Origin: a bacterium
GTDB taxonomy: Bacteria > Patescibacteriota > Minisyncoccia > Phycocordibacterales > UBA9973
Assembly: GCA_037143195.1 (NCBI GenBank)
Contig: JBAWZD010000003.1
Coordinates: forward strand, 5,333 to 69,332
Length of the DNA: 64,000 bases
Direction of reading: 5' to 3'
In this document: in pieces, positions 1 through 64,000 of the stretch
How the letters are laid out: each line of letters begins with the position of its first letter
How positions within the stretch are numbered: position 1 is the first letter of the stretch
Translations under genes and position numbers: made by a program
Notes under the pieces: generated by a model
Told to the model about the DNA's origin: nothing
What the model saw: only the letters and a program-made list of their open reading frames with translations
Database searches by the model: none

Positions 1-30
1 GTTATAGCGCTCGCGCTTAGTTTCTTTGGG

Positions 31-1446
31 GTGCTTCCGTACACACCACTTGCGCTTGCGATCACACTCGGGATTTTGCTCGCAGTTGCATGGGCGACAA
101 ATGCGCTGTTTGCCTACATCTTTGAAGTGCCAGCCAACGTCGAATCCATCTACATTACGACCTTTATTCTCGCGCTCATCATCACTCCAGGGCAATCACC
201 ATCTGAATATATTTTCATTGGCTGGGCAGCCGTACTTGCGATGGCATCAAAATATATTTTTGCACTCAAACACAAACATATTTTTAATCCGGCGGCCCTT
301 GCTGTTGCAATCACTGCGCTTGCCATCAATGGCTCGGCGAGTTGGTGGGTAGGGACACTGGTGATGATGCCGTTTGTGCTCGTAGGTGGAGTACTCATCG
401 TGCGCAAGATCGTGCGCGCCGACCTCACGCTCGCATTTTTCATTGCAGCACTCACGACGACGCTCGCGTTCACGTTTTTTTCAGGTGGAGACTTGATGAG
501 TACACTCATTCGCACACTCACAAGTTCGCCGATTCTCTTTTTTACATTCATCATGATCACGGAGCCGCTCACGACTCCGCCATCACGCTCACTTCGTATT
601 CTCTATGGAGCATTTGTGGGATTTCTCTTTGCTCCGCAAGTCCACATCGGTGGACTGTATCTCACTCCTGAAATCGCGCTTCTCATTGGAAACGTCTTTT
701 CATATATCGTGAGTCCAAAGAGTCGTCTGACACTCAAGCTCAAAAAGGCGATTCAGGTCACGGCCGATACGGGGGAATTCGTCTTTCAGCCGGACAGTCG
801 CATGCAATTCCTTCCAGGGCAATATCTCGAATGGACACTCGGGCACGAGAGTCCTGACAGTCGAGGCAATAGACGGTACTTCACGATTGCTTCATCGCCA
901 ACAGAGGACGAGCTTCGTCTTGGCGTGAAGTTCTATCCAAACGCAAGTAGTTTCAAAACGAAGCTTGCCGATATGCGTATCGGTGATACGATCATCGCCT
1001 CACAGCTCGCGGGGGATTTCGTCATGCCAAGCAATCCAAAAAAGAAATTGGTCTTTATCGCTGGTGGTATCGGGGTCACGCCATTCCGCTCTATGGTGAA
1101 ATATCTCGTCGACAAGAACGAACAGCGTGATATCGCCATGGTGTATGCAAACAAGACAGTGAGTGATATCGCATACAAAGATTTTTTTGATCAAGCATCT
1201 GCATCTCCACTCGGACTTAAGATGGTGTATACGCTCAGCGACACCAAAGATTTGCCTGCCACATGGAAAGGATACACCGGCTACGTCACCGCGCCCCTTA
1301 TCCAAAAAGAAATTCCCGACTACGAAGATCGACTCTTTTATATCTCCGGCCCCCACAGCATGGTCTCGATGACTGAAGCGATGCTCAAGCAACTCGGTGT
1401 CCCAAGTAGTCACATACGCACCGACTTTTTCCCTGGATTTGCGTAG
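31..1446 (+). CDS. Membrane oxidoreductase with an RnfD/NqrB-like N-terminal domain fused to a ferredoxin-NADP-reductase-type FAD/NAD(P)-binding domain. The frame is open to position 1, so the gene may start upstream of the window.
   Basis: Polytopic N-terminus with an 'HKHIFNPAALA' RnfD/NqrB-type motif. C-terminal 'RRYFTIASSP' (RxYS FAD-binding) and 'GGIGVTPF' (NAD-binding) motifs. GTG start at 31, but no in-frame stop upstream. Confidence 0.6.
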   Translation: MLPYTPLALAITLGILLAVAWATNALFAYIFEVPANVESIYITTFILALIITPGQSPSEYIFIGWAAVLAMASKYIFALKHKHIFNPAALAVAITALAINGSASWWVGTLVMMPFVLVGGVLIVRKIVRADLTLAFFIAALTTTLAFTFFSGGDLMSTLIRTLTSSPILFFTFIMITEPLTTPPSRSLRILYGAFVGFLFAPQVHIGGLYLTPEIALLIGNVFSYIVSPKSRLTLKLKKAIQVTADTGEFVFQPDSRMQFLPGQYLEWTLGHESPDSRGNRRYFTIASSPTEDELRLGVKFYPNASSFKTKLADMRIGDTIIASQLAGDFVMPSNPKKKLVFIAGGIGVTPFRSMVKYLVDKNEQRDIAMVYANKTVSDIAYKDFFDQASASPLGLKMVYTLSDTKDLPATWKGYTGYVTAPLIQKEIPDYEDRLFYISGPHSMVSMTEAMLKQLGVPSSHIRTDFFPGFA

Positions 1447-1448
1447 TC

Positions 1449-2264
1449 CTATTTCTCCTTCGCTTCTTTCCACGCGAGTTCAAAAATCATGCGCATCATG
1501 TTGTGAATTGTTTTGTCTTCAATGATGACGCCGATTGGTGCGTGCTGGTCAAACTTCGCAAAGAATACTTTGTTTTTGCCGTAGACAATGATCTCGCCGG
1601 GGAAAGGGAAGACTGCGTGTGGGACATAGCGAGCCCGCGCAATAGTACTCTTCTTTAATCCTGAGTGAGTTGTTTCAGTAAACTTTTTGGCTGTTGGTGT
1701 ATCGGGAATGATACCGCGTGCGCTAATGCCGTTCTTTTCTTTGAGTTTGATAAATTCACCAAGTACTTTTGGTGTCATAAATGCGAGTAACGCGTCGGTG
1801 TTTGCAAATGCAAGGAGCTCGTAATTTTTCTCGAGTGTCTGCGTCATATATGCTCTGATGACTTGGTCCTTGCCTTCGTAGAAGGTGACACGGGGCTTGT
1901 TGTCGTGTGATTGAAAAAGTCCCTCAAGCGCCGGTACGAGCTCGGAAGCTTTTTTGTACGCATCTTCAGCAATGCTGATTTTTGATTTCATCGAACGCAG
2001 GAATTTGGCGGGTGATTCGGGGAAGTAGAAGAGTTTTTTCTTTTTCTCGACTTCACCGACGAGCCCGCGCACCGAAAGAATGCCGAGCGTCTTGTAGACC
2101 GTACTGCGGTTTATCTTGGTTGCCTCGGCAATCTCGGAAGGGAATGAACCACCCGTCTCGACGAGATATCCATATATCTGAGCCTCTTTCTCTTCGAGTC
2201 CTGTTCGTTTGAGTTTGTCTACGATGAATTCGTTTGTCATATTATTGGTATTTTTTTGTAACAA
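1449..2264 (-). CDS. TrmB-family transcriptional regulator
   Basis: N-terminal winged HTH ('GGSFPSEIAEATKINRSTVYKTLGILSVRGLV') followed by a TrmB-like C-terminal domain. 271 aa. Confidence 0.65.
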   Translation of the reverse strand: MLQKNTNNMTNEFIVDKLKRTGLEEKEAQIYGYLVETGGSFPSEIAEATKINRSTVYKTLGILSVRGLVGEVEKKKKLFYFPESPAKFLRSMKSKISIAEDAYKKASELVPALEGLFQSHDNKPRVTFYEGKDQVIRAYMTQTLEKNYELLAFANTDALLAFMTPKVLGEFIKLKEKNGISARGIIPDTPTAKKFTETTHSGLKKSTIARARYVPHAVFPFPGEIIVYGKNKVFFAKFDQHAPIGVIIEDKTIHNMMRMIFELAWKEAKEK

Positions 2265-2403
2265 AAATATATTGAACTTGAATATATCCTTATTTTATAA
2301 GCATTTTATACTAAATAAACGATAATATATTATGACATATTATGTATTTATATGCAATACTTACGTCGATAAAAGTTATTTTACATTAGAAAAAACAAAA
2401 ATT

Positions 2404-2808
2404 ATGATTTCAAATCTGATTAAAAAGATCTCGTCCTCTATTGATTTGGTCCATACTAAATTATTAGATGATAAAACGCTTGTTAGGTCGTATATCGATG
2501 ACACTAGTTCTCCAAGTGGGCGTATGAGAGTGCTATGCAGCGAGAACTTTATTAATGATCTCAAAATGGTATGGTTGTCCTCTCTCCTGAATGAATATAT
2601 GATGCCACTTTATCTGGCGAACGCCGTGGGTCATCAAGGGAGTGTCGTTCTTGTTGCAACAGAAGCGAATATTCTGGTAACAATTAAGGGACCTAAAAAC
2701 GAATACTCTAAAAATTCATTTGGGGTAACCATGGAGGAAGACATCCTTGGTGCAATTCAGGCGTACGAACTAGCGGTGCGTGAATTACTAGAAAGGGAAC
2801 TTTTTTAG
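2404..2808 (+). CDS. Hypothetical protein, possibly roadblock/LC7-like
   Basis: ORF downstream of an AT-rich promoter region. Followed by a hairpin and T-run terminator at 2821-2850. Weak resemblance only. Confidence 0.35.
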   Translation: MISNLIKKISSSIDLVHTKLLDDKTLVRSYIDDTSSPSGRMRVLCSENFINDLKMVWLSSLLNEYMMPLYLANAVGHQGSVVLVATEANILVTIKGPKNEYSKNSFGVTMEEDILGAIQAYELAVRELLERELF

Positions 2809-2820
2809 TAATGTAATTAA

Positions 2821-2850
2821 AACACCTGACAGGCTGGCAGGTGTTTTTTG
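2821..2850 (+). terminator. Rho-independent terminator
   Basis: Stem CACCTG/CAGGTG followed by a TTTTTT run. Confidence 0.55.
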
Positions 2851-2892
2851 TTACCCGAAGCAGAATACGTGCGAGTGTGGTAGATTGAGTTT

Positions 2893-3375
2893 ATGCTAAA
2901 GAAGCAATCTGACGCCGTGCTCATCCTTCCCGATATTCGCAGTACCTACAATGTGGGTGCTATTTTTCGCACGGCTGATGCGGTTGGCGTCGCAAAAATA
3001 TATCTCGTTGGGATTACGCCTGCTCCGCTTGATCGATTTGGCAGAGTGCGGAGTGATATTGCGAAGTCGGCACTTGGTGCGGAGCAGACTGTGCCGTGGG
3101 AACAGTGTGCGCGAATCGCGCCACTCATCACTCGACTGAAAAAAGTGGGGTATACGATTGTGGCTATTGAACAATCGGCGCGTTCGGTGGATTACAAAAA
3201 GGTCCGCGTGAGCGGACCGACTGCCTTTATTCTCGGGAATGAGGTTACAGGAATTCCTCAATCTGTACTCGCAAAATCTGATATCATCGCTGAAATTCCG
3301 ATGCAGGGCATGAAAGAATCGCTCAACGTTTCCGTCGCGACTGGGATTGCACTCTTCCGAATGCTTGGGCAATAG
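2893..3375 (+). CDS. SpoU/TrmH-family RNA 2'-O-methyltransferase
   Basis: SPOUT motifs 'ILGNEVTGIP' and 'EIPMQGMKESLNVSVATGIALF'. 160 aa. Confidence 0.75.
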   Translation: MLKKQSDAVLILPDIRSTYNVGAIFRTADAVGVAKIYLVGITPAPLDRFGRVRSDIAKSALGAEQTVPWEQCARIAPLITRLKKVGYTIVAIEQSARSVDYKKVRVSGPTAFILGNEVTGIPQSVLAKSDIIAEIPMQGMKESLNVSVATGIALFRMLGQ

Positions 3376-3561
3376 TTACTGGCCGGGACCGTACGTTTTG
3401 CCGGTGCCACCGATTGGAGCAGGGTCAAGGAAAGCTCCTGTTTGGTTTTGAGCACGCTCGGGTCCGCCAGTGAAATACCAGAGTACCCATACTCCAGCGA
3501 CAATGATGATGAACCATGTGAGTGTACCTCCGCGTTCTTTGTGTTTTGATTGTTGAATCAT
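3376..3561 (-). CDS. Small membrane protein (hypothetical)
   Basis: Single TM helix 'TLTWFIIIVAGVWVLWYF'. The start was chosen at the internal Met just after the fpg stop. The longer ORF beginning at 3615 would overlap fpg. Confidence 0.4.
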   Translation of the reverse strand: MIQQSKHKERGGTLTWFIIIVAGVWVLWYFTGGPERAQNQTGAFLDPAPIGGTGKTYGPGQ

Positions 3562-3562
3562 A

Positions 3563-4498
3563 TTATTTCCACAATTGTTGATGCCGTGGACAGAAGTGTG
3601 TGCTTCTCCCACCAACGACTATACGAAGTATATCACCTTTGCACCCAGATTTTTTGCACGGTTTGCCGGTGAGTCGGTAGGCATTGTGTTCGTGACTGAA
3701 GTTGCCTCGAGTGCCATCGATTTGTCGGTAGTCACTTGTTGAATCTCCACCAAAATCAATTCCTTTTTCAAGTACTGTTCGTACTGAGCGGAAGAGACGC
3801 TCGAGTACATCGAGAGGAATTTTGCTTGTGATTGAGAGGGGATGAATACCAGCGAGCCAAAGTGCTTCGTCGGAATAAATATTGCCGATACCTGCTACGA
3901 CATTTTGATCCATGAGTATCGTTTTGATTTTGCCTTTTGGTTTGGTCGCGATGCGAGCAATAAATTCTTTTGCAGTAAATCGTGCGTCGAGTGGCTCGGG
4001 ACCAATACCGTCGAGGTGTTTGGTCGTGTGAGCGATTTCGGTCGAAAGAAGTGTGACTTTTGCAAATTTGCGTACGTCGGAGAGGACGAGTTGTTTGCTG
4101 TTCGTGAATGTAATCACGAGATGCAGGTGTCGGTTGAATGGATCACGAAGCGCGTCATTTTTTTCGGTAGGACTTGGCGTCCATTCATTCGTTTTTGTGT
4201 CGAGCACATAGTCACCGTACATGAGATGTCCGGTCATTTTCATGTGGATGAGGATTGTGTTTCCATTATTCAAATTGAGGAGAATATTTTTGGCACGACG
4301 TTCAGCCGAAATGATGATTGCTCTGTGAACTGTTTTTTGAAAGTGCTCAAAGAAGGGGAGATATTTTATGGTGTCGTGATAGTCAGCGCGCGCTACGCGC
4401 GCGCGAGGCAAATCACTCCACACATCACGAATGGTAAGTCCGCGAACAGTCGCGTTGAGACCATTCACAGTCGTTTGGACCTCAGGAAGTTCAGGCAT
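3563..4498 (-). CDS. Formamidopyrimidine-DNA glycosylase (Fpg/Nei family)
   Basis: Hallmark N-terminus 'MPELPEV'. C-terminal zinc finger 'CKKSGC...HFCPRHQQ'. The start is at the Met preceding PELPEV. Confidence 0.8.
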   Translation of the reverse strand: MPELPEVQTTVNGLNATVRGLTIRDVWSDLPRARVARADYHDTIKYLPFFEHFQKTVHRAIIISAERRAKNILLNLNNGNTILIHMKMTGHLMYGDYVLDTKTNEWTPSPTEKNDALRDPFNRHLHLVITFTNSKQLVLSDVRKFAKVTLLSTEIAHTTKHLDGIGPEPLDARFTAKEFIARIATKPKGKIKTILMDQNVVAGIGNIYSDEALWLAGIHPLSITSKIPLDVLERLFRSVRTVLEKGIDFGGDSTSDYRQIDGTRGNFSHEHNAYRLTGKPCKKSGCKGDILRIVVGGRSTHFCPRHQQLWK

Positions 4499-5006
4499 GG
4501 GCGTAGTATAGCACTGTCTCAAAATACAAATCAGAGAGTCTTCGCATCTTTGACTTTATAATTGGTTGTGGCAAGATGATTCAAAATCAAGAAATATGAA
4601 AATGAAATATTATTCATTGTACCTGACGGTCCAGAAGCCACAGGTCATTATCGAAGCAAAACAATACGATTTGCTCTCCCGGACAAGGTGTTCCGGAATT
4701 TGCTTACCGTCCTTTATTGCAGTGGGTGCGATCCAAGACTTTGGTTTCCCACTCGATTTCGAAAGTTGTTTGAAACGAGTGAAGGAACATGGTATCTACG
4801 GGCTGTGTCAACCGGATTATGTGTTACGTGCCCCGTTAACCGGGCGCGCAACGGTTTTTTTGATAAATCCGGAATCAGCTGGTGGGCTTATTCCTGTTTA
4901 TGGGCAAACGGAATTTGCAATCTGGTTCCAGCGGAGGCTTTACGGTTTAATGAGGGAACACGAATTGCGCTTGAAGTGTTTCATTAAGAAAAGCCACCCT
5001 TATTCA

Positions 5007-5040
5007 AAAAGCCCCTTCCGATTAATGGAAAGGGGCTTTT
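5007..5040. terminator. Bidirectional rho-independent terminator
   Basis: Hairpin AAAAGCCCCTTCC...GGAAAGGGGCTTTT flanked by A and T runs. It lies 3' of the minus-strand gene 5060..6442. Confidence 0.7.
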
Positions 5041-5059
5041 ATGCTTATTTTGAGTCGTT

Positions 5060-6442
5060 TTATTTCTGGACAAGACGCACTAGGGCGTACGTTTTATCGA
5101 GTACTTCATTGTAACTCGATTTATCTACGAGGTGCCCAAACTGAGCACCATCGTCATAAAAAGTTACAAAGAGGCATTCTCCATTGATTGTAGATGTCGA
5201 TGGAGTGCCGAAAGAGATTACAGGAATCCCCTTGAGGACTAGCTCGTCCTGCACCTCTTTTGGGAAGAGGATTGTTTTGTTCGCTATCAGGGTTGATAGC
5301 GAAACCCCGAGGGGAATAGTGTTTGGTTTCAAAGAGACGTAATAGTACGCCTCCTCAAGCGAAACAACTTCCTTTTGGAATATGTATACCTCGAAGGTAT
5401 ATTTTTTCCCTGGCTCAACACGCAATGTGTCCGAGTATCCATGGATGACAAAAGAGTCGATCCAAGTACTACCAGTCATTTGGGTGTTGTAACCCCTCAG
5501 GAATGTTTTTCCAGCCAATCGGAAGTTTAAATCTTTTGGAAGCCTGACATCAAATTTGTAGTCAGGATCTTTCCAGGATACTCCAACGATAGGATCGCTT
5601 GCTTTCGGTGGCTTCGGTTGTGGCAAGGTGATCGTCGCTATTTCTGTCACTTCACATCCAGTAATCGGGTCAATGATCGTAATCGTGTCATTTTCCACAA
5701 TCATTCCATTCGTGTCGATTCCGTTAGGATGGTCAGAGTGAATTATCTGCGTCAGTCCTTCACAGCTCATAATTTGAGTAACCAATAATGTGTCGCTTTT
5801 AACAGGGGAGTTAAATTGCGAGTAGCGCTGATTTCTGATTATCGAACGCAATAATTGCATGTCCGGTTCAATAGGTTGCACAGAAATTACTTTAGCCGAG
5901 TCCGACAATGTAACGATTGATAACAATTTCATGCTATCTAAGACCAGCGGGAATCTCGACTCTTTGTACAAGTGGGCGGTATCATCACCGCCTTTTGCTG
6001 TGATTGTTGGGATGCAGTGGATCACGGCATTAATTTTTTTGTAACCCAGAAAATCTCGGGTTGCTTCTCGAACCTGAGGAGATGATACGGTGCTGTCGAA
6101 GTCTATCGACAAGCTGTACGTCATTTCCTCGGTTGGTCCGCTTCTCGCAGTGTCTCCAATATTACCGACGTTGATTTCTCTTACGAAATCGCGAAATGAG
6201 TTTAAGTCCCCAATTATATTGAATGGGAACCATGCAACACAATTTCTGTAATTGTACAGTAATCTTAGAGAATCATTCCCTGCTTTGAGGCAGGGGATAG
6301 CGACGATACTATCCTTTGTTGCTGTGCGCCAACCAGCGGAACATTTGCATGTTGCTGGTACGTACGGGGCGTCTGTATTTTGAGCCCAGACTGAGGCTGT
6401 CGACGCGCAGAAAAGGAGCGCTAAAATAACGATTTTTTTCAT
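5060..6442 (-). CDS. Secreted hypothetical protein
   Basis: Signal peptide 'MKKIVILALLFCASTASVWAQ'. 460 aa. No recognisable catalytic motif. Confidence 0.6.
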   Translation of the reverse strand: MKKIVILALLFCASTASVWAQNTDAPYVPATCKCSAGWRTATKDSIVAIPCLKAGNDSLRLLYNYRNCVAWFPFNIIGDLNSFRDFVREINVGNIGDTARSGPTEEMTYSLSIDFDSTVSSPQVREATRDFLGYKKINAVIHCIPTITAKGGDDTAHLYKESRFPLVLDSMKLLSIVTLSDSAKVISVQPIEPDMQLLRSIIRNQRYSQFNSPVKSDTLLVTQIMSCEGLTQIIHSDHPNGIDTNGMIVENDTITIIDPITGCEVTEIATITLPQPKPPKASDPIVGVSWKDPDYKFDVRLPKDLNFRLAGKTFLRGYNTQMTGSTWIDSFVIHGYSDTLRVEPGKKYTFEVYIFQKEVVSLEEAYYYVSLKPNTIPLGVSLSTLIANKTILFPKEVQDELVLKGIPVISFGTPSTSTINGECLFVTFYDDGAQFGHLVDKSSYNEVLDKTYALVRLVQK

Positions 6443-6589
6443 ATTTATTTATAAAATGGTTTGATTGCACAATACTATAATTTGCACAAAAAGTCAAACT
6501 GTTTCACTCTGTTTGTTTGACAAGTCTATATAAATATGCTAATGTGCGGTTAACTAGAAAGTATTTAAAAACCAAAAAAGTTATAGAAA

Positions 6590-7126
6590 ATGAGAAAACT
6601 CATCATTTTATTGTGCGTGATAGTGGCATTCGCACCCACAACTATTTTTGCTCAGGCAGATTCTTCCGCAAGGAAGCCCATGCCGAACGTGAACTCCTAC
6701 CTCCTTTCTAAATCAGAGGAAGCGGGAATCAAGCACCCCGCGAATTGGGTGTTCGACTTAGCGGAAAGTCGCGTTGTTGAGGCCACAATTGGTCTCGACA
6801 ACGAGCAAATCAGCCTCAATTGGCAGAGGAGGGGCAAAAAAAAGACCCTCCACTACCGGTTGGTGGAAAATGATGTAAAAGTCGAAATTGTTCGGCGAAA
6901 GTCGAAGATTATTTCGCTTGAGTATGCAAGCAAACTGCCGGAGTCTGAGGACCGTCAGAACACGAGGAAAATCCATTTTGAACCGGGCAAACCGTTTCAA
7001 ATCTCTGGATTTTTAAATCCTCAACAGGCTCTCGAGGCAATCTCGGAAGCTCTTGATGGAGCGAAAGAAGTCCTCGAAGAACTCGTCGAGCCTCCAAAAG
7101 GCAAAAAAATGAGAAAGCATAAATAA
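6590..7126 (+). CDS. Secreted hypothetical protein
   Basis: Signal peptide 'MRKLIILLCVIVAFAPTTIFAQA'. 178 aa. Confidence 0.55.
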   Translation: MRKLIILLCVIVAFAPTTIFAQADSSARKPMPNVNSYLLSKSEEAGIKHPANWVFDLAESRVVEATIGLDNEQISLNWQRRGKKKTLHYRLVENDVKVEIVRRKSKIISLEYASKLPESEDRQNTRKIHFEPGKPFQISGFLNPQQALEAISEALDGAKEVLEELVEPPKGKKMRKHK

Positions 7127-7247
7127 AACCATGCTTAATGATAGAAGATTCCCTGTACATCAAAGTACGGGGGATTTTTTATTTACATACTCTGCTCTGC
7201 ATGGCATAATTGCTTAGTAACGATTTTATAAATTCACTCACAGCATT

Positions 7248-9521
7248 ATGGTCATCAAAAAAGATAAGTTTCCGTCGGTAAATGAAAATGTTCTCGATAC
7301 TGCATCGAATACGATGGAGCAATCTTCTGCAACCCAACCCCCCTTAGGGAAGATTGATCGCTCGGAACATCTTCGCAAGACAGCAGCCAAGGGACTTGTC
7401 GACAAACTTCTGTCCGACCATCTTTCACTTGCAGTGAGCACCAAAGCGACACTTGATGAGCTTACAAAAATTGAAATCAAAGCACGTGAAGTGTGTGAGA
7501 CAGCTGGGTTCTCAGATGCGGAGACGAGTGAAGTCATGCACCGTTTCGCTGAGAACAAGCGTGGAGAAACAATCTCGGGAACGATTGAAGACTTGAGCGA
7601 ACAAACAATTTCTTCCTCGAATCGATATGAGCCGAGGGATATTTTTGCGGCAGACAATCCGGTGGAGAATACAGTCTCAGAATATGAGAGTACAAATGAT
7701 TCACGACCACAGCCTGAGCTCGGCTGGCGTTCACGTTTGAATGTTTGGGCCAACAGTGCACTCCTCGGGCGACCAAGGGAGGATGCTCAAAAAGATGAGC
7801 AGGCACGTCTTCTGAACCGCGAAGCAGAAGCGCGTAAAACAAAGGAAGCTGAGTTTGAGCGCGAGCGCCAGACGAAGGCGAGTACGTGGTATTCGCGTGC
7901 GTGGAATCAGTTTGCGTTTGGTGTTACTCCAGAGGAGGTAGAGCGTCGCGCGCAGGAAGCTCGCGAAGAACGATTTAAACGTGAGCTCGATAAGCCTGCA
8001 AAGAAAAAATTCCTCGGTATCGATGTGGGAAGATTTTTCCGTAATACAACCAAGCTTGCTGTCGCAGGAGGAATACTCGCTACGGCGAATGGATTGAAGA
8101 ATAACCAAAAGGCTGATACTGCGGAAGCGTTCGCGAACCGTGACAGTGTCAAGACAGAAGCGCGCGCTTCAGCTGATACGGCAAGATTCGTAAGTGCAGA
8201 CACGCTCACTCGCGGGGGAGATACGCTTAGCGAAGGAAAGCATTCTGAGAAAACACTCGCATGGAATTCATCTAAAAAATTTGCGACCCAAGACACAGTG
8301 CGAAATGATACCGAGAAAGTACAGCTCCTCGTGGATCCTCGAACACTCGACGAAGCATTTGAAGATTCAGTTGCAACTGCTTCTGACAGTGTTGAAAAAA
8401 TCATGTATCCGAAGATTGATACTGTCGGGAAAGAGAACATGACACCCGAAGTCATGGAACGCCTGAAACAGACACCCATTCAATGGGACTGGAAGGGAGC
8501 TGAAGCTGAAGCTCGCAGAAGCGGGTATGATTTTTCACCATTTCGCACTCCGAATAGTTATGATGTTTCTGTTGGTGAGCGCACCGGTAGTTTCTTTATC
8601 GAAGATTTTGAACTCATCAATGTTGGTGGAGTTCAGTTTACTCGCAAGTTCTACGAGCAAATGGACAAGAATGCGGTAAAAGAGTTGAAAGACAATCCAC
8701 ATGCGTTGCTTGTGTATGTAAAAAATCTTGAGGACAACCTTATCCAGAAAGAAAGTGTTCGTACCTACACAATCGACCTTTTGGAAAAAGGGGAGGAACT
8801 TGCGTTTAGGGATGGGGTTCTCATGTGGAAGACTCCAATCTTGCACGGGGCAGATGATTCTCTCACGGCCGAACAACGTCTCGCGCAAAACGCGACACGG
8901 CTTACGCCGACCGGCATGAAGAATGTCACACTTGTCGATGCTGACTATCAGAAAAAATACAATCTTGATTTGAAACCAGAAGGACATGGCGGATTTAAAT
9001 ACCTCTTCCACATCGATGGTCGTTCATACAAGCATGAGTTTATCGAGAGTGACAAGGGGCAAGCAGCTGCAGTGAAATCCGAAAACAAAAACGATCGTTG
9101 CCGTAGCGGAATGTGTGAGCGCCAATCAAGTTCGAGTCTCGATTTGCTGGTGAAGTACATGCTCCCCGCAGAGAAAAATGCTGACGGAGAACGTTCTTTC
9201 ACTTCATATATTTTCGGGAAGGGTGAGAGTATCGATCCAGTAACAGGAGCAGTCACAAATGAAACAAACGCTGAAGCGCTTAAGAAATTAAAAATACTGG
9301 CAGAGGAAAATCGCAAGAAGATGCTCTTGGAATATCGTATCAGTAAAATCACTGTGAATACACAAGGAGGTGATGATGAAGCGAAAGTTGAGAGTGCCCG
9401 CGAACATGGGGAGGTTCGTGCAATTCGAACGATCATGCGAAAGAATAAGACCAAGAACACGTACAATCAGACAATCGCTCATCGTCCTGAAAACAAGCCA
9501 CAACTTCCGATTGGGGGATGA
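7248..9521 (+). CDS. Large acidic hypothetical protein, coiled-coil/low-complexity rich
   Basis: 757-aa ORF with continuous coding-like composition, rich in Glu, Lys and Arg. No identifiable domain. Confidence 0.55.
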   Translation: MVIKKDKFPSVNENVLDTASNTMEQSSATQPPLGKIDRSEHLRKTAAKGLVDKLLSDHLSLAVSTKATLDELTKIEIKAREVCETAGFSDAETSEVMHRFAENKRGETISGTIEDLSEQTISSSNRYEPRDIFAADNPVENTVSEYESTNDSRPQPELGWRSRLNVWANSALLGRPREDAQKDEQARLLNREAEARKTKEAEFERERQTKASTWYSRAWNQFAFGVTPEEVERRAQEAREERFKRELDKPAKKKFLGIDVGRFFRNTTKLAVAGGILATANGLKNNQKADTAEAFANRDSVKTEARASADTARFVSADTLTRGGDTLSEGKHSEKTLAWNSSKKFATQDTVRNDTEKVQLLVDPRTLDEAFEDSVATASDSVEKIMYPKIDTVGKENMTPEVMERLKQTPIQWDWKGAEAEARRSGYDFSPFRTPNSYDVSVGERTGSFFIEDFELINVGGVQFTRKFYEQMDKNAVKELKDNPHALLVYVKNLEDNLIQKESVRTYTIDLLEKGEELAFRDGVLMWKTPILHGADDSLTAEQRLAQNATRLTPTGMKNVTLVDADYQKKYNLDLKPEGHGGFKYLFHIDGRSYKHEFIESDKGQAAAVKSENKNDRCRSGMCERQSSSSLDLLVKYMLPAEKNADGERSFTSYIFGKGESIDPVTGAVTNETNAEALKKLKILAEENRKKMLLEYRISKITVNTQGGDDEAKVESAREHGEVRAIRTIMRKNKTKNTYNQTIAHRPENKPQLPIGG

Positions 9522-9527
9522 TCTCCG

Positions 9528-10106
9528 CTATTTCTTTCCAAGTAGTTTCAGTGCTTCTTTGATGCGAGCATTTGTTCCGACGATATCGTTTGGAATTTCT
9601 TTGACGACTTCGCGTGCTTCATTTTGAGAATAGCCGAGTGCTTTGAGGGCTTCGATGATATCGCTTTCGGCACGAAGGACGCTTGGCGTCTCACTCATGC
9701 TACTGTGAGCTTTGAGTTTGTCGCGGAGTTCGAGCACGACCTTCTCAGCGGTCTTGCGACCAATGCCGGAGACTTTGGTGAGGTAGCTTGTGTCTCCTGT
9801 GGCGATAGCTTTCTTGAGTGTTTCGGTTGAGGTCGCACTCAAAATACCGAGGGCTGATTTTGGACCAATACCACTGACTGAAATGAGGAGTTCGAAGAAA
9901 TCTTTTTCATCACTCGTATCGAATCCGTAGAGATCAAGGGCGTCCTCTCGCACGGCGAGGTACGTATGCAAGTTTGCACGCGTATCGAGATCGAGCCGCG
10001 CGAGCGTGTCGCTCGAGCACGAGACTTTGTAGCCGACGCCATTCACGTCGAGGACGATGTATTTTTCAGCTTTGTCGATAACGGTGCCAGAGAGGTGAGC
10101 AATCAT
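9528..10106 (-). CDS. ruvA: Holliday junction branch-migration protein RuvA
   Basis: N-terminal OB domain 'MIAHLSGTVIDK...YIVLDVNGVGYKV'. Two HhH motifs 'SGIGPKSALGIL' and 'VSGIGRKTAEKV'. C-terminal domain III. Confidence 0.85.
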   Translation of the reverse strand: MIAHLSGTVIDKAEKYIVLDVNGVGYKVSCSSDTLARLDLDTRANLHTYLAVREDALDLYGFDTSDEKDFFELLISVSGIGPKSALGILSATSTETLKKAIATGDTSYLTKVSGIGRKTAEKVVLELRDKLKAHSSMSETPSVLRAESDIIEALKALGYSQNEAREVVKEIPNDIVGTNARIKEALKLLGKK

Positions 10107-10266
10107 TCTCTTAGTATATAGGAAAGACCGGCGGGCGGGTAGCGAGCGGTATATTGCAAAAAAATGCTTTTCTGGTATAGTTTGCGGGTATTGCTTCTTA
10201 GCTGTGTCTCGGCGGGAGCGAGAAATCTTTGTATTCTATACACTATTAATCTATTAAGAACATACT

Positions 10267-10521
10267 ATGCCAATCACCAGTTCAGCCAAAAAGGCTATCC
10301 GTGTCAGTGCTCGCAAGAAGCTCGTCAACGATCGTCGCACACGTGCGATGAAAGACGAGGTCAAGAAGATAGAAAAGGCAGTCAAGCTTGGAAAGAAAGA
10401 CGAAGCTTTGAAAATGATGTCAGTTACATTCGCTGCAATCGACAAGGCTGCAAAGCGCGGAGTCATCAAGAAGAACACTGCAAGTCGCAAGAAGGCTCGC
10501 ATGGCTCGTCTCGTCAAATAG
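10267..10521 (+). CDS. rpsT: 30S ribosomal protein S20
   Basis: 'MPITSSAKKAIRVSARKKLVNDRRTRAMKDEVKK...' is the typical S20 sequence. 84 aa. Confidence 0.9.
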   Translation: MPITSSAKKAIRVSARKKLVNDRRTRAMKDEVKKIEKAVKLGKKDEALKMMSVTFAAIDKAAKRGVIKKNTASRKKARMARLVK

Positions 10522-10522
10522 T

Positions 10523-10588
10523 CGAGGAGGAGGGAAGAATCGCAAAAAAATACGTACTAAAGAACACGGCTCCTCCTCCGTGTTTTTT
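10523..10588 (+). terminator. Putative terminator downstream of rpsT
   Basis: GAGGAGGAG...CTCCTCCTC stem with a long loop, followed by a TTTTTT run. Confidence 0.35.
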
Positions 10589-10642
10589 AGTACGTATTTT
10601 GTTTTTTGCGAAATCTCCCTGTGTCTGTATAATTGGGGGACT

Positions 10643-10900
10643 ATGTCATTATTGAATTTTTACGGACGCGAGTGCCCGCACTGTCACACGATGGAACCAT
10701 TAATAGCAAAGCTCGAAGCAGAGACCGGAGTCAAAGTGGAACGCCTCGAGACGTGGCACGACGAGAAGAACGAAAAGCTCCGTTCCGAATACGACAAGGA
10801 TTTCTGTGGGGGAGTACCATTCTTCTTTAACACCGAAACGAAGAAATGGATTTGTGGCGAAGCTGACATGGACGAACTGAAGACGTGGGCAGGGAAATAG
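10643..10900 (+). CDS. Thioredoxin/glutaredoxin-like small redox protein
   Basis: CPHC active-site motif in 'FYGRECPHCHTMEPLIAKLE'. About 85 aa. Confidence 0.6.
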   Translation: MSLLNFYGRECPHCHTMEPLIAKLEAETGVKVERLETWHDEKNEKLRSEYDKDFCGGVPFFFNTETKKWICGEADMDELKTWAGK

Positions 10901-10903
10901 AAT

Positions 10904-10930
10904 AAAGGCGCTTCGATGTGAAGCGCCTTT
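10904..10930. terminator. Bidirectional hairpin terminator
   Basis: Perfect stem AAAGGCGCTTC/GAAGCGCCTTT, lying between convergent genes. Confidence 0.6.
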
Positions 10931-10953
10931 ATTGCACATTATTTTGCTGACTT

Positions 10954-11475
10954 TTATTTTGTCAGCATTCTTTGGTGGGGGATCGACCCCATCTCGGTAA
11001 TATTTTTTCTGTAGACAATCATCGCATTATCAAATGCATTTGTTGTCACCATAACTAATTTACCCTTTACCCCCGCCATGATTTCGGGAACAATGAGTGC
11101 CTCGTAGCCTTCACTTTTAAGCTTGGCTACTGTTCTTACCGCACTTGTCATTGGGTCATCAACGGGGAGTGATATTGCGTTTGAAGGCAATAGGTTGGTT
11201 GGCTGATCGAGCCAACCCAAAACTGTAGTGTTGTCCGTTAGCAACATCTGGTTACTCGGAGTGGGAGAGAAGGTCATTCTCTCCCTGAGGCCTGCTTCTT
11301 CTCTAAAAATTCCCGCCAGATCAACGGCGGCTTTTTGGTTCTGGACACCAAAATAGCGGTGCCCTTTGTCAGGGAGACACGTCGGGTTATCCACAAAGTG
11401 CAGATAACTGATTGTGATGCTGTACAGTGCTAGGACCGTCACAGTAATTCGTAGGAAATTGTTCCTCTTTTTCAT
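10954..11475 (-). CDS. Membrane-anchored hypothetical protein
   Basis: N-terminal TM helix 'FLRITVTVLALYSITISYL' followed by a soluble domain. Family not recognised. Confidence 0.45.
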   Translation of the reverse strand: MKKRNNFLRITVTVLALYSITISYLHFVDNPTCLPDKGHRYFGVQNQKAAVDLAGIFREEAGLRERMTFSPTPSNQMLLTDNTTVLGWLDQPTNLLPSNAISLPVDDPMTSAVRTVAKLKSEGYEALIVPEIMAGVKGKLVMVTTNAFDNAMIVYRKNITEMGSIPHQRMLTK

Positions 11476-11624
11476 ATGTATTTAAAATGGTTGGCACTTA
11501 GTCTAACATATTAATTAAAAAAGTCAAATTTTATACACCCTAAAACCCTGTATTCACAAGCTTGTTTGCGGTATCTTTACTAATTTTCCAAAATAACGTA
11601 TAGTCTAGCGGTCTTTCGACCAAC

Positions 11625-11696
11625 GGTTTTGTCGTTCAATGGATAGGACACTCCCCTGCGAAGGGAGAAATGCAGGTTCGATTCCTGCCAAGACCA
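11625..11696 (+). tRNA. tRNA-Arg, anticodon read as GCG
   Basis: Manual cloverleaf. Acceptor GGTTTTG/CAAGACC, D-stem GTTC/GGAC, anticodon stem CTCCC/GGGAG, loop CTGCGAA, T-arm GCAGG-TTCGATT-CCTGC. Discriminator A. No encoded CCA. Confidence 0.6.
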
Positions 11697-11702
11697 CAAC
11701 AT

Positions 11703-12092
11703 ATGCGTACTATCACCAATTTCTTTCTCGGTATTGAGGAACGAGCACGGGTGTATTTTGAACGTTTTCCATTTATTCAGGCCTTCGTAGCCGGTATCGG
11801 CGTCATCATTTTTTGGCGTGGGGTTTGGGAGCTTCTCGATACTCAGGGCATTTCACCATTTTGGTCAATCCTCATCGGTATCCTATTACTCGGCTCCGTT
11901 GGCGTATTCATTCAAACATTCATCGGTAATACGATCATCATCAAAAACGTGAAGCAAGAAGAAAAAATGGAAAAGAAGGTGCTTGAGAAAGTCGAAGGGG
12001 AAGTCGATACAGAAGAAGTGAGTATCACCGTCCTCTCAAAAAAGCTCGATCGTCTCATTGAGAAAGTATCGGAAATTGAATCGAAAAAGTAG
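11703..12092 (+). CDS. Small membrane protein with a C-terminal coiled-coil tail (hypothetical)
   Basis: The start was moved to the first Met after the tRNA. It has two TM helices and a charged tail. Confidence 0.4.
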   Translation: MRTITNFFLGIEERARVYFERFPFIQAFVAGIGVIIFWRGVWELLDTQGISPFWSILIGILLLGSVGVFIQTFIGNTIIIKNVKQEEKMEKKVLEKVEGEVDTEEVSITVLSKKLDRLIEKVSEIESKK

Positions 12093-14052
12093 TTCCTTCG
12101 TGAAGTGTACTGGTAACACGGATACAGCCGTTGTGGCGCGTAACGATTTGTTTTGCAATCGCAAGACCGAGGCCGCTTCCTGTGTGGCTTGCGGGATTTT
12201 GGGGTGCGCGATAGAAACGATCAAAAATATGAGGAAGGTCGTCTGCTGAAATACCAGCCCCGTTGTCGCTTATCGTGAGTAGTGCGAGATGTCCAGACTT
12301 TTTGAGTGTAATCGTTACATGCCCATCACGGAGGGGAGAACGATAATGCATTGCATTTGCCACAATGTTGGTAACAAGCTCCTCGAGTAATTTTTTGTTG
12401 CCGAGAATCGAACCGCAGTCTGCTATGTCTGTAATGAGTGTGATGTGTTTGTCCTCAGCCACAACTTCGAAATAATCGATTTGTTCTTGGAGGAGGGGTT
12501 TGAGTGCGATAGGAGTCATCTCGTGCTGGTCGAGTGAGTGTTCGAAACGAACAACCCTGAGAAGTTGTCGAATAAAACCTGAGACTCGGTCGATCGACTT
12601 TTGAACGGCGAGGAGTTGTGTTGGATTCTCGCTGTGGTCACTGAGAATCTCGAGTTCTCCTCGAATGATTGCAAGGGGAGTTTGCAGATTGTGTGAAATG
12701 GTAATCATGGCTTCCTTTTGTTCCTCTTGGAGTTTTTGAATTTCATCTGTACGTTCTGCGACGAGTCGCTCGAGATGTGCACTGTAGTTTTGTACCCGTG
12801 CGTAGAGTTCCGCTTTGGTGAGTGCAATTGCGGCTTGCACGGCAAATGTCGCGAGGAATTGGGCATCTTTCTGGGTATAGAAATCGCCGGACTTTTTTGG
12901 ACCAAGCGTCAAAACACCGATGCTACTTTTTTCGAACATGATTGGTTGATATGCGTTGCGAAATCCAGCGACACGAGCTTCAGGATATGTTTGGGTAAAG
13001 ATATCGGTGTCAAACAAGAAACATACATTGTTTGTTTTGAATGTTTCTTGGAGTATTCGAGTCGCCCCTGCAACAATTTCATTTTTTTCATGGTTGGTAT
13101 GAAGGATTCGACTGAGTGAATGCATCACTTCTGCATAATTGTAAGGACATTTGAAGAAGATCGAATCAGACCATCGTTCAAAATATGTTTGGATGATTGG
13201 CAAACCACCGATGCCAAGTATGGTTGTTGCTCCCGCGCTCACGATGCTTGAGGTGTCAGTCGTTGTGCCGAGAATAAGTCCAAAAAGTACAATGAGGAGC
13301 AGGTACACCGTCACGATGAGAATGAGCACGATCGTATAAATCAAACTTCTTTGAATGACGATACGAATATCAAGGAGTTCATGGCGGATGATCGCATACG
13401 CGGTGAGTCCAATATAGAAAATAGATGAAATTGGTCCGAGAAAGGTGAGCTCAAAAAAACCGACCGAGGGGAGGAGGATATCGAATATTCCAGCGGACAA
13501 GAGAAATACGGAGAGTCCAAAAAGCAGATAGTTCATTTGGAGACGAGCCTTACCAGACGACCTTAGGTAGGAACGAACTGAGAGTACGATGCTCTCTACG
13601 ATAACGAAGAGAGACACAAGGGCAAATACAGGGAAGAGAGGTCCGTTTGTGGGCGTACTGGGGTGTGTTGGAAGAAGGTCAGTCTTTGTAATAATAAGAT
13701 TAAATGGAGCGAGTACTGCCAGAAAAATAATTGGAATAAAGTGAAGGAAAAAACTTTTGTGGGGAATTTTCCCGTAGGGAAATGTTTTAGCAAACAGAAG
13801 GAACCCTGAAAGCAGTACAAGGAATCCAAAGAGAGAAAGTGTTGTGTACCGTTCGATGTGGTGTTGTGTCTCGGTGAGGACAAGACCGAAACTCCAAAAC
13901 GAAATGCCAGTAACTGCGAGTGAGAATGATTGATGGATAATGTTTTTTGGTTTACGGAGAAAAACAAAAATACCAATGGCGAGATTTGATACAATGACGA
14001 CCAAAAGGAGGATTTCTTCGAGGTTGATTCCGGTAGAGGGTAATTGGGTCAT
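12055..14052 (-). CDS. Sensor histidine kinase with a polytopic N-terminal domain plus HisKA and HATPase_c
   Basis: H-box 'ISHNLQTPL'. N, G1 and G2 boxes 'ANAMHY', 'DNGAGI', 'GSGLGLAIAKQIV'. About 8 N-terminal TM helices. Confidence 0.85.
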   Translation of the reverse strand: MTQLPSTGINLEEILLLVVIVSNLAIGIFVFLRKPKNIIHQSFSLAVTGISFWSFGLVLTETQHHIERYTTLSLFGFLVLLSGFLLFAKTFPYGKIPHKSFFLHFIPIIFLAVLAPFNLIITKTDLLPTHPSTPTNGPLFPVFALVSLFVIVESIVLSVRSYLRSSGKARLQMNYLLFGLSVFLLSAGIFDILLPSVGFFELTFLGPISSIFYIGLTAYAIIRHELLDIRIVIQRSLIYTIVLILIVTVYLLLIVLFGLILGTTTDTSSIVSAGATTILGIGGLPIIQTYFERWSDSIFFKCPYNYAEVMHSLSRILHTNHEKNEIVAGATRILQETFKTNNVCFLFDTDIFTQTYPEARVAGFRNAYQPIMFEKSSIGVLTLGPKKSGDFYTQKDAQFLATFAVQAAIALTKAELYARVQNYSAHLERLVAERTDEIQKLQEEQKEAMITISHNLQTPLAIIRGELEILSDHSENPTQLLAVQKSIDRVSGFIRQLLRVVRFEHSLDQHEMTPIALKPLLQEQIDYFEVVAEDKHITLITDIADCGSILGNKKLLEELVTNIVANAMHYRSPLRDGHVTITLKKSGHLALLTISDNGAGISADDLPHIFDRFYRAPQNPASHTGSGLGLAIAKQIVTRHNGCIRVTSTLHEGTTFSIQFPILSQ

Positions 14053-14064
14053 TGGATGTAACGT

Positions 14065-14736
14065 TTATATTTTATAAGCCTCAAATCGATATCCCCGACG
14101 GGGGATTGTTTTAATGAAGCCAATCTTTTTTGATTCGAGTTTCTTTCGGAGTAGCCGAACATGTGTATCAACGGTGTTGGTAAATGGATCAATATTCATG
14201 TCCCAAACATATTCAAGAATCATTTCTCTCGAAAGGAGGGTATCTGTATGTTGCATGAAATATTCCAAGAGCGAAAATTCTTTGTTTCGCAAGGTGATCT
14301 GTTTGCCGTGGAGTGTTACGAGATGTTTCTTTGAATCAAGCACGAGTGGTCCAACTTTGAGAATATCAGTATAGAGAATCTGGCCTCGACGCGTCAGTGC
14401 TCGGAGTCGGACTACTAATTCTCGAAGCGAAAACGGTTTTGTGATGTAATCGTCGCACACACCAAGCATATCGATTTTGATATCGATATTTTTTTCTGCA
14501 GAGAGTACGAGAATTGGTATCGACGGTCGGTACTTTCTGATAGCAAGCGAAATTTCACTTCCTTCCATGTCGGGAAGATGAAAATCAAGTATGACGACAT
14601 CGAATGTATGCTCAGATGCGAACGCTACGCCGAGCTCTCCCGTGCGTGCGACGGCTACCACACAGAGTTCGGACTCGAGTCCTTTTTTGATAAATTCGGA
14701 AATCTCAATTTCGTCTTCGATAATGAGAACTTTCAT
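14065..14736 (-). CDS. OmpR-family response regulator (REC plus winged-helix)
   Basis: REC domain 'MKVLIIEDE...DVVILDFHLPDMEG'. C-terminal trans_reg_C 'RRGYRF'. Immediately downstream of the kinase in the same operon. Confidence 0.85.
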   Translation of the reverse strand: MKVLIIEDEIEISEFIKKGLESELCVVAVARTGELGVAFASEHTFDVVILDFHLPDMEGSEISLAIRKYRPSIPILVLSAEKNIDIKIDMLGVCDDYITKPFSLRELVVRLRALTRRGQILYTDILKVGPLVLDSKKHLVTLHGKQITLRNKEFSLLEYFMQHTDTLLSREMILEYVWDMNIDPFTNTVDTHVRLLRKKLESKKIGFIKTIPRRGYRFEAYKI

Positions 14737-14839
14737 GGCCGTTAGCTACCCATAAATGGTAACACAACTAGTTAATCGAAATCTAAACTCGAGACACGAA
14801 AAAAAGCCTTTATTGTAGGCGTTTTTTCGTAGTGGTGGA

Positions 14840-15316
14840 TTAAAATCCGAGATGTTCCATGACGCGGTGTGTCAGCTGTTCCTTGAAGTTTTTTTCCGTA
14901 AGTCGGGTGAGAAGTAGTTGGCGAAGCGCCTCAGGGTCTATCGTATAGGGAAGTGCGATAGAAATTACCGGAGCGACAATGCGACTAGTCTCAATGATGA
15001 GATGATTGCCGAGGTCGTGTTCGTCGATTGAAAACCCTTTTACTTTTTCAAACGCATAAAAAAAGTTGCGAATACGGATTCCCTCATCTGAAATCGCAAT
15101 CTCGATGATCTCGGGTTTTCTCGCTGCGTAAAATCCAAGAACGGTAGCGGCAAGGATGATAAAGATAGCAAAGAGTGTGTCATGAAATATCACCGCGATT
15201 GCCGCTCCTGCAATCGCAATAACTCCAAGAGCCCAAAACCAATCTGGGCCTTTTTCACGGTGATTGTATTCTTCAATCTCCCATGAAATTCGAGGTTCTT
15301 TGTTTCCTTGTGCCAT
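14840..15316 (-). CDS. Hypothetical membrane protein
   Basis: Two TM helices followed by a soluble domain. 158 aa. Confidence 0.45.
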   Translation of the reverse strand: MAQGNKEPRISWEIEEYNHREKGPDWFWALGVIAIAGAAIAVIFHDTLFAIFIILAATVLGFYAARKPEIIEIAISDEGIRIRNFFYAFEKVKGFSIDEHDLGNHLIIETSRIVAPVISIALPYTIDPEALRQLLLTRLTEKNFKEQLTHRVMEHLGF

Positions 15317-15361
15317 ATACGATTACTAGTGTATCACGGAAAAGATGATGTGTGTGGTGAA

Positions 15362-16045
15362 TTACTCGGTGACTCGTGGACTACCGTGAGCTTCGCCCCA
15401 TGCGAATGGATTTTGATACCATGTTTCGAGTTCAGTGAGAATGGTTTCGTCGAGCAAGTTTTCTGCACGTGCTGTTTCAAGTAGATAAGGGAAATTGATG
15501 AGTGACGTCATCGTACATGAGGGCGTCATCGCACTAAATTTATTTTCTTGATTTGGAAAATCGTAGTAGTAGATGACCGAACATGTTGAGACCGTTGCTC
15601 CTTCACGGCGCATTGCTTCAACTGCGTTTAATGCACTTCCACCTGTTGAGATGGTGTCTTCGATAACGAGCACATTTTTGCCGGCGAGACCGCCAGGGAT
15701 ATCGCCTTCGACTTGTCTGCCTGCTCCATGATCTTTGGCTTTTGCGCGGATGTAGAGGAGGGGAAGACCGAGTTTGTCGGCGAGAGTTGTCGCGTGGGGG
15801 ATTGCACCGGTTGCAACACCGGCAATCGCGTCATATTTCACCCCACTCTCGGTGATTTGTGTGGCGAATGCTTCGGCGATAGCCGCACGAACTTCGGGGT
15901 ATCCAATTAGGCAACGATTGTCTATATATACAGGCATCGCATATCCTGATGCCCAGCGAAAAGGCTTCTCGGGCGAGACTTTGATGGCACCTCGGGTCAA
16001 AATGGCTCGTGCAATAGCACGGCGTGGGTCTATTTGGTCACTCAT
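15362..16045 (-). CDS. pyrE: Orotate phosphoribosyltransferase
   Basis: PRTase motif 'VLVIEDTISTGGSAL'. Lies divergent from a pyrD-like gene. Confidence 0.7.
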   Translation of the reverse strand: MSDQIDPRRAIARAILTRGAIKVSPEKPFRWASGYAMPVYIDNRCLIGYPEVRAAIAEAFATQITESGVKYDAIAGVATGAIPHATTLADKLGLPLLYIRAKAKDHGAGRQVEGDIPGGLAGKNVLVIEDTISTGGSALNAVEAMRREGATVSTCSVIYYYDFPNQENKFSAMTPSCTMTSLINFPYLLETARAENLLDETILTELETWYQNPFAWGEAHGSPRVTE

Positions 16046-16074
16046 GCGTCATATGGTAGCATAGGAATGAAATT

Positions 16075-17028
16075 ATGAAACTACGTGGGATAGAATTCGG
16101 ATCATGTATTGGGGCTTCGGGCCTCAATGGTTGGTTTGGCGAAGGATATCCGTATCACACAGTTTTGCGCCTCCTCCCAGGGTTTACGTTTGAGGGTGTG
16201 ACTCTTACTGCCAAAACAACGACGCTTGAAAGCCGTGCGGGCAATATGCCACTGCGAAAAGACAAGATTACTCCGCGCGAATTGAAACCGGTCAGCATTG
16301 TGGTGAAGCCTGGAGCAGGGGTTGTGTTGAATGCCGTCGGACTTTCGGGTCCTGGATTGCGCTACTTGCTTGACCTCGGAAAATGGCAGGCACTCGAGAA
16401 GCCATTCTTCCTTTCCTTTATGTCTGTCGGCGCGACAAGTGCTGAACGTATCGAAGAATTGCGCACGGCCGTAGAGATTTTAAAAACAGAACTACCAAAA
16501 TTTAAGGCACCGGTCGGGTTACAATTGAATTTCTCGTGTCCAAATGTCGGCCATGCACAAGAAGAAATGGTGCAAGACATTCATGAGTCGCTCGCTATCG
16601 CGAGCGTGCTCAACATCCCACTCGTCCCAAAAATCTCAGTGATGATTCCACCAGACAAGGCTGGAGAGATCATTCGAGATCCAAACTGTGATGCGCTCGC
16701 AGTTTCAAATACGATTGCATGGAGTGATTTGTCAGAAGACGTGCAGAAAGTATTTTTCCGCACGACAAAATCTCCGCTCGCACGATTTGGTGGTGGGGGA
16801 ATTTCGGGAAAATATTTGTTGCCACTTGTCGAGCAATGGTTGTATCAATTCAAAAAGTTCTCTGGTGGCAAGCCGGTGATTGCAGGTGGCGGAATTATGC
16901 GTGCTCGCGATGTTGATACGCTGGTTGCGGCTGGCGCGAGTGCGGTATCACCAGGGAGTGTCGTTATTTTGCGGCCTTGGAACTTGAAGGCGATTGTGGC
17001 GCGGGCGAAAAAGCTTCTCGAAAAATAA
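16075..17028 (+). CDS. pyrD: Dihydroorotate dehydrogenase family protein (class-1-like)
   Basis: 'NAVGLSGPG', 'LNFSCPNVGH' and 'IAGGGI' motifs of the DHOD/DHPD family. Adjacent to pyrE. Confidence 0.6.
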   Translation: MKLRGIEFGSCIGASGLNGWFGEGYPYHTVLRLLPGFTFEGVTLTAKTTTLESRAGNMPLRKDKITPRELKPVSIVVKPGAGVVLNAVGLSGPGLRYLLDLGKWQALEKPFFLSFMSVGATSAERIEELRTAVEILKTELPKFKAPVGLQLNFSCPNVGHAQEEMVQDIHESLAIASVLNIPLVPKISVMIPPDKAGEIIRDPNCDALAVSNTIAWSDLSEDVQKVFFRTTKSPLARFGGGGISGKYLLPLVEQWLYQFKKFSGGKPVIAGGGIMRARDVDTLVAAGASAVSPGSVVILRPWNLKAIVARAKKLLEK

Positions 17029-17038
17029 TTTTTTATAA

Positions 17039-17677
17039 ATGTTCGAACAGATACTGGGCGTGTTCTTTCCTGATATTTGCGTTGGGTGTGGTGTGCGGGG
17101 GTGTTTGTTGTGTGAGGAGTGTCGGCGGGGCTTGCCGCAGGCAAGCCCCGCCGAGCACCCATGGATCACAAGCTTGTTTGCCTACCAAGATTCTCGAGTG
17201 CGGAGCTTGATTAAGAAAATTAAATTTAAAAATACACGTCACGGTGTGGATGTTTTTGCGGAAGCGCTCGCTCGGGCAGTGACTGAATATGTGGGGGAGG
17301 AGACGCTGATGATTGGTGAGCGTACGCTCTTGCTTGTGCCTATTCCTCTCTCGAAAAAACGAGCCAAACTGCGCGGGTACAATCAATCGGAATTAGTCGC
17401 CCGAAAGATGCTCAGGTATCTCGACCGTGATCGGTTTCGTATTGATACGAAGCTTTTAGTTAAGGAAATCGAGACTACGGCACAATCAGATATCAAAAAG
17501 AAGAGCGAACGACTCGCCAATCTTGGGTCGTGTTTTCGGGCGACGAGAGGGTCACGCGGGGAGTGCATTATTTTGATCGATGATGTGACGACGACGGGAG
17601 CGACACTCGGCGCGGCGCGGAGCTCGCTCCGCGCCGCCCATTTCACCCACGTCCACGCATTCACCATCGCCCACTAA
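17039..17677 (+). CDS. ComF-family phosphoribosyltransferase-domain protein
   Basis: N-terminal Cys cluster 'CVGCGVRGCLLCEEC'. C-terminal PRTase motif 'IILIDDVTTTGATL'. Confidence 0.7.
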   Translation: MFEQILGVFFPDICVGCGVRGCLLCEECRRGLPQASPAEHPWITSLFAYQDSRVRSLIKKIKFKNTRHGVDVFAEALARAVTEYVGEETLMIGERTLLLVPIPLSKKRAKLRGYNQSELVARKMLRYLDRDRFRIDTKLLVKEIETTAQSDIKKKSERLANLGSCFRATRGSRGECIILIDDVTTTGATLGAARSSLRAAHFTHVHAFTIAH

Positions 17678-17888
17678 AACAAAAACCGCCGTTTGGTATA
17701 CACGTGAGCTTCTCTAATCGCGTGCATACGTCGGGCGGTGGTTGTTCCATGATCCGATTGAATTGTAAAAGAATTATATTGTGACGGCGTGTGGTGATGA
17801 TAAATGAATAATGAGCATCACCCGACAAGTGATACGAGTATCATAGCTATTCGGTACTCAAGAAAAAGTAAAGAAACCGTGCGAGCTG

Positions 17889-18563
17889 TTATTTACTCAC
17901 ATCGATTTTGTATCCACGTCCAGACAAACAATGAATGAGATTGCGTTTGCCCGAAGCATTCAGCTTATTTCGAAGATTCAAAATATGAGTTTCGATAGTA
18001 CGTGAAAATGCATCTGCTCGCGTGTCCCATACATGCTCAAGCAATTCTCCCCGTGGCACAACGCGACCAACATTGCGGAGAAGGAGTTCGAGAATTGCGA
18101 ATTCCTTTCTGGTGAGGCGGAGAGCGTCGCGCCCACGAGTCACTTTTTGTGTTTCAACGTTGAGCGTAATATCGTGATAGGTGAGTACGGGAAACGTTCG
18201 TATTTTTGGGCGACGAAGGATCGCGTTGATGCGCGCATGGAGTTCTTCGAAATAGAATGGTTTCATAATGAAATCATCGACCCCAGCCGTGAAGCTTTTG
18301 AGCTTGTGCTCAAGGCTACACATGTTTGAAAGGAGGATGACCGGAGTTTGGCATCCGTTCATGCGCATATAATGACAAAGCGTGTGGCCCGCTTGTCCGG
18401 GGAGAGAATTGTCGAGCACGATAAGGTCGTATGGATTTATTTCGGCGAGCTCGGTCGCGCTTGGAGCGTCACTCGCAACATCGACGGCAAAGCATTTTTC
18501 CTCAAGACGGCGTTTGAGAAAAAGTTGGAAACTGGTGTCATTTTCTGCAACAAGTAATCGCAT
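17889..18563 (-). CDS. Orphan OmpR-family response regulator
   Basis: REC domain plus a winged-helix domain ('LTRKEFAILELL'). No adjacent kinase. Confidence 0.8.
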   Translation of the reverse strand: MRLLVAENDTSFQLFLKRRLEEKCFAVDVASDAPSATELAEINPYDLIVLDNSLPGQAGHTLCHYMRMNGCQTPVILLSNMCSLEHKLKSFTAGVDDFIMKPFYFEELHARINAILRRPKIRTFPVLTYHDITLNVETQKVTRGRDALRLTRKEFAILELLLRNVGRVVPRGELLEHVWDTRADAFSRTIETHILNLRNKLNASGKRNLIHCLSGRGYKIDVSK

Positions 18564-18700
18564 AGAGTGTGCGTAGTATATCGCGCACTTGTTTGGTTTG
18601 GGTGACGTAGTTTAAAAATCCGTTACCTCCTTTTTATCATTTTTTTATACGAAACATCGTGTATTTGAAATACGGGTGAAAACAGTTAGAATACGCCCAT

Positions 18701-20089
18701 ATGGAATACCGCACAGAAAAAGACTCATTGGGCGAGGTTCAGGTTCCTGCGACTGCCTACTATGGGGCACAAACACAGCGTTCGATACAGAATTTTCCGA
18801 TTGGAGCAGGCGCTCATACAATGCCGATCGAAGTTGTGCGTGCACTTGCGCTCGTCAAAAAAGCAGCCGCACAGGCAAACGAGAGTCTCGGTGCGCTTTC
18901 GAATGAGAAGGCGAATGCCATCGCTCGCGTGTGTGATGAAATTCTGGACGGAAAGCTCGATGCAGAATTTCCGCTTGTCGTTTGGCAGACGGGTTCGGGC
19001 ACACAGACGAATATGAATGTGAATGAAGTCATTGCAAACCGTGCACACGTACTTGCTGGGGGAGCGCTCACAGATCTCGCAAAAAGTATTCATCCAAACG
19101 ATGACGTGAACATGTCGCAATCTTCAAACGATGTGTTTCCAACCGCCATGCATATTTCTGCATATGTGATGATCGTAAAGACGACACTGCCTGCACTCAA
19201 AAAGCTTCGTGATACATTCGCTCAAAAATCCACTCAGTATATGAATGTCGTCAAAGTGGGACGAACGCATATGATGGATGCGACGCCGGTCACGCTCGGC
19301 CAAGAATTCAGTGCGTATGTGGCAATGCTTGATATGGGCATCGCAAGTATTGAGCAGAAACTTCCCGCGCTCGCTACGCTCGCGCTCGGCGCCACTGCCG
19401 TCGGCACTGGACTTAACGCACCCGAGGGCTACGCGCAAAAGGCAATCGCAAATATTGTGTCGCTTTCTGGACTCCCATTTACACAGGCACCAAATCTTTT
19501 TTCGGCTATCGCATCCCACGAAGCACTCGTCGATATGCACGGCTCACTCAAAACTGTCGCAACGAGTCTCATGAAGATTGCAAACGATATTCGTTTTCTC
19601 GCCTCAGGTCCACGTGCAGGTATTGCCGAAATCCGTATTCCCGACAACGAACCTGGTTCGTCAATCATGCCTGGCAAAGTAAATCCAACACAGTGTGAAG
19701 CGCTCGCCATGGTCACAGCGCAAGTCATGGGCAATGATGTCGCTGTCAGTATCGGTAATGCGAATGGTCATCTCGAACTCAATGTGTACAAACCGCTCAT
19801 CATTCGAAACGTACTCGAAAGCGCACAACTCATTGGAGAGGCGAGTGCCTCATTTAGCGATAAGTGCGTCGCAGGTATTGAGCCAATCACCGAGAACATC
19901 AAGCGCAATCTTGATCGATCACTCATGCTTGTGACTGCGCTTACTCCACACATTGGGTACGACAAATCTGCCGAAATCGCAAAGAAGGCTCAAGCAGAAA
20001 ACACCACACTCAAAGAATCAGCGCTCGCACTCGGCTACGTGAATGAAGCAGATTTTGATGCGTGGGTTCGTCCTGACGAAATGATCTAA
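18701..20089 (+). CDS. fumC: Class II fumarate hydratase
   Basis: Lyase-1 signature '[16 protein letters not shown]'. N-terminus '[20 protein letters not shown]'. C-terminus '[10 protein letters not shown]', typical of FumC rather than AspA. Confidence 0.85.
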
Positions 20090-20794
20090 CTACTTTGCAC
20101 TAAACGGATTGAAGTTTGTGCCGATATCGTAGTAGTCTTCGCTCTCGTGCTTCTTAAGGAAGCCGATAACTTTGTATGTGAGCGGAGTAAAGAGTACTTC
20201 GACTGCAGTTTTGAAAATGTAATTTGAAACGATGAGCGTCACGATGAGCGACGTTGGGAAAACGCCCCAAAAAGCGATGACAATGAAAAGCATACTATCA
20301 AGCAATTCTCCGACAATTGTGGAACCGATTGTTCGGGCCCAAAGCATTTTGCCCTTGGTCCAAATTTTCATTTTGGCGAGGATATATGAATTTGAAAATT
20401 CTCCCGCAAAGTAGGCGATGAGGCTTGCGATGACGATACGTGGAGTCAATCCGAGAATCGCATCATATGCGGCTTGATTGTCCCAGCCAGCTGCGGGAGG
20501 AAGTTTACCCACGACGATGAAGATGATGGACATGAGGAGCGTCATCGCAAATCCGAGCCAAATCGTTTGGCGTGAACGCTTGTACCCGTATACCTCGGTG
20601 AGGACATCTCCGAAGATATAGCTGAGCGGGAAGAGGAGCGTGCCCCCGTCAAAGGTAAACCATTTAAGGTCCACAATTTTTGATGATGCGACGTCAGAGA
20701 TCAGGAGAATTGATACGAAGAACACACTAATTGCGCCGAGATACTTGTAATTTTTTTGCATAATAACGGCATGGTAGCATATTGGAAGATACAT
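20090..20794 (-). CDS. Queuosine-precursor transporter (YhhQ/DUF165 family)
   Basis: Polytopic membrane protein with 'FPLSYIFGDVLTEVYGYKRSRQ', resembling the YhhQ family. Confidence 0.65.
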   Translation of the reverse strand: MYLPICYHAVIMQKNYKYLGAISVFFVSILLISDVASSKIVDLKWFTFDGGTLLFPLSYIFGDVLTEVYGYKRSRQTIWLGFAMTLLMSIIFIVVGKLPPAAGWDNQAAYDAILGLTPRIVIASLIAYFAGEFSNSYILAKMKIWTKGKMLWARTIGSTIVGELLDSMLFIVIAFWGVFPTSLIVTLIVSNYIFKTAVEVLFTPLTYKVIGFLKKHESEDYYDIGTNFNPFSAK

Positions 20795-20844
20795 ACAAAA
20801 ATCCCCGAACGAATCGTTCGGGGATTTTTGAAACGCGAGAGAAC

Positions 20845-21633
20845 TTACGGACGTGTAGTGAATGTCATGTCAGGACCATAAGTGGTACCTGCAGAGTTCG
20901 TTGCAATCGTCTGGTAGTGGTAGGTCGTCGCAGGGCGGAGTGTCGAGATAGTTGTCGGATTTGAGAATGATCCAGCACTTGTGCGAGGAGCTCCTACCAT
21001 CGTGACGGTACCGTAAGTAGTTGTAGTTCCATACTGAAAGCCAACTGTTGCGGATGATGCGCCACCGAGTGAAGTGAGACTACCGTTCAATGTGACTCCG
21101 GTGCGTGTGATACCTGTTGCAGGATTGGTCACGACTGTTGGAGCCATTGTTGTACGAACGATACATGCAGGTGTGGTAAATGGAACATTTGCTCCGTAAA
21201 TCATTCTGGTACCGGAAAGTGCGAACGCATTTACATTGTACGATGTGCCACATGGCAAACCGGTAATAGTGTACGGGTTGGTGAATGTTCCAACAGTTGT
21301 ACGAGCAAGGGGAACGCGAACGATTGTTCCTGTTCCTCCGACTGGAGCATAGTTGAATCCAACAACAACACTACTCAAGCTCCCCATGGTGTTCAAACGT
21401 CCGTTCAAGATGACGCCACCTTTTACGGTGATATTAGTTGCAGGGAGTGTAGTGACAGTTGGAAGTGTTGCTCCGTAGCCATAATATCCTGCGATGCCTT
21501 GGGCGATACGTCCTGCCGAAAGGGCAGGGTTCATTTGTGCAAATGCGACTCCACAAAATGCGGTAAAACCGATACTTGTGGCGATGATTGCTCCCTTCAA
21601 AACCTTTGTCTTCATAGTGTTTGAAATAGTCAT
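20845..21633 (-). CDS. Secreted protein made of two Fn3-like/Ig-like repeat modules
   Basis: Signal peptide, then two roughly 95-aa repeats ('TLPATNITVKGGVILNGRL...TNPYTITGLPCGTSYNVNAF' and 'TNPATGITRTGVTLNGSL...TYHYQTIATNSAGTTYGPDMTFTT'). The same module occurs in the 41398 and 56240 proteins. Confidence 0.6.
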   Translation of the reverse strand: MTISNTMKTKVLKGAIIATSIGFTAFCGVAFAQMNPALSAGRIAQGIAGYYGYGATLPTVTTLPATNITVKGGVILNGRLNTMGSLSSVVVGFNYAPVGGTGTIVRVPLARTTVGTFTNPYTITGLPCGTSYNVNAFALSGTRMIYGANVPFTTPACIVRTTMAPTVVTNPATGITRTGVTLNGSLTSLGGASSATVGFQYGTTTTYGTVTMVGAPRTSAGSFSNPTTISTLRPATTYHYQTIATNSAGTTYGPDMTFTTRP

Positions 21634-21739
21634 ACAAAAAGTGTAAAAAACATACTAACTTATTAATACACATATTATACTCTTTATGGATAATTTTGTC
21701 AAGGGGTATCTACAGGTCGCCCTATGGTACCCTTAAAGG

Positions 21740-23074
21740 ATGAAATTGCGACGATATGTGGATGTTGGGGTGATTACGGTGCTCGGAGTGCTCATTCACG
21801 TGCTTCCGTTTTGGTTGTATGGTCGTGATCCACTCGGATACGATGGCGGATTCTACCGCAGGTACATTATTGAGCACACCAATTTCCTCCATAGTGTGCC
21901 TGGGCTCGGGAGTGAGGCCCTTGTCCCAAAAATTACCTTTGATGTTTTGTCATTTTTGCACCTATCGACGAATATGATTTTGTACGGAAGCTTCATCGCG
22001 CTCTCCGCACTTGCGGGCATCATGCTTTTTCTCACATTCTCACGATATGCGGATAGACGTGTCGCGTTGTTCGCACTCATTTTCTGGGTGCTCTCTCCCG
22101 TGCAATATTTTGGATATTGGTGCATGCTCTACAAAAATATATTTGGCATTGTGCTTCTGTTACTCACGGCACTTCTGATTGAAAAAAGATCGCCGTGGAT
22201 GTACGTCGGCGCGGGGCTCATCGCGTGTACGCACCAGACAACGAGTGTTGTTTTCCTTATGTCGCTCGTCGTCTTCGCCGTCATCAACAAACAGTTCAGA
22301 CGTGAAGCCGTATTCATGTTTTGTGTTACGGCTTCAATCCTTGTCGCATTCCGTGCTCAAAGTATTGGCGCGAATCTCGTGACATTACCACAGGCAAGTT
22401 TCTTGTCGTGGTATCAATACCTAACACTCTCTGCGCCGATTCTTGGCCTCGCACTCATCGGGCTTGTACCATTCCTCAAAGCGATGCGATTCAATTTTCT
22501 CTCCGCGTTCTGCCTCGTTGCGATTGTGTATCCAATTTCACATCTTCCGTTCTATCAACGAATCTTTTTGTTTACTGATCTCGCGCTCATTCTCATGGCT
22601 GCATACGGAGCGACACTGCTTTCGGGGGAATATCTCGCACAACGTCTGAGTCCAGATAAGCATCTCGGGACAATTTTCTTGGTGAGTTTTTTGATCGGCA
22701 TGAGTCTCATGCTTGCATACAAAGTCTCGACACTTCGCGCGATGGTGACGCTTGAACAACTCTCTGCGCTCGAGCAGATTGATGTAGTCCTGCCGAAAGG
22801 GAGCTATGTGCTCACCACCTCGCAGCTCACACCATGGGTAGAAGGATTCAGTCACACGCACGTGATTGCTCCGACACTGCTCTACGATCATCATACGAAA
22901 GCTGAGTGGACAGACTATTGGAACGCGACCCGACTTACCGAGCGCACGAGTTTTTTGGATAGTTTTCCAAAACCGTTGTATGCGTTTCTGCCCCCTGAAG
23001 ACCATGACGTATTCATGCCACCAGAGTGCACGCAAAAACTCACCACATATATTTCCTTGTACACGTGTCAGTAA
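21740..23074 (+). CDS. Polytopic membrane protein, possibly a GT-C-type glycosyltransferase (hypothetical)
   Basis: About 11 predicted TM helices. No specific motif recognised. Confidence 0.45.
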   Translation: MKLRRYVDVGVITVLGVLIHVLPFWLYGRDPLGYDGGFYRRYIIEHTNFLHSVPGLGSEALVPKITFDVLSFLHLSTNMILYGSFIALSALAGIMLFLTFSRYADRRVALFALIFWVLSPVQYFGYWCMLYKNIFGIVLLLLTALLIEKRSPWMYVGAGLIACTHQTTSVVFLMSLVVFAVINKQFRREAVFMFCVTASILVAFRAQSIGANLVTLPQASFLSWYQYLTLSAPILGLALIGLVPFLKAMRFNFLSAFCLVAIVYPISHLPFYQRIFLFTDLALILMAAYGATLLSGEYLAQRLSPDKHLGTIFLVSFLIGMSLMLAYKVSTLRAMVTLEQLSALEQIDVVLPKGSYVLTTSQLTPWVEGFSHTHVIAPTLLYDHHTKAEWTDYWNATRLTERTSFLDSFPKPLYAFLPPEDHDVFMPPECTQKLTTYISLYTCQ

Positions 23075-23104
23075 TTGATTTTCCAATCGCGCTCGCGAAC
23101 ACAG

Positions 23105-23860
23105 CTATTCTTTTTTGCCGTACACGAATTCTTCTCCAAAATCGGCTAAGACCTCGCTCTCAGTTTTCTGAAAGATTGATTGCAATTCAGTGTATGCGTC
23201 GCTTTTTTCTGTTTGGTTCGTATTGTCGCTCTCGATGATTGCCTCAAGCGAGCGCACATGTTCGGCGTCACTTTTTAGCACGGGGATTCCCCGAAATTCA
23301 AGATATGACGCAAAGCCGTATTCTGAATATTTGTCTTTGAATACGCTTTTTTGTACATCAAAACGTGCGGCGATTCCGCGACTGATTGGTTCGTCAGAAC
23401 CGCTTCCCGTATATATGTAATGACCGAAGACCGTTGTTCCGTAATTTCGAGGGGAGGGCAAGAGTGGAGCCTCTTGATTGACGAGGTTTACAAGCTTCTC
23501 TAGATTTTCTCGTGAGCCCACGTAGATGGTCGCGCCAGAATCTGTTTTTGCATTAAACCATGTACCGATTGCGCCATCAATTTTAAAATATTGACCGTAG
23601 TCATTCAGGAGGTTCGCAAGGAATTTTTCAAACCCTTTTTCGAATTGCACATGTACCTTCCAGCCTTTCGATGAATATTCTGCGTTGAGTGATGTTTTTG
23701 GGGATTGGTAATAGAAACGTCGTCCATATTCTGGATTATTGAAATCACCGTATTGTCTGTTCCAGTCAGCGAGGAATTCTTGCTGGCTCAAATTTGGATG
23801 TTTTTCCGGCAGGCTCTCACTCGCGTGAGGCTCTTGAATCGGTAGGCTGTCGAATCCCAT
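23105..23860 (-). CDS. Hypothetical protein
   Basis: 251-aa ORF immediately downstream of the ATP-grasp gene on the same strand. Confidence 0.45.
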   Translation of the reverse strand: MGFDSLPIQEPHASESLPEKHPNLSQQEFLADWNRQYGDFNNPEYGRRFYYQSPKTSLNAEYSSKGWKVHVQFEKGFEKFLANLLNDYGQYFKIDGAIGTWFNAKTDSGATIYVGSRENLEKLVNLVNQEAPLLPSPRNYGTTVFGHYIYTGSGSDEPISRGIAARFDVQKSVFKDKYSEYGFASYLEFRGIPVLKSDAEHVRSLEAIIESDNTNQTEKSDAYTELQSIFQKTESEVLADFGEEFVYGKKE

Positions 23861-23923
23861 ATGGACGTAATAGTAACCTACTTTTTGGAATAAAAGTCAC
23901 CGGACTTATTTTGGAGCACTCGG

Positions 23924-24955
23924 TCAAGCATCTTTATTCTCGAGGCTTTGTAGTACCTGCAAGTACAGATTTTCTACTATTTTCTCCTGCGCCTTACCAA
24001 GCTTTACATAATGATCAAGACCAGGCGCAGCATTGATTTCAAGAACCCAATATTTTTTAGGCGATTGAGATATGTCTCCATCGATCATTATATCCACTCC
24101 GCACAATCGAAGATTCATGTCACGGGTGAGACGCACTGCCACTTTTTTGAAATCAGGATGTATTTTTTCTGTTACATCGATAGAATCTCCGCCAGTCGAA
24201 AGATTCGCATTATCCAGAAGGTATACTCGTTCACCATGAGCGGGAACAGATCGAAACGTCTTACCTTGATGCTCGAGTTTTATTTTGATCCGAGGATCAG
24301 TCATTTTTATTTGCGTGTCACGGTGTTCGACAATAAATTTCCTCTGTTTTTCTTTGAGGAGTTTTTCGATAGTGGATTTCCCGTCACCGAGGACGTTTAA
24401 AGGGATTCTTTCGTATGCTGAAATAACTCGATCATCGAGCACGACGATTCGGTAATCCTTTCCTTGAAGCGCTTTTTGTACGAGGGCAACACGGTCTCTT
24501 TTAAATATTGATCGCATCGCTTGGTAGAGCTCTTTTTTGTTGTGGACAAGAGAAACTCCAGATCCCTGACTTCCACTATTTGGTTTTACAACGACTGGAA
24601 AACCAATTTTCTGTGCAAAAATATATGCGGCATCAATGTTCTTGTGAGTACTTCCAATGGCTTCCGCCCACTCCTTTGAAAAGAAGGCCTTGCTGTTTGG
24701 CACAACAGAATACCCGAGCCGTTTCATAAAGATGCTTGCGTAATCTTTATCTTTCGCAATGTCTGACGCACCAACAGGATTAAGGTCGAGTGTATTGTAA
24801 CGGAAATATGACTTCCTTCCGCTCTTAAAAGTGATCTGTCCGGCGATGTTCCACTCTGGCTCAAGAAAAACAGTTGCGCCGATTTGCGGCGCGATCCGCT
24901 TTAGCATTTTACCGAGAATTAGAGACTCCTTCTTGTTTTTCATAGGTGTAAGCAT
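23924..24955 (-). CDS. ATP-grasp family ligase (RimK/glutathione-synthetase-like)
   Basis: 'PVVVKPNSGSQGSGVSLV' and 'VLEINAAPGL' ATP-grasp motifs, plus an N-terminal pre-ATP-grasp region. Confidence 0.6.
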   Translation of the reverse strand: MLTPMKNKKESLILGKMLKRIAPQIGATVFLEPEWNIAGQITFKSGRKSYFRYNTLDLNPVGASDIAKDKDYASIFMKRLGYSVVPNSKAFFSKEWAEAIGSTHKNIDAAYIFAQKIGFPVVVKPNSGSQGSGVSLVHNKKELYQAMRSIFKRDRVALVQKALQGKDYRIVVLDDRVISAYERIPLNVLGDGKSTIEKLLKEKQRKFIVEHRDTQIKMTDPRIKIKLEHQGKTFRSVPAHGERVYLLDNANLSTGGDSIDVTEKIHPDFKKVAVRLTRDMNLRLCGVDIMIDGDISQSPKKYWVLEINAAPGLDHYVKLGKAQEKIVENLYLQVLQSLENKDA

Positions 24956-25322
24956 TGTAGCTTACAACCTGCTGTGGGGAAAGAAATCCGTTTTCAGTCA
25001 AAGACACAGTACAGGTGAGGGGCAAAATAAATAACCGGCTGTCCACTTAGATGAACAACCGGTGTTTTTCTCCTCTTGTCACTTCATCGCTCTTTGGATG
25101 AAGTCTTCTGTGGGTCGAGGAGAGAATATGCCCAAAGCTGATGCTAATCTAACATAATAAATGACCCATGCAAATATGGGTCATTTTACTGCGGAGGACC
25201 GTTGAGGCTGTTAGAACTTGGTATGAGGGACAAAGTGTGCCGATCTATGTGCCAAAGTTGGGTAAACTAACTCATTAATATTCAGAAAATCCTTATAACA
25301 AAAGGGTTTTATTAAATATATA

Positions 25323-25351
25323 TTGACAAATAGTATTTTAAGGTGTATAAT
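25323..25351 (+). promoter_or_regulatory. Consensus sigma70-type promoter
   Basis: TTGACA (25323-25328), 17-nt spacer, TATAAT (25346-25351). The start codon follows about 200 nt downstream. Confidence 0.5.
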
Positions 25352-25551
25352 ATGTAACAGTTCATTATCCTTTGAAAATGATAAATATTCCGCAAAAAGA
25401 AAGCTCTAGCGAGTGAGTAACCTCCTTAATCGTCCCAGAAAAGCATAGCCATGCAGGAGGCTGGGTTAGTAGCAGATGACGCTAGGAAAGACTAGAAAGC
25501 ATACGCATGCCCTCGGATTAAACAAGACCTTGACCGAGCAAGGCAAAACAA

Positions 25552-26367
25552 ATGGTATTATTGCGTTTTAATGGCAGACAAATTGTTAAAGCAGAAAACA
25601 TAGGCGAAATGATTGCCTATAATCTTCACATGACTTACGCCGATCATGGTTGGAAATTGGCAGAAATTCCACAACCACGCAAAGACGAGGTGGTGGTAAT
25701 GATTGCTGATGCTCAAATAGCGGGACCAGTAGGTGTCCTATATCTTCACAAAAGATATTTAAATAAGGACAACTACGGTGATCTTCAGGTTGATCCCAGG
25801 GTACAGGATACTTTGAGGATGTTTAGAGGGAAGAGCCACAGTTGGCTCATGGTTGTAAAACCAACCTCGGAATACAAGATTCAACTCTTTGGGAAAGTTT
25901 TCCTACTAAAGGACTATGAATCTTTTATCAGTGAAGACGGTATTGTTGAGATACGGCCGTTCGATCTGCGTCTTCGTATTAACGGGATACAAGTCCCAAC
26001 CAGAACAGGGGCTGAGTGTGTTCCCGGTCATGTTGAATGGTGTTTATCCGAGAAAGTAGGTATCAAAATTGCAGACCCAGTTGTTTCTGAGAAGCTGGAA
26101 TTAACCACGGGCTTTTACTTGCCCAATGGTTTCCGTTTTTTTAACAAGTTCGCTCAAGGATTTGAATGGGCAGATGGAAAACGGCAAGTTTTTGAGGATA
26201 ATCTATTCATTGTCAGTGCGGAATGTTTCTTCGATGAGGAGGAAAATTTTCACACTGGCTGTGGGGAGTTTACAAATTGGGAAATTCAGTGGAAAGAAAC
26301 CGGAGCGGGTACGCTCGGTGGGTACAAAGAAAAAGAGCTTGAGGCCATACGCAAAAAGTTCAATTAA
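25552..26367 (+). CDS. Hypothetical protein
   Basis: 271-aa ORF in AT-rich DNA. Followed by a perfect palindromic terminator. Confidence 0.5.
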   Translation: MVLLRFNGRQIVKAENIGEMIAYNLHMTYADHGWKLAEIPQPRKDEVVVMIADAQIAGPVGVLYLHKRYLNKDNYGDLQVDPRVQDTLRMFRGKSHSWLMVVKPTSEYKIQLFGKVFLLKDYESFISEDGIVEIRPFDLRLRINGIQVPTRTGAECVPGHVEWCLSEKVGIKIADPVVSEKLELTTGFYLPNGFRFFNKFAQGFEWADGKRQVFEDNLFIVSAECFFDEEENFHTGCGEFTNWEIQWKETGAGTLGGYKEKELEAIRKKFN

Positions 26368-26393
26368 GTTCCTAAGTGCTATAAATTCTATCA

Positions 26394-26425
26394 GAGGCGA
26401 GCAATTCATTGCTCGCCTCTATTTT
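26394..26425 (+). terminator. Rho-independent terminator
   Basis: Perfect 12-bp stem GAGGCGAGCAAT/ATTGCTCGCCTC followed by TATTTTATT. Confidence 0.65.
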
Positions 26426-26515
26426 ATTATGGCTTGGATATTGTTTGAGATATCTAGGTTCGAATCTCACTCTCTGTGTCGAAATCCAACCATATTTTAC
26501 AAACTTCAAAATCTG

Positions 26516-26602
26516 CGGAGGCGGTGAGATTCGAACTCACGGTACCCTTTCGGATACGACAGTTTTCAAGACTGTTGCCTTCAACCACTCAGCCACGCCT
26601 CC
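26516..26602 (-). tRNA. tRNA-Ser (anticodon TGA)
   Basis: 87-nt cloverleaf on the minus strand. Acceptor GGAGGCG/CGCCTCC, anticodon stem ACAGT/ACTGT, loop CTTGAAA, long variable arm, T-arm GAGTTCGAATCTC. Confidence 0.75.
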
Positions 26603-26683
26603 GTATGCGTTATTTTGTTCTGCCTGATTACATTACCTTATTTCTCTCTTTTTTTCAATTTTTTGAGTATACTAGGCATATAT

Positions 26684-27100
26684 ATGAAATATCTCGGCAT
26701 AGACTATGGGACGAAGCGCATTGGTATTGCGGTGAGTGATTCTGACGGAACGCTCGCGCGACCAGTGGCTGTGGTGAAGAATACGACCGGTTTTTTGGAT
26801 GAAATCGAGGGTATTATTGCTCGCGAAGGGGTAGAGGGAATCGTTGTTGGAAGTTCAGAGGGCAATAAAGTGCAGCGAGATATTGAAGAACTCATTGGAC
26901 AGCTCACCCTGACGACATTTTTGCCGGTGGAGACTATTACTGAGGCTTTTAGTTCTATGGAGGCGCATGGGAAGCGCGGCAAGGAACAGATGGCGGCGCG
27001 GGCGACCAAAGCTCCGACCAAGCCGACTGACCTCGACGCCCGCGCCGCAGCTGTCATCCTTCAGCGATACCTCGATACGAACAGTAAAAAAAGGAAATAG
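26684..27100 (+). CDS. ruvX: Pre-16S rRNA nuclease/Holliday junction resolvase-like RuvX (YqgF)
   Basis: N-terminal 'MKYLGIDYGTKRIGIAVSD' RNase H-like YqgF signature. Confidence 0.8.
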   Translation: MKYLGIDYGTKRIGIAVSDSDGTLARPVAVVKNTTGFLDEIEGIIAREGVEGIVVGSSEGNKVQRDIEELIGQLTLTTFLPVETITEAFSSMEAHGKRGKEQMAARATKAPTKPTDLDARAAAVILQRYLDTNSKKRK

Positions 27101-27143
27101 AAACAAACTTGCGTTTCATTTGTACATTTTGTACAATATACGC

Positions 27144-27401
27144 ATGAAGATAAAGACGCTCTCGACAACTGAAGCTCGCGCCCGTCTCGGGGATATTGTG
27201 TCCGAAGTTCACACTTCGGGTATTGGTGTTGTTATTGGACGACGTGACGAACCTCTCGCAGTACTTGTTTCGTTTCCTCGCGCATACAATCGCGACCTTT
27301 CTGAGCTGACAAATATCAATGCATATTCAAAGAGTTTTGATTTCCTTGCTGATGAACCTGACCTTTATTCACGAGCTGACTTAAAAAAGAAATATGTCTA
27401 A
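27144..27401 (+). CDS. Phd/YefM-family antitoxin
   Basis: 'LSTTEARARLGDIVSEV...VVIGRRDEPLAVLVS' Phd/YefM fold. Its stop overlaps the start of the downstream toxin (ATGTCTAA). Confidence 0.6.
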   Translation: MKIKTLSTTEARARLGDIVSEVHTSGIGVVIGRRDEPLAVLVSFPRAYNRDLSELTNINAYSKSFDFLADEPDLYSRADLKKKYV

Positions 27402-27732
27402 GGTGGGGAAGATAGTCCTTGTGCCGTTTCCCTTTACTGATCTCTCTGGTGAGAAAGTTCGCCCCGCGCTTGTGCTCGCAGATGACGACAAGGATGCCGA
27501 CTTCCTTGTCTGTTTTATTACCACGGTCGTCTCAAAAAAAGAAAAATACGGAGTGGTGATTTCAAAAGAGGATATTCATTTCAAGAAAACGGGATTGAAA
27601 GCGACTTCTGTAATCCGTGTTTCAAAGATAGCGACACTCGACAAGAAAGTTGCACTGGGAGAAATCGGAGAACTTGATATTAAAAAAATACAACAAGTAA
27701 GAAAGGCGTTGAGGGAATACCTACAAGTGTAG
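27394..27732 (+). CDS. PemK/MazF-family toxin (endoribonuclease)
   Basis: 'GKIVLVPFPFTDLSGEKVRPALVL' PemK/MazF signature. 112 aa. Confidence 0.7.
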   Translation: MSKVGKIVLVPFPFTDLSGEKVRPALVLADDDKDADFLVCFITTVVSKKEKYGVVISKEDIHFKKTGLKATSVIRVSKIATLDKKVALGEIGELDIKKIQQVRKALREYLQV

Positions 27733-27772
27733 TGCTACCAAAAGCATACCAATTAGGATATACTCCAAATAT

Positions 27773-28192
27773 ATGGAATACGTTTCCTACGATGAATTTA
27801 AGAAGATGGATATGCGTGTTGGCACGATCCGTGCCGTCGAACCAGTCGAGGGGACTGACAAGCTTTTGAAATGCCAAATTGATTTTGGTGAATTCGAAGA
27901 AGTTGTATCACCTGTCGCAAGTGACGATGATGTCGAGGCAAGCACTGAAGTTGTAGCCGAAGCTCCGGCTCCGATTCCAAAACTCCGCCAGATTGTCTCT
28001 GGTATTCGTGAATATTTTCCTGAATATGAAAAACTTGTTGGCAAACAGGTCCTCTATATTGTAAATCTTGAACCACGCATGATTCGTGGTGTTGAGAGTA
28101 GGGGCATGCTCATGGCTGTCGATGGCAAAGATGGGAAACCAGTATTTCTTTCTCCTGAAGTCGAAGTGAACGCAGGGTCACACGTGCGCTAA
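27773..28192 (+). CDS. tRNA-binding protein (CsaA/Trbp111-like OB-fold)
   Basis: 'DMRVGTIRAVEPVEGTDKLLKCQIDFGE...GRQVLYIVNLEPRMIRGVESRGMLMA' is the Trbp111/MetRS C-terminal-domain pattern. Confidence 0.6.
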   Translation: MEYVSYDEFKKMDMRVGTIRAVEPVEGTDKLLKCQIDFGEFEEVVSPVASDDDVEASTEVVAEAPAPIPKLRQIVSGIREYFPEYEKLVGKQVLYIVNLEPRMIRGVESRGMLMAVDGKDGKPVFLSPEVEVNAGSHVR

Positions 28193-28201
28193 CATATTAC
28201 A

Positions 28202-28789
28202 ATGGAACAACTCATCCCACTCATCGAGACCGTCGGCTACATCGGAGTATTCGGAATGATTTTTGCTGAGACAGGACTTCTGGTCGGATTTTTCTTTCCA
28301 GGAGATACGCTCCTTTTTGCTGCTGGTATTCTTGCCTCAAAAGGGATTTTTAATATTGTCATTCTGCTCACCGGTGCCGCAATTATGGCAATACTCGGCG
28401 ATACGACTGGCTACATGATTGGCAAAAAAATCGGCCCCAAAATTTTTGTACGTGAAGACTCACTGTTTTTTAAACAAGTCTATGTCACTCGCGCACAACA
28501 TTTTTTTCAAAAGCATGGACGAAAAACAATTTTCTTGTCTCGCTATATTCCCATCGTTCGTACGTTCGCTCCCGTCGTTGCCGGTGTGGGGGAGATGCCG
28601 TACCATACATTTATTCTCTACAATATTACAGGAGGAATCGTGTGGTGTTTTTCGATTGGGCTTGCTGGATATTTCCTCGGCACACGAATTCCGAATATCG
28701 ATCAGTACATACTGCCGATAGTTATTGGTATTTTTGTGCTTTCGTTTCTACCAGTTATCCGTCAGTTTTTCCCATCCAAGAAAAAATAG
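28202..28789 (+). CDS. DedA/VTT-family membrane protein
   Basis: 'FFFPGDTLLFAAGILAS' DedA motif. 195 aa, polytopic. Confidence 0.75.
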   Translation: MEQLIPLIETVGYIGVFGMIFAETGLLVGFFFPGDTLLFAAGILASKGIFNIVILLTGAAIMAILGDTTGYMIGKKIGPKIFVREDSLFFKQVYVTRAQHFFQKHGRKTIFLSRYIPIVRTFAPVVAGVGEMPYHTFILYNITGGIVWCFSIGLAGYFLGTRIPNIDQYILPIVIGIFVLSFLPVIRQFFPSKKK

Positions 28790-28901
28790 CCTGAAATATG
28801 CACAGGATTGTTTCTTTCGAGCTTCATTTGGCGTATACTAGGTCTGTATGACTGAGGCACGTCCACGGAATTTTCTTTTTCCACCACCAGCATTTATTTT
28901 G

Positions 28902-29942
28902 ATGCCAGCGGTTGGAATTGATATTTCTGATCGAAGTATAAAATACGCGCGACTCGTTCCTTTTGGAGACGGGTACAAACTTGGTGACTTCGGATCTGTT
29001 CCACTTGCGCCAGGTATTGTTGAAGCAGGCCGAATCATCTCACCAGAAATGCTCGAAGCAGCGCTCGGCAATCTTCGCCGTGACCACGACATAACGTTTG
29101 CGCGAGCTGCTCTTCCAGAAGAGCAAATGTACTTTTTCCGCATGACTATTCCTGCCGGACCACGCGATGTCCTTCGAGACACCATCGAGCTTTCGCTCGA
29201 AGAGCACGTGCCAATCGCAGGACCTGATGCAGTATTTGATTTTGAAGTCGTAAATAGTACCGATTCAGATGTTGAAGTTGCGGTTACCGCTGCTCCTCGT
29301 TCAATCGTTGAAAGTTATACCGATACTTTTTCCCGAGCTGGATTGACCCTTCTTTCACTTGAGCTTGAAGCTGAAGCAATTGCACGCACTGTTATTCACA
29401 ACGAGGACACCTTCGCGCACCTTATCGTTGATTTCGGGGAGACTCGCACTGGTATCGCGATTAGTTACAAAGGGGAAGTATACTTCACTTCGACAATTGC
29501 AATCGGGGGACGCATGCTCACTGAGACACTCGCGAAACATTTTAGTGTTTCAATGGAAGAAGCAGAAAAAATGAAACATGATTTTGGTTTGAGTCGTAAT
29601 ACTGAGCACCAAGATTTGTTTTCACTCCTATTGAACAACGTCGCCGTACTTCGTGATGAGATCAACAAGCACTTTATCTACTGGCACACTCATCCAGATG
29701 AAAACGGAAATGCGCGACCAACAATCGAAGAGATTGTATTGGTCGGAGGGGGATCAAACCTCGCCGGTCTTCCAGACTACTTGTCTGCATCGCTTCGGGT
29801 CAAAACATCAGTAGCGAATATTTGGACAAACGTGACGATGCCGGATGGTGGTGTGCCTGAGCTGTCTCGAAATGAATCGGTTGGGTATGCGACCGCCGTT
29901 GGACTTTCGCTTCATGAAGCATCAAGTGATCAAATCATATGA
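28902..29942 (+). CDS. pilM: Type IV pilus assembly protein PilM (actin-like ATPase fold)
   Basis: 'VGIDISDRSIKYARL' N-terminus and a PilM-like actin fold. Followed by pilN-like and pilO-like genes. Confidence 0.7.
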   Translation: MPAVGIDISDRSIKYARLVPFGDGYKLGDFGSVPLAPGIVEAGRIISPEMLEAALGNLRRDHDITFARAALPEEQMYFFRMTIPAGPRDVLRDTIELSLEEHVPIAGPDAVFDFEVVNSTDSDVEVAVTAAPRSIVESYTDTFSRAGLTLLSLELEAEAIARTVIHNEDTFAHLIVDFGETRTGIAISYKGEVYFTSTIAIGGRMLTETLAKHFSVSMEEAEKMKHDFGLSRNTEHQDLFSLLLNNVAVLRDEINKHFIYWHTHPDENGNARPTIEEIVLVGGGSNLAGLPDYLSASLRVKTSVANIWTNVTMPDGGVPELSRNESVGYATAVGLSLHEASSDQII

Positions 29943-30487
29943 GTAATCTTCTTCCTTCATCACAAAAGCAGGAAATTCTTCGTTTGTACCGCAAGCGATT
30001 TGTTTCAATTGTACTTTTGACCGTCGTTGGTCTTATGATGTCTGCCTTCGTGCTTGCGACTCCGTCGCTGCTCTTTTTGAAATCGAGTGAGATCGTGCTC
30101 ACTGCAAAACGAGACACACTCTCGGGATATGAGACAAGTTCTATTGCCCGCACGCTGAGTAGTGCTGTCGCCGATGTGAATTCACGACTCGCAGTTTTCC
30201 CCGCAACAGAGACAGCTTCTCCACTCATTGCTGACTTTGTAAATCCAGTCTTGCTCGCAAAATCCGATTCAATTCATTTGGTTGGCTTCTCCTACGAAAA
30301 GGGAGTAAAGCCAAACGAGGCAAAGGTGAAGGTGACAGGCACCGCAGACAGCCGAGTAGCGTTGCTTGCGTTTACAGACCGATTGAAAAAAGTTGGCAGT
30401 TTTAGTGATGTGAATGTTCCGATTACCAACTTCATTTTGGATACCAATGTTCCGTTTACTATCAGTGCGACGGTTTCACTTCAGTAA
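29939..30487 (+). CDS. pilN: PilN-like pilus assembly membrane protein
   Basis: Single N-terminal TM helix after a short cytoplasmic segment. Positioned after pilM. Confidence 0.5.
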   Translation: MSNLLPSSQKQEILRLYRKRFVSIVLLTVVGLMMSAFVLATPSLLFLKSSEIVLTAKRDTLSGYETSSIARTLSSAVADVNSRLAVFPATETASPLIADFVNPVLLAKSDSIHLVGFSYEKGVKPNEAKVKVTGTADSRVALLAFTDRLKKVGSFSDVNVPITNFILDTNVPFTISATVSLQ

Positions 30488-30493
30488 TTTTGT

Positions 30494-31087
30494 ATGAATA
30501 ATCTCTCAGAAAAGCCAATCCGAATTACGAATACTATCTTTATCGCGATAGTTGTTTTGGCACTTTTGGTTGTTGGCGCCTACGCATATCTTTTTAGTAC
30601 GATTAAAACCATTGGTGAACAAAACGCAGCACTTGAAGCTGAAACAAATACACTCGAAGCACAGGCGTCGCAAGTAGGGGAACTTAAGAAGAACCTTGCG
30701 TTGATTCAGGCTCGTCGCCCTGTCCTCGTTTCGTACTTTATTGATGCAAGTGATATTGTTCCATTCCTTGAAACGATTGAAGGCTACGGAAAACAAACGA
30801 ACGTAACAACCAAGTTCAATACCTTCGTGTTCAAAAAGACACCTGACATGCTTGCTGTTTCTATGGTTGCCGATGGTTCATTTACTGATTTGTACCACTT
30901 TATGGCATTGCTTGAAGCTGCTCCATATGAGATTGGAATGACAAGTGTGAATGTACAGGCGCAAAAACCAAAAGGACTCGATGCAACAAAAGGCAAAGTC
31001 GCAGGTCCAGCAGTCTGGGAAGCGCAGATTTCGCTTGCGGTTACAAGTATTACTGGTGTTCCAAAGGATGCAGTAAAATCAAAATAA
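30494..31087 (+). CDS. pilO: PilO-like pilus assembly protein
   Basis: TM helix plus coiled-coil ('NAALEAETNTLEAQASQVGELKKNL'). Positioned after pilN. Confidence 0.45.
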   Translation: MNNLSEKPIRITNTIFIAIVVLALLVVGAYAYLFSTIKTIGEQNAALEAETNTLEAQASQVGELKKNLALIQARRPVLVSYFIDASDIVPFLETIEGYGKQTNVTTKFNTFVFKKTPDMLAVSMVADGSFTDLYHFMALLEAAPYEIGMTSVNVQAQKPKGLDATKGKVAGPAVWEAQISLAVTSITGVPKDAVKSK

Positions 31088-31088
31088 T

Positions 31089-31412
31089 ATGAATGAAATT
31101 CGATCAAAATTGAATAGTTCGAAAAAATTTCTCACCAGTACATTCATTTTTCCAATCAATCCGCGATTGCAATTTCGCCGCCTCATGATTGGAGGTCTGA
31201 TTTTGTTTATTTTTGTCTTTCTTGGCCACATGTATTTGTTTTACAAAATCGAATCTCACGCTATTTTCCAGTCAGCAGATATGTCATCGACAAGTGTCCC
31301 CGTCGTGAATGAAACAAAACTCGCCACCGTACTCCTCCGCTTCGAAGATAAAGCAGTGATCCGTTCTGCCGCACTCAATCTTGTACCTGCAGTCGCTGAC
31401 CCAAGTAAGTAG
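31089..31412 (+). CDS. Small membrane protein (possible pilus-assembly accessory, PilP-like position)
   Basis: TM helix 'LMIGGLILFIFVFLGHMYLFY'. Translationally coupled to the pilO-like gene. Confidence 0.35.
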   Translation: MNEIRSKLNSSKKFLTSTFIFPINPRLQFRRLMIGGLILFIFVFLGHMYLFYKIESHAIFQSADMSSTSVPVVNETKLATVLLRFEDKAVIRSAALNLVPAVADPSK

Positions 31413-31418
31413 TCTCCC

Positions 31419-32336
31419 ATGGAACAATTTCATTCCGGTTATGATGTCGCTGAAGAAAAGCTTTCTCCCGAAGAGAAGGAGCATCGTCGTGTTGAAAAAA
31501 GAAAAAAGGAATTAAAAGAAAAAAAGAAAAAGAAGGAGAAAGAAAAAAAGGAAAAAGAGAAAATTGAGAAACGCGAAAAGGCACGGGTGGAGGGTGTCCG
31601 AAAGGGCAAAGAAAGCTACGCCCGTCGAGTGAAGGAAGAGAAAAATCTATTCAAGAAATCATTTCGGATCGGGTATATGATTGGTTCCTGGATCGCAAAA
31701 CGATCAACTGATCGGCTTGATACAAGCACCCTTGCACATCCAAACACTGAAGAGGAACAGGTTCGTTTTCGACACGAGACTACTGCACTTGCTGAAGATT
31801 TAGACAAAGACGAAACGGATGATCGTCTTAAAAGAAAGGAAGAACCGGTGTATGAGGAGCGAGATTTTGTCATGGAAGAAATCGATCGTGAACTTCGAGA
31901 GCTTGGCTCAGAGGACCATGATATTGCGACGATGAAACCTGCAGAAGCACTCAATCTTGTGCGAATAAAAGAATTGGAGCAGGAACTGAAAAACGAAAAC
32001 AAGAAACAGAAACAAATTACACCTGACGAGTTGAGTCGTGAACTTGGAACACTCCGCAAGCTCTGGGAGCAGTCGCTGAGTAGTCTGGAAGAGACAAGTA
32101 GCACCGAGCGTTTTTCAGAACTCCTTGAACTCACTGCTCGTGCAAAATCAGATCCAAGAATTGTCGTCGACTACCTCAAAAACGAAGGGAATAATCTTAC
32201 GTCTGAGGAGCGTTTCTTTCTTGAAATGTCGATTGAGTTGCAAAAATTTAAATCAAAGGCAAAAGAATTGATCTTTCAAGAATCAACTCGTGAAGGAGCA
32301 AGTGCTGTTTCGCAAAAAGAAACTAAAGAAACGTAA
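31419..32336 (+). CDS. Lys/Glu-rich coiled-coil hypothetical protein
   Basis: Purine-rich repetitive coding ('KKKKEKEKKEKEKIEKREK'). 305 aa. Confidence 0.45.
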   Translation: MEQFHSGYDVAEEKLSPEEKEHRRVEKRKKELKEKKKKKEKEKKEKEKIEKREKARVEGVRKGKESYARRVKEEKNLFKKSFRIGYMIGSWIAKRSTDRLDTSTLAHPNTEEEQVRFRHETTALAEDLDKDETDDRLKRKEEPVYEERDFVMEEIDRELRELGSEDHDIATMKPAEALNLVRIKELEQELKNENKKQKQITPDELSRELGTLRKLWEQSLSSLEETSSTERFSELLELTARAKSDPRIVVDYLKNEGNNLTSEERFFLEMSIELQKFKSKAKELIFQESTREGASAVSQKETKET

Positions 32337-33438
32337 TATGTACGATTTCACAGTTTGACCCAACACGAAGTGGTGGACCCCAGCCGCCAATACCGCTTGA
32401 TACATATACTTGCAGATTACCGAGTGGTTTCAGACCGTAACCGAATCCTTTGTAGGCGATATTCGCGAGATAGTTGAATGGCCATTGTTGTCCTCTGTGC
32501 GTGTGACCGGAAATTTGAAATGAGACTCCTGCTTGTTCTGCGATCTCGAGATCCTTCGGCTCGTGCTTGAGCAGGATTGAGGGGAGCGATTTATCGAACG
32601 CGAGTTTTTCGAGAAGCATTTTGAATGCTTCTTTTTTGGTTGCATGTTGGTAATCGACGCCAAGGATTTGTAGACCGTCGAGCGTGATGAGTTTGTCGTT
32701 CAAAATCGTGATGCCAATTTTTTCAACAGCCTGTACGAATGGAGTTGGATCACCGAACTCCTCATGATTGCCAGAAATGAAATAGACACCACGCGGCGCA
32801 GTGAGATCTGTGAGTGGTTGAGCGATTTCATATGGGTCGGGTGCATGTGTGCCGTCATACAAATCACCACCGATGAATACAACGTCAGGGGAGAGTGAAT
32901 TGGAAAGCGCGGTTACTTTTTTGGAAAAGGCAGTTCCTCGAACCGAGCCAAGGTGTAGATCGCTCATCCAGACGGCCGTTCGTCCGTGCCATGCGAGTGG
33001 AAGATTGGGGAGTGTGACGGATATTTTCTTTGTTACAATTCTTCTCCCGTTGATATATCCGTAGATACTGACAAGAATCGCAATACCAAAGAATGCAACA
33101 CCGAACGGACGAGTGTCAGAGACGAATATGGCGCTGATGTCGTACAGGATTCCTGCAATGAGGAGATATGCAAATGAGCCAGTCCAAATCGCAGTCAGTC
33201 GGTACAGGAAACGGGTGAGACGACTTTTTGAAAATCGTTCGACCACTAGCATGCCAAGAAATCCGCCTGAGAGGAGTGTGAGTAGGATTGCTCCGGCAAC
33301 GCGTGTAGCGTGGCTTGTGATTGCGAGGAGTGAGATGACGGCGTTGTAAACGACAATGTTTGCTTCAATGAGCAAGACGGATGCGACACTGATAAAAGTG
33401 AGAAGCGCTTTGAGTGAATGAGGATTGTTTTTATGCAT
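32323..33438 (-). CDS. Membrane-bound metallophosphoesterase (calcineurin-like)
   Basis: N-terminal TM helices. Phosphoesterase motifs 'SDLHLG', 'GGDLYDG', 'GNHE' and 'GHTH'. Confidence 0.75.
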   Translation of the reverse strand: MHKNNPHSLKALLTFISVASVLLIEANIVVYNAVISLLAITSHATRVAGAILLTLLSGGFLGMLVVERFSKSRLTRFLYRLTAIWTGSFAYLLIAGILYDISAIFVSDTRPFGVAFFGIAILVSIYGYINGRRIVTKKISVTLPNLPLAWHGRTAVWMSDLHLGSVRGTAFSKKVTALSNSLSPDVVFIGGDLYDGTHAPDPYEIAQPLTDLTAPRGVYFISGNHEEFGDPTPFVQAVEKIGITILNDKLITLDGLQILGVDYQHATKKEAFKMLLEKLAFDKSLPSILLKHEPKDLEIAEQAGVSFQISGHTHRGQQWPFNYLANIAYKGFGYGLKPLGNLQVYVSSGIGGWGPPLRVGSNCEIVHITFL

Positions 33439-33459
33439 GGTTGTTTAAAAATCGTCAGG

Positions 33460-33531
33460 TGCCCCCGCGAGGAATCGAACCTCGAATAGCGGCTTAGAAG
33501 TCCGCAGTTATATCCATTTAACTACAGGGGC
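33460..33531 (-). tRNA. tRNA-Arg (anticodon TCT)
   Basis: Cloverleaf with acceptor GCCCCTG/CGGGGGC, D-stem GTTA/TAAC, anticodon loop CTTCTAA and T-arm CGAGG-TTCGATT-CCTCG. Confidence 0.65.
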
Positions 33532-33600
33532 GAATGGGCACAGTGGTAGCATACAAAAAACGCTCGTATTTAGCTAGCTACCGCTTGAGTACAGTTCGGG

Positions 33601-33673
33601 TGCGCGATGAGGGACTTGAACCCCCGACCTTCTAAGTGTAAATTAGTTGCTCTACCAACTGAGCTAATCGCGC
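33601..33673 (-). tRNA. tRNA-Val (anticodon TAC)
   Basis: Acceptor GCGCGAT/ATCGCGC, D-arm GCTC-AGTTGGTA-GAGC, anticodon loop TTTACAC, T-arm GGGGG-TTCAAGT-CCCTC. Confidence 0.7.
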
Positions 33674-33761
33674 GTACAAAGTACTCTACCAGAAAAAAAC
33701 AAAAAGTTCAATAGATATATAGACCTTTGATAAACACATACATATATACTATACTCTAGTA

Positions 33762-34439
33762 ATGAAAATCGTAGAGCGAGATAGGGCTATTTCGCTTCGG
33801 AAGAAGGGCCTTACTATTAATGAAATTGTTGCAGAAACTGGCTATTCGAAGGCGAGCGTTAGTGTTTGGGTACGAAATATACCTCTTACTGAAAAACAAA
33901 AAAATCGAATTTCAGAAAAAGGTCGAAGTCTCGCGTCGATTGAACTTCGTCGGACCTCTCGTTTAGCAAATGAGAGAAAAAAGAAAGAAATTGTGCGAGA
34001 TAGTGCTAAAAATGAGATTCGGGGATTTTCTCACCGCGACCTTTTGGTTGCTGGTGCCATGCTGTATCTCGGAGAGGGGACGAAGAAATCGAAAGGTAGG
34101 GCAAGTATTACGAATGCAGACCCTGAGGTTATCCAAATGGCCGTCCGGTTTCTTGTAGATATATGTGGTGTTCCTCACGGAAGACTTTATGGGCATATTC
34201 ATATCCACTCACATCTCGACATAAAACGAGCAGAGATGTATTGGTCAAAAGTGTCTGGCATACCTCGTGCCCAATTTTACAAAACGTATTGCAAGAAAAG
34301 TGTTGCTTCTCTTAACAAAAAAGACAGCTTACCGTACGGGACCATTGAAGTCGGCACAAACGACATAAAAATTTTCTTGAAAATAATGGGTTGGATTGAA
34401 AAAATTAAAGAATTGGCGATAGGTGCAAAAATTTCCTAA
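33762..34439 (+). CDS. HTH-containing protein with a LAGLIDADG-like motif (possible homing-endonuclease-like)
   Basis: N-terminal resolvase-type HTH 'LRKKGLTINEIVAETGYSKASVSVW'. Central 'LLVAGAMLYLGEGTK' resembles a LAGLIDADG motif. Adjacent to two tRNAs. Confidence 0.3.
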   Translation: MKIVERDRAISLRKKGLTINEIVAETGYSKASVSVWVRNIPLTEKQKNRISEKGRSLASIELRRTSRLANERKKKEIVRDSAKNEIRGFSHRDLLVAGAMLYLGEGTKKSKGRASITNADPEVIQMAVRFLVDICGVPHGRLYGHIHIHSHLDIKRAEMYWSKVSGIPRAQFYKTYCKKSVASLNKKDSLPYGTIEVGTNDIKIFLKIMGWIEKIKELAIGAKIS

Positions 34440-34459
34440 AACCCATATACTGTCCCTAT

Positions 34460-35257
34460 ATGGAACACACAGAATACCTTCCGTTTGCGCTCGACCTTGC
34501 TCGCGATGCTGGTGGCATCATGCGACAAAATTTCATGCTCGGCATGAAGAAAGAATGGAAGAGTGATGCGACACCGCTCACCGAGACAGATACCAAAATT
34601 CACACACTCGTGTGTGATTCAATTGCGCGTGCATTCCCAACTCACTCCGTGCTCTCCGAAGAGGGGGACGAAGCAGCCAAAACTCCAACGACTGAATATG
34701 TGTGGGTGTGTGATCCTGTCGACGGGACGCACAATTTTGCGCACGGTATTCCGACTGCGACATTTGCACTCGCACTTGTGCAGAACGGCAAACCAATCGT
34801 CGCCGTCATTTACGATCCATTCATGGACCGACTTTTCTACGCCGAAAAAGGCAAAGGTGCATTCATGAACAACAAGCAGATACATGTTTCTGACAATCCG
34901 ACAGTCAAAAAGACCGTGATTGGTATCGGCAAATGGTCAAACGACACTACAAATCTTTTTCCTGTTGGCGAACAATTGCGCGAACGTGGTGTGCGTCTTG
35001 TGACGGGACTTTCGATTGATTACATGGGAGCACTTGTCGCTGCAGGAGAATTTTCTGCGACAATTTTCGGGGGGCTGTCTCCTTTTGACACAGTCGCAAT
35101 TCAGCTTCTAGTGGAGGAGGCAGGGGGCAAGGCAACAGACCTTACAGGAGGCACTGTAGAGCGCTACGATCGGGAAGTTCCAGGACAGCTTGCGACGAAT
35201 GGATTGGTTCACGATGAGATTTTGCAACTCATAAAGGAATATGGAGCACGAGCCTAA
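34460..35257 (+). CDS. Inositol monophosphatase family protein (SuhB-like)
   Basis: 'WVCDPVDGTHNFAHG' IMPase motif and 'GGKATDL'. Confidence 0.8.
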   Translation: MEHTEYLPFALDLARDAGGIMRQNFMLGMKKEWKSDATPLTETDTKIHTLVCDSIARAFPTHSVLSEEGDEAAKTPTTEYVWVCDPVDGTHNFAHGIPTATFALALVQNGKPIVAVIYDPFMDRLFYAEKGKGAFMNNKQIHVSDNPTVKKTVIGIGKWSNDTTNLFPVGEQLRERGVRLVTGLSIDYMGALVAAGEFSATIFGGLSPFDTVAIQLLVEEAGGKATDLTGGTVERYDREVPGQLATNGLVHDEILQLIKEYGARA

Positions 35258-36041
35258 AATCGAAGTGACTATCCCAATCCTCTACGAGGATGCGTATTGT
35301 ATGTGTATCAACAAGCCTGCGGGCCTTGCGGTACATGGAGATGGAAAGGCAAATGAGTTCACGCTTGCAGATTGGATTCTTGAATATCATCCAACACTCG
35401 CGCCTGTCGGTGAACCACTTCGAGTGCGGATTGGTGGGGAAGAGATTACGGTGCCGAAGCCAGGGATTGTGCATCGCCTCGACAAAGATACCTCCGGAGT
35501 CATGGTGCTCGCAAAGACTCACGCAGCATATGAATTCTTCAAACAACAGTTTCAAGAACGAGAGATACAAAAAATGTATCTCGCCTTTGTGTATGGGTGG
35601 ATCAAAGAAGATGCGATGGAGATTACGGGATCGATTGGCCGTGATTCGAGCAACATTAGACGATGGACTGTTTCCAAAAATGCGCGTGGAACTTTGCGTG
35701 AAGCTATAACAAACATCCGTGTGTTGAAACGATTTGGTCATTCTGCGAATGGTCATGAATATGACGGCAAGGGAAGTACCGAAGAGGGAACGTTTTCTCT
35801 CGTTGAGGCTCGACCAAAGACCGGCCGTACGCATCAAATTCGCGTGCATATGCGCTCCGTAAACCATCCTATCGTCGGAGATTCACTGTATGCGCCTAAG
35901 CGTGGTGAAGGGCTCGGCTTCGTACGCCAGGCACTTCACGCGCGCGAGCTTACGCTCGCGCTCCCGTCCGGTCAAACCATTACCGTGCAAGCCCCGTTCC
36001 CCGAAGACTTCCAAAAAGCCCTCGAGGTTGCAAATGCATAA
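35241..36041 (+). CDS. RluA-family pseudouridine synthase
   Basis: Catalytic motif '[15 protein letters not shown]'. 'GRTHQIRVH' motif. Confidence 0.8.
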
Positions 36042-36477
36042 GCAGTGTGTTAAAGTACGCCCTGTTATGGCATTACAGCTCACACCAGTAAAAAAAGCAG
36101 ATCGCACAGCAGTCGATTTTTCTTCAGGCGACACAGTGCGCGTCTGGGTCAAAATTCCTGAAAAAGGCAAATTTCGCCTCCAGGCTTTTGAAGGTCTCGT
36201 ACTTGCTCGCAAGCACGGCACAGAAATCGGCGCGACGTTCACAGTCCGCAAAGTAGCTTCAGGTGTTGGAGTAGAGCGTATCTTTCCTCTCTTCTCACCA
36301 ATGATTGATTCAATCGAGGTCATCAAGCGTTCCGGTGCTCGCCGCAGTAAACTTTACTACGTTCGAGAGAAGGCAGTCCGCGACATCCGCAAGAAAATGA
36401 AGAGTGTCCGCGTCGTCGCAAGTGACGAAGCAGATGTTCCGGAAGTCGAGGCAGTAGCCGAGAAAGCAGAAGCCTAG
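36034..36477 (+). CDS. rplS: 50S ribosomal protein L19
   Basis: '[40 protein letters not shown]...[16 protein letters not shown]' is the L19 signature. The start is uncertain (36034 or 36067). Confidence 0.8.
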
Positions 36478-36511
36478 TATACTAGGAAAGCTGTCCGCAA
36501 GGATGGCACAT

Positions 36512-36595
36512 GCGCAGGTGGCGAAACTGGTAGACGCACTACCTTGAGGTGGTAGCACCCGCAAGGGTATGGAAGTTCAAGTCTTCTCCTGCGCA
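36512..36595 (+). tRNA. tRNA-Leu (anticodon GAG)
   Basis: 84 nt. Acceptor GCGCAGG/CCTGCGC, anticodon stem CTACC/GGTAG, loop TTGAGGT, long variable arm, T-arm GGAAG-TTCAAGT-CTTCT. Confidence 0.75.
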
Positions 36596-36810
36596 CATAA
36601 ATGAAAAACCGCACAGATTTATCTGCGCGGTTTTTCATTTACTCTGGGCTAAGGCAAGGCGAGCCAACTGCTTGGCTCGCCCGAAGACTTGAAAGCCGCA
36701 GCGATGCCGCCTTGGCGGCCGCGAGGCGGGGTCGCGAACACTTAGTCCGCACAGGGCGTAATCGCCCGAGCAGACTTAGTGATTCGTGACCAAGTCTTCT
36801 CCTGCGCACA
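36578..36810 (+). repeat. 20-bp perfect direct repeat of the tRNA-Leu 3' end (36578-36597 and 36791-36810) bracketing a 193-bp GC-rich insert
   Basis: 'caagtcttctcctgcgcaca' occurs twice. The intervening segment is about 60% GC versus about 47% in the surroundings and contains several perfect hairpins. Confidence 0.7.
36604..36635 (+). terminator. Hairpin terminator immediately 3' of tRNA-Leu
   Basis: AAAAACCGCACAGAT..ATCTGCGCGGTTTTT. Confidence 0.5.
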
Positions 36811-36814
36811 ACGT

Positions 36815-36844
36815 AAAAAGACCTTGTTGATCAAGGTCTTTTTT
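36815..36844 (+). terminator. Rho-independent terminator
   Basis: AAAAAGACCTTG-ttgat-CAAGGTCTTTTTT. Confidence 0.65.
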
Positions 36845-36887
36845 CTTGCCCCAAAACAAGATTTGAATCTGCTATACTTCCAAAAGT

Positions 36888-38642
36888 ATGGAAAGTCAAA
36901 ATTGTCAGAATTGCAAAATGGCCTTCACGATTGATTCGGAGGACCTTTCGTTTTATGAAAAAATTCAGGTGCCACAGCCTACATTCTGCTATCTCTGCCG
37001 AGCTCAAAGAAGAATGTCGTTCCGAAACGAGCGGAAACTTTTTCGCGTGAAGGATGCCTTTACAGGAAAGGAGATATTTTCTTTATATCCGCCGGAAGCA
37101 AATTGTAAGGTTATTACGTCCGAAGAATGGTATGGAGATTCTTGGGATGGCACGGAATATGGACACGATTACGATTTTTCTAGGCCATTTCTCGAACAGC
37201 TTTTTGAACTTGATAAAAAAGTGCCAGTCCTGAATCTCAATGTCGCCTTGATGCAAAGGAGCGATTATTGTGCGAATGCCGACAACCTCAAAGATTGCTA
37301 TTTGGTATTCGCTTCTCAATTCACCGAGAACAGCCTTTATTGTACGAGTACAAACGAATCGAAAGATTGCATGGATACTTCGCTGATAACTGGCGGAGAG
37401 CGATGCTATGAGTGTTTCTGGATACAAAATTGTTCTCAATGTTACTTCACTATTATGTCTGTTGAGTCCCGAAATCTTTGGTTCTGTCGGGATTGTAAGG
37501 GATGCAGTGATTGTTTTGGTTGTACGAATTTACGCCAATCTTCGTACTGCATTTTCAACAAGCAATACACCAAAGAGGAATATAAAAAGGAGATCGAAAA
37601 ACTTCGTCTTGATACAAGAACAGGGATTAAGGAAGCCCATATGAAGACCAGAGCTTTTTGGGATACTCAGATCGTGAAATATCAACAAGGTTTGCGTAAT
37701 TTGAATACGACTGGATCGTATGTTACCGATTCTAAAAATATACATGATAGTTTCTTGATCCGTGAAGGCGAGAATTTGCGGTATTGCCAAAATATGGAGA
37801 TACCCGGAAACAAAGACTGCATGGATGTATATGAGTGGGGAGAGAAAACAGAGCTTTGCTATGAGACGAGCGGTGTCGGAACGAATGCGTATAACGTGCA
37901 GTTTTCCTACGATTGTTGGCCGAGCGTGAGCAGCTGTCAGTATTCCATGCATCTGCGCGGATGTTCCGATTGTTTCGGTTGCGTAGGTTTAAAGAAAAAA
38001 CAATACTGTATTTTCAATAAACAATATTCAAAAGAAGAATACGAAGCGCTTGTCCCAAAAATTATTGAACAGATGAATACGTTGCCGTATGTGGACGCAA
38101 AAGGCAGAATATACAAATATGGAGAGTTCTTTCCCATCGAGCTTTCTCCGTATGGATACAACAATACTGTTGCCGCTGACTTCTTCCCGATTACAGATGC
38201 GGAGGCGAAAGTGCAAGCCTATCCGTGGATAGAAGTTGAGCGGAATACATACGCTATCACTAAAAAACAATCTGATCTTGCGGACTCGATTCATGAAGTT
38301 GATGATTCAATCTTGAAAAAAATTATTGAGTGCGAACAGTGCGCAAAGCCATATCGAATACTTCAAAATGAGCTTAGTCTTTTAAGACGAGAAAGCCTGC
38401 CTTTGCCAACGCTTTGTATTGAGTGCAGGCACGCTCGCAGGATTAGTGATCGTTTGAAGATTAATCTTTATGAACGAATATGTATGTGCGGTGGTTTGAA
38501 CGATACGACAATGACATACAAAAATACACGAACTCATATACACGGTGGCAATTTCTGCGGTGAGAAATTCAAAACGGGATATTCCTCGGATCGCCTCGAG
38601 ATTGTCTATTGCGAGCAGTGTTATCAAAACGAAGTGGCTTAA
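36888..38642 (+). CDS. Cysteine-rich multi-zinc-ribbon protein, uncharacterised family (paralog A)
   Basis: 584 aa with more than 40 Cys. N-terminal 'CQNC...FYEKIQVPQPTFCYLCRAQRRMSFRNER'. Repeated 'GCSDCFGCxxLxxxxYCIFNKQYxKEEY' units. C-terminal CxxC...CxxC ribbon. Confidence 0.65.
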   Translation: MESQNCQNCKMAFTIDSEDLSFYEKIQVPQPTFCYLCRAQRRMSFRNERKLFRVKDAFTGKEIFSLYPPEANCKVITSEEWYGDSWDGTEYGHDYDFSRPFLEQLFELDKKVPVLNLNVALMQRSDYCANADNLKDCYLVFASQFTENSLYCTSTNESKDCMDTSLITGGERCYECFWIQNCSQCYFTIMSVESRNLWFCRDCKGCSDCFGCTNLRQSSYCIFNKQYTKEEYKKEIEKLRLDTRTGIKEAHMKTRAFWDTQIVKYQQGLRNLNTTGSYVTDSKNIHDSFLIREGENLRYCQNMEIPGNKDCMDVYEWGEKTELCYETSGVGTNAYNVQFSYDCWPSVSSCQYSMHLRGCSDCFGCVGLKKKQYCIFNKQYSKEEYEALVPKIIEQMNTLPYVDAKGRIYKYGEFFPIELSPYGYNNTVAADFFPITDAEAKVQAYPWIEVERNTYAITKKQSDLADSIHEVDDSILKKIIECEQCAKPYRILQNELSLLRRESLPLPTLCIECRHARRISDRLKINLYERICMCGGLNDTTMTYKNTRTHIHGGNFCGEKFKTGYSSDRLEIVYCEQCYQNEVA

Positions 38643-38730
38643 CGATTCGTCGACCCTTTATTCCATAGAGCGACAATAGGGAGCACAACATAAAAATTTA
38701 GTTTTTGAATCTGCTATACTTCTGGAAGGT

Positions 38731-40425
38731 ATGGAAACAAGAAATTGCCAGAATTGCCAAAAAGATTTTACGATCGAACCGGAGGATTTTGATTTCTATG
38801 AAAAGATTGCAGTTCCTGCCCCAACGTTTTGTCCTGATTGTCGGTTTCAGCGCAGGCTAGCATTTCGCAACGAACGCAATTTTTACAAGCGTGTCTGTGA
38901 TCTCTGCGGCACAAGCGTCGTTTCGCGAGTTTCGCCTGACAAAGCGTACCCGATGTATTGCTCAAAATGCTGGTGGAGTGACAAGTGGGACGCACATTCA
39001 TACGGGAAGGATTACGATTTTTCGAGGCCCTTTTTTGAGCAGTGGAGAGAACTCTTTTTTAGCGTCCCGCATATCTCCATCATGAATTCGAACTGTGTAA
39101 ACAGTGAATGGGTCAATCAAGAAAACGATAGCAAGAACTGTTACATGAACGTCGGCGGTCTCTATAATGAAGATTGCGCCTATTGCACATATGGAGTGCA
39201 AAGCAAGAATTGCGTCGATAATTATTGGATACTCAACTCAGATCATTGCGCGCATAATGTGCACTGTGAGCGATGCTACTTCACTCATTATTCTTATGAA
39301 GTCCATGACTCCCTCCATACGCTCTTTTCGTATGACTGCCGCAATTGTAATAATGTCATTGGTTGTGCTGGATTGCGCAATAAGCAATACTGCATCTTTA
39401 ACGAACAACATTCGAAAGAATCATATGAGGAATTTCTGAAAGAACATCCATTTTCATCGGCGAGCGGTGTCTCTTGGTGGAAAGAAAAGATCATTCCCAT
39501 TTGGAACAATTCTCCGCATCGCGAAAATACCATATTCAAATCACTCGATGTTACTGGTAATGCCGTCTCTGAATCAAAAAATTCTCACAACGCATGGGAA
39601 TCCATTAAACTTGAGAATACGAAGAACATCTACATCTCTGGGTGGATTCGGGAAGGATACGATTGCTCCTATTTTGGAGCGGCCGAACTTGTATATGAAT
39701 GTGCACATAGTGGAGGGGGATATAATTCCAAAGGGCTATTGCTGTGCCTGTCGAATGATCCGTTGAAAAAAATCACGATCAATACGGTTGAGTACTCAGC
39801 GATGGTATCGGCACTCAGTAATTGTTTTGGTTGTGTCGGAGTTCGTGGTGCTGAGTACGTAATTTTAAACAAAAAATATACCAAGGAAGAATATCTTGAG
39901 TTGCTGCCGAAAATAAAACTACATATGAAAGATATGCCGTACATCGATAAAAAGGGTAGAGTATACGGGTACGGAGAATTCTTTCCGGCAGAGTTCGCAT
40001 CGTTTGGGTACAACGAAACCACAGCCCCAGAAGTATTTCCGTTGACAAAGGAAGAAGCGCTTAAGGAAGGATTTTCATGGAATGAATATGTATCTGACAC
40101 GAAATACAAATTTTCTGATTATGAAATCCCTGACGATATTACAAATGTAGAGGATGATATTCTGCAAAAGATTTTGAAATGTGAGGTTACAGGCAAGGCC
40201 TACCGTATTATTCCTGCCGAACTTTCTTTTTATCGTCACACAGGATTGCCGATCCCAAGAACGGCTCCGGCGGAGCGTCATGACAAGCGTTTTCAGATGC
40301 TCTTGCCTTGCAAGCTCTTTGACCGAGTGTGTGACAGTTGTAAAAAAGAAATACGCACACCGTACACCACAGGCCGCCCCGAAATTGTCTACTGCGAAGT
40401 GTGTTATCAGAGAGAGGTATTATAG
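38731..40425 (+). CDS. Cysteine-rich multi-zinc-ribbon protein, uncharacterised family (paralog B)
   Basis: 564 aa, with the same architecture and motifs as 36888..38642 ('CQNC...FYEKIAVPAPTFCPDCRFQRRLAFRNER', 'CFGCVGVRGAEYVILNKKYTKEEY'). Shares an upstream 'ttgaatctgctatacttc' element. Confidence 0.65.
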   Translation: METRNCQNCQKDFTIEPEDFDFYEKIAVPAPTFCPDCRFQRRLAFRNERNFYKRVCDLCGTSVVSRVSPDKAYPMYCSKCWWSDKWDAHSYGKDYDFSRPFFEQWRELFFSVPHISIMNSNCVNSEWVNQENDSKNCYMNVGGLYNEDCAYCTYGVQSKNCVDNYWILNSDHCAHNVHCERCYFTHYSYEVHDSLHTLFSYDCRNCNNVIGCAGLRNKQYCIFNEQHSKESYEEFLKEHPFSSASGVSWWKEKIIPIWNNSPHRENTIFKSLDVTGNAVSESKNSHNAWESIKLENTKNIYISGWIREGYDCSYFGAAELVYECAHSGGGYNSKGLLLCLSNDPLKKITINTVEYSAMVSALSNCFGCVGVRGAEYVILNKKYTKEEYLELLPKIKLHMKDMPYIDKKGRVYGYGEFFPAEFASFGYNETTAPEVFPLTKEEALKEGFSWNEYVSDTKYKFSDYEIPDDITNVEDDILQKILKCEVTGKAYRIIPAELSFYRHTGLPIPRTAPAERHDKRFQMLLPCKLFDRVCDSCKKEIRTPYTTGRPEIVYCEVCYQREVL

Positions 40426-40491
40426 AGATATAACCATTCTGATGGGTGTCTCTGATTCGTCGTCATTATAAATTCTAATATTCTCGAATAT

Positions 40492-40848
40492 ATGAATGAA
40501 CTAACCACTGAAGAAAAAAGGGTCATCATCGACAAAGGAACAGAGGCACCGTTTGTCGGAGAGTATGTGAACACCAAGGAGACTGGGGTGTATGCGTGTC
40601 GACAATGCGGCGCACCGCTCTATGATTCAAAAGACAAATTTGAATCGACGTGTGGCTGGCCGAGTTTTGACGACGAGATTCCGGGTGCTGTGCACAAGAG
40701 TCTCGACGCTGATGGAATGCGCACCGAGATCACGTGCGCGAAGTGTGGGGGACATCTCGGTCACGTATTTAAGGGTGAGCACTTCACCGATAAAGATATT
40801 CGTCACTGCGTGAATTCAATTTCACTCAGATTTATTCCAGGAAAATAA
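40492..40848 (+). CDS. msrB: Peptide-methionine (R)-S-oxide reductase MsrB
   Basis: 'CGWPSF' and 'HLGHVF' motifs. Two CxxC pairs (zinc site). Confidence 0.85.
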
Positions 40849-40851
40849 TCT

Positions 40852-41340
40852 ATGATCAAAACAGCGGTATTTGCCGGAGGATGTTTTTGGGGCTTACAAG
40901 ATTTGATCCGAACACAAGCAGGTGTTGTTTCGACACGTGTAGGGTATACCGGCGGGAGCGTTCCAAATCCGACATACGAACGCCATACGGGACATGCAGA
41001 AGCAGTCGAGATTACTTACGACACTGACAAGACATCGTACAAAAATCTTCTCGATTTCTTTTTTCAAATTCACAATCCAACGACACTCAATCAGCAGGGG
41101 AACGATCGCGGTACTTCGTACCGCTCCGCTATTTTCTATGCGACACCCGAAGAGAAAAAGGAAGCTGAGGATTTCATCAGCATTGTGAACGATTCAAAAC
41201 GCTGGCCTGATCCTGTCGTCACCACACTTGAACCGCTCACCGAATTCTATCTCGCCGAGGACTATCACCAAGATTACCTACAAAAGCATCCGGGTGGCTA
41301 TACCTGTCACGCGATTTGGTTTGATAGTTACCTTACATAA
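40852..41340 (+). CDS. msrA: Peptide-methionine (S)-S-oxide reductase MsrA
   Basis: '[12 protein letters not shown]' active-site motif. 162 aa. Confidence 0.85.
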
Positions 41341-41397
41341 TCGGGCGGAGGGGGTAGGGGCTTTACACGAATCACAATTCGCAGTATCGTTATAATC

Positions 41398-43125
41398 ATG
41401 AAAGCATATAAACGATTGCGCGCGTGTGTTCCGGTACTCCTTATCATTTTCGTATTCGGCGTTACTCCATCACTCGTCTCGGCTGATGTTGTTATTACCA
41501 ATTATCCAGCTCCGTCAGGTAATCCTCAATACCACCAGCTTGCGTCCGATGGGACCAATATTTGGATTACACAGAATGGTCTCGGAGTTACCGAAGTGAG
41601 TCCGAGAGGCACAGTCCTTCGTACACTCACAGCGCCAGATTGGACTCCTTTTCGTATTGCATTCGATGGCACTAACATGTGGACCGCTGATGCTGGCGAT
41701 ACTGGAGGAATGGGCATTGTCTCTAAGATTAGTCCAACGGGAGTCATTACCAATTATACTGGTACAGGTGCTACCCCAATGGGTATCGCATTCGATGGCA
41801 CCAACATGTGGACTACAAATTCAGATGACAATAGTGTAACTAAAATTACTCCAAGTGGAACGATGACCACGTACTCAGGCACTGGTCCTCGACCGCTCAC
41901 GCTCGCATTCGATGGCACCAACATGTGGACATTAAACATTGGTGATGGCAGCGTTACCAAGGTTACTCCAAGTGGAACGATGACAACTTTTTCTGGGTTG
42001 CCAGTAGATCCGAGTGGGTCTGTGCCAGTCGACATTGCATTCGACGGTACGAATATGTGGACAGCAAACCAAACTGGAACAGTCACCAAGATTAGTCCAA
42101 CTGGCACGATGACTACCTATAGCGGTGCTGGAATAACACCAGACGGTATCGCATTCGACGGTACGAATATGTGGGTAACAAATCCAGGAGACGGAAGTGT
42201 CACGAGAGTGAGCCCTAGTGGTGTCATGACAAATTATACTGGAGTCGGTAACACAAGTACGGATCAGGGGAGCCCTGTTGGAATTACTTTTGACGGTAGA
42301 TATCTCTGGGCCGTCAGTGCAATGGCTTTGACAAAAATTGATCCGTCTGGAACTGCAACGACTACTACGACGAGTACAACTACCGGTACAACAACAAATA
42401 CGACCACCACTACCGCAACCACCGCCACTACTATTCCTCCAACAGTGGCAACAGACGCACTTTCAGCGGGAGATTTTACTGCAACAACTGCGAAGCTGAA
42501 GGGTCATGTCGTAAGTATGGGAAGTAGTTCGAGTATCAGTACATCATTGACGTACTGGTCAAATGCGACTTCTCCAATAACAGTGCCAGCAGGATCGTTT
42601 AGCGGAACAAATACATTTTCTGTGTCGGTTTCAGGTCTTACTTGCAACACGACCTATTCTGTCTATGCCACAGGAATTACGTCGGCAGGAACGGCAAATG
42701 GATCGGTGGTTGGGTTCACGACGAGTCCATGTGTAGCCGTAGCAACGACAAGTACGACAACAGGAACAACCACGACACCACCAAGTACACCAACTACACC
42801 AACTACACCAACAACGAATTCGACAACTCCACAAACAGCAACTACGAACACGACGGTTTCAAGTGGGGCGATTACCGCTCCAACTGTTGATCAGTTGAGT
42901 ACACTTCCTTCCCTCAGTGTTGGAAAAACTGGCGACGCAGTGCTCACACTTCAGTCGTATCTCTATGCCAACAAGCTTTTGACTGTTGCTCCAACGGGAT
43001 ACTACGGAATGATGACAAAGGCCGCAGTTGCAGAATTCCAGAAGCAAAATGGAGTTGACGCTATTGGTGTCTTTGGACCAAAGACACGAACGGCGCTGGT
43101 GCATTCACTGCAAGTTACTCAGTAG
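41398..43125 (+). CDS. Secreted cell-surface protein with a beta-propeller-like repeat array, Thr-rich linkers, an Fn3-like module and a C-terminal peptidoglycan-binding domain
   Basis: Signal peptide. Seven tandem roughly 40-aa repeats ('GSVTKVTPSGTMTTYSGTG...IAFDGTNMWT'). Thr-rich tracts. C-terminal PG_binding_1-like 'LQSYLYANKLL...GYYGMMTKAAVAEFQKQNGVDAIGVFGPKTRTAL'. Confidence 0.65.
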   Translation: MKAYKRLRACVPVLLIIFVFGVTPSLVSADVVITNYPAPSGNPQYHQLASDGTNIWITQNGLGVTEVSPRGTVLRTLTAPDWTPFRIAFDGTNMWTADAGDTGGMGIVSKISPTGVITNYTGTGATPMGIAFDGTNMWTTNSDDNSVTKITPSGTMTTYSGTGPRPLTLAFDGTNMWTLNIGDGSVTKVTPSGTMTTFSGLPVDPSGSVPVDIAFDGTNMWTANQTGTVTKISPTGTMTTYSGAGITPDGIAFDGTNMWVTNPGDGSVTRVSPSGVMTNYTGVGNTSTDQGSPVGITFDGRYLWAVSAMALTKIDPSGTATTTTTSTTTGTTTNTTTTTATTATTIPPTVATDALSAGDFTATTAKLKGHVVSMGSSSSISTSLTYWSNATSPITVPAGSFSGTNTFSVSVSGLTCNTTYSVYATGITSAGTANGSVVGFTTSPCVAVATTSTTTGTTTTPPSTPTTPTTPTTNSTTPQTATTNTTVSSGAITAPTVDQLSTLPSLSVGKTGDAVLTLQSYLYANKLLTVAPTGYYGMMTKAAVAEFQKQNGVDAIGVFGPKTRTALVHSLQVTQ

Positions 43126-43152
43126 GTCGTACTCACAGATTGTAAGCACACA

Positions 43153-43186
43153 AAGCCCGCCAGAGATATCTCCGGTGGGCTTTGTT
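43153..43186 (+). terminator. Rho-independent terminator
   Basis: Stem AAGCCCGCCAGAGA/TCTCCGGTGGGCTT followed by TTTGTT. Confidence 0.5.
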
Positions 43187-43253
43187 GACAGGGGAGAGAC
43201 AATCCGGTATATTGTTAGGGTAACTAATAGTTAGGTAAACTAACAATATTGCC

Positions 43254-43673
43254 ATGTCATTACCAAATCAATCATTCCTTGAGGATCTCATTCTTACGTT
43301 CCGTAGGAAGATCCTCGAGAGCATGCGGGCTGAATCACTGAAACACGACCTGTCATTCTCTCAGACTGAAATCTTGCGATTTATCGGTCTGAACGAGAAG
43401 AAGACGATGAAGAGTATTGCCGAACATTTAAAGATCACCCCACCGTCCGCGAGCGTACTCGTCGCTCATATGGAGAAACGAGGACTCGTTCGCAGAACGA
43501 GTGACCCCGTTGACCGAAGAGTCGTCTGGATCACTCTCGTACCGAAGACCAAGAAATTAATCGACAGCGCGTGCAAGAAGAAACAGCTCATTTTTAAAGG
43601 CATGCTTTCCAAATTGACGGAGAAAGACCAGAAAGAACTTGAGCGAATTATCAGTATCCTTATTAAAGAATAA
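43254..43673 (+). CDS. MarR-family transcriptional regulator
   Basis: Winged HTH 'LSFSQTEILRFIGLNEKKTMKSIAEHLKITPPSASVLVAHMEKRGLVRR'. First gene of the efflux operon. Confidence 0.7.
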   Translation: MSLPNQSFLEDLILTFRRKILESMRAESLKHDLSFSQTEILRFIGLNEKKTMKSIAEHLKITPPSASVLVAHMEKRGLVRRTSDPVDRRVVWITLVPKTKKLIDSACKKKQLIFKGMLSKLTEKDQKELERIISILIKE

Positions 43674-43686
43674 CCGAATCAGTAGT

Positions 43687-44943
43687 ATGAATACATCACT
43701 TATCCATCAACCAAAAAAAGTTATCGCCATTTCACTCGTCATTGCACTTGTGATTGGTATTTTTGCATACGTTCGAATCAATCGTGCTCCCGCATACACA
43801 TTCGTCACTGCAACGAGTGGCAAAATCAGTGGAACAGAAGGGGGGACAGCTCGACAGACCAATTTTGGTCTCGGGTTTCTCTCGGGTGGCCGAATCCAAA
43901 CGGTCGCGGTAAAGACTGGTGACACGGTGACGGCAGGACAAGTTCTCGCGACACTTGATGCGGGGAATGCTGTCGGTGTTCTTGCACAAGCCAAAGCTGC
44001 ACTCGCGAGTGCACAGGCGAATTACGAAAAAGTAATCAATGGTGCAACAAGCCCTGCGATTGATGTTGCGAAGGCAGCCGTGAATACTGCGCAAGTGAAT
44101 TTTGATCAGACCTCAAAACAGCAAGACATTCTCGTTTCAAACGCATACAAAAATCTTCTGAACTCAACAGTCGAAGCTGTTCCTGAAACAAACGGGAACA
44201 CTGATTCGAATATTCCAACTATTTCTGGAAGTTACACGCTTGGCAAGGAGGGGATCATAACAATCGATACGTATTTTACTGGGGACGGAGGGTATTTTAA
44301 TGCTTCAGGAGTCGTGAATGCATCCGGAATTGTTTCGAGAACCGTGGCGGAGCCGATCGGTGATTCAGGATTGTTTGTGAAGTTCCCATCGAGTCTTGGC
44401 TCAACGACGAGTTGGACTATTTCGCTCCCGAATACAAAGGCAGTAAATTATCTTTCAAATTTTAACGCATACCAAAACGCACTGCAGTCGAAGAGTCAAA
44501 TGGTTGCGAGTGCTCAAGCGACACTCGATCAGGCCAAAGCTTCACTCGCAGCTCTTGTGGCTACTGCACGGCCAGAGGACGTTGCTGCTGCGAAAGCACA
44601 AGTTGATACAGCTCAAGGCGCGGTGACTATTGCGCACGCTGCATACGGAAATACAATTATCACTGCTCCAAGTACGGGAACTGTCACTTCTGTCGCAATT
44701 ACGGTTGGACAAATTGCGACACCGAATATCCCCGTCATTCAAATGGTTGGGACAAGTATTACAAAAGATGTCGCAGTCATGATTCCAAACACAGCGCTCT
44801 ATACTCGAGACGGTGTGTCATATGTGCACAAAAAATCGGGAAGTGGAGTCGTTGAAGTGCCTGTTGGTACTGGTGTTACCGACGGCACACATACGGAAAT
44901 CACGAGCGGATTAACAGTGAGTGATGCAGTCGTTATTCAATAA
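43687..44943 (+). CDS. HlyD/EmrA-family periplasmic adaptor (membrane fusion protein)
   Basis: N-terminal TM helix, biotinyl-lipoyl-like hairpin ('AVKTGDTVTAGQVLATLD') and a long coiled-coil. Confidence 0.6.
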   Translation: MNTSLIHQPKKVIAISLVIALVIGIFAYVRINRAPAYTFVTATSGKISGTEGGTARQTNFGLGFLSGGRIQTVAVKTGDTVTAGQVLATLDAGNAVGVLAQAKAALASAQANYEKVINGATSPAIDVAKAAVNTAQVNFDQTSKQQDILVSNAYKNLLNSTVEAVPETNGNTDSNIPTISGSYTLGKEGIITIDTYFTGDGGYFNASGVVNASGIVSRTVAEPIGDSGLFVKFPSSLGSTTSWTISLPNTKAVNYLSNFNAYQNALQSKSQMVASAQATLDQAKASLAALVATARPEDVAAAKAQVDTAQGAVTIAHAAYGNTIITAPSTGTVTSVAITVGQIATPNIPVIQMVGTSITKDVAVMIPNTALYTRDGVSYVHKKSGSGVVEVPVGTGVTDGTHTEITSGLTVSDAVVIQ

Positions 44944-44954
44944 AAAATACTTTT

Positions 44955-45596
44955 ATGCAAGAACAAGAAACAAAAAAAGAATCAATTTTGAAGAAGCCAT
45001 GGTTTCAGAGCGTGACGGCACTGGTCGTTATTTTTGGAACGTTGCTTACATTCATCCTCTGGCAGAGTGGTCGCAATACTGTATTGATTGAAAATTCGAC
45101 GCTTCAAGCGCCGGTGATTTCACTTTCACCAATGACTCCCGGAGTGTTGAATGCGCTCTACGTCAAAGAGGGTGATCATGTGACAGCCAACACACAGATT
45201 GCACTCGTTGGTTCTCAAGTAATCACGGCACAAGAAGATGGAGTTATTTTTTCAGCACCAAACGTCATCGGCACATACTTCGCACCCGGACAGCCCGTTG
45301 TTACTCTCGTAAAGACAGGGGAGATGAAAGTGGTTGGAACAGTTGATGAGACAAAAGGCTTGAAAGATATTGCTGAAGGTCAGCTTGCGACATTTACAGT
45401 TGATGCATTCCCTGGCAAAAAATTTACTGGCGTCGTTGATTCCGTGAGCGCGGCAGCAGACAATACCGGTGTTGTGTTTTCAATTTCAGACAAGCGCCCG
45501 ATTCAGAAATTTGATGTGAAGGTGCGTTTTGATACAACAGCATATCCGGAACTCAAGAGTGGTATGTCTGCAAAGATCACGGTCAGCACAAAATAA
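44955..45596 (+). CDS. HlyD-like adaptor, second (short) subunit
   Basis: TM helix, 'YVKEGDHVTANTQIALV' lipoyl-like motif and a beta-barrel C-terminal domain. Confidence 0.55.
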   Translation: MQEQETKKESILKKPWFQSVTALVVIFGTLLTFILWQSGRNTVLIENSTLQAPVISLSPMTPGVLNALYVKEGDHVTANTQIALVGSQVITAQEDGVIFSAPNVIGTYFAPGQPVVTLVKTGEMKVVGTVDETKGLKDIAEGQLATFTVDAFPGKKFTGVVDSVSAAADNTGVVFSISDKRPIQKFDVKVRFDTTAYPELKSGMSAKITVSTK

Positions 45597-45599
45597 TTC

Positions 45600-47081
45600 A
45601 TGGACAAAAAAGGATCAAAACTACGCTGGTGGATTCTCATCACCGTTATTGTCGGTACATTTTTAGGTCGTCTTGATCAGACGATTGTGAATCTTGCGCT
45701 TCCTAAAATCATTAATGATTTTAGTATTAGCGTTAGTGCCGCTGGATGGATTGCGACTGCGTATATTTTGGCAAACGCGGTCTTCGTTCCGATCTGGGGC
45801 AAGCTCGGCGATACGATCGGTCGCAAGAAAGTGTACATGATCGGATTTGGTCTCTTCATCTTCGGATCGGTGCTCGCAGGACTCGCATGGAATCTCCCAT
45901 CTATGATTGTGTTTCGTGTGATTCAAGCGATTGCTGGTTCGGCCGACTATCCGACTGCGATGGCGATTATTGCTGTGACATTCCGTGAAGGCAAGGAGCG
46001 TGCGCAAGCACTCGGTATTTGGTCGTCATCGTTTGCGGCAGCTTCCGTATTTGGTCCACTCCTCGGTGGTCCGCTTATCGACAATTTCGGCTGGCGTTCA
46101 GTATTCCTGATCAATCTTCCAATCGGTATTCTTGGTATGCTCATGGCAATGCGATTTATCAATGAGTCGCGCGAAGAAAAGAAGACACACTATTTCGATT
46201 GGTGGGGTGCTTCTGTTCTCGGCGGTATGTTGTCATCACTCGTTCTCGTGCTCGACAAAGGAATGGACTGGGGCTGGATGTCGACGTCGAGTCTCATCTG
46301 TTATTTCCTCGTTGTCGTTCTCACGGGAATTTTTATTCGTATCGAAAATCGAGTACCTGAGCCAATCGTTGATTTGAAATTTTTCAAAATCCCCGCGTTC
46401 GTCAATACACTCTTAAACAATTTCGTCGTCTTCATGGGAATGATGGGGGCGCTTTTCCTGATTCCAATTTTTGCCCAAACATTTCTTGGGTACGATGCGA
46501 CAGAGACTGGGTACCTCTTTATGCCGATGGCAGCTGCACTCATGCTCGGCGCCCCGATCGGGGGAGCGTTAACTGGTCGCGTTCAATCACGCTATGTCAT
46601 CTTCGCGAGTACACTCGTCGCGGCGATTGGCGTATTTCTTTTTTCGCATCTCGATCCTCGCTCAGGTCCGCTCGATATCATTATTCCGCTTTCAATCATG
46701 GCCTTCGGTCTTGGTTTTGGAATGGCCCAGCGTACGAATGTGATTGCCTCGGTCGTTGATCAGCATGAGATTGGTATTGCTTCATCGGTGCTTGCGCTCA
46801 CACGTAACGTCGCTGGAGCATTCGGAATCGCGATATTTGGATCACTGCTCACGAATCGTGTCGAAGAGAATGTACTCAGTATTAATGGATTTAGTCATCT
46901 TTACAGTCACAAGCTTGCGGACATAAAGACATATATCGCACTGATTGAACTCAAGGCACAGGTCAACGCATATGACTACGTATTTCTAGTTGCTGCCACG
47001 CTCATATTCATCGGTTCGTTTGCAGTTTTGTTCCTAAAAATCAAAAATGAAAAAATCGGGGTCACCGTGCACGTGGAATAA
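45600..47081 (+). CDS. MFS transporter of the DHA2 (EmrB/QacA) 14-TMS drug-efflux family
   Basis: MFS motif A 'GKLGDTIGRKKV'. About 14 predicted TM helices. Follows MarR and the HlyD-family genes. Confidence 0.8.
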   Translation: MDKKGSKLRWWILITVIVGTFLGRLDQTIVNLALPKIINDFSISVSAAGWIATAYILANAVFVPIWGKLGDTIGRKKVYMIGFGLFIFGSVLAGLAWNLPSMIVFRVIQAIAGSADYPTAMAIIAVTFREGKERAQALGIWSSSFAAASVFGPLLGGPLIDNFGWRSVFLINLPIGILGMLMAMRFINESREEKKTHYFDWWGASVLGGMLSSLVLVLDKGMDWGWMSTSSLICYFLVVVLTGIFIRIENRVPEPIVDLKFFKIPAFVNTLLNNFVVFMGMMGALFLIPIFAQTFLGYDATETGYLFMPMAAALMLGAPIGGALTGRVQSRYVIFASTLVAAIGVFLFSHLDPRSGPLDIIIPLSIMAFGLGFGMAQRTNVIASVVDQHEIGIASSVLALTRNVAGAFGIAIFGSLLTNRVEENVLSINGFSHLYSHKLADIKTYIALIELKAQVNAYDYVFLVAATLIFIGSFAVLFLKIKNEKIGVTVHVE

Positions 47082-47096
47082 GGGGAGTGTATACTA

Positions 47097-47537
47097 GTGC
47101 ATATGAGAAAAGAAGTACTTGATTATATTGAGACACAGCGCGTTGGGGTACTTGCCGTTGAGATGATGGATGGCTCGCCACACGCATCGACGGTGCATGT
47201 GGCAAAGAATAGCAATGCATCTGTATTCTATATCGAAACATTTCGCTCGTATCGCAAAGCCGAAGCGCTCTTTGGGCGTAGAACATCACGCGCTTCGATG
47301 GTCATTGGTTTTGACGAGCTCGACATGAAGACTCTCCAGATTGACGGGGAAGTTCGATTACTCGAAACAGAACTTGAAAAAATTGAGTTTGAGAAATACT
47401 ATTTCACAAAGTTTCCAAACAAGAAAACAAGCACTCCGAATCCAGACTTCGTTCCCTTTGTCTTCATCCCTTTGTGGTGGCGATATACTGATTGGACCGA
47501 TCCAAGTGGAAAGATCGTCTACAATACTGTTTCCTAG
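47097..47537 (+). CDS. Pyridoxamine-5'-phosphate-oxidase-like FMN-binding split-barrel protein
   Basis: 'VGVLAVEMMDGSPHASTVHV' PNPOx-like pattern. Confidence 0.5.
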   Translation: MHMRKEVLDYIETQRVGVLAVEMMDGSPHASTVHVAKNSNASVFYIETFRSYRKAEALFGRRTSRASMVIGFDELDMKTLQIDGEVRLLETELEKIEFEKYYFTKFPNKKTSTPNPDFVPFVFIPLWWRYTDWTDPSGKIVYNTVS

Positions 47538-47576
47538 GTGGTTTCCAGAGCTCTATTTTTTACGTATACTGGACCT

Positions 47577-47909
47577 ATGTCAAAACTAAAAGAGGCACAG
47601 TGTGTGAGTTGTGAAGGGGGAGTAGCGCCTCTCGCGAAATCGGCGGTTACCCGTCTCATGACCGAGCTCACGGGGTGGATGCTGTCCAAGGATGGTCTCT
47701 CGATAGAAAAAGATTTGGAATTTAAGAATTTCGACAAGGCGATGGACTTCGTAAACCTTGTGGCCGACCTCGCAGAATTCGAAGGACACCATCCTGATAT
47801 TGATATTCGATACAACAAGGTCAAACTTGTTCTCTCGACGCATGCGATTGGAGGGCTCTCTCAAAATGATTTTATTCTCGCATCCAAGATTGATGCAATT
47901 GCACTCTAA
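47577..47909 (+). CDS. Pterin-4a-carbinolamine dehydratase (PCD/DCoH)
   Basis: 'EFEGHHPDIDIRYNKVKLVLSTHAIGGLS' is the PCD signature including the EGHHPD motif. Confidence 0.75.
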   Translation: MSKLKEAQCVSCEGGVAPLAKSAVTRLMTELTGWMLSKDGLSIEKDLEFKNFDKAMDFVNLVADLAEFEGHHPDIDIRYNKVKLVLSTHAIGGLSQNDFILASKIDAIAL

Positions 47910-47915
47910 CTATTT

Positions 47916-48344
47916 ATGTCTTCATCACTTGTACTCAATCTTGTGCTCATGCTCGCCGGTCTCGCTGGATTCACACTCGCGTTCTATATCTACCATTGCA
48001 AACACAAGAAACAGCCACTCGTCTGTCCGATTCATGGAAGTTGCGATGTCGTGACGGGGAGTGACTATGCGAAATTCCTTGGAATTCCGGTTGAGTTGCT
48101 CGGTATGTGCTATTACACCGTCGTCGTGCTTTTTCATGGGGCGGTGATTGCAAGTGCGGGAATATATACAGCTACGATCGGGGGAGTAGCTCTCGGGTTA
48201 TCAGGCTTTGCGTTTCTTTTCTCACTCTATCTCATCTGGATTCAAGCTTTCGTCTTGAAACATTGGTGCACATGGTGTCTCTGCTCCGCGTTCCTCTGTG
48301 CGCTCATTTTTGTGCTCACGCTTGGCGCAGGCTCGCTTTTTTAG
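47916..48344 (+). CDS. Vitamin K epoxide reductase (VKOR) family membrane protein
   Basis: Four TM helices. Active-site 'CTWC' and loop cysteines 'CPIHGSC'. Confidence 0.65.
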   Translation: MSSSLVLNLVLMLAGLAGFTLAFYIYHCKHKKQPLVCPIHGSCDVVTGSDYAKFLGIPVELLGMCYYTVVVLFHGAVIASAGIYTATIGGVALGLSGFAFLFSLYLIWIQAFVLKHWCTWCLCSAFLCALIFVLTLGAGSLF

Positions 48345-48398
48345 GCGTTTTTTGCTATAAAGTATGGGCTTTTCGCTCATGCGGCAAGTCCACAATAT

Positions 48399-48471
48399 GG
48401 TGCCTATGGTGTAACGGTTAACACAGAGGTTTGTGGAACCTTTAATTCGAGTTCGATTCTCGATAGGCACC
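48399..48471 (+). tRNA. tRNA-His (anticodon GTG)
   Basis: G-1 plus acceptor GTGCCTA/TAGGCAC, D-arm GTGT-AACGGTTA-ACAC, anticodon loop TTGTGGA, T-arm TCGAG-TTCGATT-CTCGA, discriminator C. Confidence 0.75.
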
Positions 48472-49956
48472 CCTATCAGGGCATTCTGCCCAATTTAATA
48501 GCTCGTTGAATGGAGAACGTATTGTAAACTCTAGGTTTTTTGCCTGTACAGTCGGGTTCTGAAGTAGATAATTCAAGAATGCTCGTTTTTCGCTTGGTTC
48601 GGAACTTTCAAATATATCCCTTGAGCGTCGAGCCAATGAACACACTGTTGCTACAGTTGTTTGGTAATCATGGTCACCCCTACTGTGTTCTTCAAGTTCG
48701 CGGTTCAAGAGCTGAATGCTGTTGTAGTACTGTTGATGCTTTTTGTCGTACACCTCTTTCGTTATATTTTTGTCCAAAAATGCTTCAAGTAGATTATCGT
48801 CCCTTTGCTTTGTGCGCTCATACTCAGCGTTTATACGGGCAAGTTGTGCCTTGTGAAAGATAGTCTCTGCCTCAGTCGTTTTACGCAGTTCCTGAACGAT
48901 GTATGCTTGGTCTTTTGCTGTAATTTTTTCAAGTCGGTCAAAGACTTCGTACACGGTTTCTAGCAGTGAACTTTCTGAAACATAAGTACGCTGGCAGTTT
49001 CCTTTTCCGTTCGTACATGAGTAATATACAAAAACCAGACCGCTTTTTTTCTGGTGCATTTCTGGTGTCATTGAACAACCGCAATCTTTGCAGGTTAATA
49101 GAGCCTTGAAAATAAAATCTTTTGAAACAAACTTTGGACGATTGTTACACTTCTTGTTTTTAATTTCTTGGCATTTATCAAAAAGCTCCTTGTTGATAAG
49201 GCATTGATACTTATGTGAGTAGGGAGGGTATTTTGCAGACTGAGCTACTCCATAATAAAAAGTATCGTTCAAAATATTTTCGATACAACTTCTTGGGGGA
49301 GTAAGCCCGCCAGAACTTTTTAATCCCATTCTTATTGCTTCACGAAGAAGGGTCTCGAGTGAATAGTTGCCAGTTGAATATAATTCAAAGAGTCTTACTA
49401 TGATAGATGCTCTTTCTGGGTCTGGAATAATGTTTTTCTTTCCATCGATATCTGTAGTACGAATATATCCTAGGGGTGGTTTGCTTGGATATACACCTTC
49501 GCGCCTCATTTTTTCATATGCACGCTTTACGTTGTCACTAATTGAGTTTGAATAATACTGAGCAAGACTAACAGCGATATTGAAATGGAATAGGTCTGTT
49601 GCTGGCGAATCCTTATGAAGGATGAGATTGTCTGACGGAAAATGAAGTTCAATTTTCCCGTCTCGTCGGAGTTTTTCAAGCGTTGGTAGTCCTACCAAAA
49701 AATCACGGGTAAGTCGGTCTACTTTGTCGCAACAAAATGCGACGACCTCTTTTTGTGAGACGATATAGGCAACTACATTATCAAATTCTTTTCGGTGTTC
49801 TTTGTAGGCTGATTCATCGAAAATATACTCCATATCAAGTATAAGTTGTGGTTTGCGCTCAATGTACGAACGTAGACGGTCTTGTTGGGCTGGTAGAGAG
49901 TTACCAGCCTCTTTTTGTTCCTCAGTCGATACTCTCGCTAGTATTATTGCTTTCAT
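48442..49956 (-). CDS. Large serine recombinase (integrase)
   Basis: N-terminal resolvase catalytic domain 'MKAIILARVSTEEQ...' with the Ser nucleophile context. Recombinase domain. Zn-ribbon 'CKDCGCSM...YYSCTNGKGNC'. Coiled-coil. The last about 9 codons overlap the 3' half of tRNA-His. Confidence 0.85.
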   Translation of the reverse strand: MKAIILARVSTEEQKEAGNSLPAQQDRLRSYIERKPQLILDMEYIFDESAYKEHRKEFDNVVAYIVSQKEVVAFCCDKVDRLTRDFLVGLPTLEKLRRDGKIELHFPSDNLILHKDSPATDLFHFNIAVSLAQYYSNSISDNVKRAYEKMRREGVYPSKPPLGYIRTTDIDGKKNIIPDPERASIIVRLFELYSTGNYSLETLLREAIRMGLKSSGGLTPPRSCIENILNDTFYYGVAQSAKYPPYSHKYQCLINKELFDKCQEIKNKKCNNRPKFVSKDFIFKALLTCKDCGCSMTPEMHQKKSGLVFVYYSCTNGKGNCQRTYVSESSLLETVYEVFDRLEKITAKDQAYIVQELRKTTEAETIFHKAQLARINAEYERTKQRDDNLLEAFLDKNITKEVYDKKHQQYYNSIQLLNRELEEHSRGDHDYQTTVATVCSLARRSRDIFESSEPSEKRAFLNYLLQNPTVQAKNLEFTIRSPFNELLNWAECPDRGAYRESNSN

Positions 49957-49960
49957 TTAG

Positions 49961-50137
49961 TTATCTTGTGCTTGTTTCTTTTAAGAAATCGTTAAAGCTT
50001 TTTTTGTCTATCCTAAAATCTCGCCCAATTTTGTGTGCTTTCAAGCGACCAGCTTTTATATAACGGTAGATTGTCATAATATTTACCTCAAGTAACTGGG
50101 CGAGCTCCTCGGCACGATAAAATTCTTTATCTTTCAT
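49961..50137 (-). CDS. Excisionase/MerR-like HTH DNA-binding protein (putative recombination directionality factor)
   Basis: 58-aa ORF 'MKDKEFYRAEELAQLLEVNIMTIYRYIKAGRLKAHKIGRDFRIDKKSFNDFLK' ending 4 nt before the recombinase start. Too short to appear in the ORF track. Confidence 0.5.
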   Translation of the reverse strand: MKDKEFYRAEELAQLLEVNIMTIYRYIKAGRLKAHKIGRDFRIDKKSFNDFLKETSTR

Positions 50138-50161
50138 CTATTAAGTATACTTTACACTGCT

Positions 50162-50302
50162 TTACATTGCAATTTTACTTTTTGAGGCTTTGTGTTCAAC
50201 GACTTGTTCTGAAATTAACGGATTGTAATATTCATTAATCAAATTTTTGAGGTCTTGATGAGATTTTTTTACTCCGCTAAGTGTCTTTTTATTGTCTTTC
50301 AT
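50162..50302 (-). CDS. Small hypothetical protein (46 aa)
   Basis: ORF 'MKDNKKTLSGVKKSHQDLKNLINEYYNPLISEQVVEHKASKSKIAM'. Same strand and tight spacing with the flanking small genes. Confidence 0.3.
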   Translation of the reverse strand: MKDNKKTLSGVKKSHQDLKNLINEYYNPLISEQVVEHKASKSKIAM

Positions 50303-50308
50303 TGTTTG

Positions 50309-50503
50309 TTATTTACATTCTGGCTGATAATTTTTTATGCACTTACTAATCATGTGTATCCAGTGAGGTGGAATTACTTTTACTGGGTAGAGTTCTGGGT
50401 TTACTCGCTTATCGACCTTGAGGAGTAATTCAAAGAAACCCACAAGAACTCGCTTTTCTTGCGGATTGAGTTTGCTAAGTGAACTTTCTGACTCAGTACT
50501 CAT
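50309..50503 (-). CDS. Small hypothetical protein
   Basis: 64-aa ORF in the island, co-directional with the recombinase. Confidence 0.35.
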   Translation of the reverse strand: MSTESESSLSKLNPQEKRVLVGFFELLLKVDKRVNPELYPVKVIPPHWIHMISKCIKNYQPECK

Positions 50504-50512
50504 TTACTAAAT

Positions 50513-50767
50513 TTATTCTCGCCTTGAGCGATTTTCACTACTAAAATCGCCCGCTACACGCTTGTTTGTGAGAAGGTACAAATGGTCAATCAATGCTTTC
50601 GTGTCCGACCTTTCGTATTCATCACGAGGAATCAATTTTTTGAATGCAGGCACAAGACACTTTCGAGAAAATCCTCGAGTCTTAACTGCTTCAGCAAGAC
50701 AGATAAATGCACCCCAGCATGGCTGGCGTTTTTCTTGTTCTGTAAATCTTGCTTTGATACTTCTCAC
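50513..50767 (-). CDS. Small hypothetical protein
   Basis: 84-aa basic ORF in the island. Confidence 0.35.
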   Translation of the reverse strand: MRSIKARFTEQEKRQPCWGAFICLAEAVKTRGFSRKCLVPAFKKLIPRDEYERSDTKALIDHLYLLTNKRVAGDFSSENRSRRE

Positions 50768-51064
50768 GTCAGAAATCGTAGCAAACGACCTTTTTAGAAA
50801 AATGAAAAAGTGGGGATTACTTTTTTTCTAGTAAAAAAACCTTAAAAATGTATAATAAAAATACAATTTAATAGATTAGACCTAAACTCATTCGGCAACG
50901 AGTGAGCATGGTTAATGAAGTCAAGAGATGCATAAAGAACCCATCAAAATTGGGGTTGCATCTCTTGCCGTATCTGGAAACGGATACGGAGGGTCTAATA
51001 GCCCTCACCTTATTTTGGTGGGCTTTTTGCGTCTATATCAAGGATTATTAATTAACTCAAAGTT

Positions 51065-51955
51065 ATGAATAAGAAAAAAATAAGTGTTGGCTTAATTGTA
51101 TTATCGCTTGCAGTTTTAACTATTCCCCAAGTTACTTTTGCTTCATGGTGGAATCCATTTAGCTGGAGTATTTTCCACAAGAAGTCAGTCGCAACACAAA
51201 CGGTCCCGACCATTCCAAGCTCGTCACAGACGACAGCGACAAAGCCACTGAGCGACGACTATAGCGTACTAGCAAAAAGATATGGCGGTAACCAAACCCA
51301 AGCGCAAAAAGTTGTTCCAGTGACCGTATCCGCAGTGACAGAACCAGAGGACATTACCGCATACCGTAAACAAACTGATTCGGCTTACGCTGATGAAATC
51401 AATAAATTCAACATTGCTCTTGTCGTCGAAAGTGTGCCGAAGAATTTTATAGACAGCAAAATTTCTGAATTAAATGACGATATTACACAAGGTCAGGGAT
51501 TTAAGCTTGGCAATCCAAATTCTGCCGAAGCGGTTGATTATATGGCTACTGTTTACAATAATCAGTTAGAGTTTGAAAAAAAGTATTTCGATGCTGAAGC
51601 ATCTATTATTAAATGGATACAGGATTCTAAAAATAATATGGAGGCATCAAAATCAAAGCTTTCTACTTTGAACACGAAAGAACAGATAGATAACGAGGTT
51701 CAGAAAATTAAATTTTACGATGACAATTTAGCACAGGCTCAGAATTCATCAAAAAAGTGGAGTGATACTTCACACTCAACACAGGTTAAAATTGATGGCA
51801 TAATCGCTGGACTATCAAGCTATTACTCATCAGGAGTAGCTTCAAATAATGCACCATCAATTAATGTAACCTACCCTCAAACTTTTTTGCCAACAAGTTT
51901 CAATTGCACAAGTAGCAAAGATGTTCTTGGGGGTGTTCAGACTCAGTGCTACTAA
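51065..51955 (+). CDS. Secreted hypothetical protein
   Basis: Signal peptide 'MNKKKISVGLIVLSLAVLTIPQVTFASW'. 296 aa. AT-rich. Confidence 0.5.
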   Translation: MNKKKISVGLIVLSLAVLTIPQVTFASWWNPFSWSIFHKKSVATQTVPTIPSSSQTTATKPLSDDYSVLAKRYGGNQTQAQKVVPVTVSAVTEPEDITAYRKQTDSAYADEINKFNIALVVESVPKNFIDSKISELNDDITQGQGFKLGNPNSAEAVDYMATVYNNQLEFEKKYFDAEASIIKWIQDSKNNMEASKSKLSTLNTKEQIDNEVQKIKFYDDNLAQAQNSSKKWSDTSHSTQVKIDGIIAGLSSYYSSGVASNNAPSINVTYPQTFLPTSFNCTSSKDVLGGVQTQCY

Positions 51956-52037
51956 AGTCATAAACCTGTAGGACCATTCAATTTAATTTGTATGAGTATG
52001 GTTATGTCGCAGGTAAATCGCTTTCCTGTCGCTGTTG

Positions 52038-52469
52038 TTAATGGGGAATACCTAGTGTGGTGAGGTCAACTATCGGCTCAGGTAGCTGGTCGAACGCCAG
52101 CTTCATATTTTTCGTTACTCGATTGTTCACACGATTGTATTCACGAATTGCTCCAAGCTTTGCACTCAAATCTTCTTTTTGGACAATGAGCCACGCAAGC
52201 TCGGAATCTACCGCCTTCTCGTCAATCAGTTCATTCAGGAGGTCTTGTATACGCTTGATAATGTCATCATTTCTCATCAATCGTGAACCAGACACGGCGC
52301 AGTAATGTTTGAGCCTGTCCTTTTTCTCAGTGCTCTCTAAAGCCTCAAAATCGTGTCCATAGGCTTCTGAATATGAAAGAGTGGCATTACCGAAGGTTGT
52401 TCCAGTTCTGGTGTACGCACGACAAAATAGCTCTTGTTCAGTATTTATATTTTTTGTTTCTTCGTTCAT
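52038..52469 (-). CDS. Phage terminase small subunit (P27/Terminase_2-like)
   Basis: N-terminal 'EQELFCRAYTRTGT...ATLSYSEAYG' pattern typical of the terminase small subunit. 143 aa. Confidence 0.55.
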   Translation of the reverse strand: MNEETKNINTEQELFCRAYTRTGTTFGNATLSYSEAYGHDFEALESTEKKDRLKHYCAVSGSRLMRNDDIIKRIQDLLNELIDEKAVDSELAWLIVQKEDLSAKLGAIREYNRVNNRVTKNMKLAFDQLPEPIVDLTTLGIPH

Positions 52470-52928
52470 TCTTTGTGTATTTCCTTCAATCTATGCTTAG
52501 TGTATCCAATTCTCACCTCTACTCCACCAACTTATCAGGTTGAGACAGAAACGCCCTCTAGCCCTAATAAACTAGATTGATTTAGTGTGCATTTGGTCCG
52601 TTGTATCTCGGTACACACTCACGCAATTCTCTAACCTCTCCAAAACTAGGGGGAACTCCCACATCATCGTTTCTCTTGAAGCCGTACTCCGCAAAACTCA
52701 ACGCATGTTCAATGTAAAGTCTTGTGCGATGGGGAAGCTCATCAGTATATCGACAGTTTCCGCCCTCATCCCCGAATTATATCTTGGTTTCAAATCAGGC
52801 TCGGGTTTCGCCACCTGAATCATTTGTATATTATACCACATTTTGCTCAAAACACGAAATAATGGTCTAATTGTTTACATTATCGAATATTTACGTTAAC
52901 CTTAATCGGAGGCTAGAACATAAAAAAT

Positions 52929-54176
52929 ATGCAAACATTTGGATTTATAAAGAACTGGAAATACTTGGACGAGAAGGTTGCAGATGAGGACTTGCTAGAA
53001 ATGTCAGAAGAAGTCGAAGCTTTTTCTGTAAGATTGAACTCACTTAAACCGAATACTATATTAGGTTTTGTCGGCAAATTCGGTATTGGCAAAAGCACGC
53101 TTTTAAAAAAGGTTCAAAAACAGAGACTTCAAGCTGGTAATAACGAAAAATGGATACTATTTGAAGCATGGCAATTCCCAGACCGAAAAGACCTTTGGGA
53201 CGGACTAGTGCTTGAAACAGCAAGACAAGTAGGTGAAGCACAGCTAAAACGTACAAAAACTGAATTAGATGGAACTGGAGGTGGAACGAAAAAGGCACTA
53301 ATCTCAATTGCAAGTACTGTTTTAAGTGCCGTCAACCCATTGTTTGGAGCTATAAGCGGTCTTGAAAATTTCGTTAATAATTCTCCCTCTCGACGAGTAT
53401 TTGAGATTCAGGAAGTGTTCAAGGGAATTTTAGAAAAAATTGAAGAACAAACAGTAATTTTTGTTACCGAAGATGTAGACCGTTCTGGTCCAGCAGGAAT
53501 TTTTTTCTTAGAAACATTTAAACAATTCTTAAGTACGCTTGAAACGAAGAAGAAAATTATAGTTATTTCTCCTGTGGCAGAGAGTAGTTTTAATGAGCAT
53601 GTAGACGCATTCCTCAAATGTTTAGATTTTGTCGAGTTTTACTCAAAGCATAAAAAAGTGAGTCTTAGAAAATTCGTGAATGAGATACTTATCGACCAGA
53701 ATGAAAATAAGGTTGTTACTGATTTTTTACAGTACTTGTTTGTAGAACATCCTGATTTGACGATGCGAAAAATTAAGTTGATTCTAAGACAAGCAAATCA
53801 GAGTTTTTATGATTTAAAAAATTCTGGCTACAAACCCGATTATTTGGTTTGCATTTCAGTGAGTGCTTCAAAATATATATTATTTGATAAGGAAAGGGAA
53901 ATTTCATACTTTGATAGTTTTGTAAGTCGGGGTTGTTTTGTCCAAAATAATGAGTTTAATCGATTGATTTGCATGACAAGCTCAAATATAAGAGGGAGTA
54001 ATATCGGCTTCCTTGATAGCGATGGAAACCTAGGAAAAACAACCGATATTTATTTTTCAAAACGTGACACACCAGAGAATGATAAATCTTTTCCCTCAGT
54101 TCTGACTCTTGCATCGTATGGCTTCGAGTTCGACGGTACAGCAAGAAATTATATTCCTGATTTTTATCTAGCATAG
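52929..54176 (+). CDS. KAP-family P-loop NTPase
   Basis: Walker A 'GKFGIGKSTLL' followed by the KAP-typical 'WILFEAWQFPDRKDLWDGLV'. Walker B 'VIFVTEDVDR'. 415 aa. Confidence 0.6.
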   Translation: MQTFGFIKNWKYLDEKVADEDLLEMSEEVEAFSVRLNSLKPNTILGFVGKFGIGKSTLLKKVQKQRLQAGNNEKWILFEAWQFPDRKDLWDGLVLETARQVGEAQLKRTKTELDGTGGGTKKALISIASTVLSAVNPLFGAISGLENFVNNSPSRRVFEIQEVFKGILEKIEEQTVIFVTEDVDRSGPAGIFFLETFKQFLSTLETKKKIIVISPVAESSFNEHVDAFLKCLDFVEFYSKHKKVSLRKFVNEILIDQNENKVVTDFLQYLFVEHPDLTMRKIKLILRQANQSFYDLKNSGYKPDYLVCISVSASKYILFDKEREISYFDSFVSRGCFVQNNEFNRLICMTSSNIRGSNIGFLDSDGNLGKTTDIYFSKRDTPENDKSFPSVLTLASYGFEFDGTARNYIPDFYLA

Positions 54177-54199
54177 ATTTTATCTTCCTATTAAACAAA

Positions 54200-54949
54200 A
54201 TGAATTTTTTACACCAGCTATATTACTTATTTGTGTATTTAGCTAATTTCGTTTTTAGAAAAAATATTCTTCATGAGCTAGTTAGTAGTATCACTGTGCT
54301 CATTTCTGTACTGATTCCTTACCTGCTTGTGCGTTATGAAAAAGTTTTTGCGATTAACAAGGATTATCGGGATTTTTTATCACAAGCCGACGTGTATACT
54401 TTGGAATGGTTGAGTGTAACGAATTACAATATTCGTATAATTGATGAATTTCTCGAAGTACTTGCGAAACCTGACGGGGTATATGCGAAAGATTTTCAGT
54501 TTTATGATTTTCCACCGATTGGATTTTTCCGAACCTATAATAGTCAGCTTCTTAATGAATTTTATTTTCAGGTGCGCGGAATTAAGGACCTTGAACATCA
54601 TCTAAAGATGGTAAGTTCAGAATATCTGGCTTATAAACGAATGAGAAGTAATAGAGACGCTATTTTGCCTACGAATGGAAATCATTTTTTTATATTGACA
54701 ATTACGAACGTAAAAGAAAGATTGCCAGAGATTATTGAGGAAATAAAGAATTTGAGAATTAGGGTAAGTCTCTTATTGAGCGAGGTGAACAGGACTGACT
54801 CGCTCAGTATGAAGAAATTCTTTAGTTTTGGTCAAAAAAACAGGCTATGGTATAAGAAGGACCTTCAGTTTACTCTCGAGGAGATTAAGACAGAAGAAAA
54901 GAAATTAGAGGATAGAGACAGTGAAGCCATGGTAAAAAAAAGTTTTTAA
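54200..54949 (+). CDS. Hypothetical membrane-anchored protein
   Basis: Two N-terminal TM helices then a soluble domain. Starts 24 nt after the KAP NTPase stop. Confidence 0.45.
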   Translation: MNFLHQLYYLFVYLANFVFRKNILHELVSSITVLISVLIPYLLVRYEKVFAINKDYRDFLSQADVYTLEWLSVTNYNIRIIDEFLEVLAKPDGVYAKDFQFYDFPPIGFFRTYNSQLLNEFYFQVRGIKDLEHHLKMVSSEYLAYKRMRSNRDAILPTNGNHFFILTITNVKERLPEIIEEIKNLRIRVSLLLSEVNRTDSLSMKKFFSFGQKNRLWYKKDLQFTLEEIKTEEKKLEDRDSEAMVKKSF

Positions 54950-55134
54950 TCAACAAGCTTTTTCATAAGAATAAATTTGGAAAATTTCGAGAAGAGACTT
55001 TGTGTCAGTGGTAATAGCTTTCCAATCTAAAGTTCTGAATGTGTCCAACAAGCGACCCCAATTAGGAATTGAACTAAAATATCCCTTAACCACGGGGATT
55101 TTTTAGTTCTAACCAAGACTGATATACTTCTCAT

Positions 55135-55974
55135 GTGGAACCAAAAGAGCAAAATATGACACCAGGCCAAATGGCGATTGAAGGTTTGTATCTTATGCCT
55201 GGGATGCAGATCAGATTGGTAAAGTTAGAGGCTGGTAAAGACTCACATATTTCCGTTGGAACAAGTCTAGAGGGAGTACTCGATGCAGATGTACGTATCG
55301 GTCAGCCTATTTACCTCGACGGAAAAACAAAAAACACGAGCCGAATACAAGCCGTAAAAAAGGACGGTGATAGGGTTTTTTTAAAAACCGAAACTTCAGT
55401 TTACGAGCTTGTTCCTCCAACCTCCGATGGATCAAGCGAGCCTAAATCAAAAGAACGCATAGAGCTTGAACATACAATTGAGACTCTCTTGAAAGAAGTT
55501 CAAGCCAATGCTGTTGATGAAAAAATAGTCGGCAGTTTAATTGAGCGACGCCACCAGTTGGGCAGACAAGAAAAAACTGATGCCTCGAAGATCGAGCTTC
55601 AGAAAATCGATACCGAACTAGAAAAACATATTGTTACGGTAAAAACGATAGCCGAGTTTAAGTTGCTCATGGAAAAGATCGGTAGAAATTATTATGCCGT
55701 TATGGGTACTGTCGCGCATGAAAATGCTCACGCGAATATGGCGAGTTCTCTCGGTGCGATCCATTCAGGGTATTCTCTTCTTGTTACTCGAAAAGGGAAT
55801 GACTTTAGCTATCAGCCCATTGCTCTTACGAATGTTAGGGGTGAATGGGATAAAAAAGACCAACTTGAGGCTAATATCAAAATCGCTGGTGCTCCTAAAG
55901 AATATGGTAACAAGCTTTCGCCTGGAGATGAGGAAATGATTGCATCTCTCCGAAAACAGCTTAACAATCTTTAA
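55135..55974 (+). CDS. Hypothetical protein with an HExxH motif (putative zinc-dependent hydrolase)
   Basis: 'TVAHENAHANMAS' contains H-E-x-x-H. Coiled-coil N-terminal half. 279 aa. Confidence 0.4.
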   Translation: MEPKEQNMTPGQMAIEGLYLMPGMQIRLVKLEAGKDSHISVGTSLEGVLDADVRIGQPIYLDGKTKNTSRIQAVKKDGDRVFLKTETSVYELVPPTSDGSSEPKSKERIELEHTIETLLKEVQANAVDEKIVGSLIERRHQLGRQEKTDASKIELQKIDTELEKHIVTVKTIAEFKLLMEKIGRNYYAVMGTVAHENAHANMASSLGAIHSGYSLLVTRKGNDFSYQPIALTNVRGEWDKKDQLEANIKIAGAPKEYGNKLSPGDEEMIASLRKQLNNL

Positions 55975-56239
55975 TTTACAAGTCCATTTAAGTTCGGAAT
56001 ATAGATTGTAGCGTCTTTTCTGCTCAAAAATTGTTCCATCTTGGGATACTTTGTTTTCATGCCGAGGTCCTCAGTTATACATCCAGAGCACCTATACTTG
56101 TCGCTTGGTGAACGAAAGCTTGTTGTTGAAATATAGCGCCTTTAGCGACAAATATTGACAGAGCTCATTTATTGTGAATAATTAATCTTGTTAGATTACA
56201 AGCATAATTCATATCGATGCGATATGATTAATTTACTCT

Positions 56240-57913
56240 ATGAACTTTTGGAACAATCCCGAAAATAATGCACTAAAAATGTTGCTCGCAGTAGCTGTGA
56301 TTTTGTTCGCAGGTTTTTTTGTCTACAAACATTTTCATACGAACTCACTCGCTGGCAAAGGTCTTGTACTAGGGACAGGAACAACCACTTGGACAAAGCA
56401 GCTCGCATCAGGACCGCATACTATATATGGAATGGCTGGGTCTTCAGATGGAAACAAACTTGTCTTTGTTGAAATGGGCGGATACGCGTATACCTCAATT
56501 GATGCGGGGGTCAGTTGGACCGCGCGTACAAGTTCAACAATCCAAGACTGGAGAAGCGTTGCCTCTTCGGCCGACGGTACAAAACTCATTGCCGCAGCAC
56601 ATGGTGCATACTTGTATACTTCGGCAGACAGCGGTGCTACATGGGTCGCTCAAACAGGGAGCGGATTGCGTGATTGGAGCTCTGTTGCCTCTTCGGCTGA
56701 CGGAACAAAATTAGTTGCAACTGATGTGCGAACTGGTGGGTATATATATACTTCAACCGATAGTGGAGTTCATTGGACTCAACGTATCTCAGTGCCCGGC
56801 TCCAATTGGTGGAGCGTTACTTCATCAGCAGATGGCCTGCGACTTGCAGCGGTCGACAATAGGCCAACTGGTGTGGTTCATATGTCCACCGATGGAGGTG
56901 TTTCATGGACAGATCATGCAATCCCAGGAGCAACATTGATTTCATATAAAGCAATAACGTATACAAGTGATGGAGTGAAGATCGCCGTGGGGGATATCAG
57001 TAACAAACTTTACACTTCCGTATATCCGTTTACTACATGGACAGAGAGAGATCCACTCGGGGCACCATGGGCTGCACTCGCGTATTCTGGCGACGGGTCA
57101 AAGCTTCTCGCTGCGACATCTGACGGCAAACTTTTTCTTTCTACCAATGATGGTGCTGATTGGACCGAAGAAGCTTCTGCTGGAATACACACATGGATGG
57201 CAGGTAGCCTCACCGCATCGTTTAACGGATCAAATCTTGCAGCCGCAGCGGACTATGTCTGGACCAACACGAGCGGTACCATTGATGGCACTAGCCCTGT
57301 TGTCACAACGCTTCCTGCAACGGGAATTACCGTACTCGGTGGAGTTGTTTTGAATGGTCGTTTGAACCTCATGGGAAGTGCTCCGACGGTAACTGTCGGT
57401 TTCAATTACGGAACAACGACCGCATATGGAACGACAACCACAGTTCCAGCACCTCGAACAACTGTCGGTGTATTTACGAATCCATACACGATCACGGGTC
57501 TTCTGTGTGGAACGACGTACCATGTGCAAGCTTTTGCAGTAAGTTCAGCGGGTACTTCATATGGAGCCGATGTCCCATTTACCACGGTTGCGTGTGCTGT
57601 TCACACTGTAGTTGCTCCAACTGTCGTGACAAATCCAGCAAGTTCAATTTCTCGAACGGGAGCAACATTGAATGGTAATCTCACTTCACTTGGGGGAGCA
57701 ACGACAACGACTGTCGGATTCCAACTTGGTACAACTACAACGTACGGTACGACAATGACCGTGACAGCTCCACGAACGAGTGCCGGTACATTCACGAATC
57801 CAACAACTATCAGCACACTCATCCCAAATACGCTCTATCACTATCGTGCGTTTGCGACCAATTCGGCCGGCACAGTATATGGTGCTGACGTTACATTTAC
57901 GACACTGCGATAA
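56240..57913 (+). CDS. Membrane-anchored/secreted BNR-repeat (sialidase-like beta-propeller) protein with two C-terminal Fn3-like modules
   Basis: N-terminal TM helix. At least 4 BNR/Asp-box repeats (S-x-D-x-G-x-T-W: 'SIDAGVSWT', 'SADSGATWV', 'STDSGVHWT', 'STDGGVSWT'). C-terminal duplicated module homologous to the 20845..21633 protein. Confidence 0.65.
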   Translation: MNFWNNPENNALKMLLAVAVILFAGFFVYKHFHTNSLAGKGLVLGTGTTTWTKQLASGPHTIYGMAGSSDGNKLVFVEMGGYAYTSIDAGVSWTARTSSTIQDWRSVASSADGTKLIAAAHGAYLYTSADSGATWVAQTGSGLRDWSSVASSADGTKLVATDVRTGGYIYTSTDSGVHWTQRISVPGSNWWSVTSSADGLRLAAVDNRPTGVVHMSTDGGVSWTDHAIPGATLISYKAITYTSDGVKIAVGDISNKLYTSVYPFTTWTERDPLGAPWAALAYSGDGSKLLAATSDGKLFLSTNDGADWTEEASAGIHTWMAGSLTASFNGSNLAAAADYVWTNTSGTIDGTSPVVTTLPATGITVLGGVVLNGRLNLMGSAPTVTVGFNYGTTTAYGTTTTVPAPRTTVGVFTNPYTITGLLCGTTYHVQAFAVSSAGTSYGADVPFTTVACAVHTVVAPTVVTNPASSISRTGATLNGNLTSLGGATTTTVGFQLGTTTTYGTTMTVTAPRTSAGTFTNPTTISTLIPNTLYHYRAFATNSAGTVYGADVTFTTLR

Positions 57914-57934
57914 TCATACTGATATAATCCGAAC

Positions 57935-59746
57935 ATGACACGTCTACAAAAATTATTGAGCGTTCTCGCTGTGCTTAGTATTCTCGCCGTCAGTTTGTAT
58001 GTATCAGCAAAGCACCGAGTAACCCAATCGGTAGACACTTCAAATCAGTCCGCGGTTACAACCACAACAACACCGACAACTCCTGAGGTAAATCCAAACG
58101 ATATCAAAATCGATGCGGGTACGAATTACGGTCTCTTAGATCCAAAGATGGCGGTATATCCAGATTCTGTTCAGTATCGAGACCTCGCCGATATTACAAC
58201 AGGAGAATACGCAGGGTACCATCATGTCATGGCTTTCTTTATCGAAGGCCCAGGTGGTCCGACAATATATTCTTTCATCTCAAAAGATTACAAAACGTTT
58301 CTGCTTGATAGTACTGAGACGGTAGATTTTGGTGAAGGATCAATCATCGACACCCAAAAAGTTACTGGTACGGCAGTCATTCCGTCGCTTTTCCCTGAAA
58401 CAATCGTTCGAGGGAATTTCGTCTACGTTCGCAGCAGTCCATTTGAAGATGTTCCGAAGATGAATGAGTTACACCAGATCACGTCGCTCATTCCGGGCCT
58501 TACCATGTACAATCAAGATTCGCCGTTTAATACTCGTCCTCCGTACGAAGGTGATGGAACACCTCTTGATGTGCAAGCAGGTAGAAAAATGACCATGCAA
58601 GCGAACATTGTAGTGAATGATGGTACCAATCTTTTTTATCTCTACACTTTCAAAACAAAAGAAATGTATGATCGCCAGCAAAAATACCAAGCAACAAATA
58701 AGTATGGCGAGGATTATGCTGACTTATATACCGCGAACGATCTTGCAATGAGTGGAGCACACTATTCTACATATGGAGGTACTTTCCCCGGTGCATGTGG
58801 AGCAACGGGGAACACTTACGCACTTTCGGGTGTGGCAGATTCTGACTTCGTGCAAATCGGAACGACAAAAGCTGGCGTTGCGCTCTATGTACCAAAAGAT
58901 GCGAACAGTCTTTTAAACAAAGCGGAATACTATCAGAAAGTCGATGCGTTTAATCAGGGTGATCCTAGTTATAGAAAATATTATCTTGATGAAAACAAAT
59001 TAAGCGCATTTCCGACATACGAAGAATATGTTGCCAAAAATCCACTGCTTGCATTCAAGGACGCATTTGGACGCTGGATTGGGGTGGGTGAGTTTGAGTA
59101 TCAACTCCCCGGGGGATGTGGGAAGCCCGTGATTTATTTGTACCCACCGAAGCCAACAGCGGTCTCTGTGTCATTTCTAACTCACGTGAAAATTGATCGC
59201 GCGATTCCTTCATACACAAACAAATGGAATGTTGAAGCGTATCCCGACGGCACCTTGCGTGACCTACAACCAAACGCGACGAATTGTGCGACGATCGATT
59301 ACTCACTTCCGGGAGGTGACTACGCGAAAGAGGCATGTCCGAAAGCGACGTATCCCTATTTGTATTGGTCAGGGAATACGCAGAATGTGTATCCACAGCC
59401 GACGACTGGGTGGGTCGTCTCAAAGGATGAGCTCGCACAGCTCCTTGCTTCGAAGCTCACCGATATGGGCCTGAGTGAAAAGGAGAAAGATGACATGACA
59501 AGCTACTGGGTTCCAGAAATGCTTGCGAAAAATGCACCGTACTATCGTGTGTCATTCATTCAAACAAAAGACATGAATGCGTTTATCCCAATGCAGGTTA
59601 CCCCAACTCCAGATACCGTCTTCCGTATTTTCCTCGATTGGCAACCACTTTCAAAAAAACCAACAACTTCGCTTGCTCCTGAAAAAATTGACCGTCTCGA
59701 TCGTAGTGGCTTTACACTTGTTGAGTGGGGAGGGCTCCGTCAGTAG
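57935..59746 (+). CDS. Membrane-anchored hypothetical protein
   Basis: N-terminal TM helix 'LLSVLAVLSILAVSLYV'. 603-aa extracytoplasmic domain. Confidence 0.55.
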   Translation: MTRLQKLLSVLAVLSILAVSLYVSAKHRVTQSVDTSNQSAVTTTTTPTTPEVNPNDIKIDAGTNYGLLDPKMAVYPDSVQYRDLADITTGEYAGYHHVMAFFIEGPGGPTIYSFISKDYKTFLLDSTETVDFGEGSIIDTQKVTGTAVIPSLFPETIVRGNFVYVRSSPFEDVPKMNELHQITSLIPGLTMYNQDSPFNTRPPYEGDGTPLDVQAGRKMTMQANIVVNDGTNLFYLYTFKTKEMYDRQQKYQATNKYGEDYADLYTANDLAMSGAHYSTYGGTFPGACGATGNTYALSGVADSDFVQIGTTKAGVALYVPKDANSLLNKAEYYQKVDAFNQGDPSYRKYYLDENKLSAFPTYEEYVAKNPLLAFKDAFGRWIGVGEFEYQLPGGCGKPVIYLYPPKPTAVSVSFLTHVKIDRAIPSYTNKWNVEAYPDGTLRDLQPNATNCATIDYSLPGGDYAKEACPKATYPYLYWSGNTQNVYPQPTTGWVVSKDELAQLLASKLTDMGLSEKEKDDMTSYWVPEMLAKNAPYYRVSFIQTKDMNAFIPMQVTPTPDTVFRIFLDWQPLSKKPTTSLAPEKIDRLDRSGFTLVEWGGLRQ

Positions 59747-59790
59747 TCAAAGCTCAGTGAATAATTTTCTGTTGTTGTAATAATGACATA

Positions 59791-59825
59791 AAAAAGCCCC
59801 CCGCAAAAAAATGCGGGGGGCTTTG
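59791..59825. terminator. Bidirectional terminator
   Basis: AAAAAGCCCCCCGCA-aaaaaaa-TGCGGGGGGCTTT between convergent genes. Confidence 0.7.
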
Positions 59826-59860
59826 GAATTGTTCACACAATTTTTTTGCCGCTGTGAAGC

Positions 59861-60370
59861 TCAAGCTTCACAGAAATACAAGATGCAGTCGTCTACATCG
59901 AGTTCAACCTCGGTCTTACCGAGGCCGAACTCGAATTTCCCATCCGAGAGATGTCTCGCGTAGGGGTAATTAATTTTACCCTCGCCGTCTATCCATAGGT
60001 TTTTAACTTCGTCCAAGAACAAAACGTATCCTAGGGGGAAAAGCCCGGCCCCTTTTTCAAAAGTGAGGGCGAGCCCGTGTGTTCCGAAGAACAATGCGGG
60101 CTCATTTTCCTGCAAAAGATTGATGCATGTCTCAAAAGGAACTTGCTGAAGAAGTGGGCGCATCCTAGCCGTGTACGTTTTTCCTAGCCGGGGTCTGTTC
60201 TCTGTGGTGTTCCAATTCTTACTGCATATATTTTTGTTAAAATGGTATGCTGTAGTTGGAACATTCGCAGTCTTAGTAAATTCATCGATGGCTGTTGTCG
60301 GGTTATATCCCTCCGCAACTGCCACAGTGAATTCCACAATAATCGGTCCGAATACTTTATCAAAGTCCAT
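59861..60370 (-). CDS. Hypothetical protein
   Basis: 169-aa ORF. No motif recognised. Confidence 0.45.
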   Translation of the reverse strand: MDFDKVFGPIIVEFTVAVAEGYNPTTAIDEFTKTANVPTTAYHFNKNICSKNWNTTENRPRLGKTYTARMRPLLQQVPFETCINLLQENEPALFFGTHGLALTFEKGAGLFPLGYVLFLDEVKNLWIDGEGKINYPYARHLSDGKFEFGLGKTEVELDVDDCILYFCEA

Positions 60371-60554
60371 TCGTTTTTAAGTTTTTAATGCCTACTCTAG
60401 ATTCCGTTTTTGGCGTTCCCGGAAATGGCTTGTGTGCACATTAAATATATTATACTATGAAATTAGTATAATTGTCAATACCTCTGTATTTCTCAAGATA
60501 TTTGCAACATGGATTACAAGCGCGAGAATATGGTACCATTTTGAGGTACGGTAT

Positions 60555-60698
60555 ATGACAGCAAAGACTCCGAAACAAACAACCGAAGATGAACTGAAAA
60601 AAATTCTTGCTGATTACAAGAAGGAACTGAATGCTCTCAAAAGTAAACAGGATGCTTTGTTTGTGGAAGACCAGCTCTTAGATGATTTGAAGAAATAA
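60555..60698 (+). CDS. Small hypothetical protein
   Basis: 'MTAKTPKQTTEDELKKILADYKKELNALKSKQDALFVEDQLLDDLKK' with a GAGG RBS. Its stop lies 4 nt before the start of the giant ORF. Confidence 0.35.
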   Translation: MTAKTPKQTTEDELKKILADYKKELNALKSKQDALFVEDQLLDDLKK

Positions 60699-60702
60699 TA
60701 CG

Positions 60703-63700
60703 ATGCCTCATAACGAAGATATTCATGACACAATGAATTTAAACGAACAAAACTCTTCTCCTGAGAATACTTCTTCGTCGTCAAGTGCACCTGAGTCAAA
60801 CACTCCTGTATCAGTTGAGGCTGGACTTGAGAGCCTTGAGTCGATGATGCAAGAAATCGAAATACTTGAAAATTCGATTGAGGCAAAAGCACAGAAGGGG
60901 ATGATAGAAGCGGGATCACCTCATGCACGAGAGAAACACTCAAAAATTCTTCAAGCCTTGGGAGAGAAAAAAAATGCTTTCCTTAAAAAAATTTCAGACA
61001 AATTTGCTCAAGCGACTGAAAAGATAGTTGCACCATTTCGAGATCGTCGTATTGAAAAAGATGCAGTCCGATTTCGCGAGAAACTCGATGAGAGTGTCGC
61101 GATGAAGAAATATGATGCGTGTCCAGAATTAAATCCTGAATTTGTGCAGCTCAAAGAGACGGCCCGTGCGGAATTCCGTGCGTATGAAGCATCCATCACT
61201 TCGATGTTAAGCACGCTCGAAACGGAAACGTGGGGGAAGTCAAAAAATAAAGAGGCGGCGTTTCGCGCCGCGGATTTATTTCTCAATAGTCTTATGAGTC
61301 GAGCGACTCTCGTTGATGACGAGGAAATGGTATTTCGAGCGCTTTCAATTCATGAAAAAATGTCTGCGACGAAGCAGGTCAAAACTGATTCTCATGTGGA
61401 CCAATCTTTGTATTCGATGGTAGTTTATTTGCGTAAAAAACATGTACAGATTGAGGAGGGGTCTCTCGCGGAGGTTTATCGTAACAATCCGTATCTTATT
61501 CTCACGGATATCCGCCGACATTCGTCGTTCGATAGAGAGATGACGCCCCTGATCACGAAGTGCGTCGATCGCATTATCGAGGATCATCCAAACGGCGCAC
61601 GATTACCGAGTATTGCCACGCAACAATTTGAAGCTGCGTTGAAGTTACAACCAGAAAAATATGCGCTTGATACACAAAAGCGCACGATGATTTTTGAGAC
61701 CATCAAGCAAAGCGAATCTTCTAGTCATTTCATGAATAAGCTTGCAGATAAGCGGCATTTCTTTGGAAGAGAATTAGCCGGTCTTTCGTCCGAAGAAATT
61801 CATTCATATATTAAGCCAATGTCGTCATGGGATATTCAAAACATTGGGATTACTTCGAATTTGATTTCACTTCCACTCAACGAGTCACATTTTTCAGTTC
61901 TCTATTCGAAATTAAACGATCGTCAGATCTCGGGTAAACAAAAGCCCTATTCCAAAGAGGCATTTCTTTCTCTGTTGGTAGATGTTCCATCTGGCGATAA
62001 TAAAGAGTATTCAATCCCACTTTTTAACCATGAATATTTTGATTTAGATCCGGCTACGCGCCTTGATTATTTTAAAAAGCGAGTAGCCCAAGGTAGCCCG
62101 TATTTTTCATTATTGCACAGTACTTTTTCGCATTTTCAAACTTTGTTTGCTGGTATTAAAGAGGAAGACTATCGTGAAGAAGTCAATAATTTAATCACGC
62201 TTGCGATACGATCGAATATCGCGGATATACGAGCTCTGTGGACTTTGCTACCAGAATACGATATCCCCGGAGAATACAAACAAAAGGCGATAGAGGCATT
62301 CGCTCATTCTGTGAGTAGAAATGACAGCAACACATTTAAGCAATTATTCGCTGGACAGGGAGGAAGTGAGCTGTCATGGCACCGAGAGTGGCTCAAAGGA
62401 AATAGTGAGATACTTTCTGAGCTTGAGAAGGAATTTTATAAAGAAGGTAGACCAAACGACCTCCGTCACTTTTTCTACGAGGTTCTTAGCGGAAAACGGA
62501 CGAGTGTCGACTTCGATTTACTGGTGAGAGAGTACGCCCAAAAAGATGACGAAATAACGACCGAAGAAATCGTTGACCTCTTCTACGTACAGAAAAAAAT
62601 TCCAGAATCTTACCTGCCGCTTTTTATGCCGAAATTAGATAGTGCGCCTCGGTTTCTCTCACAGATTGACGACCTTGTGCGTCTTGGCGATATCCCAAAA
62701 GAAGAATATTCACGCATTATACTAAGCGGAATCGAATTTGGCGGTGCGTTATTTGCAGATAAGTTACTTGAATACTCGCTTGAGGAGAATCTTATTCCCG
62801 ATGACAAACGTGCAGGTGTTTTTAAAACATTTGCTCAAAGTCTCGCGAAACATGTGGAAGATAATCCACAAAACGCACCGATAAATTTTGTCATCCAGTG
62901 GATGACAAAAAATAATGCATATGAAAAGATTACCGATGAAGAAAAAACGCTTTTGTTTAAAGGCATATTCGACAACCTTGAATCTCGTCATTTGCATTTA
63001 GATATCGTTTCCATGGCTTCGTGTGGGCCTGCCAGCTATGATTTTTTTGATCGAGCCTTTCCTGACTCAGACGAAAAGCGTGCTTTCGTGGAAAAGATTT
63101 TTGAAAGTAACGACCCACGTGTCAATAGGGAATTATTTTTTGACTATTGGTCAAACCAGCTCATCGACCAGAGTGGTACGGGAAGTCAAACCAATCCGAT
63201 ATTTGCGCTTCTTACGAAAGAACGTATCGATAAAGTTTTTGACAAGGGTTTGGAGCTTGGGAATCTCCGTTTGTCTAACGAGTACCTGAATTATTTTGAA
63301 GTACTTTCGGATGATCAGAAGAACCGATTCTTTGAAGCACAGCTCAAGAAAGAAGATCTTTTTTCAAAGGATGATGATACAAGTGAAATTAAACAGTTCT
63401 GCGTTCGAATGGGCAAGAGAATTATGAGTGGCATTTCTCCTGATACTCAGCAGGCTTTGTATTTAAAGTTATTTTCAAGTGAATTCGTTACCCCAGAGGC
63501 GCTCTTTGAAATCGGTTGTTCGGATTTATTCCCAGAGGGGAATACGGCCATTTTTGCTGAATATTTGCGTACGATTGAAGCAAAAGGTGACTCGCCATTT
63601 TGTCTCAAAATACTCAACTACTATACATCTCAAGATACCAACAAACTGTCCGCTGAACAGGTCAAAAATTTGTCTCTAAAAATTTTGAGCGGGGGAGATC

Positions 63701-64000
63701 TCGATGGGTTGATGTACCAAATGTATTTAGACTCGACTCCTACTTCACCTAAGTTTTATCTTGATGCAGAGGTGCTTACAAAGGCCGTGGACAAAATGCT
63801 TGTAAATATTTTCGACAAGAATAGTATTGCCAAACTCCTTCTGTTTCTAAACAAGCAGAGAGCGACTCAAGGTCAAGAAGGTCTTGTTACGTTGTCGTCA
63901 GAACAAGAATCTTCTCTTGTGAAAGCTGCTCTCGGTTCAGTTAACTGTCCGGTGAGTGGATATGAGCAATTGTATGATTTTGATCCAGAGAAATTTGCGG
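60703..64000 (+). CDS. Giant hypothetical protein, 3'-truncated by the window end (at least 1099 codons)
   Basis: Frame 1 is open from the ATG at 60703 to position 64000 with no stop. It is absent from the ORF track because no stop falls inside the window. Helical-repeat-like composition. Confidence 0.6.
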   Translation, partial: MPHNEDIHDTMNLNEQNSSPENTSSSSSAPESNTPVSVEAGLESLESMMQEIEILENSIEAKAQKGMIEAGSPHAREKHSKILQALGEKKNAFLKKISDKFAQATEKIVAPFRDRRIEKDAVRFREKLDESVAMKKYDACPELNPEFVQLKETARAEFRAYEASITSMLSTLETETWGKSKNKEAAFRAADLFLNSLMSRATLVDDEEMVFRALSIHEKMSATKQVKTDSHVDQSLYSMVVYLRKKHVQIEEGSLAEVYRNNPYLILTDIRRHSSFDREMTPLITKCVDRIIEDHPNGARLPSIATQQFEAALKLQPEKYALDTQKRTMIFETIKQSESSSHFMNKLADKRHFFGRELAGLSSEEIHSYIKPMSSWDIQNIGITSNLISLPLNESHFSVLYSKLNDRQISGKQKPYSKEAFLSLLVDVPSGDNKEYSIPLFNHEYFDLDPATRLDYFKKRVAQGSPYFSLLHSTFSHFQTLFAGIKEEDYREEVNNLITLAIRSNIADIRALWTLLPEYDIPGEYKQKAIEAFAHSVSRNDSNTFKQLFAGQGGSELSWHREWLKGNSEILSELEKEFYKEGRPNDLRHFFYEVLSGKRTSVDFDLLVREYAQKDDEITTEEIVDLFYVQKKIPESYLPLFMPKLDSAPRFLSQIDDLVRLGDIPKEEYSRIILSGIEFGGALFADKLLEYSLEENLIPDDKRAGVFKTFAQSLAKHVEDNPQNAPINFVIQWMTKNNAYEKITDEEKTLLFKGIFDNLESRHLHLDIVSMASCGPASYDFFDRAFPDSDEKRAFVEKIFESNDPRVNRELFFDYWSNQLIDQSGTGSQTNPIFALLTKERIDKVFDKGLELGNLRLSNEYLNYFEVLSDDQKNRFFEAQLKKEDLFSKDDDTSEIKQFCVRMGKRIMSGISPDTQQALYLKLFSSEFVTPEALFEIGCSDLFPEGNTAIFAEYLRTIEAKGDSPFCLKILNYYTSQDTNKLSAEQVKNLSLKILSGGDLDGLMYQMYLDSTPTSPKFYLDAEVLTKAVDKMLVNIFDKNSIAKLLLFLNKQRATQGQEGLVTLSSEQESSLVKAALGSVNCPVSGYEQLYDFDPEKFA

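Follow-up and report, generated by a model that had tools for sequence, protein, structure and literature searches.

The window, a stretch of 64,000 nucleotides, carries on its plus strand two adjacent genes, here called A (36888..38642; 584 aa with 37 Cys, or 6.3%) and B (38731..40425; 564 aa with 31 Cys, or 5.5%). Their products are full-length paralogues with 37% identity (BLASTP, E 4e-129). A first-pass annotation of the sequence had proposed a tandem paralogous pair of these lengths, and both ORFs were found where it had placed them; the N-terminal motifs it quoted occur in A and in B. Its ‘dozens of CxxC pairs’ were overstated, with 13 counted in A and 10 in B. Both proteins are built by double internal duplication, with a basic double zinc-ribbon module at each end and, between these, two homologous solenoid-like units that are followed by an invariant aromatic motif. 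The basic termini (pI about 9) contrast with an acidic core. A signal peptide is absent from both proteins, and the first CxxC starts at residue 6. The pair lies directly 3′ of a tRNA-Leu gene, of which the last 20 nt are repeated 213 nt downstream (193 nt between the copies, with A and B outside the repeats). GC content at the pair (0.40-0.44) is slightly below that of the flanks (0.46-0.51). As previously noted, msrB (40492-40848) and msrA (40852-41340) are located directly downstream of B.

The N-terminal double-ribbon module of A (36888..37145, plus strand, residues 1-86; pI about 9), delimited by alignment and hhalign, comprises a treble-clef-type ribbon 1 (CQNC...FYEK..P.PTFC..CR.QRR..FRNER) and a degenerate ribbon 2. 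The C-terminal module (38316..38642, plus strand, residues 477-584 and the stop codon) consists of a ribbon 1 with the pattern CE.C.K.YRI...EL......LP.P..C..CR and a ribbon 2 ending in EIVYCE.CYQ.EV. The earlier remark that the C-terminal ribbon mirrors the N-terminal one is borne out by hhalign, which related the N and C modules with a probability of 99.3% (E 1e-20), compared to 0.4% for a control pair. Of the four sites, numbered N1, N2, C1 and C2 from N- to C-terminus, A has N1, C1 and C2 intact and no Cys left in N2, whereas B has N1, N2 and C2 intact and has lost three of the four Cys of C1. Across 116 representatives, the outer sites N1 (C6, C9, C34, C37) and C2 (C532, C557, C575, C578) are 93-98% conserved per column, and nearly all members keep all four Cys of both. 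Two CxxC pairs are thus conserved as putative metal ligands at N1 and at C2, as treble-clef zinc fingers require. Losses at the inner sites are lineage-specific; a rule by which arrays would pair complementary losses (A-type with B-type) was not seen in a regex classification that probably under-calls sites. The expected conservation of Cys across homologues hence holds for the terminal ribbons but not for the interior of the protein, where it drops to 10-60% outside two cap motifs. Among 32 family members, 14 match PF23477 (zf_Tbcl_2; best E 1.7e-7) and six match PF13451 (zf_Tbcl). A matches neither model, and B matches PF23477 (17.1 bits against a cut-off of 27) and NCBIfam TIGR04272 only weakly, so a zf_Tbcl-type domain is present at the level of the family and sub-threshold in A and B.

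Solenoid-like unit 1 of A (37242..37607, plus strand, residues ~119-240) consists of 12-residue repeats with Cys, Ser or Thr at every third position and ends in a cap (DCxxCxxCFGCxxLRxxxYCIFNKQYxKEEY) and a helix. Unit 2 (37704..38081, plus strand, residues ~273-398) is homologous to unit 1 (hhalign probability 99.8%) and ends in the same cap motif and a helix. Autocorrelation in unit 1 amounts to 0.4-0.6 for Cys at multiples of three and to 0.72 for Cys/Ser/Thr at a lag of 12. Two ‘GCSDCFGC..L....YCIFNKQY.KEEY’ units had been claimed for each protein; they are clear in A (residues 205-232 and 358-385) but degenerate in B (NCNNVIGCAGLRNKQYCIFNEQHSKESY and ALSNCFGCVGVRGAEYVILNKKYTKEEY), which lacks one of the four cap Cys. 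The second cap is degenerate. Family-wide, the cap DCxxCxxCFGC retains four Cys in 66 of the 116 representatives and three in 37 more. The interior Cys give way to Ser, Thr or Val with a strict period of three, and so resemble residues packed into a solenoid core more than redox thiols. The aromatic motif region of A (38082..38177, plus strand, residues 399-430; MPY.D..GR.Y.YGEFFP.E.S.FGYNE) is the best-conserved non-Cys segment across all paralogues and contains the motif YxYGEFFP...GYNE, with Y409, Y411, G412, F414, F415, P416, Y424 and N425 as invariant alignment columns, and 62% of the columns in this region are both conserved and common to the A and B lineages. Invariance across paralogues extends to many Tyr, Phe and Trp residues and to many polar ones, including D96, Q104, K135, D163, R216, N224, E295, D313 and E322.

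The AlphaFold models are confident overall, with a pTM of 0.80 for A and 0.89 for B (pLDDT 85.8 for B). In A, pLDDT climbs to 90-98 from the unit 2 cap onward, while the solenoid regions are modelled with moderate confidence only (pLDDT 52-75). Foldseek comparison of both models to the PDB gave no significant match (best E 0.75 and 2.4), the only weak fold echoes being left-handed beta-helix enzymes (E ≥0.75, TM ≤0.25). Against viral models, Foldseek returned only small zinc-ribbon phage proteins (E 0.03), and searches of PDB sequences found no match, whether the query was one sequence or a profile.

Upstream of A, a perfect 12-bp stem precedes a T run (36815..36843, plus strand; AAAAAGACCTTG-ttgat-CAAGGTCTTTTTT). 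By its sequence, in which the inverted repeat is 100% complementary, this hairpin is likely a terminator that shields gene A from transcription arriving from upstream. A 19-mer follows, TTTGAATCTGCTATACTTC (36862..36880, plus strand), with an extended -10-like box TGcTATACT at 36870-36878, 9 nt before the ATG of A; an exact second copy (38704..38722, plus strand) places the box at 38712-38720, 10 nt before the ATG of B. The shared element reported earlier is hence real and exact, with 0.03 chance matches expected, but its true coordinates are 36863-36880 and 38705-38722 (1-2 nt from those first given) and the identity extends to 19 nt. Its interpretation as a shared promoter or operator is right only in that the box resembles a promoter: TGcTATACT is the generic extended -10 of the leaderless genes of this genome. 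Many other start codons in the window have the same type of box 0-11 nt upstream, an SD-like motif precedes only four of its 65 genes, and a canonical -35/-10 promoter scan returned nothing at gene starts. Given its position 9 nt before the ATG, the box suggests a leaderless or near-leaderless A transcript, and each gene of the pair may be driven by its own copy of such a promoter. Only about 8 extra bases of the 19-mer (TTTGAATC) set the pair apart. No copy of the 18-mer, allowing up to three mismatches, occurs in 3.3 Mb of related sequence (both strands counted), so the element is local rather than a regulator site conserved in the family. The idea of an operator shared by family genes in general was likewise rejected, as their upstream regions elsewhere contain only generic -10-like boxes or operon junctions.

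The pair belongs to a family of at least 5,063 clusters at 50% identity (7,989 and 7,112 word-index matches for A and B, respectively). All members with an organism name are from the ultra-small Patescibacteria (CPR), and every annotation reads ‘hypothetical’. These bacteria represent a large share of bacterial diversity, have tiny genomes and carry lineage-specific proteins that are mostly unexplained. The family stands out among them as it is large, strongly conserved and present in many copies per genome despite genome reduction. No named domain had been assigned in the first-pass annotation, and for the core this is still the case: the ~390 residues of the two solenoid units and the aromatic motif are without a Pfam or NCBIfam model, and only the terminal ribbons touch zf_Tbcl and zf_Tbcl_2. 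No model of Pfam, NCBIfam, PHROGs or PADLOC scored above threshold; the sole echo was phrog_15341, of unknown function (E 8e-4). A tblastn search against 50,697 phage records gave no match, inspection of unusually long members for informative domain fusions found none, and nothing relevant was found in the literature on the family, its Pfam accessions or zinc ribbons in Parcubacteria. At the least, these results define a new domain architecture that merits its own family model.

Family genes occur in same-strand arrays of two to six copies in 48 out of 80 loci. Their spacing of 0-55 nt makes these arrays probable operons. Neighbouring copies have a median identity of 41%, and the window pair is a small instance of this family-wide arrangement of old paralogues. 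One MAG holds at least 11 copies (loci L022 and L035), of which one is split into two ORFs; together they amount to about 19 kb, or roughly 2% of the genome if a size of ~1 Mb is assumed. Among the many named Patescibacteria lineages that were sampled, orthologues share 55-79% identity, with purifying selection in all regions, and orthologue groups are conserved throughout (majority-residue frequency of about 0.7-0.8). Columns that are conserved within but different between the A and B lineages reach their highest shares in the N2 ribbon (42%), the solenoid 1 body (20%), the acidic region 431-476 (17%), the solenoid 1 cap (16%) and C1 (14%), a pattern that indicates purifying selection on sub-functionalised paralogues. 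A and B are real, ancient paralogues; the tandem duplication noted at first sight is not recent, and its upstream element is absent from the related loci.

The family has one recurrent kind of neighbour only, namely soluble T4CP-like (TrwB/VirD4/HerA) ATPases. Of 80 loci, 31 have a gene with TrwB_AAD_bind, T4SS-DNA_transf, TraG-D_C or DUF87 domains within 6 kb and 26 have one within two genes, against a rough chance estimate of about 3% that assumes about two T4CP genes per genome. In all six fetched loci of the closest B orthologues (75-78% identity), ATPase genes are found beside family genes, and in the three longest the arrangement is complete, running ATPase (490) - two to three family genes - ATPase-ZnF (775-830). 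The long ATPase bears a zf_Tbcl_2 ribbon (E 1e-13) of the same kind as the family ribbons, and a tblastn search of the ATPases against the window matched the ribbons of B (E 3e-4). Nonetheless, the linkage is partial: among the 29 loci flanked by 3 kb or more on each side, only 9 have an ATPase within two genes; conversely, when 80 metagenome loci were centred on relatives of the long ATPase, a family gene was present in only 12 (commonest ATPase neighbours there: a ~450-aa membrane protein and a sigma-r4/HARE-HTH protein); and no T4CP-like ATPase was found in the 64-kb window. Conserved gene order among related lineages is also possible without a functional link. A published survey counted 5,713 VirD4-type T4CPs in 2,918 Patescibacteria genomes, only 148 of which are near virB4, and entertained exaptation of these proteins as a possibility (PMC12102498).

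Our tentative interpretation is that A and B are paralogue-specific zinc-stabilised adaptors, or clients, of soluble T4CP-like (FtsK/HerA-superfamily) ATPases. They would be two old, separately conserved members of a Patescibacteria-wide cytoplasmic family of zinc-stabilised repeat proteins. The ribbon modules at the ends would form the constant parts, probably as docking sites for a partner protein or nucleic acid, and the solenoid-like units are candidates for the part that confers specificity, since many of the conserved differences between paralogues fall within them. As adaptors or clients, the proteins would act with the ATPases encoded beside the family in many genomes, and in the window genome the pair may have moved out of this ATPase context. 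The analysis shows the architecture, the internal duplications, the pattern of conservation, the tandem arrays and the partial gene linkage to the ATPases; zinc binding, ribbon docking and a functional interaction of A and B with the ATPases are inferred. A bolder and less probable extension is that the family provides the missing partners for the orphan coupling-protein ATPases, of which there are roughly two per genome, with the array setting cargo choice or regulation of a T4SS-independent translocase. Such a translocase would be membrane-tethered and exapted in ultra-small cells, with an expandable array of zinc-ribbon/solenoid adaptors of a new fold. The placement beside ATPases offers a testable lead to the role of thousands of orphan T4CPs and of the cysteine-rich family itself.

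The same neighbourhoods lend themselves to another, improbable reading, in which the proteins are effectors, secreted or injected as cargo of the neighbouring coupling-protein ATPases and used on a host cell by an epibiotic bacterium. The adjacency of multigene tandem arrays to T4CP-like genes, the MAG with at least 11 copies including a split one, and the largely host-dependent lifestyle of Patescibacteria (PMC12102498) are compatible with it. Yet, a signal peptide is absent, the 55-79% orthologue identity with purifying selection in all regions is unusual for effectors, folds with several zinc sites are ill suited to export that depends on unfolding, and nearly all Patescibacteria T4CPs are encoded far from any virB4 channel gene (PMC12102498). 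It is about equally unlikely that the proteins are iron-sulfur or other metal-cluster proteins (for electron transfer or catalysis) that use the CxxCxxCxxC caps and the Cys ladder, or enzymes with an active site in the aromatic/acidic region. The three or four Cys kept by most caps and the many invariant polar residues would fit, but ferredoxin-type CxxCxxCxxxCP spacing and Fer4, radical-SAM or other Pfam matches are lacking, B lacks one of the four cap Cys, the second cap is degenerate, and no redox partner recurs in the neighbourhoods.

The first-pass annotation had instead suggested a redox or metal-homeostasis role alongside MsrB and MsrA, i.e., zinc storage, a thiol-based oxidative-stress sensor or a zinc-dependent holdase chaperone. 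This role, suggested by the many Cys and by the msrB-msrA genes next to B, is improbable as well and finds no support beyond the window genome: homologues of msrA or msrB, the co-occurrence of which had been proposed as a check, are present in none of 166 related loci (1.67 Mb in total). The conserved Cys are structural ribbon ligands, the interior ones are freely replaced, and A, with 584 aa, 6% Cys and abundant aromatics, is unlike metallothioneins. A role in proteostasis might draw on one sub-clade whose cassette sits between dnaK/grpE and dnaJ (L003, L005, L014, L017, L028 and L031), but this context is limited to close relatives of A (56-64% identity), and Hsp33, DnaJ-CR or thioredoxin-like Pfam matches are absent. 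A tempting but wrong link to methionine sulfoxide reductases is hereby removed. Least probable of all, the genes could be cargo of a (formerly) mobile cassette, an integrative element with T4CP-like genes and insertion sites at housekeeping loci and tRNA genes, as the variable contexts (dnaK/dnaJ; rpoC/dnaG in L001; just after tRNA-Leu in the window), the duplicated tRNA-Leu end and the lower GC content might suggest, but no integrase, relaxase or transposase adjoins the arrays, the repeat copies are only 193 nt apart and do not enclose A and B, and the paralogue lineages look ancient and vertically inherited.

Compared to known systems, several Cys-rich or repetitive folds were rejected. Left-handed beta-helices of the hexapeptide-repeat type ([LIV]-G-x4) have periods of 6 and 18 instead of the 3 and 12 seen here, and neither Pfam nor Foldseek connects them to the family at a meaningful score. 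Ferredoxin-type 4Fe-4S proteins differ in that the cap CxxCxxCxxC lacks the Pro, and no Fer4 or related Pfam match occurs in 32 members. Metallothioneins are small, with 15-30% Cys in CxC/CC/CxxC clusters and few or no aromatics, whereas A and B are longer, have about 6% Cys and invariant aromatics, and are modelled as a multi-domain fold (pTM 0.80-0.89). The DnaJ cysteine-rich domain (CxxCxGxG) and Hsp33 (CxC...CxxC) are Cys-rich and zinc-dependent, and one family sub-clade is encoded between dnaK and dnaJ, but the family motif differs (CxxCxxCFGC) and matches neither module in Pfam or NCBIfam. The Tenebrio molitor antifreeze protein is a narrow Cys-ladder beta-solenoid with 12-residue coils that is small, secreted and disulfide-bonded. 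It would resemble the family in the 12-residue period with small Cys/Ser/Thr residues at fixed, inward-facing positions, yet no sequence or Foldseek relationship was found and the family proteins are cytoplasmic, 560-600 aa long and flanked by ribbons. T4CPs (VirD4/TrwB/TraD) and their orphan homologues in Patescibacteria are recurrent neighbours that have a ribbon type in common with the family. The family proteins, however, are not ATPases and show no homology to components or known substrates of a T4SS. The neighbouring ATPases are without a membrane anchor, but are often accompanied by a separate membrane protein of ~450 aa or fused to it. The four terminal ribbons of the family are probably of the type of zf_Tbcl (PF13451), zf_Tbcl_2 (PF23477) and TIGR04272 (CxxC-x17-CxxC), described as ‘probable treble-clef’ zinc fingers, with scores below threshold in A and B. 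Known carriers of this domain, which is without an established function, are mostly small proteins or bear it as a C-terminal tag; its models cover about 35-45 residues each, and the family adds a core of ~390 residues beyond them.

The two genes under study, A (36888-38642, forward strand, 584 aa) and B (38731-40425, forward strand, 564 aa), occupy exactly the ORFs assigned to them in the first-pass annotation. They are indeed a tandem paralogous pair: their BLASTP alignment spans the whole of both proteins, with 37% identity (E 4e-129). Neither protein scores above threshold against the Pfam, NCBIfam, PHROG or PADLOC models; the sole model signals are sub-threshold ones, between the terminal ribbons and the 'probable treble clef' zinc fingers (zf_Tbcl_2, TIGR04272). 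With 8,000 candidates scored per query, at least 7,989 matches were found for A and at least 7,112 for B, and a profile run against 1.84 billion representatives yielded 5,063 clusters (50% identity) at E 1e-3 or better, 2,190 of them at E 1e-30 or better. Nearly all homologues match over their full length (about 550-630 aa). Their annotation is almost always 'hypothetical protein' or missing, apart from a few generic names like 'zinc-ribbon domain containing protein' or 'YbaR (Trm112 family)'. Every match bearing an organism name stems from Patescibacteria, including Paceibacteria, Nomura-, Wolfe-, Jorgensen-, Brenner-, Gribaldo-, Kuenen-, Lipton- and Staskawiczbacteria, among others. Separate series of orthologues exist for A (59-75% identity) and for B (50-79%), and the duplication separating them is therefore old.

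Tandem duplication, previously taken as a hint of functional importance, is nothing special in this family. Among 80 loci sampled from one-genome-per-species contigs, with ORFs called by us, 48 carry same-strand arrays of two to six full-length copies; the pair in the window therefore represents the family's usual arrangement at its smallest. The MAG JAKAKW01 holds six copies in one locus (L022) and a further five or more in another (L035), one of the latter being split into two ORFs. Array members are 0-55 nt apart or overlap, and adjacent copies share a median identity of 41% (range 29-70%). As this equals the family-wide median, the arrays themselves are old. Further copies are split over two adjacent ORFs (L012:5992-7752, L028:5965-7752, L056:6001-7766 and L073:1790-3535), which may reflect frameshifts, pseudogenes or assembly errors.

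The protein is made up of two internal duplications (alignments A1 and A2). A double-ribbon module sits at each end of the protein, and the two modules (N-terminal ~85 and C-terminal ~105 residues) are homologous, with an hhalign probability of 99.3% (E 1e-20) against 0.4% for a control pair. Each combines a CxxC...F(Y/R)..h..P.P..C..CR..RR ribbon with a second one, CxxC-x15-17-(V)YCxxC. Both end modules are basic (pI about 9), and the region between them is acidic. The second duplication comprises the units at ~119-240 and ~273-398 (hhalign probability 99.8%, E 3e-28). In unit 1, cysteines fall only at every third position (autocorrelation 0.4-0.6 at all multiples of 3, -0.24 elsewhere), and the autocorrelation of Cys/Ser/Thr peaks at 0.72 at lag 12. 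Such a pattern is the sequence signature of a putative narrow solenoid, with its small residues predicted to point inward. Each unit closes with a cap, DCxxCxxCFGCxxLRxxxYCIFNKQYxKEEY, followed by a helix. An aromatic motif (MPY.D..GR.Y.YGEFFP.E.S.FGYNE) follows unit 2 and forms the best-conserved non-Cys segment, with 62% of its columns conserved and common to the A and B lineages. The AlphaFold predictions are, as models, confident overall for both A (pLDDT 79.9, pTM 0.80; 32 sequences) and B (pLDDT 85.8, pTM 0.89; 149 sequences).

The 'dozens of CxxC pairs' initially reported were an overstatement: 13 are present in A and 10 in B, out of 37 and 31 cysteines in total. Conservation of these cysteines across homologues holds for the ligands of the outer ribbons, N1 and C2 (93-98%), but interior cysteines outside the caps are retained at 10-60% only. 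The inner ribbons are lost along lineages: all four cysteines of N2 are missing in every sampled A orthologue, and in every sampled B orthologue C1 is down to two cysteines at most, in general to a single one. All four ribbon sites are retained in roughly one in four family representatives. Interior cysteines are swapped for Ser, Thr or Val and look structural from these alignments; that the cysteine-rich proteins would be Fe-S proteins or enzymes seems unlikely.

Directly downstream of the pair lie msrB (40492-40848) and msrA (40852-41340), an adjacency from which a role in redox or metal homeostasis had been suggested. The adjacency is real in the window, but the linkage is not conserved, with msrA and msrB absent from all 166 related loci (1.67 Mb in total), and we regard such a role as improbable. 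Directly 3' of msrA lies the gene of a 575-aa protein (41398-43125) whose N-terminus resembles a signal peptide. This protein has about eight repeats of the 'FDGTNMWT' type, long linkers rich in Thr and a peptidoglycan-binding-like segment at its C-terminal end; it is probably a surface protein. Further along, at 50879-51006, a LOOT RNA (RF03000) match scores 76.8 bits and so clearly exceeds the gathering score of 46.4.

Clustering of all neighbours yielded one recurrent partner, P-loop ATPases matching TrwB_AAD_bind, T4SS-DNA_transf, TraG-D_C and DUF87/HerA, and thus resembling type IV coupling proteins (T4CPs). A short type (about 485-520 aa) and a long type (about 610-830 aa, with a zf_Tbcl_2 ribbon at its C-terminal end, E 1e-13) occur, both lacking an N-terminal membrane anchor. 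An ATPase lies at most 6 kb away in 31/80 loci and within two genes in 26/80. Around the closest B orthologues, ATPase genes sit beside family genes in all six loci fetched, the three longest of which (L081, L084, L085) read short ATPase, two to three family genes, long ATPase, with gaps of at most 55 nt. In Nomurabacteria-like relatives of A, dnaK/grpE and dnaJ flank the ATPase-family cassette. When the ATPases were searched against the window by tblastn, matches were confined to the ribbons of B itself (E 3e-4), implying a ribbon type common to ATPases and B. The association is partial: where ample flanking sequence was available to either side, an ATPase occurs within two genes in only 9/29 loci, and the 64-kb window contains no T4CP-like ATPase. 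In the reverse view, a family gene occurs in only 12 of the 80 loci around metagenomic relatives of the long ATPase, where the commonest companions are a ~450-aa membrane protein (43/80), which seems to form a fusion with the ATPase in L039 and L041, and a sigma-region-4/HARE-HTH protein (29/80). Other family neighbours are varied housekeeping genes, e.g., rpoC and dnaG (L001), aminoacyl-tRNA synthetases and rluA. In three other loci, a family gene is closely preceded by one for an RluA-type pseudouridine synthase (L022:3-617, L023:2000-2806 and L036:1-210). The window has such a gene at 35241-36041, and the roughly 850 nt between it and A hold rplS and tRNA-Leu; synteny with this gene is a second signal, though a weak one. 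The ~450-aa companion carries membrane helices at its N-terminus and matches no Pfam family, and a further ATPase companion is a ~175-aa membrane protein; these were seen in the ATPase-centred loci L087-L166 (e.g., L145:4490-5842, L114:3067-4095) and in L020, L026, L042, L055, L058 and L078. Together with the ATPases, these companions have the appearance of a membrane-tethered translocase module that has not been described before in Patescibacteria.

Tentatively, A and B may be cytoplasmic, zinc-stabilised repeat proteins whose constant basic ribbon ends would dock to a partner or nucleic acid and whose solenoid pair would confer paralogue-specific recognition, the proteins acting as adaptors or clients of T4CP-like ATPases. 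This model draws on the operons with ATPases, the common ribbon and the conservation of each paralogue lineage in every region. It also draws on the conserved-but-different columns, which are commonest in N2 (42%), the solenoid 1 body (20%) and the acidic region 431-476 (17%), followed by the solenoid 1 cap (16%) and C1 (14%). That the proteins would instead be secreted effectors is improbable too. The remaining probability falls to something else.

Upstream of both genes, TTGAATCTGCTATACTTC occurs exactly (36863-36880 and 38705-38722; chance expectation 0.03 matches) and nowhere else in the window with three mismatches allowed; the identity of the two copies runs 19 nt. The shared element reported in the first-pass annotation is thus real, 1-2 nt from the positions given there. 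TATAAT-like hexamers in this genome cluster 0-11 nt before start codons (21 versus 0-4 per 4-nt bin further upstream) and only 4/65 genes in the window have a Shine-Dalgarno-like motif, so leaderless or near-leaderless mRNAs appear to be the main mode. The TGcTATACT part of the 19-mer is the generic extended -10 box of this genome, 9-10 nt before each ATG, and only TTTGAATC is extra. In the 166 related loci the element is absent with up to three mismatches allowed, and family genes of relatives sit within operons. A shared promoter is therefore reasonable, whereas a conserved operator is unsupported. Ahead of the promoter of A lies a perfectly paired hairpin followed by a T run (36815-36843).

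Further upstream, CAAGTCTTCTCCTGCGCACA, the 3'-terminal 20 nt of tRNA-Leu(gag) (36578-36597), is repeated exactly 213 nt downstream (36791-36810). The copies enclose a bidirectional terminator hairpin (36598-36641) and GC-rich sequence. The RNA fold of this GC-rich part, covering 36642-36812, reaches -90.3 kcal/mol (z = -6.6 versus shuffles) and ends in a tRNA-like 3' part, with no Rfam family at threshold. The region could be an integration scar or an unrecognised structured RNA. That the pair is cargo of a mobile cassette is the least probable of the alternatives considered.

Among known systems, VirD4-type T4CPs have been surveyed in Patescibacteria, with 5,713 counted in 2,918 genomes; only 148 of these T4CPs lie near virB4, and the authors left exaptation possible (PMC12102498). 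The core, overall architecture and array habit of the present family matched no described family in model libraries or the searchable literature, in agreement with the initial view, which could not assign it to a named domain. The terminal ribbons belong to zinc-finger families that are already known and functionally uncharacterised. What is new here is the protein family and its architecture, the novelty being that of an uncharacterised family and not of a demonstrated mechanism.

Follow-up and report, generated by a model that had tools for sequence, protein, structure and literature searches.

A small integrative element of Patescibacteria whose serine integrase gene is probably split by its own insertion into tRNA-His

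Genes and features at the tRNA-His locus

The window analysed here is the whole 64,000-nucleotide stretch of DNA, and the region described in this report begins at a tRNA-His(gtg) gene with G-1 at 48399 and C73 at 48471 (Table 1). The 3' end of a large serine integrase gene (int) on the opposite strand overlaps this tRNA, with its stop codon (48442-48444) lying 30-32 nt within the tRNA 3' half; both the tRNA and the overlap had been noticed in the initial annotation and were recovered here. The integrase contains the Pfam domains Resolvase (PF00239), Recombinase (PF07508), and Zn_ribbon_recom (PF13408), matches the integrase profile phrog_95 at 2e-65, has 2735 homologues with identities of 45-81%, and retains every residue that is invariant in its family. 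Its AF2 model matches the SPbeta, Bxb1, PhiC31, and LI integrases (E values from 4e-19 to 1e-12), with a sequence identity to the solved members of only 13-17%. Residues 1-496 are encoded by the element, and the final eight (AYRESNSN) are read from antisense tRNA-His.

Four nucleotides upstream of the int start, and on the same strand, is the gene of a 58-aa excisionase-type protein, which had been proposed earlier from its reading frame and is upheld by two profile matches. As judged from sequence, this protein is a candidate recombination directionality factor or regulator. Next come three small ORFs, considered here against a survey of 79 related Patescibacteria loci (GTDB), in which 42 elements were delimited. 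The 46-aa ORF has no similarity to the core gene of about 376 aa whose slot it occupies, and the 84-aa ORF has no relatives among the 79 loci.

Divergent from the int operon, and 58 nt upstream of the ORF for a secreted protein, lies a LOOT RNA, which is found at the same relative position in the loci L001, L162, and L165 and, by means of a custom-built model, in further elements. In the element L051, LOOT is likewise followed by an ORF, to which the N-terminus of the secreted protein is 48% identical. The P-loop NTPase is possibly a defence-type cargo; the KAP module that had been proposed for it passes the Pfam cut-off at the borderline, and a firm call is not warranted; the PADLOC matches are weak (PifA 1.8e-6, QatA 1.2e-5).

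Table 1. Positions of the genes, RNAs, and junctions of the island in the window
Feature	Position	Strand	Evidence or remark
tRNA-His(gtg), integration target	48400..48473	+	ARAGORN; Rfam tRNA 62.1 bits at 48400-48471
Large serine integrase, integrated (truncated) form, 504 aa	48442..49956	-	Pfam, phrog_95, homologues, AF2 model
attL junction	48469..48480	.	attL/attR comparison; core ACCCC 48469-48473, wider imperfect repeat ACCCCTATCAGG
Excisionase-family HTH protein (HTH_17), 58 aa	49961..50137	-	Pfam 5e-13; TIGR01764 47.5 bits vs 28.8 cut-off
46-aa ORF	50162..50302	-	occupies slot of relatives' ~376-aa core gene
Small core protein, 64 aa, conserved in the element family	50309..50503	-	tblastn matches in 26 loci; cluster in 40/42 elements
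84-aa ORF	50513..50767	-	translation
LOOT RNA (Rfam RF03000)	50879..51006	+	full-length match, 76.8 bits vs 46.4 gathering score
296-aa cargo protein (secreted)	51065..51955	+	translation; N-terminal signal-like hydrophobic segment
143-aa cargo protein, N-terminal part like terminase small subunit DNA-binding region	52038..52469	-	phrog_51; weak call
P-loop NTPase, borderline KAP family, 415 aa	52929..54176	+	Pfam KAP_NTPase 21.0 bits vs 20 cut-off
249-aa cargo ORF, 3' of NTPase	54200..54949	+	43% identical homologue inside family element L078
Orphaned int 3' end, 34 codons and stop (RLLDTFRTLDWKAITTDTKSLLEIFQIYSYEKAC)	54950..55054	-	tblastn and regex matches, translation
attR junction	55055..55066	.	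attL/attR comparison; core ACCCC 55055-55059, imperfect repeat ACCCCAATTAGG
Terminator-like hairpin and T-run	55081..55105	+	terminator scan: 6-bp stem, then TTTTTT

Junctions, extent, and composition

The island spans about 48469 to 55059 (6586 bp) and is thus shorter than first proposed, when its right limit was placed at 56239. The initial annotation had also indicated where repeats of the att core might be sought; an imperfect repeat is indeed present at the left end, and its partner is found at attR rather than at 56000-56240. The two repeats match at 10 of 12 positions, with the core ACCCC exact in both, and, as the positions on either side differ, the crossover is confined to these five bases. 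The reconstructed attB reads GATAGGCACCCC joined to AATTAGGAATTG, the reconstructed attP reads CCTGATAGGGGT joined to CGCTTGTTGGA, and tRNA-His is followed by CCT when integrated versus CCA in the reconstructed empty site. To the right of attR, the bases are those of the original downstream flank of tRNA-His, and a terminator-like hairpin that starts 22 nt past attR is interpreted as the native terminator of this tRNA, pushed away by the insertion. Neither a displaced tRNA fragment nor a long direct repeat was found in the window, where a 21-mer taken from the 3' end of the tRNA has a single match even with three mismatches allowed, and a simple test gave no statistically clear dyad symmetry at attP.

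The island was said to be more AT-rich than its flanks, and this is confirmed by a GC content of 0.375 over 48474-55054, compared with a mean of 0.455 (sd 0.012, minimum 0.435) in 88 other 6.6-kb windows.

Directly inside attR lies the orphaned end of int. Its ORF (55093..54950) reads ...IPNWG/RLLDTFRTLDW... and has a match in the C-termini of the full-length integrases of the family, with 78% identity over 18 aa to the corresponding tail in L165. When int and this tail are joined as they would be after excision, they are in frame and form an ORF of 530 aa. The exchanged residues, about 34-40 in number, sit downstream of the last folded element predicted by AF2; the confidence of the model in the tail is low (pLDDT 40-63), and therefore no statement is made on tail function.

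Recurrence of the arrangement in Patescibacteria

All the genomes involved are metagenome-assembled. In 48 of the 79 loci the int stop lies 12-64 nt inside an opposite-strand tRNA, which may be Asn, His, Leu, Asp, or Gln, while 13 further int genes adjoin the 3' half of a tRNA, after which come group I intron-like elements; a group I intron in the split tRNA was confirmed by Rfam in all three loci tested. In 41 loci an orphan tail occurs 5.4-11 kb upstream of int and on its strand, and in these attL and attR have only a short core (GCTC/C) in common. The entropy of the orphan tails at codon positions 1, 2, and 3 is 0.79, 0.55, and 1.19, a coding periodicity that persists 63-93 nt from the crossover and shows the tails to be kept under coding constraint. 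Moreover, many contigs of the family end right at the junction.

The HTH gene is present in 41 of the 42 delimited elements; its protein is matched in 63 of the 79 loci and, among the 40 best-matching ones, is encoded on the same strand as int with identities of 64-82%, a conservation higher than that of the integrase.

Two members display the joined state of the gene. L069 contains two tandem units that are 100% identical, in which the upstream integrase has 519 aa and carries the tail, and the tRNA-adjacent integrase has 494 aa; the two copies are identical for 1458 nt and then part exactly at the junction. Such a tandem could in principle be produced by an assembler circling, which would show the attP junction equally. 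In addition, the family includes at least one free circle, 6.7 kb in size, in which int is intact: P0106 encodes a 540-aa integrase with tail on three independently assembled contigs of about 6.7 kb, which are perfect circular permutations of each other, one with a 55-nt terminal repeat, and the circle holds five genes.

Integrase splitting, its alternatives, and related systems

We regard it as very probable that 48469-55059 is occupied by an integrated copy, 6.6 kb long, of a family of small integrative elements that is specific to Patescibacteria and in which the serine integrase has attP inside its own ORF. The assembled sequences themselves show both junctions, an in-frame reconstruction, recurrence in the family, a tandem copy, and a circular form with intact int. 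In the proposed mechanism, attP would lie within the int reading frame, 34 codons ahead of the stop, and its partner attB would span the 3' end of tRNA-His, with the crossover in ACCCC, a stretch running from the end of the acceptor stem through the discriminator to the first C of CCA, so placed that integration would leave the tRNA intact. At attL, int residues 1-496 would become fused to antisense tRNA, gaining eight unrelated codons and a stop in the T-arm, which would explain the overlap seen at the outset; at attR, the true 34-codon C-terminus would be stranded beside the original tRNA flank and terminator, 6.6 kb away. Integration would thus swap the last 34 aa of the integrase for eight tRNA-antisense codons and, since attP is inside the ORF, excision would rebuild the 530-aa integrase. 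The earlier view that the att site overlaps the end of int holds in this respect, and is sharpened in that attP lies inside the ORF, the last 34 codons of which are found at the far end of the island.

It is conceivable, although we think it rather unlikely, that the element integrated as described and that the window copy is now a dead relic, incapable of replication or movement, in which int, the HTH gene, and the tail are intact only because the insertion is recent. The core gene of about 376 aa, a putative replication gene present in 39 of the 42 delimited elements, is missing from the window copy with no remnant, and exact 24-mers for the empty site (attB) and the excised junction (attP) were absent from JGI metagenome contigs, and the sole other contig that carries the flanking gene shows the same arrangement and no empty site. 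However, the integrase has all its family-invariant residues, and no frame is broken in the HTH gene, the small core ORF, or the 34-codon tail, each of which is intact. For excision, large serine integrases need no more than Int itself, perhaps with a directionality factor. The 376-aa gene is likewise missing from L165, which has an HTH_36/DnaD_N-like protein there, and the module is therefore exchangeable.

The suggestion that 48399-56239 is a degraded prophage or phage satellite, with a terminase small subunit as a packaging leftover and an att site that merely abuts the end of int, now appears highly improbable. It can draw on the low GC, on the pairing of an integrase with an excisionase-type HTH gene, and on the match of the terminase-like ORF to phrog_51 (1.6e-8), which stands for residues 4-90 only; the same ORF is below the cut-off for Pfam Terminase_2 (E 0.007, 17 bits vs 26), has no PDB sequence relative, and is absent from all 79 loci. 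Mapping of attR had already largely refuted this reading, as the right junction is at 55055-55059 and the next gene, ORF 55171..55974, is a conserved host gene whose homologues in other Patescibacteria (46-52% identity) are surrounded by genes for aminoacyl-tRNA synthetases and ribosomal proteins. Pfam and PHROG profile searches found no capsid, portal, or tail genes in the island, as had been noted before; no virion or replication genes occur here or in the 42 delimited relatives, the 376-aa core gene being the putative replication gene; the elements measure only 5-11 kb, one of them a free circle; and IMG/VR contains no close relative (at most 28% identity over full-length matches, and 49% for one 89-residue fragment).

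That the recombinase is instead a domesticated and fixed tRNA neighbour, for instance a regulator or invertase, in an ancestral island that does not move would fit a common, well-conserved family that nearly always adjoins a tRNA, and is scarcely credible given the varying target tRNAs, the strongly deviant GC, the tandem and circular forms, the contigs broken exactly at the junction, the constrained orphan tails, and the different cargo at the same tRNA-His site in L001, L162, and L165, from which it follows that the island is not ancestral.

The reading of an integrase split by its own integration, and with it the earlier proposal of a mobile element inserted at the tRNA-His 3' end, can be set against known systems. 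With the large serine integrases (PhiC31, Bxb1, SPbeta SprA, Listeria A118/LI, TP901-1, and the non-phage CcrB and XisF) the window enzyme shares the domain order, i.e., a resolvase catalytic domain with the Ser nucleophile, a recombinase domain, and a zinc ribbon with an inserted coiled coil, as well as the predicted fold, att sites with a very short common core instead of a long direct repeat, and a small accessory gene adjoining int. It differs from them in that attP is inside the integrase ORF and the protein is altered by integration, in its Patescibacteria hosts, in the 5-11 kb size without virion genes, and in its target, the 3' end of a tRNA gene, which tyrosine integrases typically use and which, as far as is known, is an unusual site for a serine integrase.

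The closest analogue appears to be the 'suicidal', SSV-type tyrosine integrases found in viruses and plasmids of archaea, which have attP within the integrase ORF and a tRNA target, and whose gene is split by integration into parts at both element ends, the free form being a small circular replicon (PMC7253208; PMC8371274). All these traits recur here, whereas the window enzyme is a serine recombinase from Bacteria (CPR), and the SSV-type split cuts off a short part at the N-terminus, so that the enzyme is disrupted, unlike the exchange seen here, which is confined to the last 34-40 residues. In limited searches of the literature, no precedent for the split arrangement was found among serine integrases or in bacteria. 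Islander-type genomic islands likewise insert into the 3' part of tRNA genes, by means of tyrosine integrases (PMC4383910). They resemble the window element in that element-borne sequence preserves the tRNA and int lies by the tRNA with cargo beyond, and differ from it in the type of integrase and in the displaced tRNA fragment or long direct repeat, in place of which the window junctions have five identical bases in common.

In the integration-dependent immunity of mycobacteriophages such as BPs and Brujita, attP is in the repressor gene and the integrase is a tyrosine recombinase. There too attP is in a coding sequence, the C-terminus is changed, and the integrated and free protein forms differ, but the gene that is split in the window is that of the serine integrase itself. 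As for the LOOT RNA, which shares covarying stems with RF03000 and is typed by Rfam as an sRNA gene of unknown role, it is here a component of integrative elements, and its placement, usually 40-62 nt upstream of an ORF, suggests a leader function.

In the window copy, int, the HTH gene, the small core ORF, and the LOOT RNA are retained along with cargo, namely the secreted protein, the terminase-like protein, and the KAP-like NTPase with its partner; as the copy lacks the putative replication protein, it is probably a non-autonomous derivative, and its independent mobility may have been lost. We infer that in strand exchange the serine nucleophile makes a cut with a 2-bp stagger, and that the full-length and truncated integrases may differ in function. 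The truncated integrated form may stay active, because only residues past the last predicted folded element are exchanged, and a regulatory consequence of integrase splitting is put forward here only as a hypothesis.

Junctions of the element and division of its integrase gene

The integrase gene of the window (int) ends within tRNA-His, as ARAGORN, Rfam and translation of the ORF agree, and its final 30-32 nt are the antisense of the tRNA T-arm and acceptor stem, which bears out the overlap between recombinase 3' end and tRNA proposed in the initial annotation. The encoded protein combines a resolvase-type catalytic domain with a nucleophilic serine (Resolvase PF00239, 1.3e-18, residues 3-155), a recombinase domain (Recombinase PF07508, 6.5e-8), and a zinc ribbon (Zn_ribbon_recom PF13408, 2.4e-8) with an embedded coiled coil; in PHROG, its match is to phrog_95, an integrase family (2e-65). 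Residues R8, V9, S10 and T11 are invariant in alignments of 23 and of 34 homologues, and Cys289, Cys292, Cys294, Cys314 and Cys321 are invariant in the former. By these features it is a large serine recombinase, with its activity and the position of its 2-bp staggered cut as predictions. In the protein collection, where the 8000 candidates with the most shared words were scored, at least 2735 homologues were found at E < 1e-20; the best are 50-81% identical, and all named ones come from Patescibacteria (CPR).

In the alignment of 23 homologues, conservation ends at ...RSPFNLVLELA..P.WL, past which the C-termini vary and often read ...DSNQ, ...ESNSN or ...ESNPD, i.e., a translated antisense tRNA T-arm. 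However, in six related loci int runs on for 23-45 more residues instead of into a tRNA, and this extension is conserved in three of them, L051, L060 and L044 (...PNWL/ALTDDFRTIDWAKEYPYPT... in L051; here and below a slash marks the junction). In addition, many loci, like the window, have a recurrent tail peptide with the motif D-x-F-R-T-x-[DN]-W, which is encoded on the int strand at a distance of 5-11 kb upstream of int. In the window, 55093..54950 (-) translates to VVKGYFSSIPNWG/RLLDTFRTLDWKAITTDTKSLLEIFQIYSYEKAC followed by a stop codon.

When the int body and this tail of 34 codons are joined, an unbroken, in-frame ORF of 530 aa is reconstructed, and when tRNA-His is joined to the flank right of the far junction (attR), a tRNA with an encoded CCA results. 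The predicted junction of the empty tRNA site (attB) is ...TCTCGATAGGCACCCC/AATTAGGAATTGAAC..., and that of the site of the element (attP) is ...GCAGAATGCCCTGATAGGGGT/CGCTTGTTGGACACATTC.... The pentamer ACCCC is common to both junctions on the plus strand, within an imperfect 12-mer (ACCCCTATCAGG versus ACCCCAATTAGG). The attachment site, suggested earlier to overlap the end of the integrase gene, can thus be placed more sharply: attP lies inside the int ORF. Integration also alters the genome-encoding of the tRNA CCA, which is CCA in the reconstructed empty site of the window and CCT in the integrated state (48472-48474 versus 55058-55060). In the tRNA-Asn elements of related loci, the element arm provides the CCA (TGGCTC), and many host flanks are without it (TTGCTC).

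Features of the window and of related loci (L-numbers) with their coordinates
Feature	Locus	Coordinates	Strand	Basis or remark
tRNA-His(gtg)	window	48400-48473	+	ARAGORN; Rfam tRNA model, 62 bits
int ORF, 504 aa	window	49956 down to stop 48442-48444	-	ORF translation and domain profiles
attL (tRNA-side junction), ACCCC	window	48469-48473	+	minus-strand reading ...CCT GAT AGG GGT/GCC TAT CGA...
attR (far junction), ACCCC	window	55055-55059	+	minus-strand reading ...CCT AAT TGG GGT/CGC TTG TTG...
Terminator-like hairpin and T-run	window	55081-55105		22 nt past the reconstructed tRNA-His end
58-aa excisionase-type HTH ORF	window	49961..50137	- (int strand)	4 bases upstream of int
~54-64-aa core protein	window	50309..50503		
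LOOT RNA (RF03000)	window	50879-51006	+	Rfam, 76.8 bits vs 46.4 gathering; model positions 1-121 of 121
LOOT RNA	L001	7632-7765		Rfam
LOOT RNA	L162	6403-6525		Rfam
LOOT RNA	L165	7806-7927		Rfam
LOOT RNA	L067	6703-6823		model from four copies; inside delimited element
LOOT RNA	L028	4348-4489		model from four copies; inside delimited element
LOOT RNA	L051	2643-2769		model from four copies; elsewhere in int-bearing locus
LOOT RNA	L063, L040, L061, L045			model from four copies; elsewhere in int-bearing loci
Intron_gpI	L020	6464-6734		Rfam
Intron_gpI	L026	11543-11823		Rfam
Intron_gpI	L079	7139-7428		Rfam
tRNA-Ser(tga)	window	26515-26602	-	downstream of the tail-like peptide at 25195-25260

The island measures 6586 bp and, as had been noticed by eye, is more AT-rich than its flanks: its GC content is 0.375, compared with 0.455 +/- 0.012 in 88 other 6.6-kb segments of the window, none of which falls below 0.435, and GC drops from ~0.45 to 0.34-0.41 over 49-56 kb. 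The right limit, placed initially at 56239, has to be moved inward to attR, and the ORF at 55171..55974 is outside the island; in other Patescibacteria its homologues, 46-52% identical, have genes for ribosomal proteins and aminoacyl-tRNA synthetases as neighbours. A search for attachment repeats near both ends had been advised, and the core was indeed found on the tRNA side, but its partner is at attR and not between 56000 and 56240. Neither a general search for repeats nor a probe with a 21-mer from the tRNA-His 3' end turned up an att repeat in the window; the shared core is only 5 nt long, and the tRNA 3' end occurs just once. Exact 24-mers of the predicted attB and attP are absent from JGI metagenome contigs, exact matches to the flanking VKOR gene showed the same arrangement only and no empty site, and homologues of the right-flank gene elsewhere are not beside tRNA-His, so that synteny yielded no empty site either.

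Some features of the surroundings deserve mention. Just past the island, and outside the limits of the initial annotation too, 56240-57913 (+) encodes a protein of 557 aa that has a membrane segment at its N-terminus and BNR/Asp-box-like repeats, and whose gene contains internal DNA repeats (57392-57494 / 57710-57812 and 56546-56592 / 56672-56718). The tRNA order Arg-tct, Val-tac, Leu-gag, His (window 33458-36596 and 48400) is common to the loci L001 and L070, and the His-Leu distance is 12 kb in the window versus less than 6 kb in both of them; therefore, the intervening region is variable. A second element was considered at 25195-25260 (+), where the tail-like peptide RTVEAVRTWYEGQSVPIYVPKL resembles the extension after int in L040 (E 0.006, small database), and was rejected, as no recombinase lies between the peptide and tRNA-Ser; the resemblance is probably due to chance, or possibly a very old scar.

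Recurrence of the split gene in Patescibacteria and its undivided forms

The family was assembled as 79 loci from GTDB genomes, with tRNAs called by ARAGORN. The int stop lies 12-64 nt inside a tRNA on the opposite strand in 48 of them, mostly tRNA-Asn(gtt), but also tRNA-His, Leu(caa), Asp and Gln. A further 13 loci, for which ARAGORN reports no tRNA, contain a tRNA 3' half that reaches the anticodon loop and there gives way to R/S-like elements of group I introns; Intron_gpI was confirmed by Rfam, at 55-88 bits, in the three loci tested, and L010, L024, L038, L039, L041, L057, L059, L062, L072 and L076 are group I intron-like by sequence. ARAGORN misses these 13 tRNAs because their anticodon loop is interrupted by the introns. 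The idea that loci without an ARAGORN tRNA are copies in the attP state was discarded, since most of them have the tRNA 3' half and the intron-like elements, with the Rfam confirmation in the three tested. The interrupted tRNA genes adjoining int are tRNA-Asn-like. Being recurrent across the 79 loci, the overlap of int and tRNA is a rule of the family and not a coincidence. Moreover, many contigs stop directly past the int gene, as expected for a population that is heterogeneous at this junction.

The split gene, with its body at attL and its tail at attR, is seen in 41 relatives. In the delimited elements from which both junctions were extracted, attL and attR share a short core only, and the host-side arm at attR is unconserved outside it; the core of the tRNA-Asn elements is GCTC/C, or GGAGC in the tRNA sense, which comprises the acceptor-stem end, the discriminator and the first C of CCA. 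Such a short core is the pattern expected of a serine, not a tyrosine, integrase. Large serine integrases recombine short attP and attB sites that have a central crossover sequence in common and nothing else, which yields hybrid attL and attR; the junctions of these elements fit this, with int as the probable catalyst. No dyad symmetry above chance was detected in the attP sites reconstructed for 36 elements (complementarity 0.19-0.31 at all centres).

The attP-type junction is present as such in two kinds of loci. The first is L069, where two tandem 6441-bp units, 100% identical, lie at tRNA-Gln: the upstream int (519 aa) has the tail at its end, the int beside the tRNA (494 aa) has antisense tRNA-Gln there, and the two are identical over 1458 nt and then diverge exactly at the predicted crossover. 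This locus is either a true tandem array or the product of an assembler walking round a co-existing circle; the tandem identity reaches the start of the fetched locus (L069 1-11485). The same arrangement occurs in L051, but with two different elements in tandem. The second kind is a circle, L167. Two of the 120 best protein matches are full-length with the tail, and one of them, P0106 (540 aa), is encoded in three assemblies. The contigs in question, of 6784, 6741 and 6697 bp, are perfect circular permutations of each other, the first having a 55-nt terminal repeat. This element is a free circle of 6729 bp, on which int is followed, in this order, by genes for 216 aa, 385 aa, HTH and 795 aa. 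Two short contigs with the ~376-aa core gene, L177 and L178, were also considered as circles and proved to be integrated copies.

Closer relatives of the window int (71% and 67% identity) are found at the same tRNA-His, beside the same Pterin_4a gene, with different cargo, and their orphan tails are 11.5 and 5.9 kb away; the comparison with related genomes, suggested as a check on mobility, therefore did reveal a differing gene content at this site. The tail of L165 is 78% identical to that of the window over 18 residues.

The orphan tails are, judging from their codon pattern, maintained as coding sequence: among 22 of them, entropy at codon positions 1, 2 and 3 is 0.79, 0.55 and 1.19, and this periodicity persists in codons 21-31, 63-93 nt from the crossover and past any plausible att arm. 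The first 8-10 tail codons may also be constrained as DNA, and the P arm within the first codons (GGAC.AGTTCAGAAC) resembles the tRNA T-arm of the B arm (GGA.TCGAACC).

Core genes, LOOT RNA and cargo

The core of the family, defined by ORF clustering of 42 delimited elements, consists of the integrase, the 58-aa HTH protein (41 elements), a protein of ~54-64 aa (40) and a protein of ~376 aa (39). The excisionase-type HTH ORF reported earlier just upstream of int was confirmed, with matches to HTH_17 (PF12728, 5e-13) and to NCBIfam TIGR01764 at 47.5 bits, above the cut-off of 28.8; it is matched in 63 of the 79 loci, and identity is 64-82% among the 40 best-matching ones. Its predicted fold is that of the excisionase family, and its position and conservation make it a candidate directionality factor.

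The ~376-aa core protein has 1032 homologues at E < 1e-10, of which the best 120 are at least 69% identical to the query. It matches no Pfam family at normal thresholds, PDB sequence searches were empty, and its AF2 model is poor (pLDDT 48.9). One UniRef entry is named replication initiation protein, and one of 22 members matches Rep_trans (PF02486), the initiator type of rolling-circle integrative plasmids, weakly (E 0.002); a putative role in replication is likely. No trace of this gene was found in the window copy, and in L165 its place is occupied by an HTH_36/DnaD_N-like protein. Directly upstream of the latter gene, inside the element (8169-8269, +), lies a SAM riboswitch match of 47.1 bits versus 44.4 gathering, which may be spurious or an unusual regulatory leader.

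The window element also contains a LOOT RNA, divergent from the int operon, and L001, L162 and L165 have theirs at the corresponding place; a model built from these four copies located further ones. An ATG ORF begins 40-62 nt downstream of LOOT in nine of 11 cases, and the downstream ORF opens with a hydrophobic or signal-like segment in eight of 11. Because of this placement, LOOT appears to be a 5' leader rather than a free-standing trans-acting sRNA. The orphan LOOT RNA gains a genomic home in these integrative elements, with a putative leader function.

Cargo genes vary between elements and are often defence-type: L016 has a type II methyltransferase, its partner and a SocA/Panacea antitoxin, L162 has RhuM, a transposase and a protease, and L165 has Fic. 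The window copy carries a secreted protein, a TerS-like protein, a KAP-like NTPase and a partner ORF also present in L078. The TerS-like ORF, named initially as a terminase small subunit, does not sustain that name: it scores 17.4 bits against Pfam Terminase_2 (cut-off 26.1), phrog_51 matches its N-terminal 90 aa only, no TerL is present, and within the family it is unique to the window. The KAP module is a borderline call: PF07693 is marginally above its cut-off (21.0 bits versus 20, E 2.3e-4), and the match is weak and limited to the N-terminal half; PifA and QatA are also matched weakly.

The island had been read as a degraded prophage or a satellite. The absence of capsid, portal and tail genes, noted at that time, holds in Pfam and PHROG searches of the island, and among int relatives in IMG/VR, full-length matches are at most 28% identical, while a single fragment of 89 residues reaches 49%. 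The reading as a prophage or PICI-like satellite, which would involve virion, packaging or helper-hijack genes and relatives on viral contigs, is unsupported because virion genes are absent and the IMG/VR relatives distant, and the TerS-like match is below the Pfam threshold.

The tail and its possible role, and comparison with known systems

Large serine integrases bring an attP-bound dimer and an attB-bound dimer into a synapse; the serine nucleophile cuts all four strands at a central dinucleotide, and one half rotates before the ends are religated. The resulting attL and attR are refractory to the integrase alone. For the window element, the central dinucleotide would have to lie within ACCCC. 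The AF2 model of the reconstructed int (mean pLDDT 80.8) has long helices at residues 347-394 and 400-451, and Foldseek matches it to the SPbeta, Bxb1, PhiC31 and LI integrases (E 4e-19 to 1e-12), full-length for the first three (about 540-630 columns) and over the C-terminal domains for LI. In this model, the crossover maps to residues 492-498, a short linker after the last confident helix (483-491), and the tail forms two low-confidence helices past it.

The conservation of the tail at the protein level and its intact survival in dozens of integrated copies suggest that it is used while the element is free. Its role may be that of a regulatory switch, it may be lost in a partial 'suicide' like that of the SSV-type integrases of archaea, or it may be a dispensable appendage. 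We tentatively propose, as a possibility short of an even chance, that exchange of the int C-terminus is a built-in state switch, a widespread serine-recombinase counterpart in CPR of the archaeal 'suicidal' integrases. The free element would produce a ~530-aa enzyme, whose activity or directionality would be modulated by the conserved ~34-40-aa tail, for instance through a preference for attP x attB or through autoinhibition. The integrated element would produce a tail-less enzyme with arbitrary tRNA-encoded residues and a different behaviour: it might be able to excise together with the HTH protein, or it might stay inactive as long as no free copy provides full-length Int.

The archaeal SSV-type integrases undergo a (partial) 'suicide' on integration (PMC7253208). 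They resemble the window family in that attP lies inside the int ORF, integration partitions the gene, a tRNA is the target and the free form is a small circle. However, they are tyrosine recombinases of archaeal hosts, whereas the window family has a serine recombinase and resides in Patescibacteria, and for this reason it is an analogue and not a member of the SSV type. Classical tRNA islands differ as well, as they combine a tyrosine integrase with a repeat of the displaced tRNA 3' fragment, and the window element has a serine-type integrase and no second tRNA 3' end. No description of an intragenic attP in a serine integrase, or of such CPR elements, was found in the full-text literature, the coverage of which was incomplete, and prior work may exist.

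The finding that started this analysis holds up and is of greater interest than its first description suggested. The mobile DNA of Patescibacteria is poorly charted and genetic tools are few; here, the exact ends, the att sites and the free circular form are defined for a very common and apparently undescribed family of their mobile elements. Since a serine integrase gene is rewritten by its own integration, control of activity or direction by the tail is directly testable, and the dozens of natural attP/attB pairs at conserved tRNA ends may be of use in integrase-based engineering. Finally, because their cargo includes restriction-modification, toxin-antitoxin, Fic and KAP-like genes, the elements of this family are likely vehicles of defence-type genes among CPR.

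What the first reader, a model, noticed from the sequence alone, without database searches (positions are those of the whole stretch)
52929..55974. Uncharacterised three-gene module (KAP P-loop NTPase, membrane protein, HExxH protein) carried on a tRNA-His-linked island: candidate novel defence-like system
Three co-directional, tightly spaced genes sit in the lower-GC island next to a serine recombinase and a phage terminase small subunit. (a) 52929..54176 has a Walker A motif 'GKFGIGKST', the KAP-family hallmark aromatic segment 'ILFEAWQFPDRKDLWDG' and a Walker B motif 'VIFVTEDVDR'. (b) 54200..54949 starts 24 nt downstream and has two N-terminal TM helices. (c) 55135..55974 has a coiled-coil N-terminal half and an 'HENAH' HExxH motif, suggesting a Zn-hydrolase. 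KAP NTPases are recurrent components of anti-phage defence islands. A KAP-NTPase, membrane-partner and HExxH-effector combination is not a system I can name. Its position in a mobile island is the typical context for defence cargo.
Basis: partly seen in the sequence, partly recalled or inferred. Interest (0 to 1): 0.7.

Follow-up and report, generated by a model that had tools for sequence, protein, structure and literature searches.

The report
Stand-alone KAP NTPase on mobile island
The proposed three-gene defence system is not a unit: only the first gene, a compact KAP-type ATPase carried on a small integrated mobile island, recurs elsewhere, where it sits inside restriction-modification operons or on similar islands and so probably acts alone as an anti-phage gene.

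Summary
The three ORFs and the quoted motifs exist as described. Gene A (52929-54176) is a KAP-family P-loop NTPase: it passes the Pfam PF07693 cut-off narrowly, and 44 of 47 homologues hit the same model.

The trio is not a conserved module. None of about 95 non-redundant loci encoding an A homologue has a B or C homologue nearby.
- **B** is an extremely rare orphan with one conserved TM helix. Its few relatives are not next to KAP genes.
- **C** is a conserved Patescibacteria gene found in housekeeping neighbourhoods. Synteny with a related contig places it outside the island, as the chromosomal flank.

The island is about 6.6 kb and low in GC. It is integrated at tRNA-His by a large serine recombinase.

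The A family recurs in two contexts:
- Operonically embedded in Type I R-M operons (hsdM-hsdS-KAP-hsdR, gaps of 0-11 nt) in about 15 of 91 loci.
- On serine-recombinase islands at tRNA or tmRNA genes in at least 12 loci.

It has no other conserved partner. The best reading is a stand-alone KAP defence or exclusion NTPase that lacks the usual TM helices. It resembles PifA and Tmn in kind but belongs to no named system. Function is inferred only.

The parts
48400..48473 (+). tRNA-His (GTG), the integration target and left end of the island. Its 3' 32 nt are also the 3' end of the recombinase ORF on the other strand.
   Evidence: ARAGORN; sequence. The same tRNA/tmRNA-recombinase overlap occurs in L004, L015, L017, L024, L041 and L043.
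48442..49956 (-). Large serine recombinase (504 aa), the integrase of the island.
   Evidence: Pfam Resolvase 1.3e-18, Recombinase 6.5e-8, Zn_ribbon_recom 2.4e-8.
49961..50137 (-). HTH_17 (excisionase/MerR-like) small DNA-binding protein. It may be a directionality factor or regulator.
   Evidence: Pfam HTH_17 5e-13. The role is inferred.
50309..50767 (-). Two small island ORFs (64 and 84 aa) of unknown function.
   Evidence: No family hits. No homologues in other islands.
51065..51955 (+). 296-aa island ORF with an N-terminal signal or anchor segment, function unknown.
   Evidence: Hydrophobic segment at residues 5-28. No family hits.
52038..52469 (-). terS-like HTH protein (143 aa). Only the N-terminal DNA-binding part matches terminase small subunits.
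   Evidence: phrog_51 1.6e-8; Pfam Terminase_2 below cut-off. No tblastn hit in phage genomes.
52929..54176 (+). Gene A: compact KAP-family P-loop NTPase without TM helices (415 aa). This is the recurrent, probably autonomous, defence-type cargo.
   Evidence: Pfam KAP_NTPase 21 bits against cut-off 20. 44 of 47 homologues hit KAP_NTPase. Walker A K55/S56 and Walker B E181 D182 D184 R185 are invariant. AF2 pLDDT 86.5. AAA+/STAND-like fold. R-M and recombinase contexts.
54200..54949 (+). Gene B: single-pass membrane-anchored protein (249 aa) from a very rare orphan family. It is probably co-transcribed with A but is not a conserved partner.
   Evidence: Two homologues among 5.8e9 proteins and two representatives among 1.84e9, none next to a KAP gene. 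One conserved TM helix.
55081..55099 (+). Terminator-like hairpin with a T-run between B and C. It lies in the interval that must contain the right end of the island (54950-55134).
   Evidence: Consensus scan: weak, 5 sites found against 2.4 expected. The boundary is inferred from synteny and GC.
55135..55974 (+). Gene C: conserved Patescibacteria HExxH protein (279 aa). It is a chromosomal flank gene and not part of the island or of any KAP module.

Best explanation
The locus is an integrative island of about 6.6 kb with low GC (about 48442 to about 55100). It was inserted at tRNA-His by a large serine recombinase.

Its one recurrent cargo gene is A, a compact (about 420 aa) KAP-family P-loop NTPase. 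The KAP insert between Walker A and Walker B is only a 36-54-aa amphipathic loop instead of transmembrane helices.

A most likely works on its own as a phage- or MGE-exclusion NTPase, the same kind of gene as PifA and Tmn. The proposed mechanism is an NTP-driven sensor or switch that oligomerises on sensing an invader and then aborts or blocks the infection. The amphipathic insert or the basic lid/C-terminal domain would serve as the output or interaction surface.

B is a lineage-specific, probably co-transcribed, membrane-anchored protein of unknown role. At most it is an optional local partner. C is an unrelated host gene, a zincin-like HExxH protein that flanks the insertion site.

**Shown:** KAP membership, intact catalytic motifs, island context, lack of co-conservation of the trio, and recurrent embedding of the A family in Type I R-M operons and on recombinase islands.

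**Inferred:** the anti-phage function, autonomy, and the oligomerisation/abortive mechanism.
For: **KAP identity.**
- Pfam PF07693 is above its cut-off for A and is the top family for 44 of 47 homologues.
- PADLOC PifA matches 44 of 47 homologues and QatA 39 of 47.
- Walker A and Walker B residues are invariant across 47 sequences.
- The AF2 model is confident, with the insert at 117-150 disordered.
- Foldseek finds AAA+/STAND-type switch ATPases, including RdrA of RADAR.

**Context.**
- There are 91 non-redundant loci.
- hsdM/hsdS/hsdR are verified by Pfam and lie next to the KAP gene in about 15 loci. The hsdS-KAP and KAP-hsdR gaps are 0-11 nt in L018, L023, L025, L051, L066, L075, L076 and L105.
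- A serine recombinase lies within 8 kb in 12 loci, plus L123 and L126.
- Among the closest relatives, P0003 and P0004 lie about 1 kb from a divergently transcribed Type III R-M gene pair, and P0010 starts 3 nt after a helicase with an MTES_1575 domain.
- R-M and recombinase contexts are interleaved in the family tree.

**No conserved partner.** The 120 remaining immediate neighbours fall into 114 Pfam families, none with more than 3 members.

**Trio not conserved.**

**C outside the island.** L010 has VKOR, then tRNA-His, then one gene, then the C homologue. There is a terminator-like site between B and C, and GC rises after 55 kb.

**Precedent.** Tmn is a validated single-gene KAP NTPase defence (bioRxiv 10.1101/2022.08.21.504612; PMC11846954). 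'Guilt by embedding' in Type I R-M operons has yielded validated defences (PMC11411939; bioRxiv 10.1101/2024.01.29.577857).
Against: - There is no experimental evidence for any member of this subfamily.
- No recognisable effector domain or catalytic motif lies outside the P-loop. The conserved C-terminal residues are K230, R280, K283, R287 and Y413.
- About half of the loci with adequate flanks (34 of 63) have neither R-M nor a recombinase nearby.
- I did not compute a formal background control for the enrichment.
- Matches to named defence HMMs are weak and cover only the N-terminal P-loop region.
- The family is absent from phage, plasmid and IMG/VR collections, so its mobility is known only from islands.
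- A and B are 23 nt apart and co-directional, so a local two-gene unit cannot be excluded.
Confidence: 0.6

Rival explanations
1. A+B, or A+B+C, form a true lineage-specific multi-gene defence system. A would be the sensor or switch, B the membrane effector, and C the metalloprotease effector.
For: A and B are co-directional and 23 nt apart, and a terminator-like site appears only after B. B has a conserved TM anchor. C has an invariant HExxH in a well-folded domain. B's homologue on L006 lies in a variable region with a PIN gene, a Fic gene and an rve integrase.
Against: None of about 95 other non-redundant KAP loci has a B or C homologue. B's relatives are not next to KAP genes. C's relatives lie in housekeeping operons (aaRS-C-TatD), and on L010 the C homologue lies just downstream of tRNA-His with no island present. 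There is a 185-nt gap with a terminator-like hairpin between B and C.
Confidence: 0.1
2. A is a maintenance, replication or recombination accessory ATPase of the serine-recombinase island (Orc1/Cdc6-, TnsC- or MuB-like) rather than a defence gene.
For: The best Foldseek PDB hits are Cdc6/Orc1 initiators (E 2.6e-7, TMq 0.46) and TnsC. In the window's clade, the recombinase and A are the only genes shared between islands. A has a conserved basic helix, R280/K283/R287.
Against: The family sits inside Type I R-M operons, or next to Type III R-M, with no recombinase present in about 15 loci. L014, in the window's own clade, is R-M-adjacent. Many loci have no mobile-element genes. The fold hits reflect the generic AAA+ core plus lid (TM below 0.5). 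RdrA and CED-4 match equally well.
Confidence: 0.12
3. A is a guard or accessory of restriction-modification, analogous to PrrC. It would monitor or cooperate with a Type I R-M complex, and here it is an orphan separated from its R-M partner.
For: There is tight operonic embedding between hsdS and hsdR in at least 8 loci. PrrC sets the precedent, being found almost exclusively embedded in Type I R-M (bioRxiv 10.1101/2024.01.29.577857).
Against: No hsd gene occurs anywhere in the 64-kb window. Most family members, including nearly all of the window's clade, lack adjacent Type I R-M. There is no HEPN or other nuclease domain.
Confidence: 0.13
4. A is decaying or neutral cargo with no current function.
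For: The island is small, has no detectable att repeat, and may be immobilised.
Against: All 20 family-invariant residues are retained and the ORF is full length. The model is confident.
Confidence: 0.05

Closest known systems
PifA (F-plasmid phage T7 exclusion protein)
   Same: Single-gene KAP-family P-loop NTPase carried on a mobile element. It gives the best PADLOC match (44 of 47 family members, best E 1.1e-12).
   Different: The match covers only the P-loop region (residues 42-189 against positions 40-197 of a 720-position profile). A is about 300 residues shorter and has no detectable similarity outside the NTPase core.
Tmn (transmembrane NTPase defence)
   Same: Validated stand-alone KAP NTPase defence, often on plasmids (bioRxiv 10.1101/2022.08.21.504612; PMC11846954).
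   Different: Tmn has two TM helices inserted in the P-loop domain. The A family has a 36-54-aa amphipathic insert. Only 4 of 47 members have even one weakly hydrophobic 19-mer there, and none has two. No Tmn-named model appears among the PADLOC hits.
QatA of the QatABCD system
   Same: KAP-type ATPase. There are weak HMM matches from PADLOC QatA (39 of 47 members) and NCBIfam NF041923 (20 bits).
   Different: NF041923's cut-off is 600 bits. B and C have no PADLOC hit, so they are not QatB, QatC or QatD, and no QueC-like or TatD partner is present.
PrrC / RloC and other genes embedded in Type I R-M operons (e.g. TgvAB)
   Same: Same genomic habit at the family level: inserted between hsdS and hsdR with near-zero intergenic gaps (PMC11411939).
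   Different: No anticodon-nuclease (HEPN) or GmrSD domain is present. The window copy is not in an R-M operon.
RdrA (RADAR) and Orc1/Cdc6-type AAA+/STAND switch ATPases
   Same: Overall fold of a P-loop core plus helical lid plus small C-terminal domain (Foldseek E 2.6e-7 to 4e-5).
   Different: TM scores are 0.35-0.46 and identity is 12-13%. There is no RdrB-like partner. The resemblance is at the level of ATPase class only.

Membership tests
KAP family P-loop NTPases (Pfam PF07693) | Match to the family HMM above the curated cut-off. | tested here: met
   21.0 bits against a cut-off of 20, E 2.3e-4, residues 37-185. It is the top family in 44 of 47 homologues, best E 1.3e-10.
KAP family P-loop NTPases (Pfam PF07693) | Intact Walker A (GxxxxGKS/T) and Walker B acidic motif. 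| tested here: met
   GKFGIGKST and VTEDVDR are present. K55, S56, E181, D182 and D184 are invariant in 47 sequences.
KAP family P-loop NTPases (Pfam PF07693) | Two or four transmembrane helices inserted within the P-loop domain. This is the classical KAP hallmark, stated from knowledge of the family and from 10.1101/2022.08.21.504612. | tested here: not met
   An insert exists at the right place (residues 112-153, pLDDT below 50) but it is only 36-54 aa. Just 4 of 47 members have one 19-mer there with a KD score of at least 1.6, and none has two.
PifA defence | Full-length similarity to PifA. | tested here: not met
   The PADLOC PifA match is restricted to positions 40-197 of the 720-position profile.
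Tmn defence | Single KAP NTPase with two TM helices in the NTPase domain. | tested here: not met
   No pair of TM helices. No Tmn-named PADLOC model at E<=1e-3.
Qat (QatABCD) system | QatA equivalog score, plus QatB, QatC (QueC-like) and QatD (TatD) neighbours. | tested here: not met
   NF041923 scores 20 bits against a cut-off of 600. B and C have no PADLOC hits.
   None of about 95 non-redundant KAP loci has B or C. The B and C homologue loci lack KAP genes.
Type I R-M-embedded defence genes | Located inside an hsdM/hsdS/hsdR operon. | tested here: not met
   Not met for the window copy, because there is no hsd gene in the 64 kb. Met for the family, in about 15 of 91 loci with gaps of 0-11 nt.
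Serine-recombinase integrative island | Large serine recombinase adjacent to the integration target, with compositional deviation and a break in synteny. | tested here: met
   The recombinase domains are present. There is a tRNA-His overlap and a GC dip. The L010 contig has tRNA-His and the C homologue without any recombinase or KAP gene. att sites were not identified.
Zincin metallopeptidases (for gene C) | HExxH on a helix, plus a third metal ligand, in a zincin-like fold. | tested here: inconclusive
   [not shown]

The most novel reading that the evidence does not exclude
Gene A represents an unnamed family of stand-alone KAP NTPase immunity genes that lack TM helices and are centred on Patescibacteria. 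The family moves between Type I and Type III R-M operons and a family of small islands. On those islands the large serine recombinase gene ends inside the 3' end of a tRNA or tmRNA gene. In the window's clade, the recombinase and the KAP gene are the only conserved genes, which would make them minimal mobile defence elements of ultra-small bacteria.
Probability: 0.4. Interest if true: 0.55.

Novelty: new variant of a known kind. Interest (0 to 1): 0.35.

Why it matters
Patescibacteria are generally considered poor in known immune systems, and their mobile elements are little described. If this compact KAP NTPase is a working defence gene, it would add a CPR-centred single-gene immunity family. 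It would also add a KAP variant that lacks the membrane helices thought typical of KAP defences. Its orthologues embedded in R-M operons, including two in gammaproteobacterial MAGs, offer a tractable route to test it. For the scan itself, the main lesson is negative: tight spacing on an island did not indicate a multi-gene system here.

Tried and rejected
- **att repeats.** I searched for a copy of the tRNA-His 3' end or any direct repeat bounding the island and found none. This is compatible with serine-recombinase chemistry, so the right boundary rests on synteny and GC only.
- **B and C families.** Pfam, PADLOC, NCBIfam and PHROGs returned nothing for either.
- **Proteins next to B homologues.** The 421-aa and 402-aa proteins beside the B homologues were tested as possible divergent KAPs. 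They show no similarity to A.
- **Deep search for B.** A full HMMER scan of 1.84e9 representatives found only 2 proteins. One is a fusion to a GDSL/SGNH hydrolase.
- **A in viral, phage and plasmid collections.** No hits in IMG/VR, INPHARED or PLSDB.
- **terS-like gene against phages.** No hit.
- **PDB sequence search with the A profile.** Only generic P-loop matches to ABC-F proteins.
- **Foldseek of C against PDB.** Nothing significant.
- **L060 640-aa protein.** It occupies the 'recombinase position', so I suspected a divergent recombinase. It is a P-type ATPase.
- **PADLOC census of KAP neighbours.** No recurrent partner.
Full report
**Observation.** The three co-directional ORFs are real: A 52929-54176 (415 aa), B 54200-54949 (249 aa, 23 nt after A's stop) and C 55135-55974 (279 aa). 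The quoted Walker A, 'FEAWQFPDRKDLW', Walker B and HENAH motifs are all present. The region from 49 to 55 kb has GC of 0.34-0.38, against about 0.45 around it. Upstream lie these features:
- tRNA-His at 48400-48473.
- A 504-aa large serine recombinase on the minus strand (Resolvase, Recombinase and Zn_ribbon_recom domains).
- An HTH_17 protein.
- A terS-like HTH protein. phrog_51 gives E 1.6e-8, but only for the N-terminal part, and Pfam Terminase_2 is below its cut-off.

**Gene A is a KAP-type NTPase.**
- Pfam KAP_NTPase scores 21.0 bits against a cut-off of 20. This is marginal on its own.
- A has 66 cluster-level homologues of about 410-430 aa, and 44 of 47 aligned members hit KAP_NTPase as their top family, best E 1.3e-10.
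- The alignment (A1) shows invariant K55/S56 (Walker A) and E181-D182-x-D184-R185 (Walker B). It also shows the motifs FDAWKFPDRKDLWEGF, SPARRVFEIQ, RKxKLILRKAN and a C-terminal PDFYLxY.
- PADLOC gives only weak, N-terminal matches: PifA in 44 of 47 members, QatA in 39 of 47 and PDC-S20 in 27 of 47. The NCBIfam QatA score is 20 bits against a cut-off of 600. A therefore belongs to no named system.
- The AF2 model is confident (pLDDT 86.5, pTM 0.82) except for residues 117-150, which form the insert between Walker A and Walker B.
- Foldseek finds AAA+/STAND-type switch ATPases: Orc1/Cdc6 at E 2.6e-7 and TMq 0.46, plus RdrA of RADAR, TnsC and CED-4.
- The insert is 36-54 aa and amphipathic. Only 4 of 47 members have even one marginally hydrophobic 19-mer in it. 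The classical KAP transmembrane hairpin, as in Tmn, is therefore absent.

**The trio is not a conserved module.**
- *B.* It has two homologues among 5.8e9 proteins and two representatives in an exhaustive HMMER scan of 1.84e9 proteins. One of these is fused to a GDSL hydrolase. The B homologues on L006 and L007 are not next to a KAP gene. Only one TM helix (residues about 24-45) is conserved.
- *C.* It has 17 homologues, all from Patescibacteria, with invariant HENAHxN, APxEYG and S..D. On L008 and on L011/L012 the homologue sits 3 nt after a class-I aminoacyl-tRNA synthetase gene, with TatD downstream. On L008 the C homologue and TatD overlap by 4 nt.
- *Synteny.* On L010 the order is L19, VKOR, tRNA-His, one gene, then the C homologue. 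There is no recombinase or KAP gene there. The window has VKOR, then tRNA-His, then the island, then C. C is therefore the chromosomal flank, and the right end of the island lies between 54950 and 55134. A terminator-like hairpin sits in that interval at 55081-55099 (weak evidence).

**Where the A family lives.** I collected 105 loci, 91 of them non-redundant, from GTDB genomes, metagenomes and contig look-ups. Hosts are overwhelmingly Patescibacteria. There are a few others, including two gammaproteobacterial MAG chromosomes. Two contexts recur.
- *Type I R-M operons.* Clusters c4, c2 and c9 of the first clustering are HsdM, HsdS and HsdR by Pfam.
  - They flank the KAP gene in about 15 loci, typically as hsdM-hsdS-KAP-hsdR.
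  - The hsdS-KAP and KAP-hsdR gaps are 0-11 nt in L018, L023, L025, L051, L066, L075, L076 and L105.
- *Serine-recombinase islands.* A large serine recombinase lies within 8 kb in 12 loci, plus L123 and L126.

Other contexts were also seen:
- Among the closest relatives of the window protein, P0003 and P0004 lie about 1 kb from a divergently transcribed Type III R-M gene pair.
- P0010, another close relative, starts 3 nt after a 1171-aa AAA_11/AAA_12 helicase with an MTES_1575 domain, between two tyrosine integrase genes.
- Fic directly precedes three distant members.

The 120 remaining immediate neighbours fall into 114 Pfam families, none with more than 3 members. PADLOC shows no recurrent partner either. 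In a crude NJ tree, the R-M and recombinase contexts are clustered but interleaved. The family is absent from the IMG/VR, INPHARED and PLSDB collections.

**Interpretation.**
- Embedding in R-M operons and carriage on integrative islands next to variable defence-type genes is the classic signature of a defence gene. The neighbours seen include nSTAND3, DUF4411 with M78, DUF2726, DUF4238, SNase and a deaminase.
- 'Guilt by embedding' has been validated experimentally for other genes (PMC11411939; bioRxiv 10.1101/2024.01.29.577857).
- Single-gene KAP NTPase defences are already known: Tmn (bioRxiv 10.1101/2022.08.21.504612; PMC11846954) and PifA.
- I therefore read A as an autonomous KAP defence or exclusion NTPase of a new subtype lacking TM helices. 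B would be an accidental or lineage-specific neighbour and C a host gene.
- The mechanism (NTP-driven oligomeric switch leading to abortive or blocked infection) is inference. No effector domain is recognisable.

**Rivals.**
- *A real A+B(+C) system.* Not excluded for this lineage, but unsupported by any comparative evidence.
- *An island replication or recombination accessory.* The Orc1/TnsC-like fold fits, and the recombinase and KAP gene are the only genes shared between islands in the window's clade. The recombinase-free R-M-embedded copies argue against it.
- *A PrrC-like R-M guard.* It fits the embedded copies, but the window has no hsd genes.

**Verdict.** The 'KAP NTPase on a mobile island, defence-like' part is supported. 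The 'three-gene system with membrane partner and HExxH effector' part is not. This is a new variant of a known kind, of moderate-to-low interest until it is tested.

Noticed in passing
window 48400-49956; L004, L015, L017, L022, L024, L041, L043: In the window and six further loci, the large serine recombinase ORF ends inside the 3' end of a tRNA or tmRNA gene on the opposite strand. Overlaps run from 8 to 72 nt and involve His, Glu, Asn and tmRNA. L022 shows the same arrangement with tRNA-Pro. This suggests a family of tRNA/tmRNA-targeting serine-recombinase islands in Patescibacteria, with attP lying in or at the recombinase 3' end. No tRNA-derived repeat was found at the far end of the window island.
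   Followed up: partly
[not shown]
   Followed up: partly
window 54200-54949; P0089: Gene B's family is extraordinarily rare, with 2 representatives among 1.84e9 proteins. In one of them (P0089, 457 aa) the B domain is fused to a GDSL/SGNH hydrolase domain. The NCBI annotation of this MAG starts B at V33, which would cut the conserved TM helix. Conservation supports the ATG at 54200.
   Followed up: partly
window 52038-52469 (-); L003 4186-4653; L085 2463-4418: The islands carry terS-like HTH genes (in the window, and GP3_package on L003). One carries an AAA_25 RepA-like 652-aa protein (L085). This hints that some of these islands could be satellite-like elements. No similarity was found to sequenced phages.
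   Followed up: partly
L022 1982-14238: Three large serine recombinase genes lie within about 12 kb next to tRNA-Pro, with a KAP gene between the second and third. This looks like a tandem array of islands at one tRNA.
   Followed up: no
window 56240-57913: A 557-aa secreted protein has 126-nt-spaced internal repeats (56546-56592 and 56672-56718, 79% identical) and a sub-threshold match to F510_1955-type glycosylhydrolase / BNR-like beta-propeller repeats (57 bits against a cut-off of 175). It is unrelated to the island.
   Followed up: no
window 33458-36596 and 48400; L010 1782-7148: The order tRNA-Arg(tct), tRNA-Val(tac), tRNA-Leu(gag), tRNA-His(gtg) is shared between the window and the L010 contig. 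This supports using L010 as an island-free syntenic comparator.
   Followed up: partly
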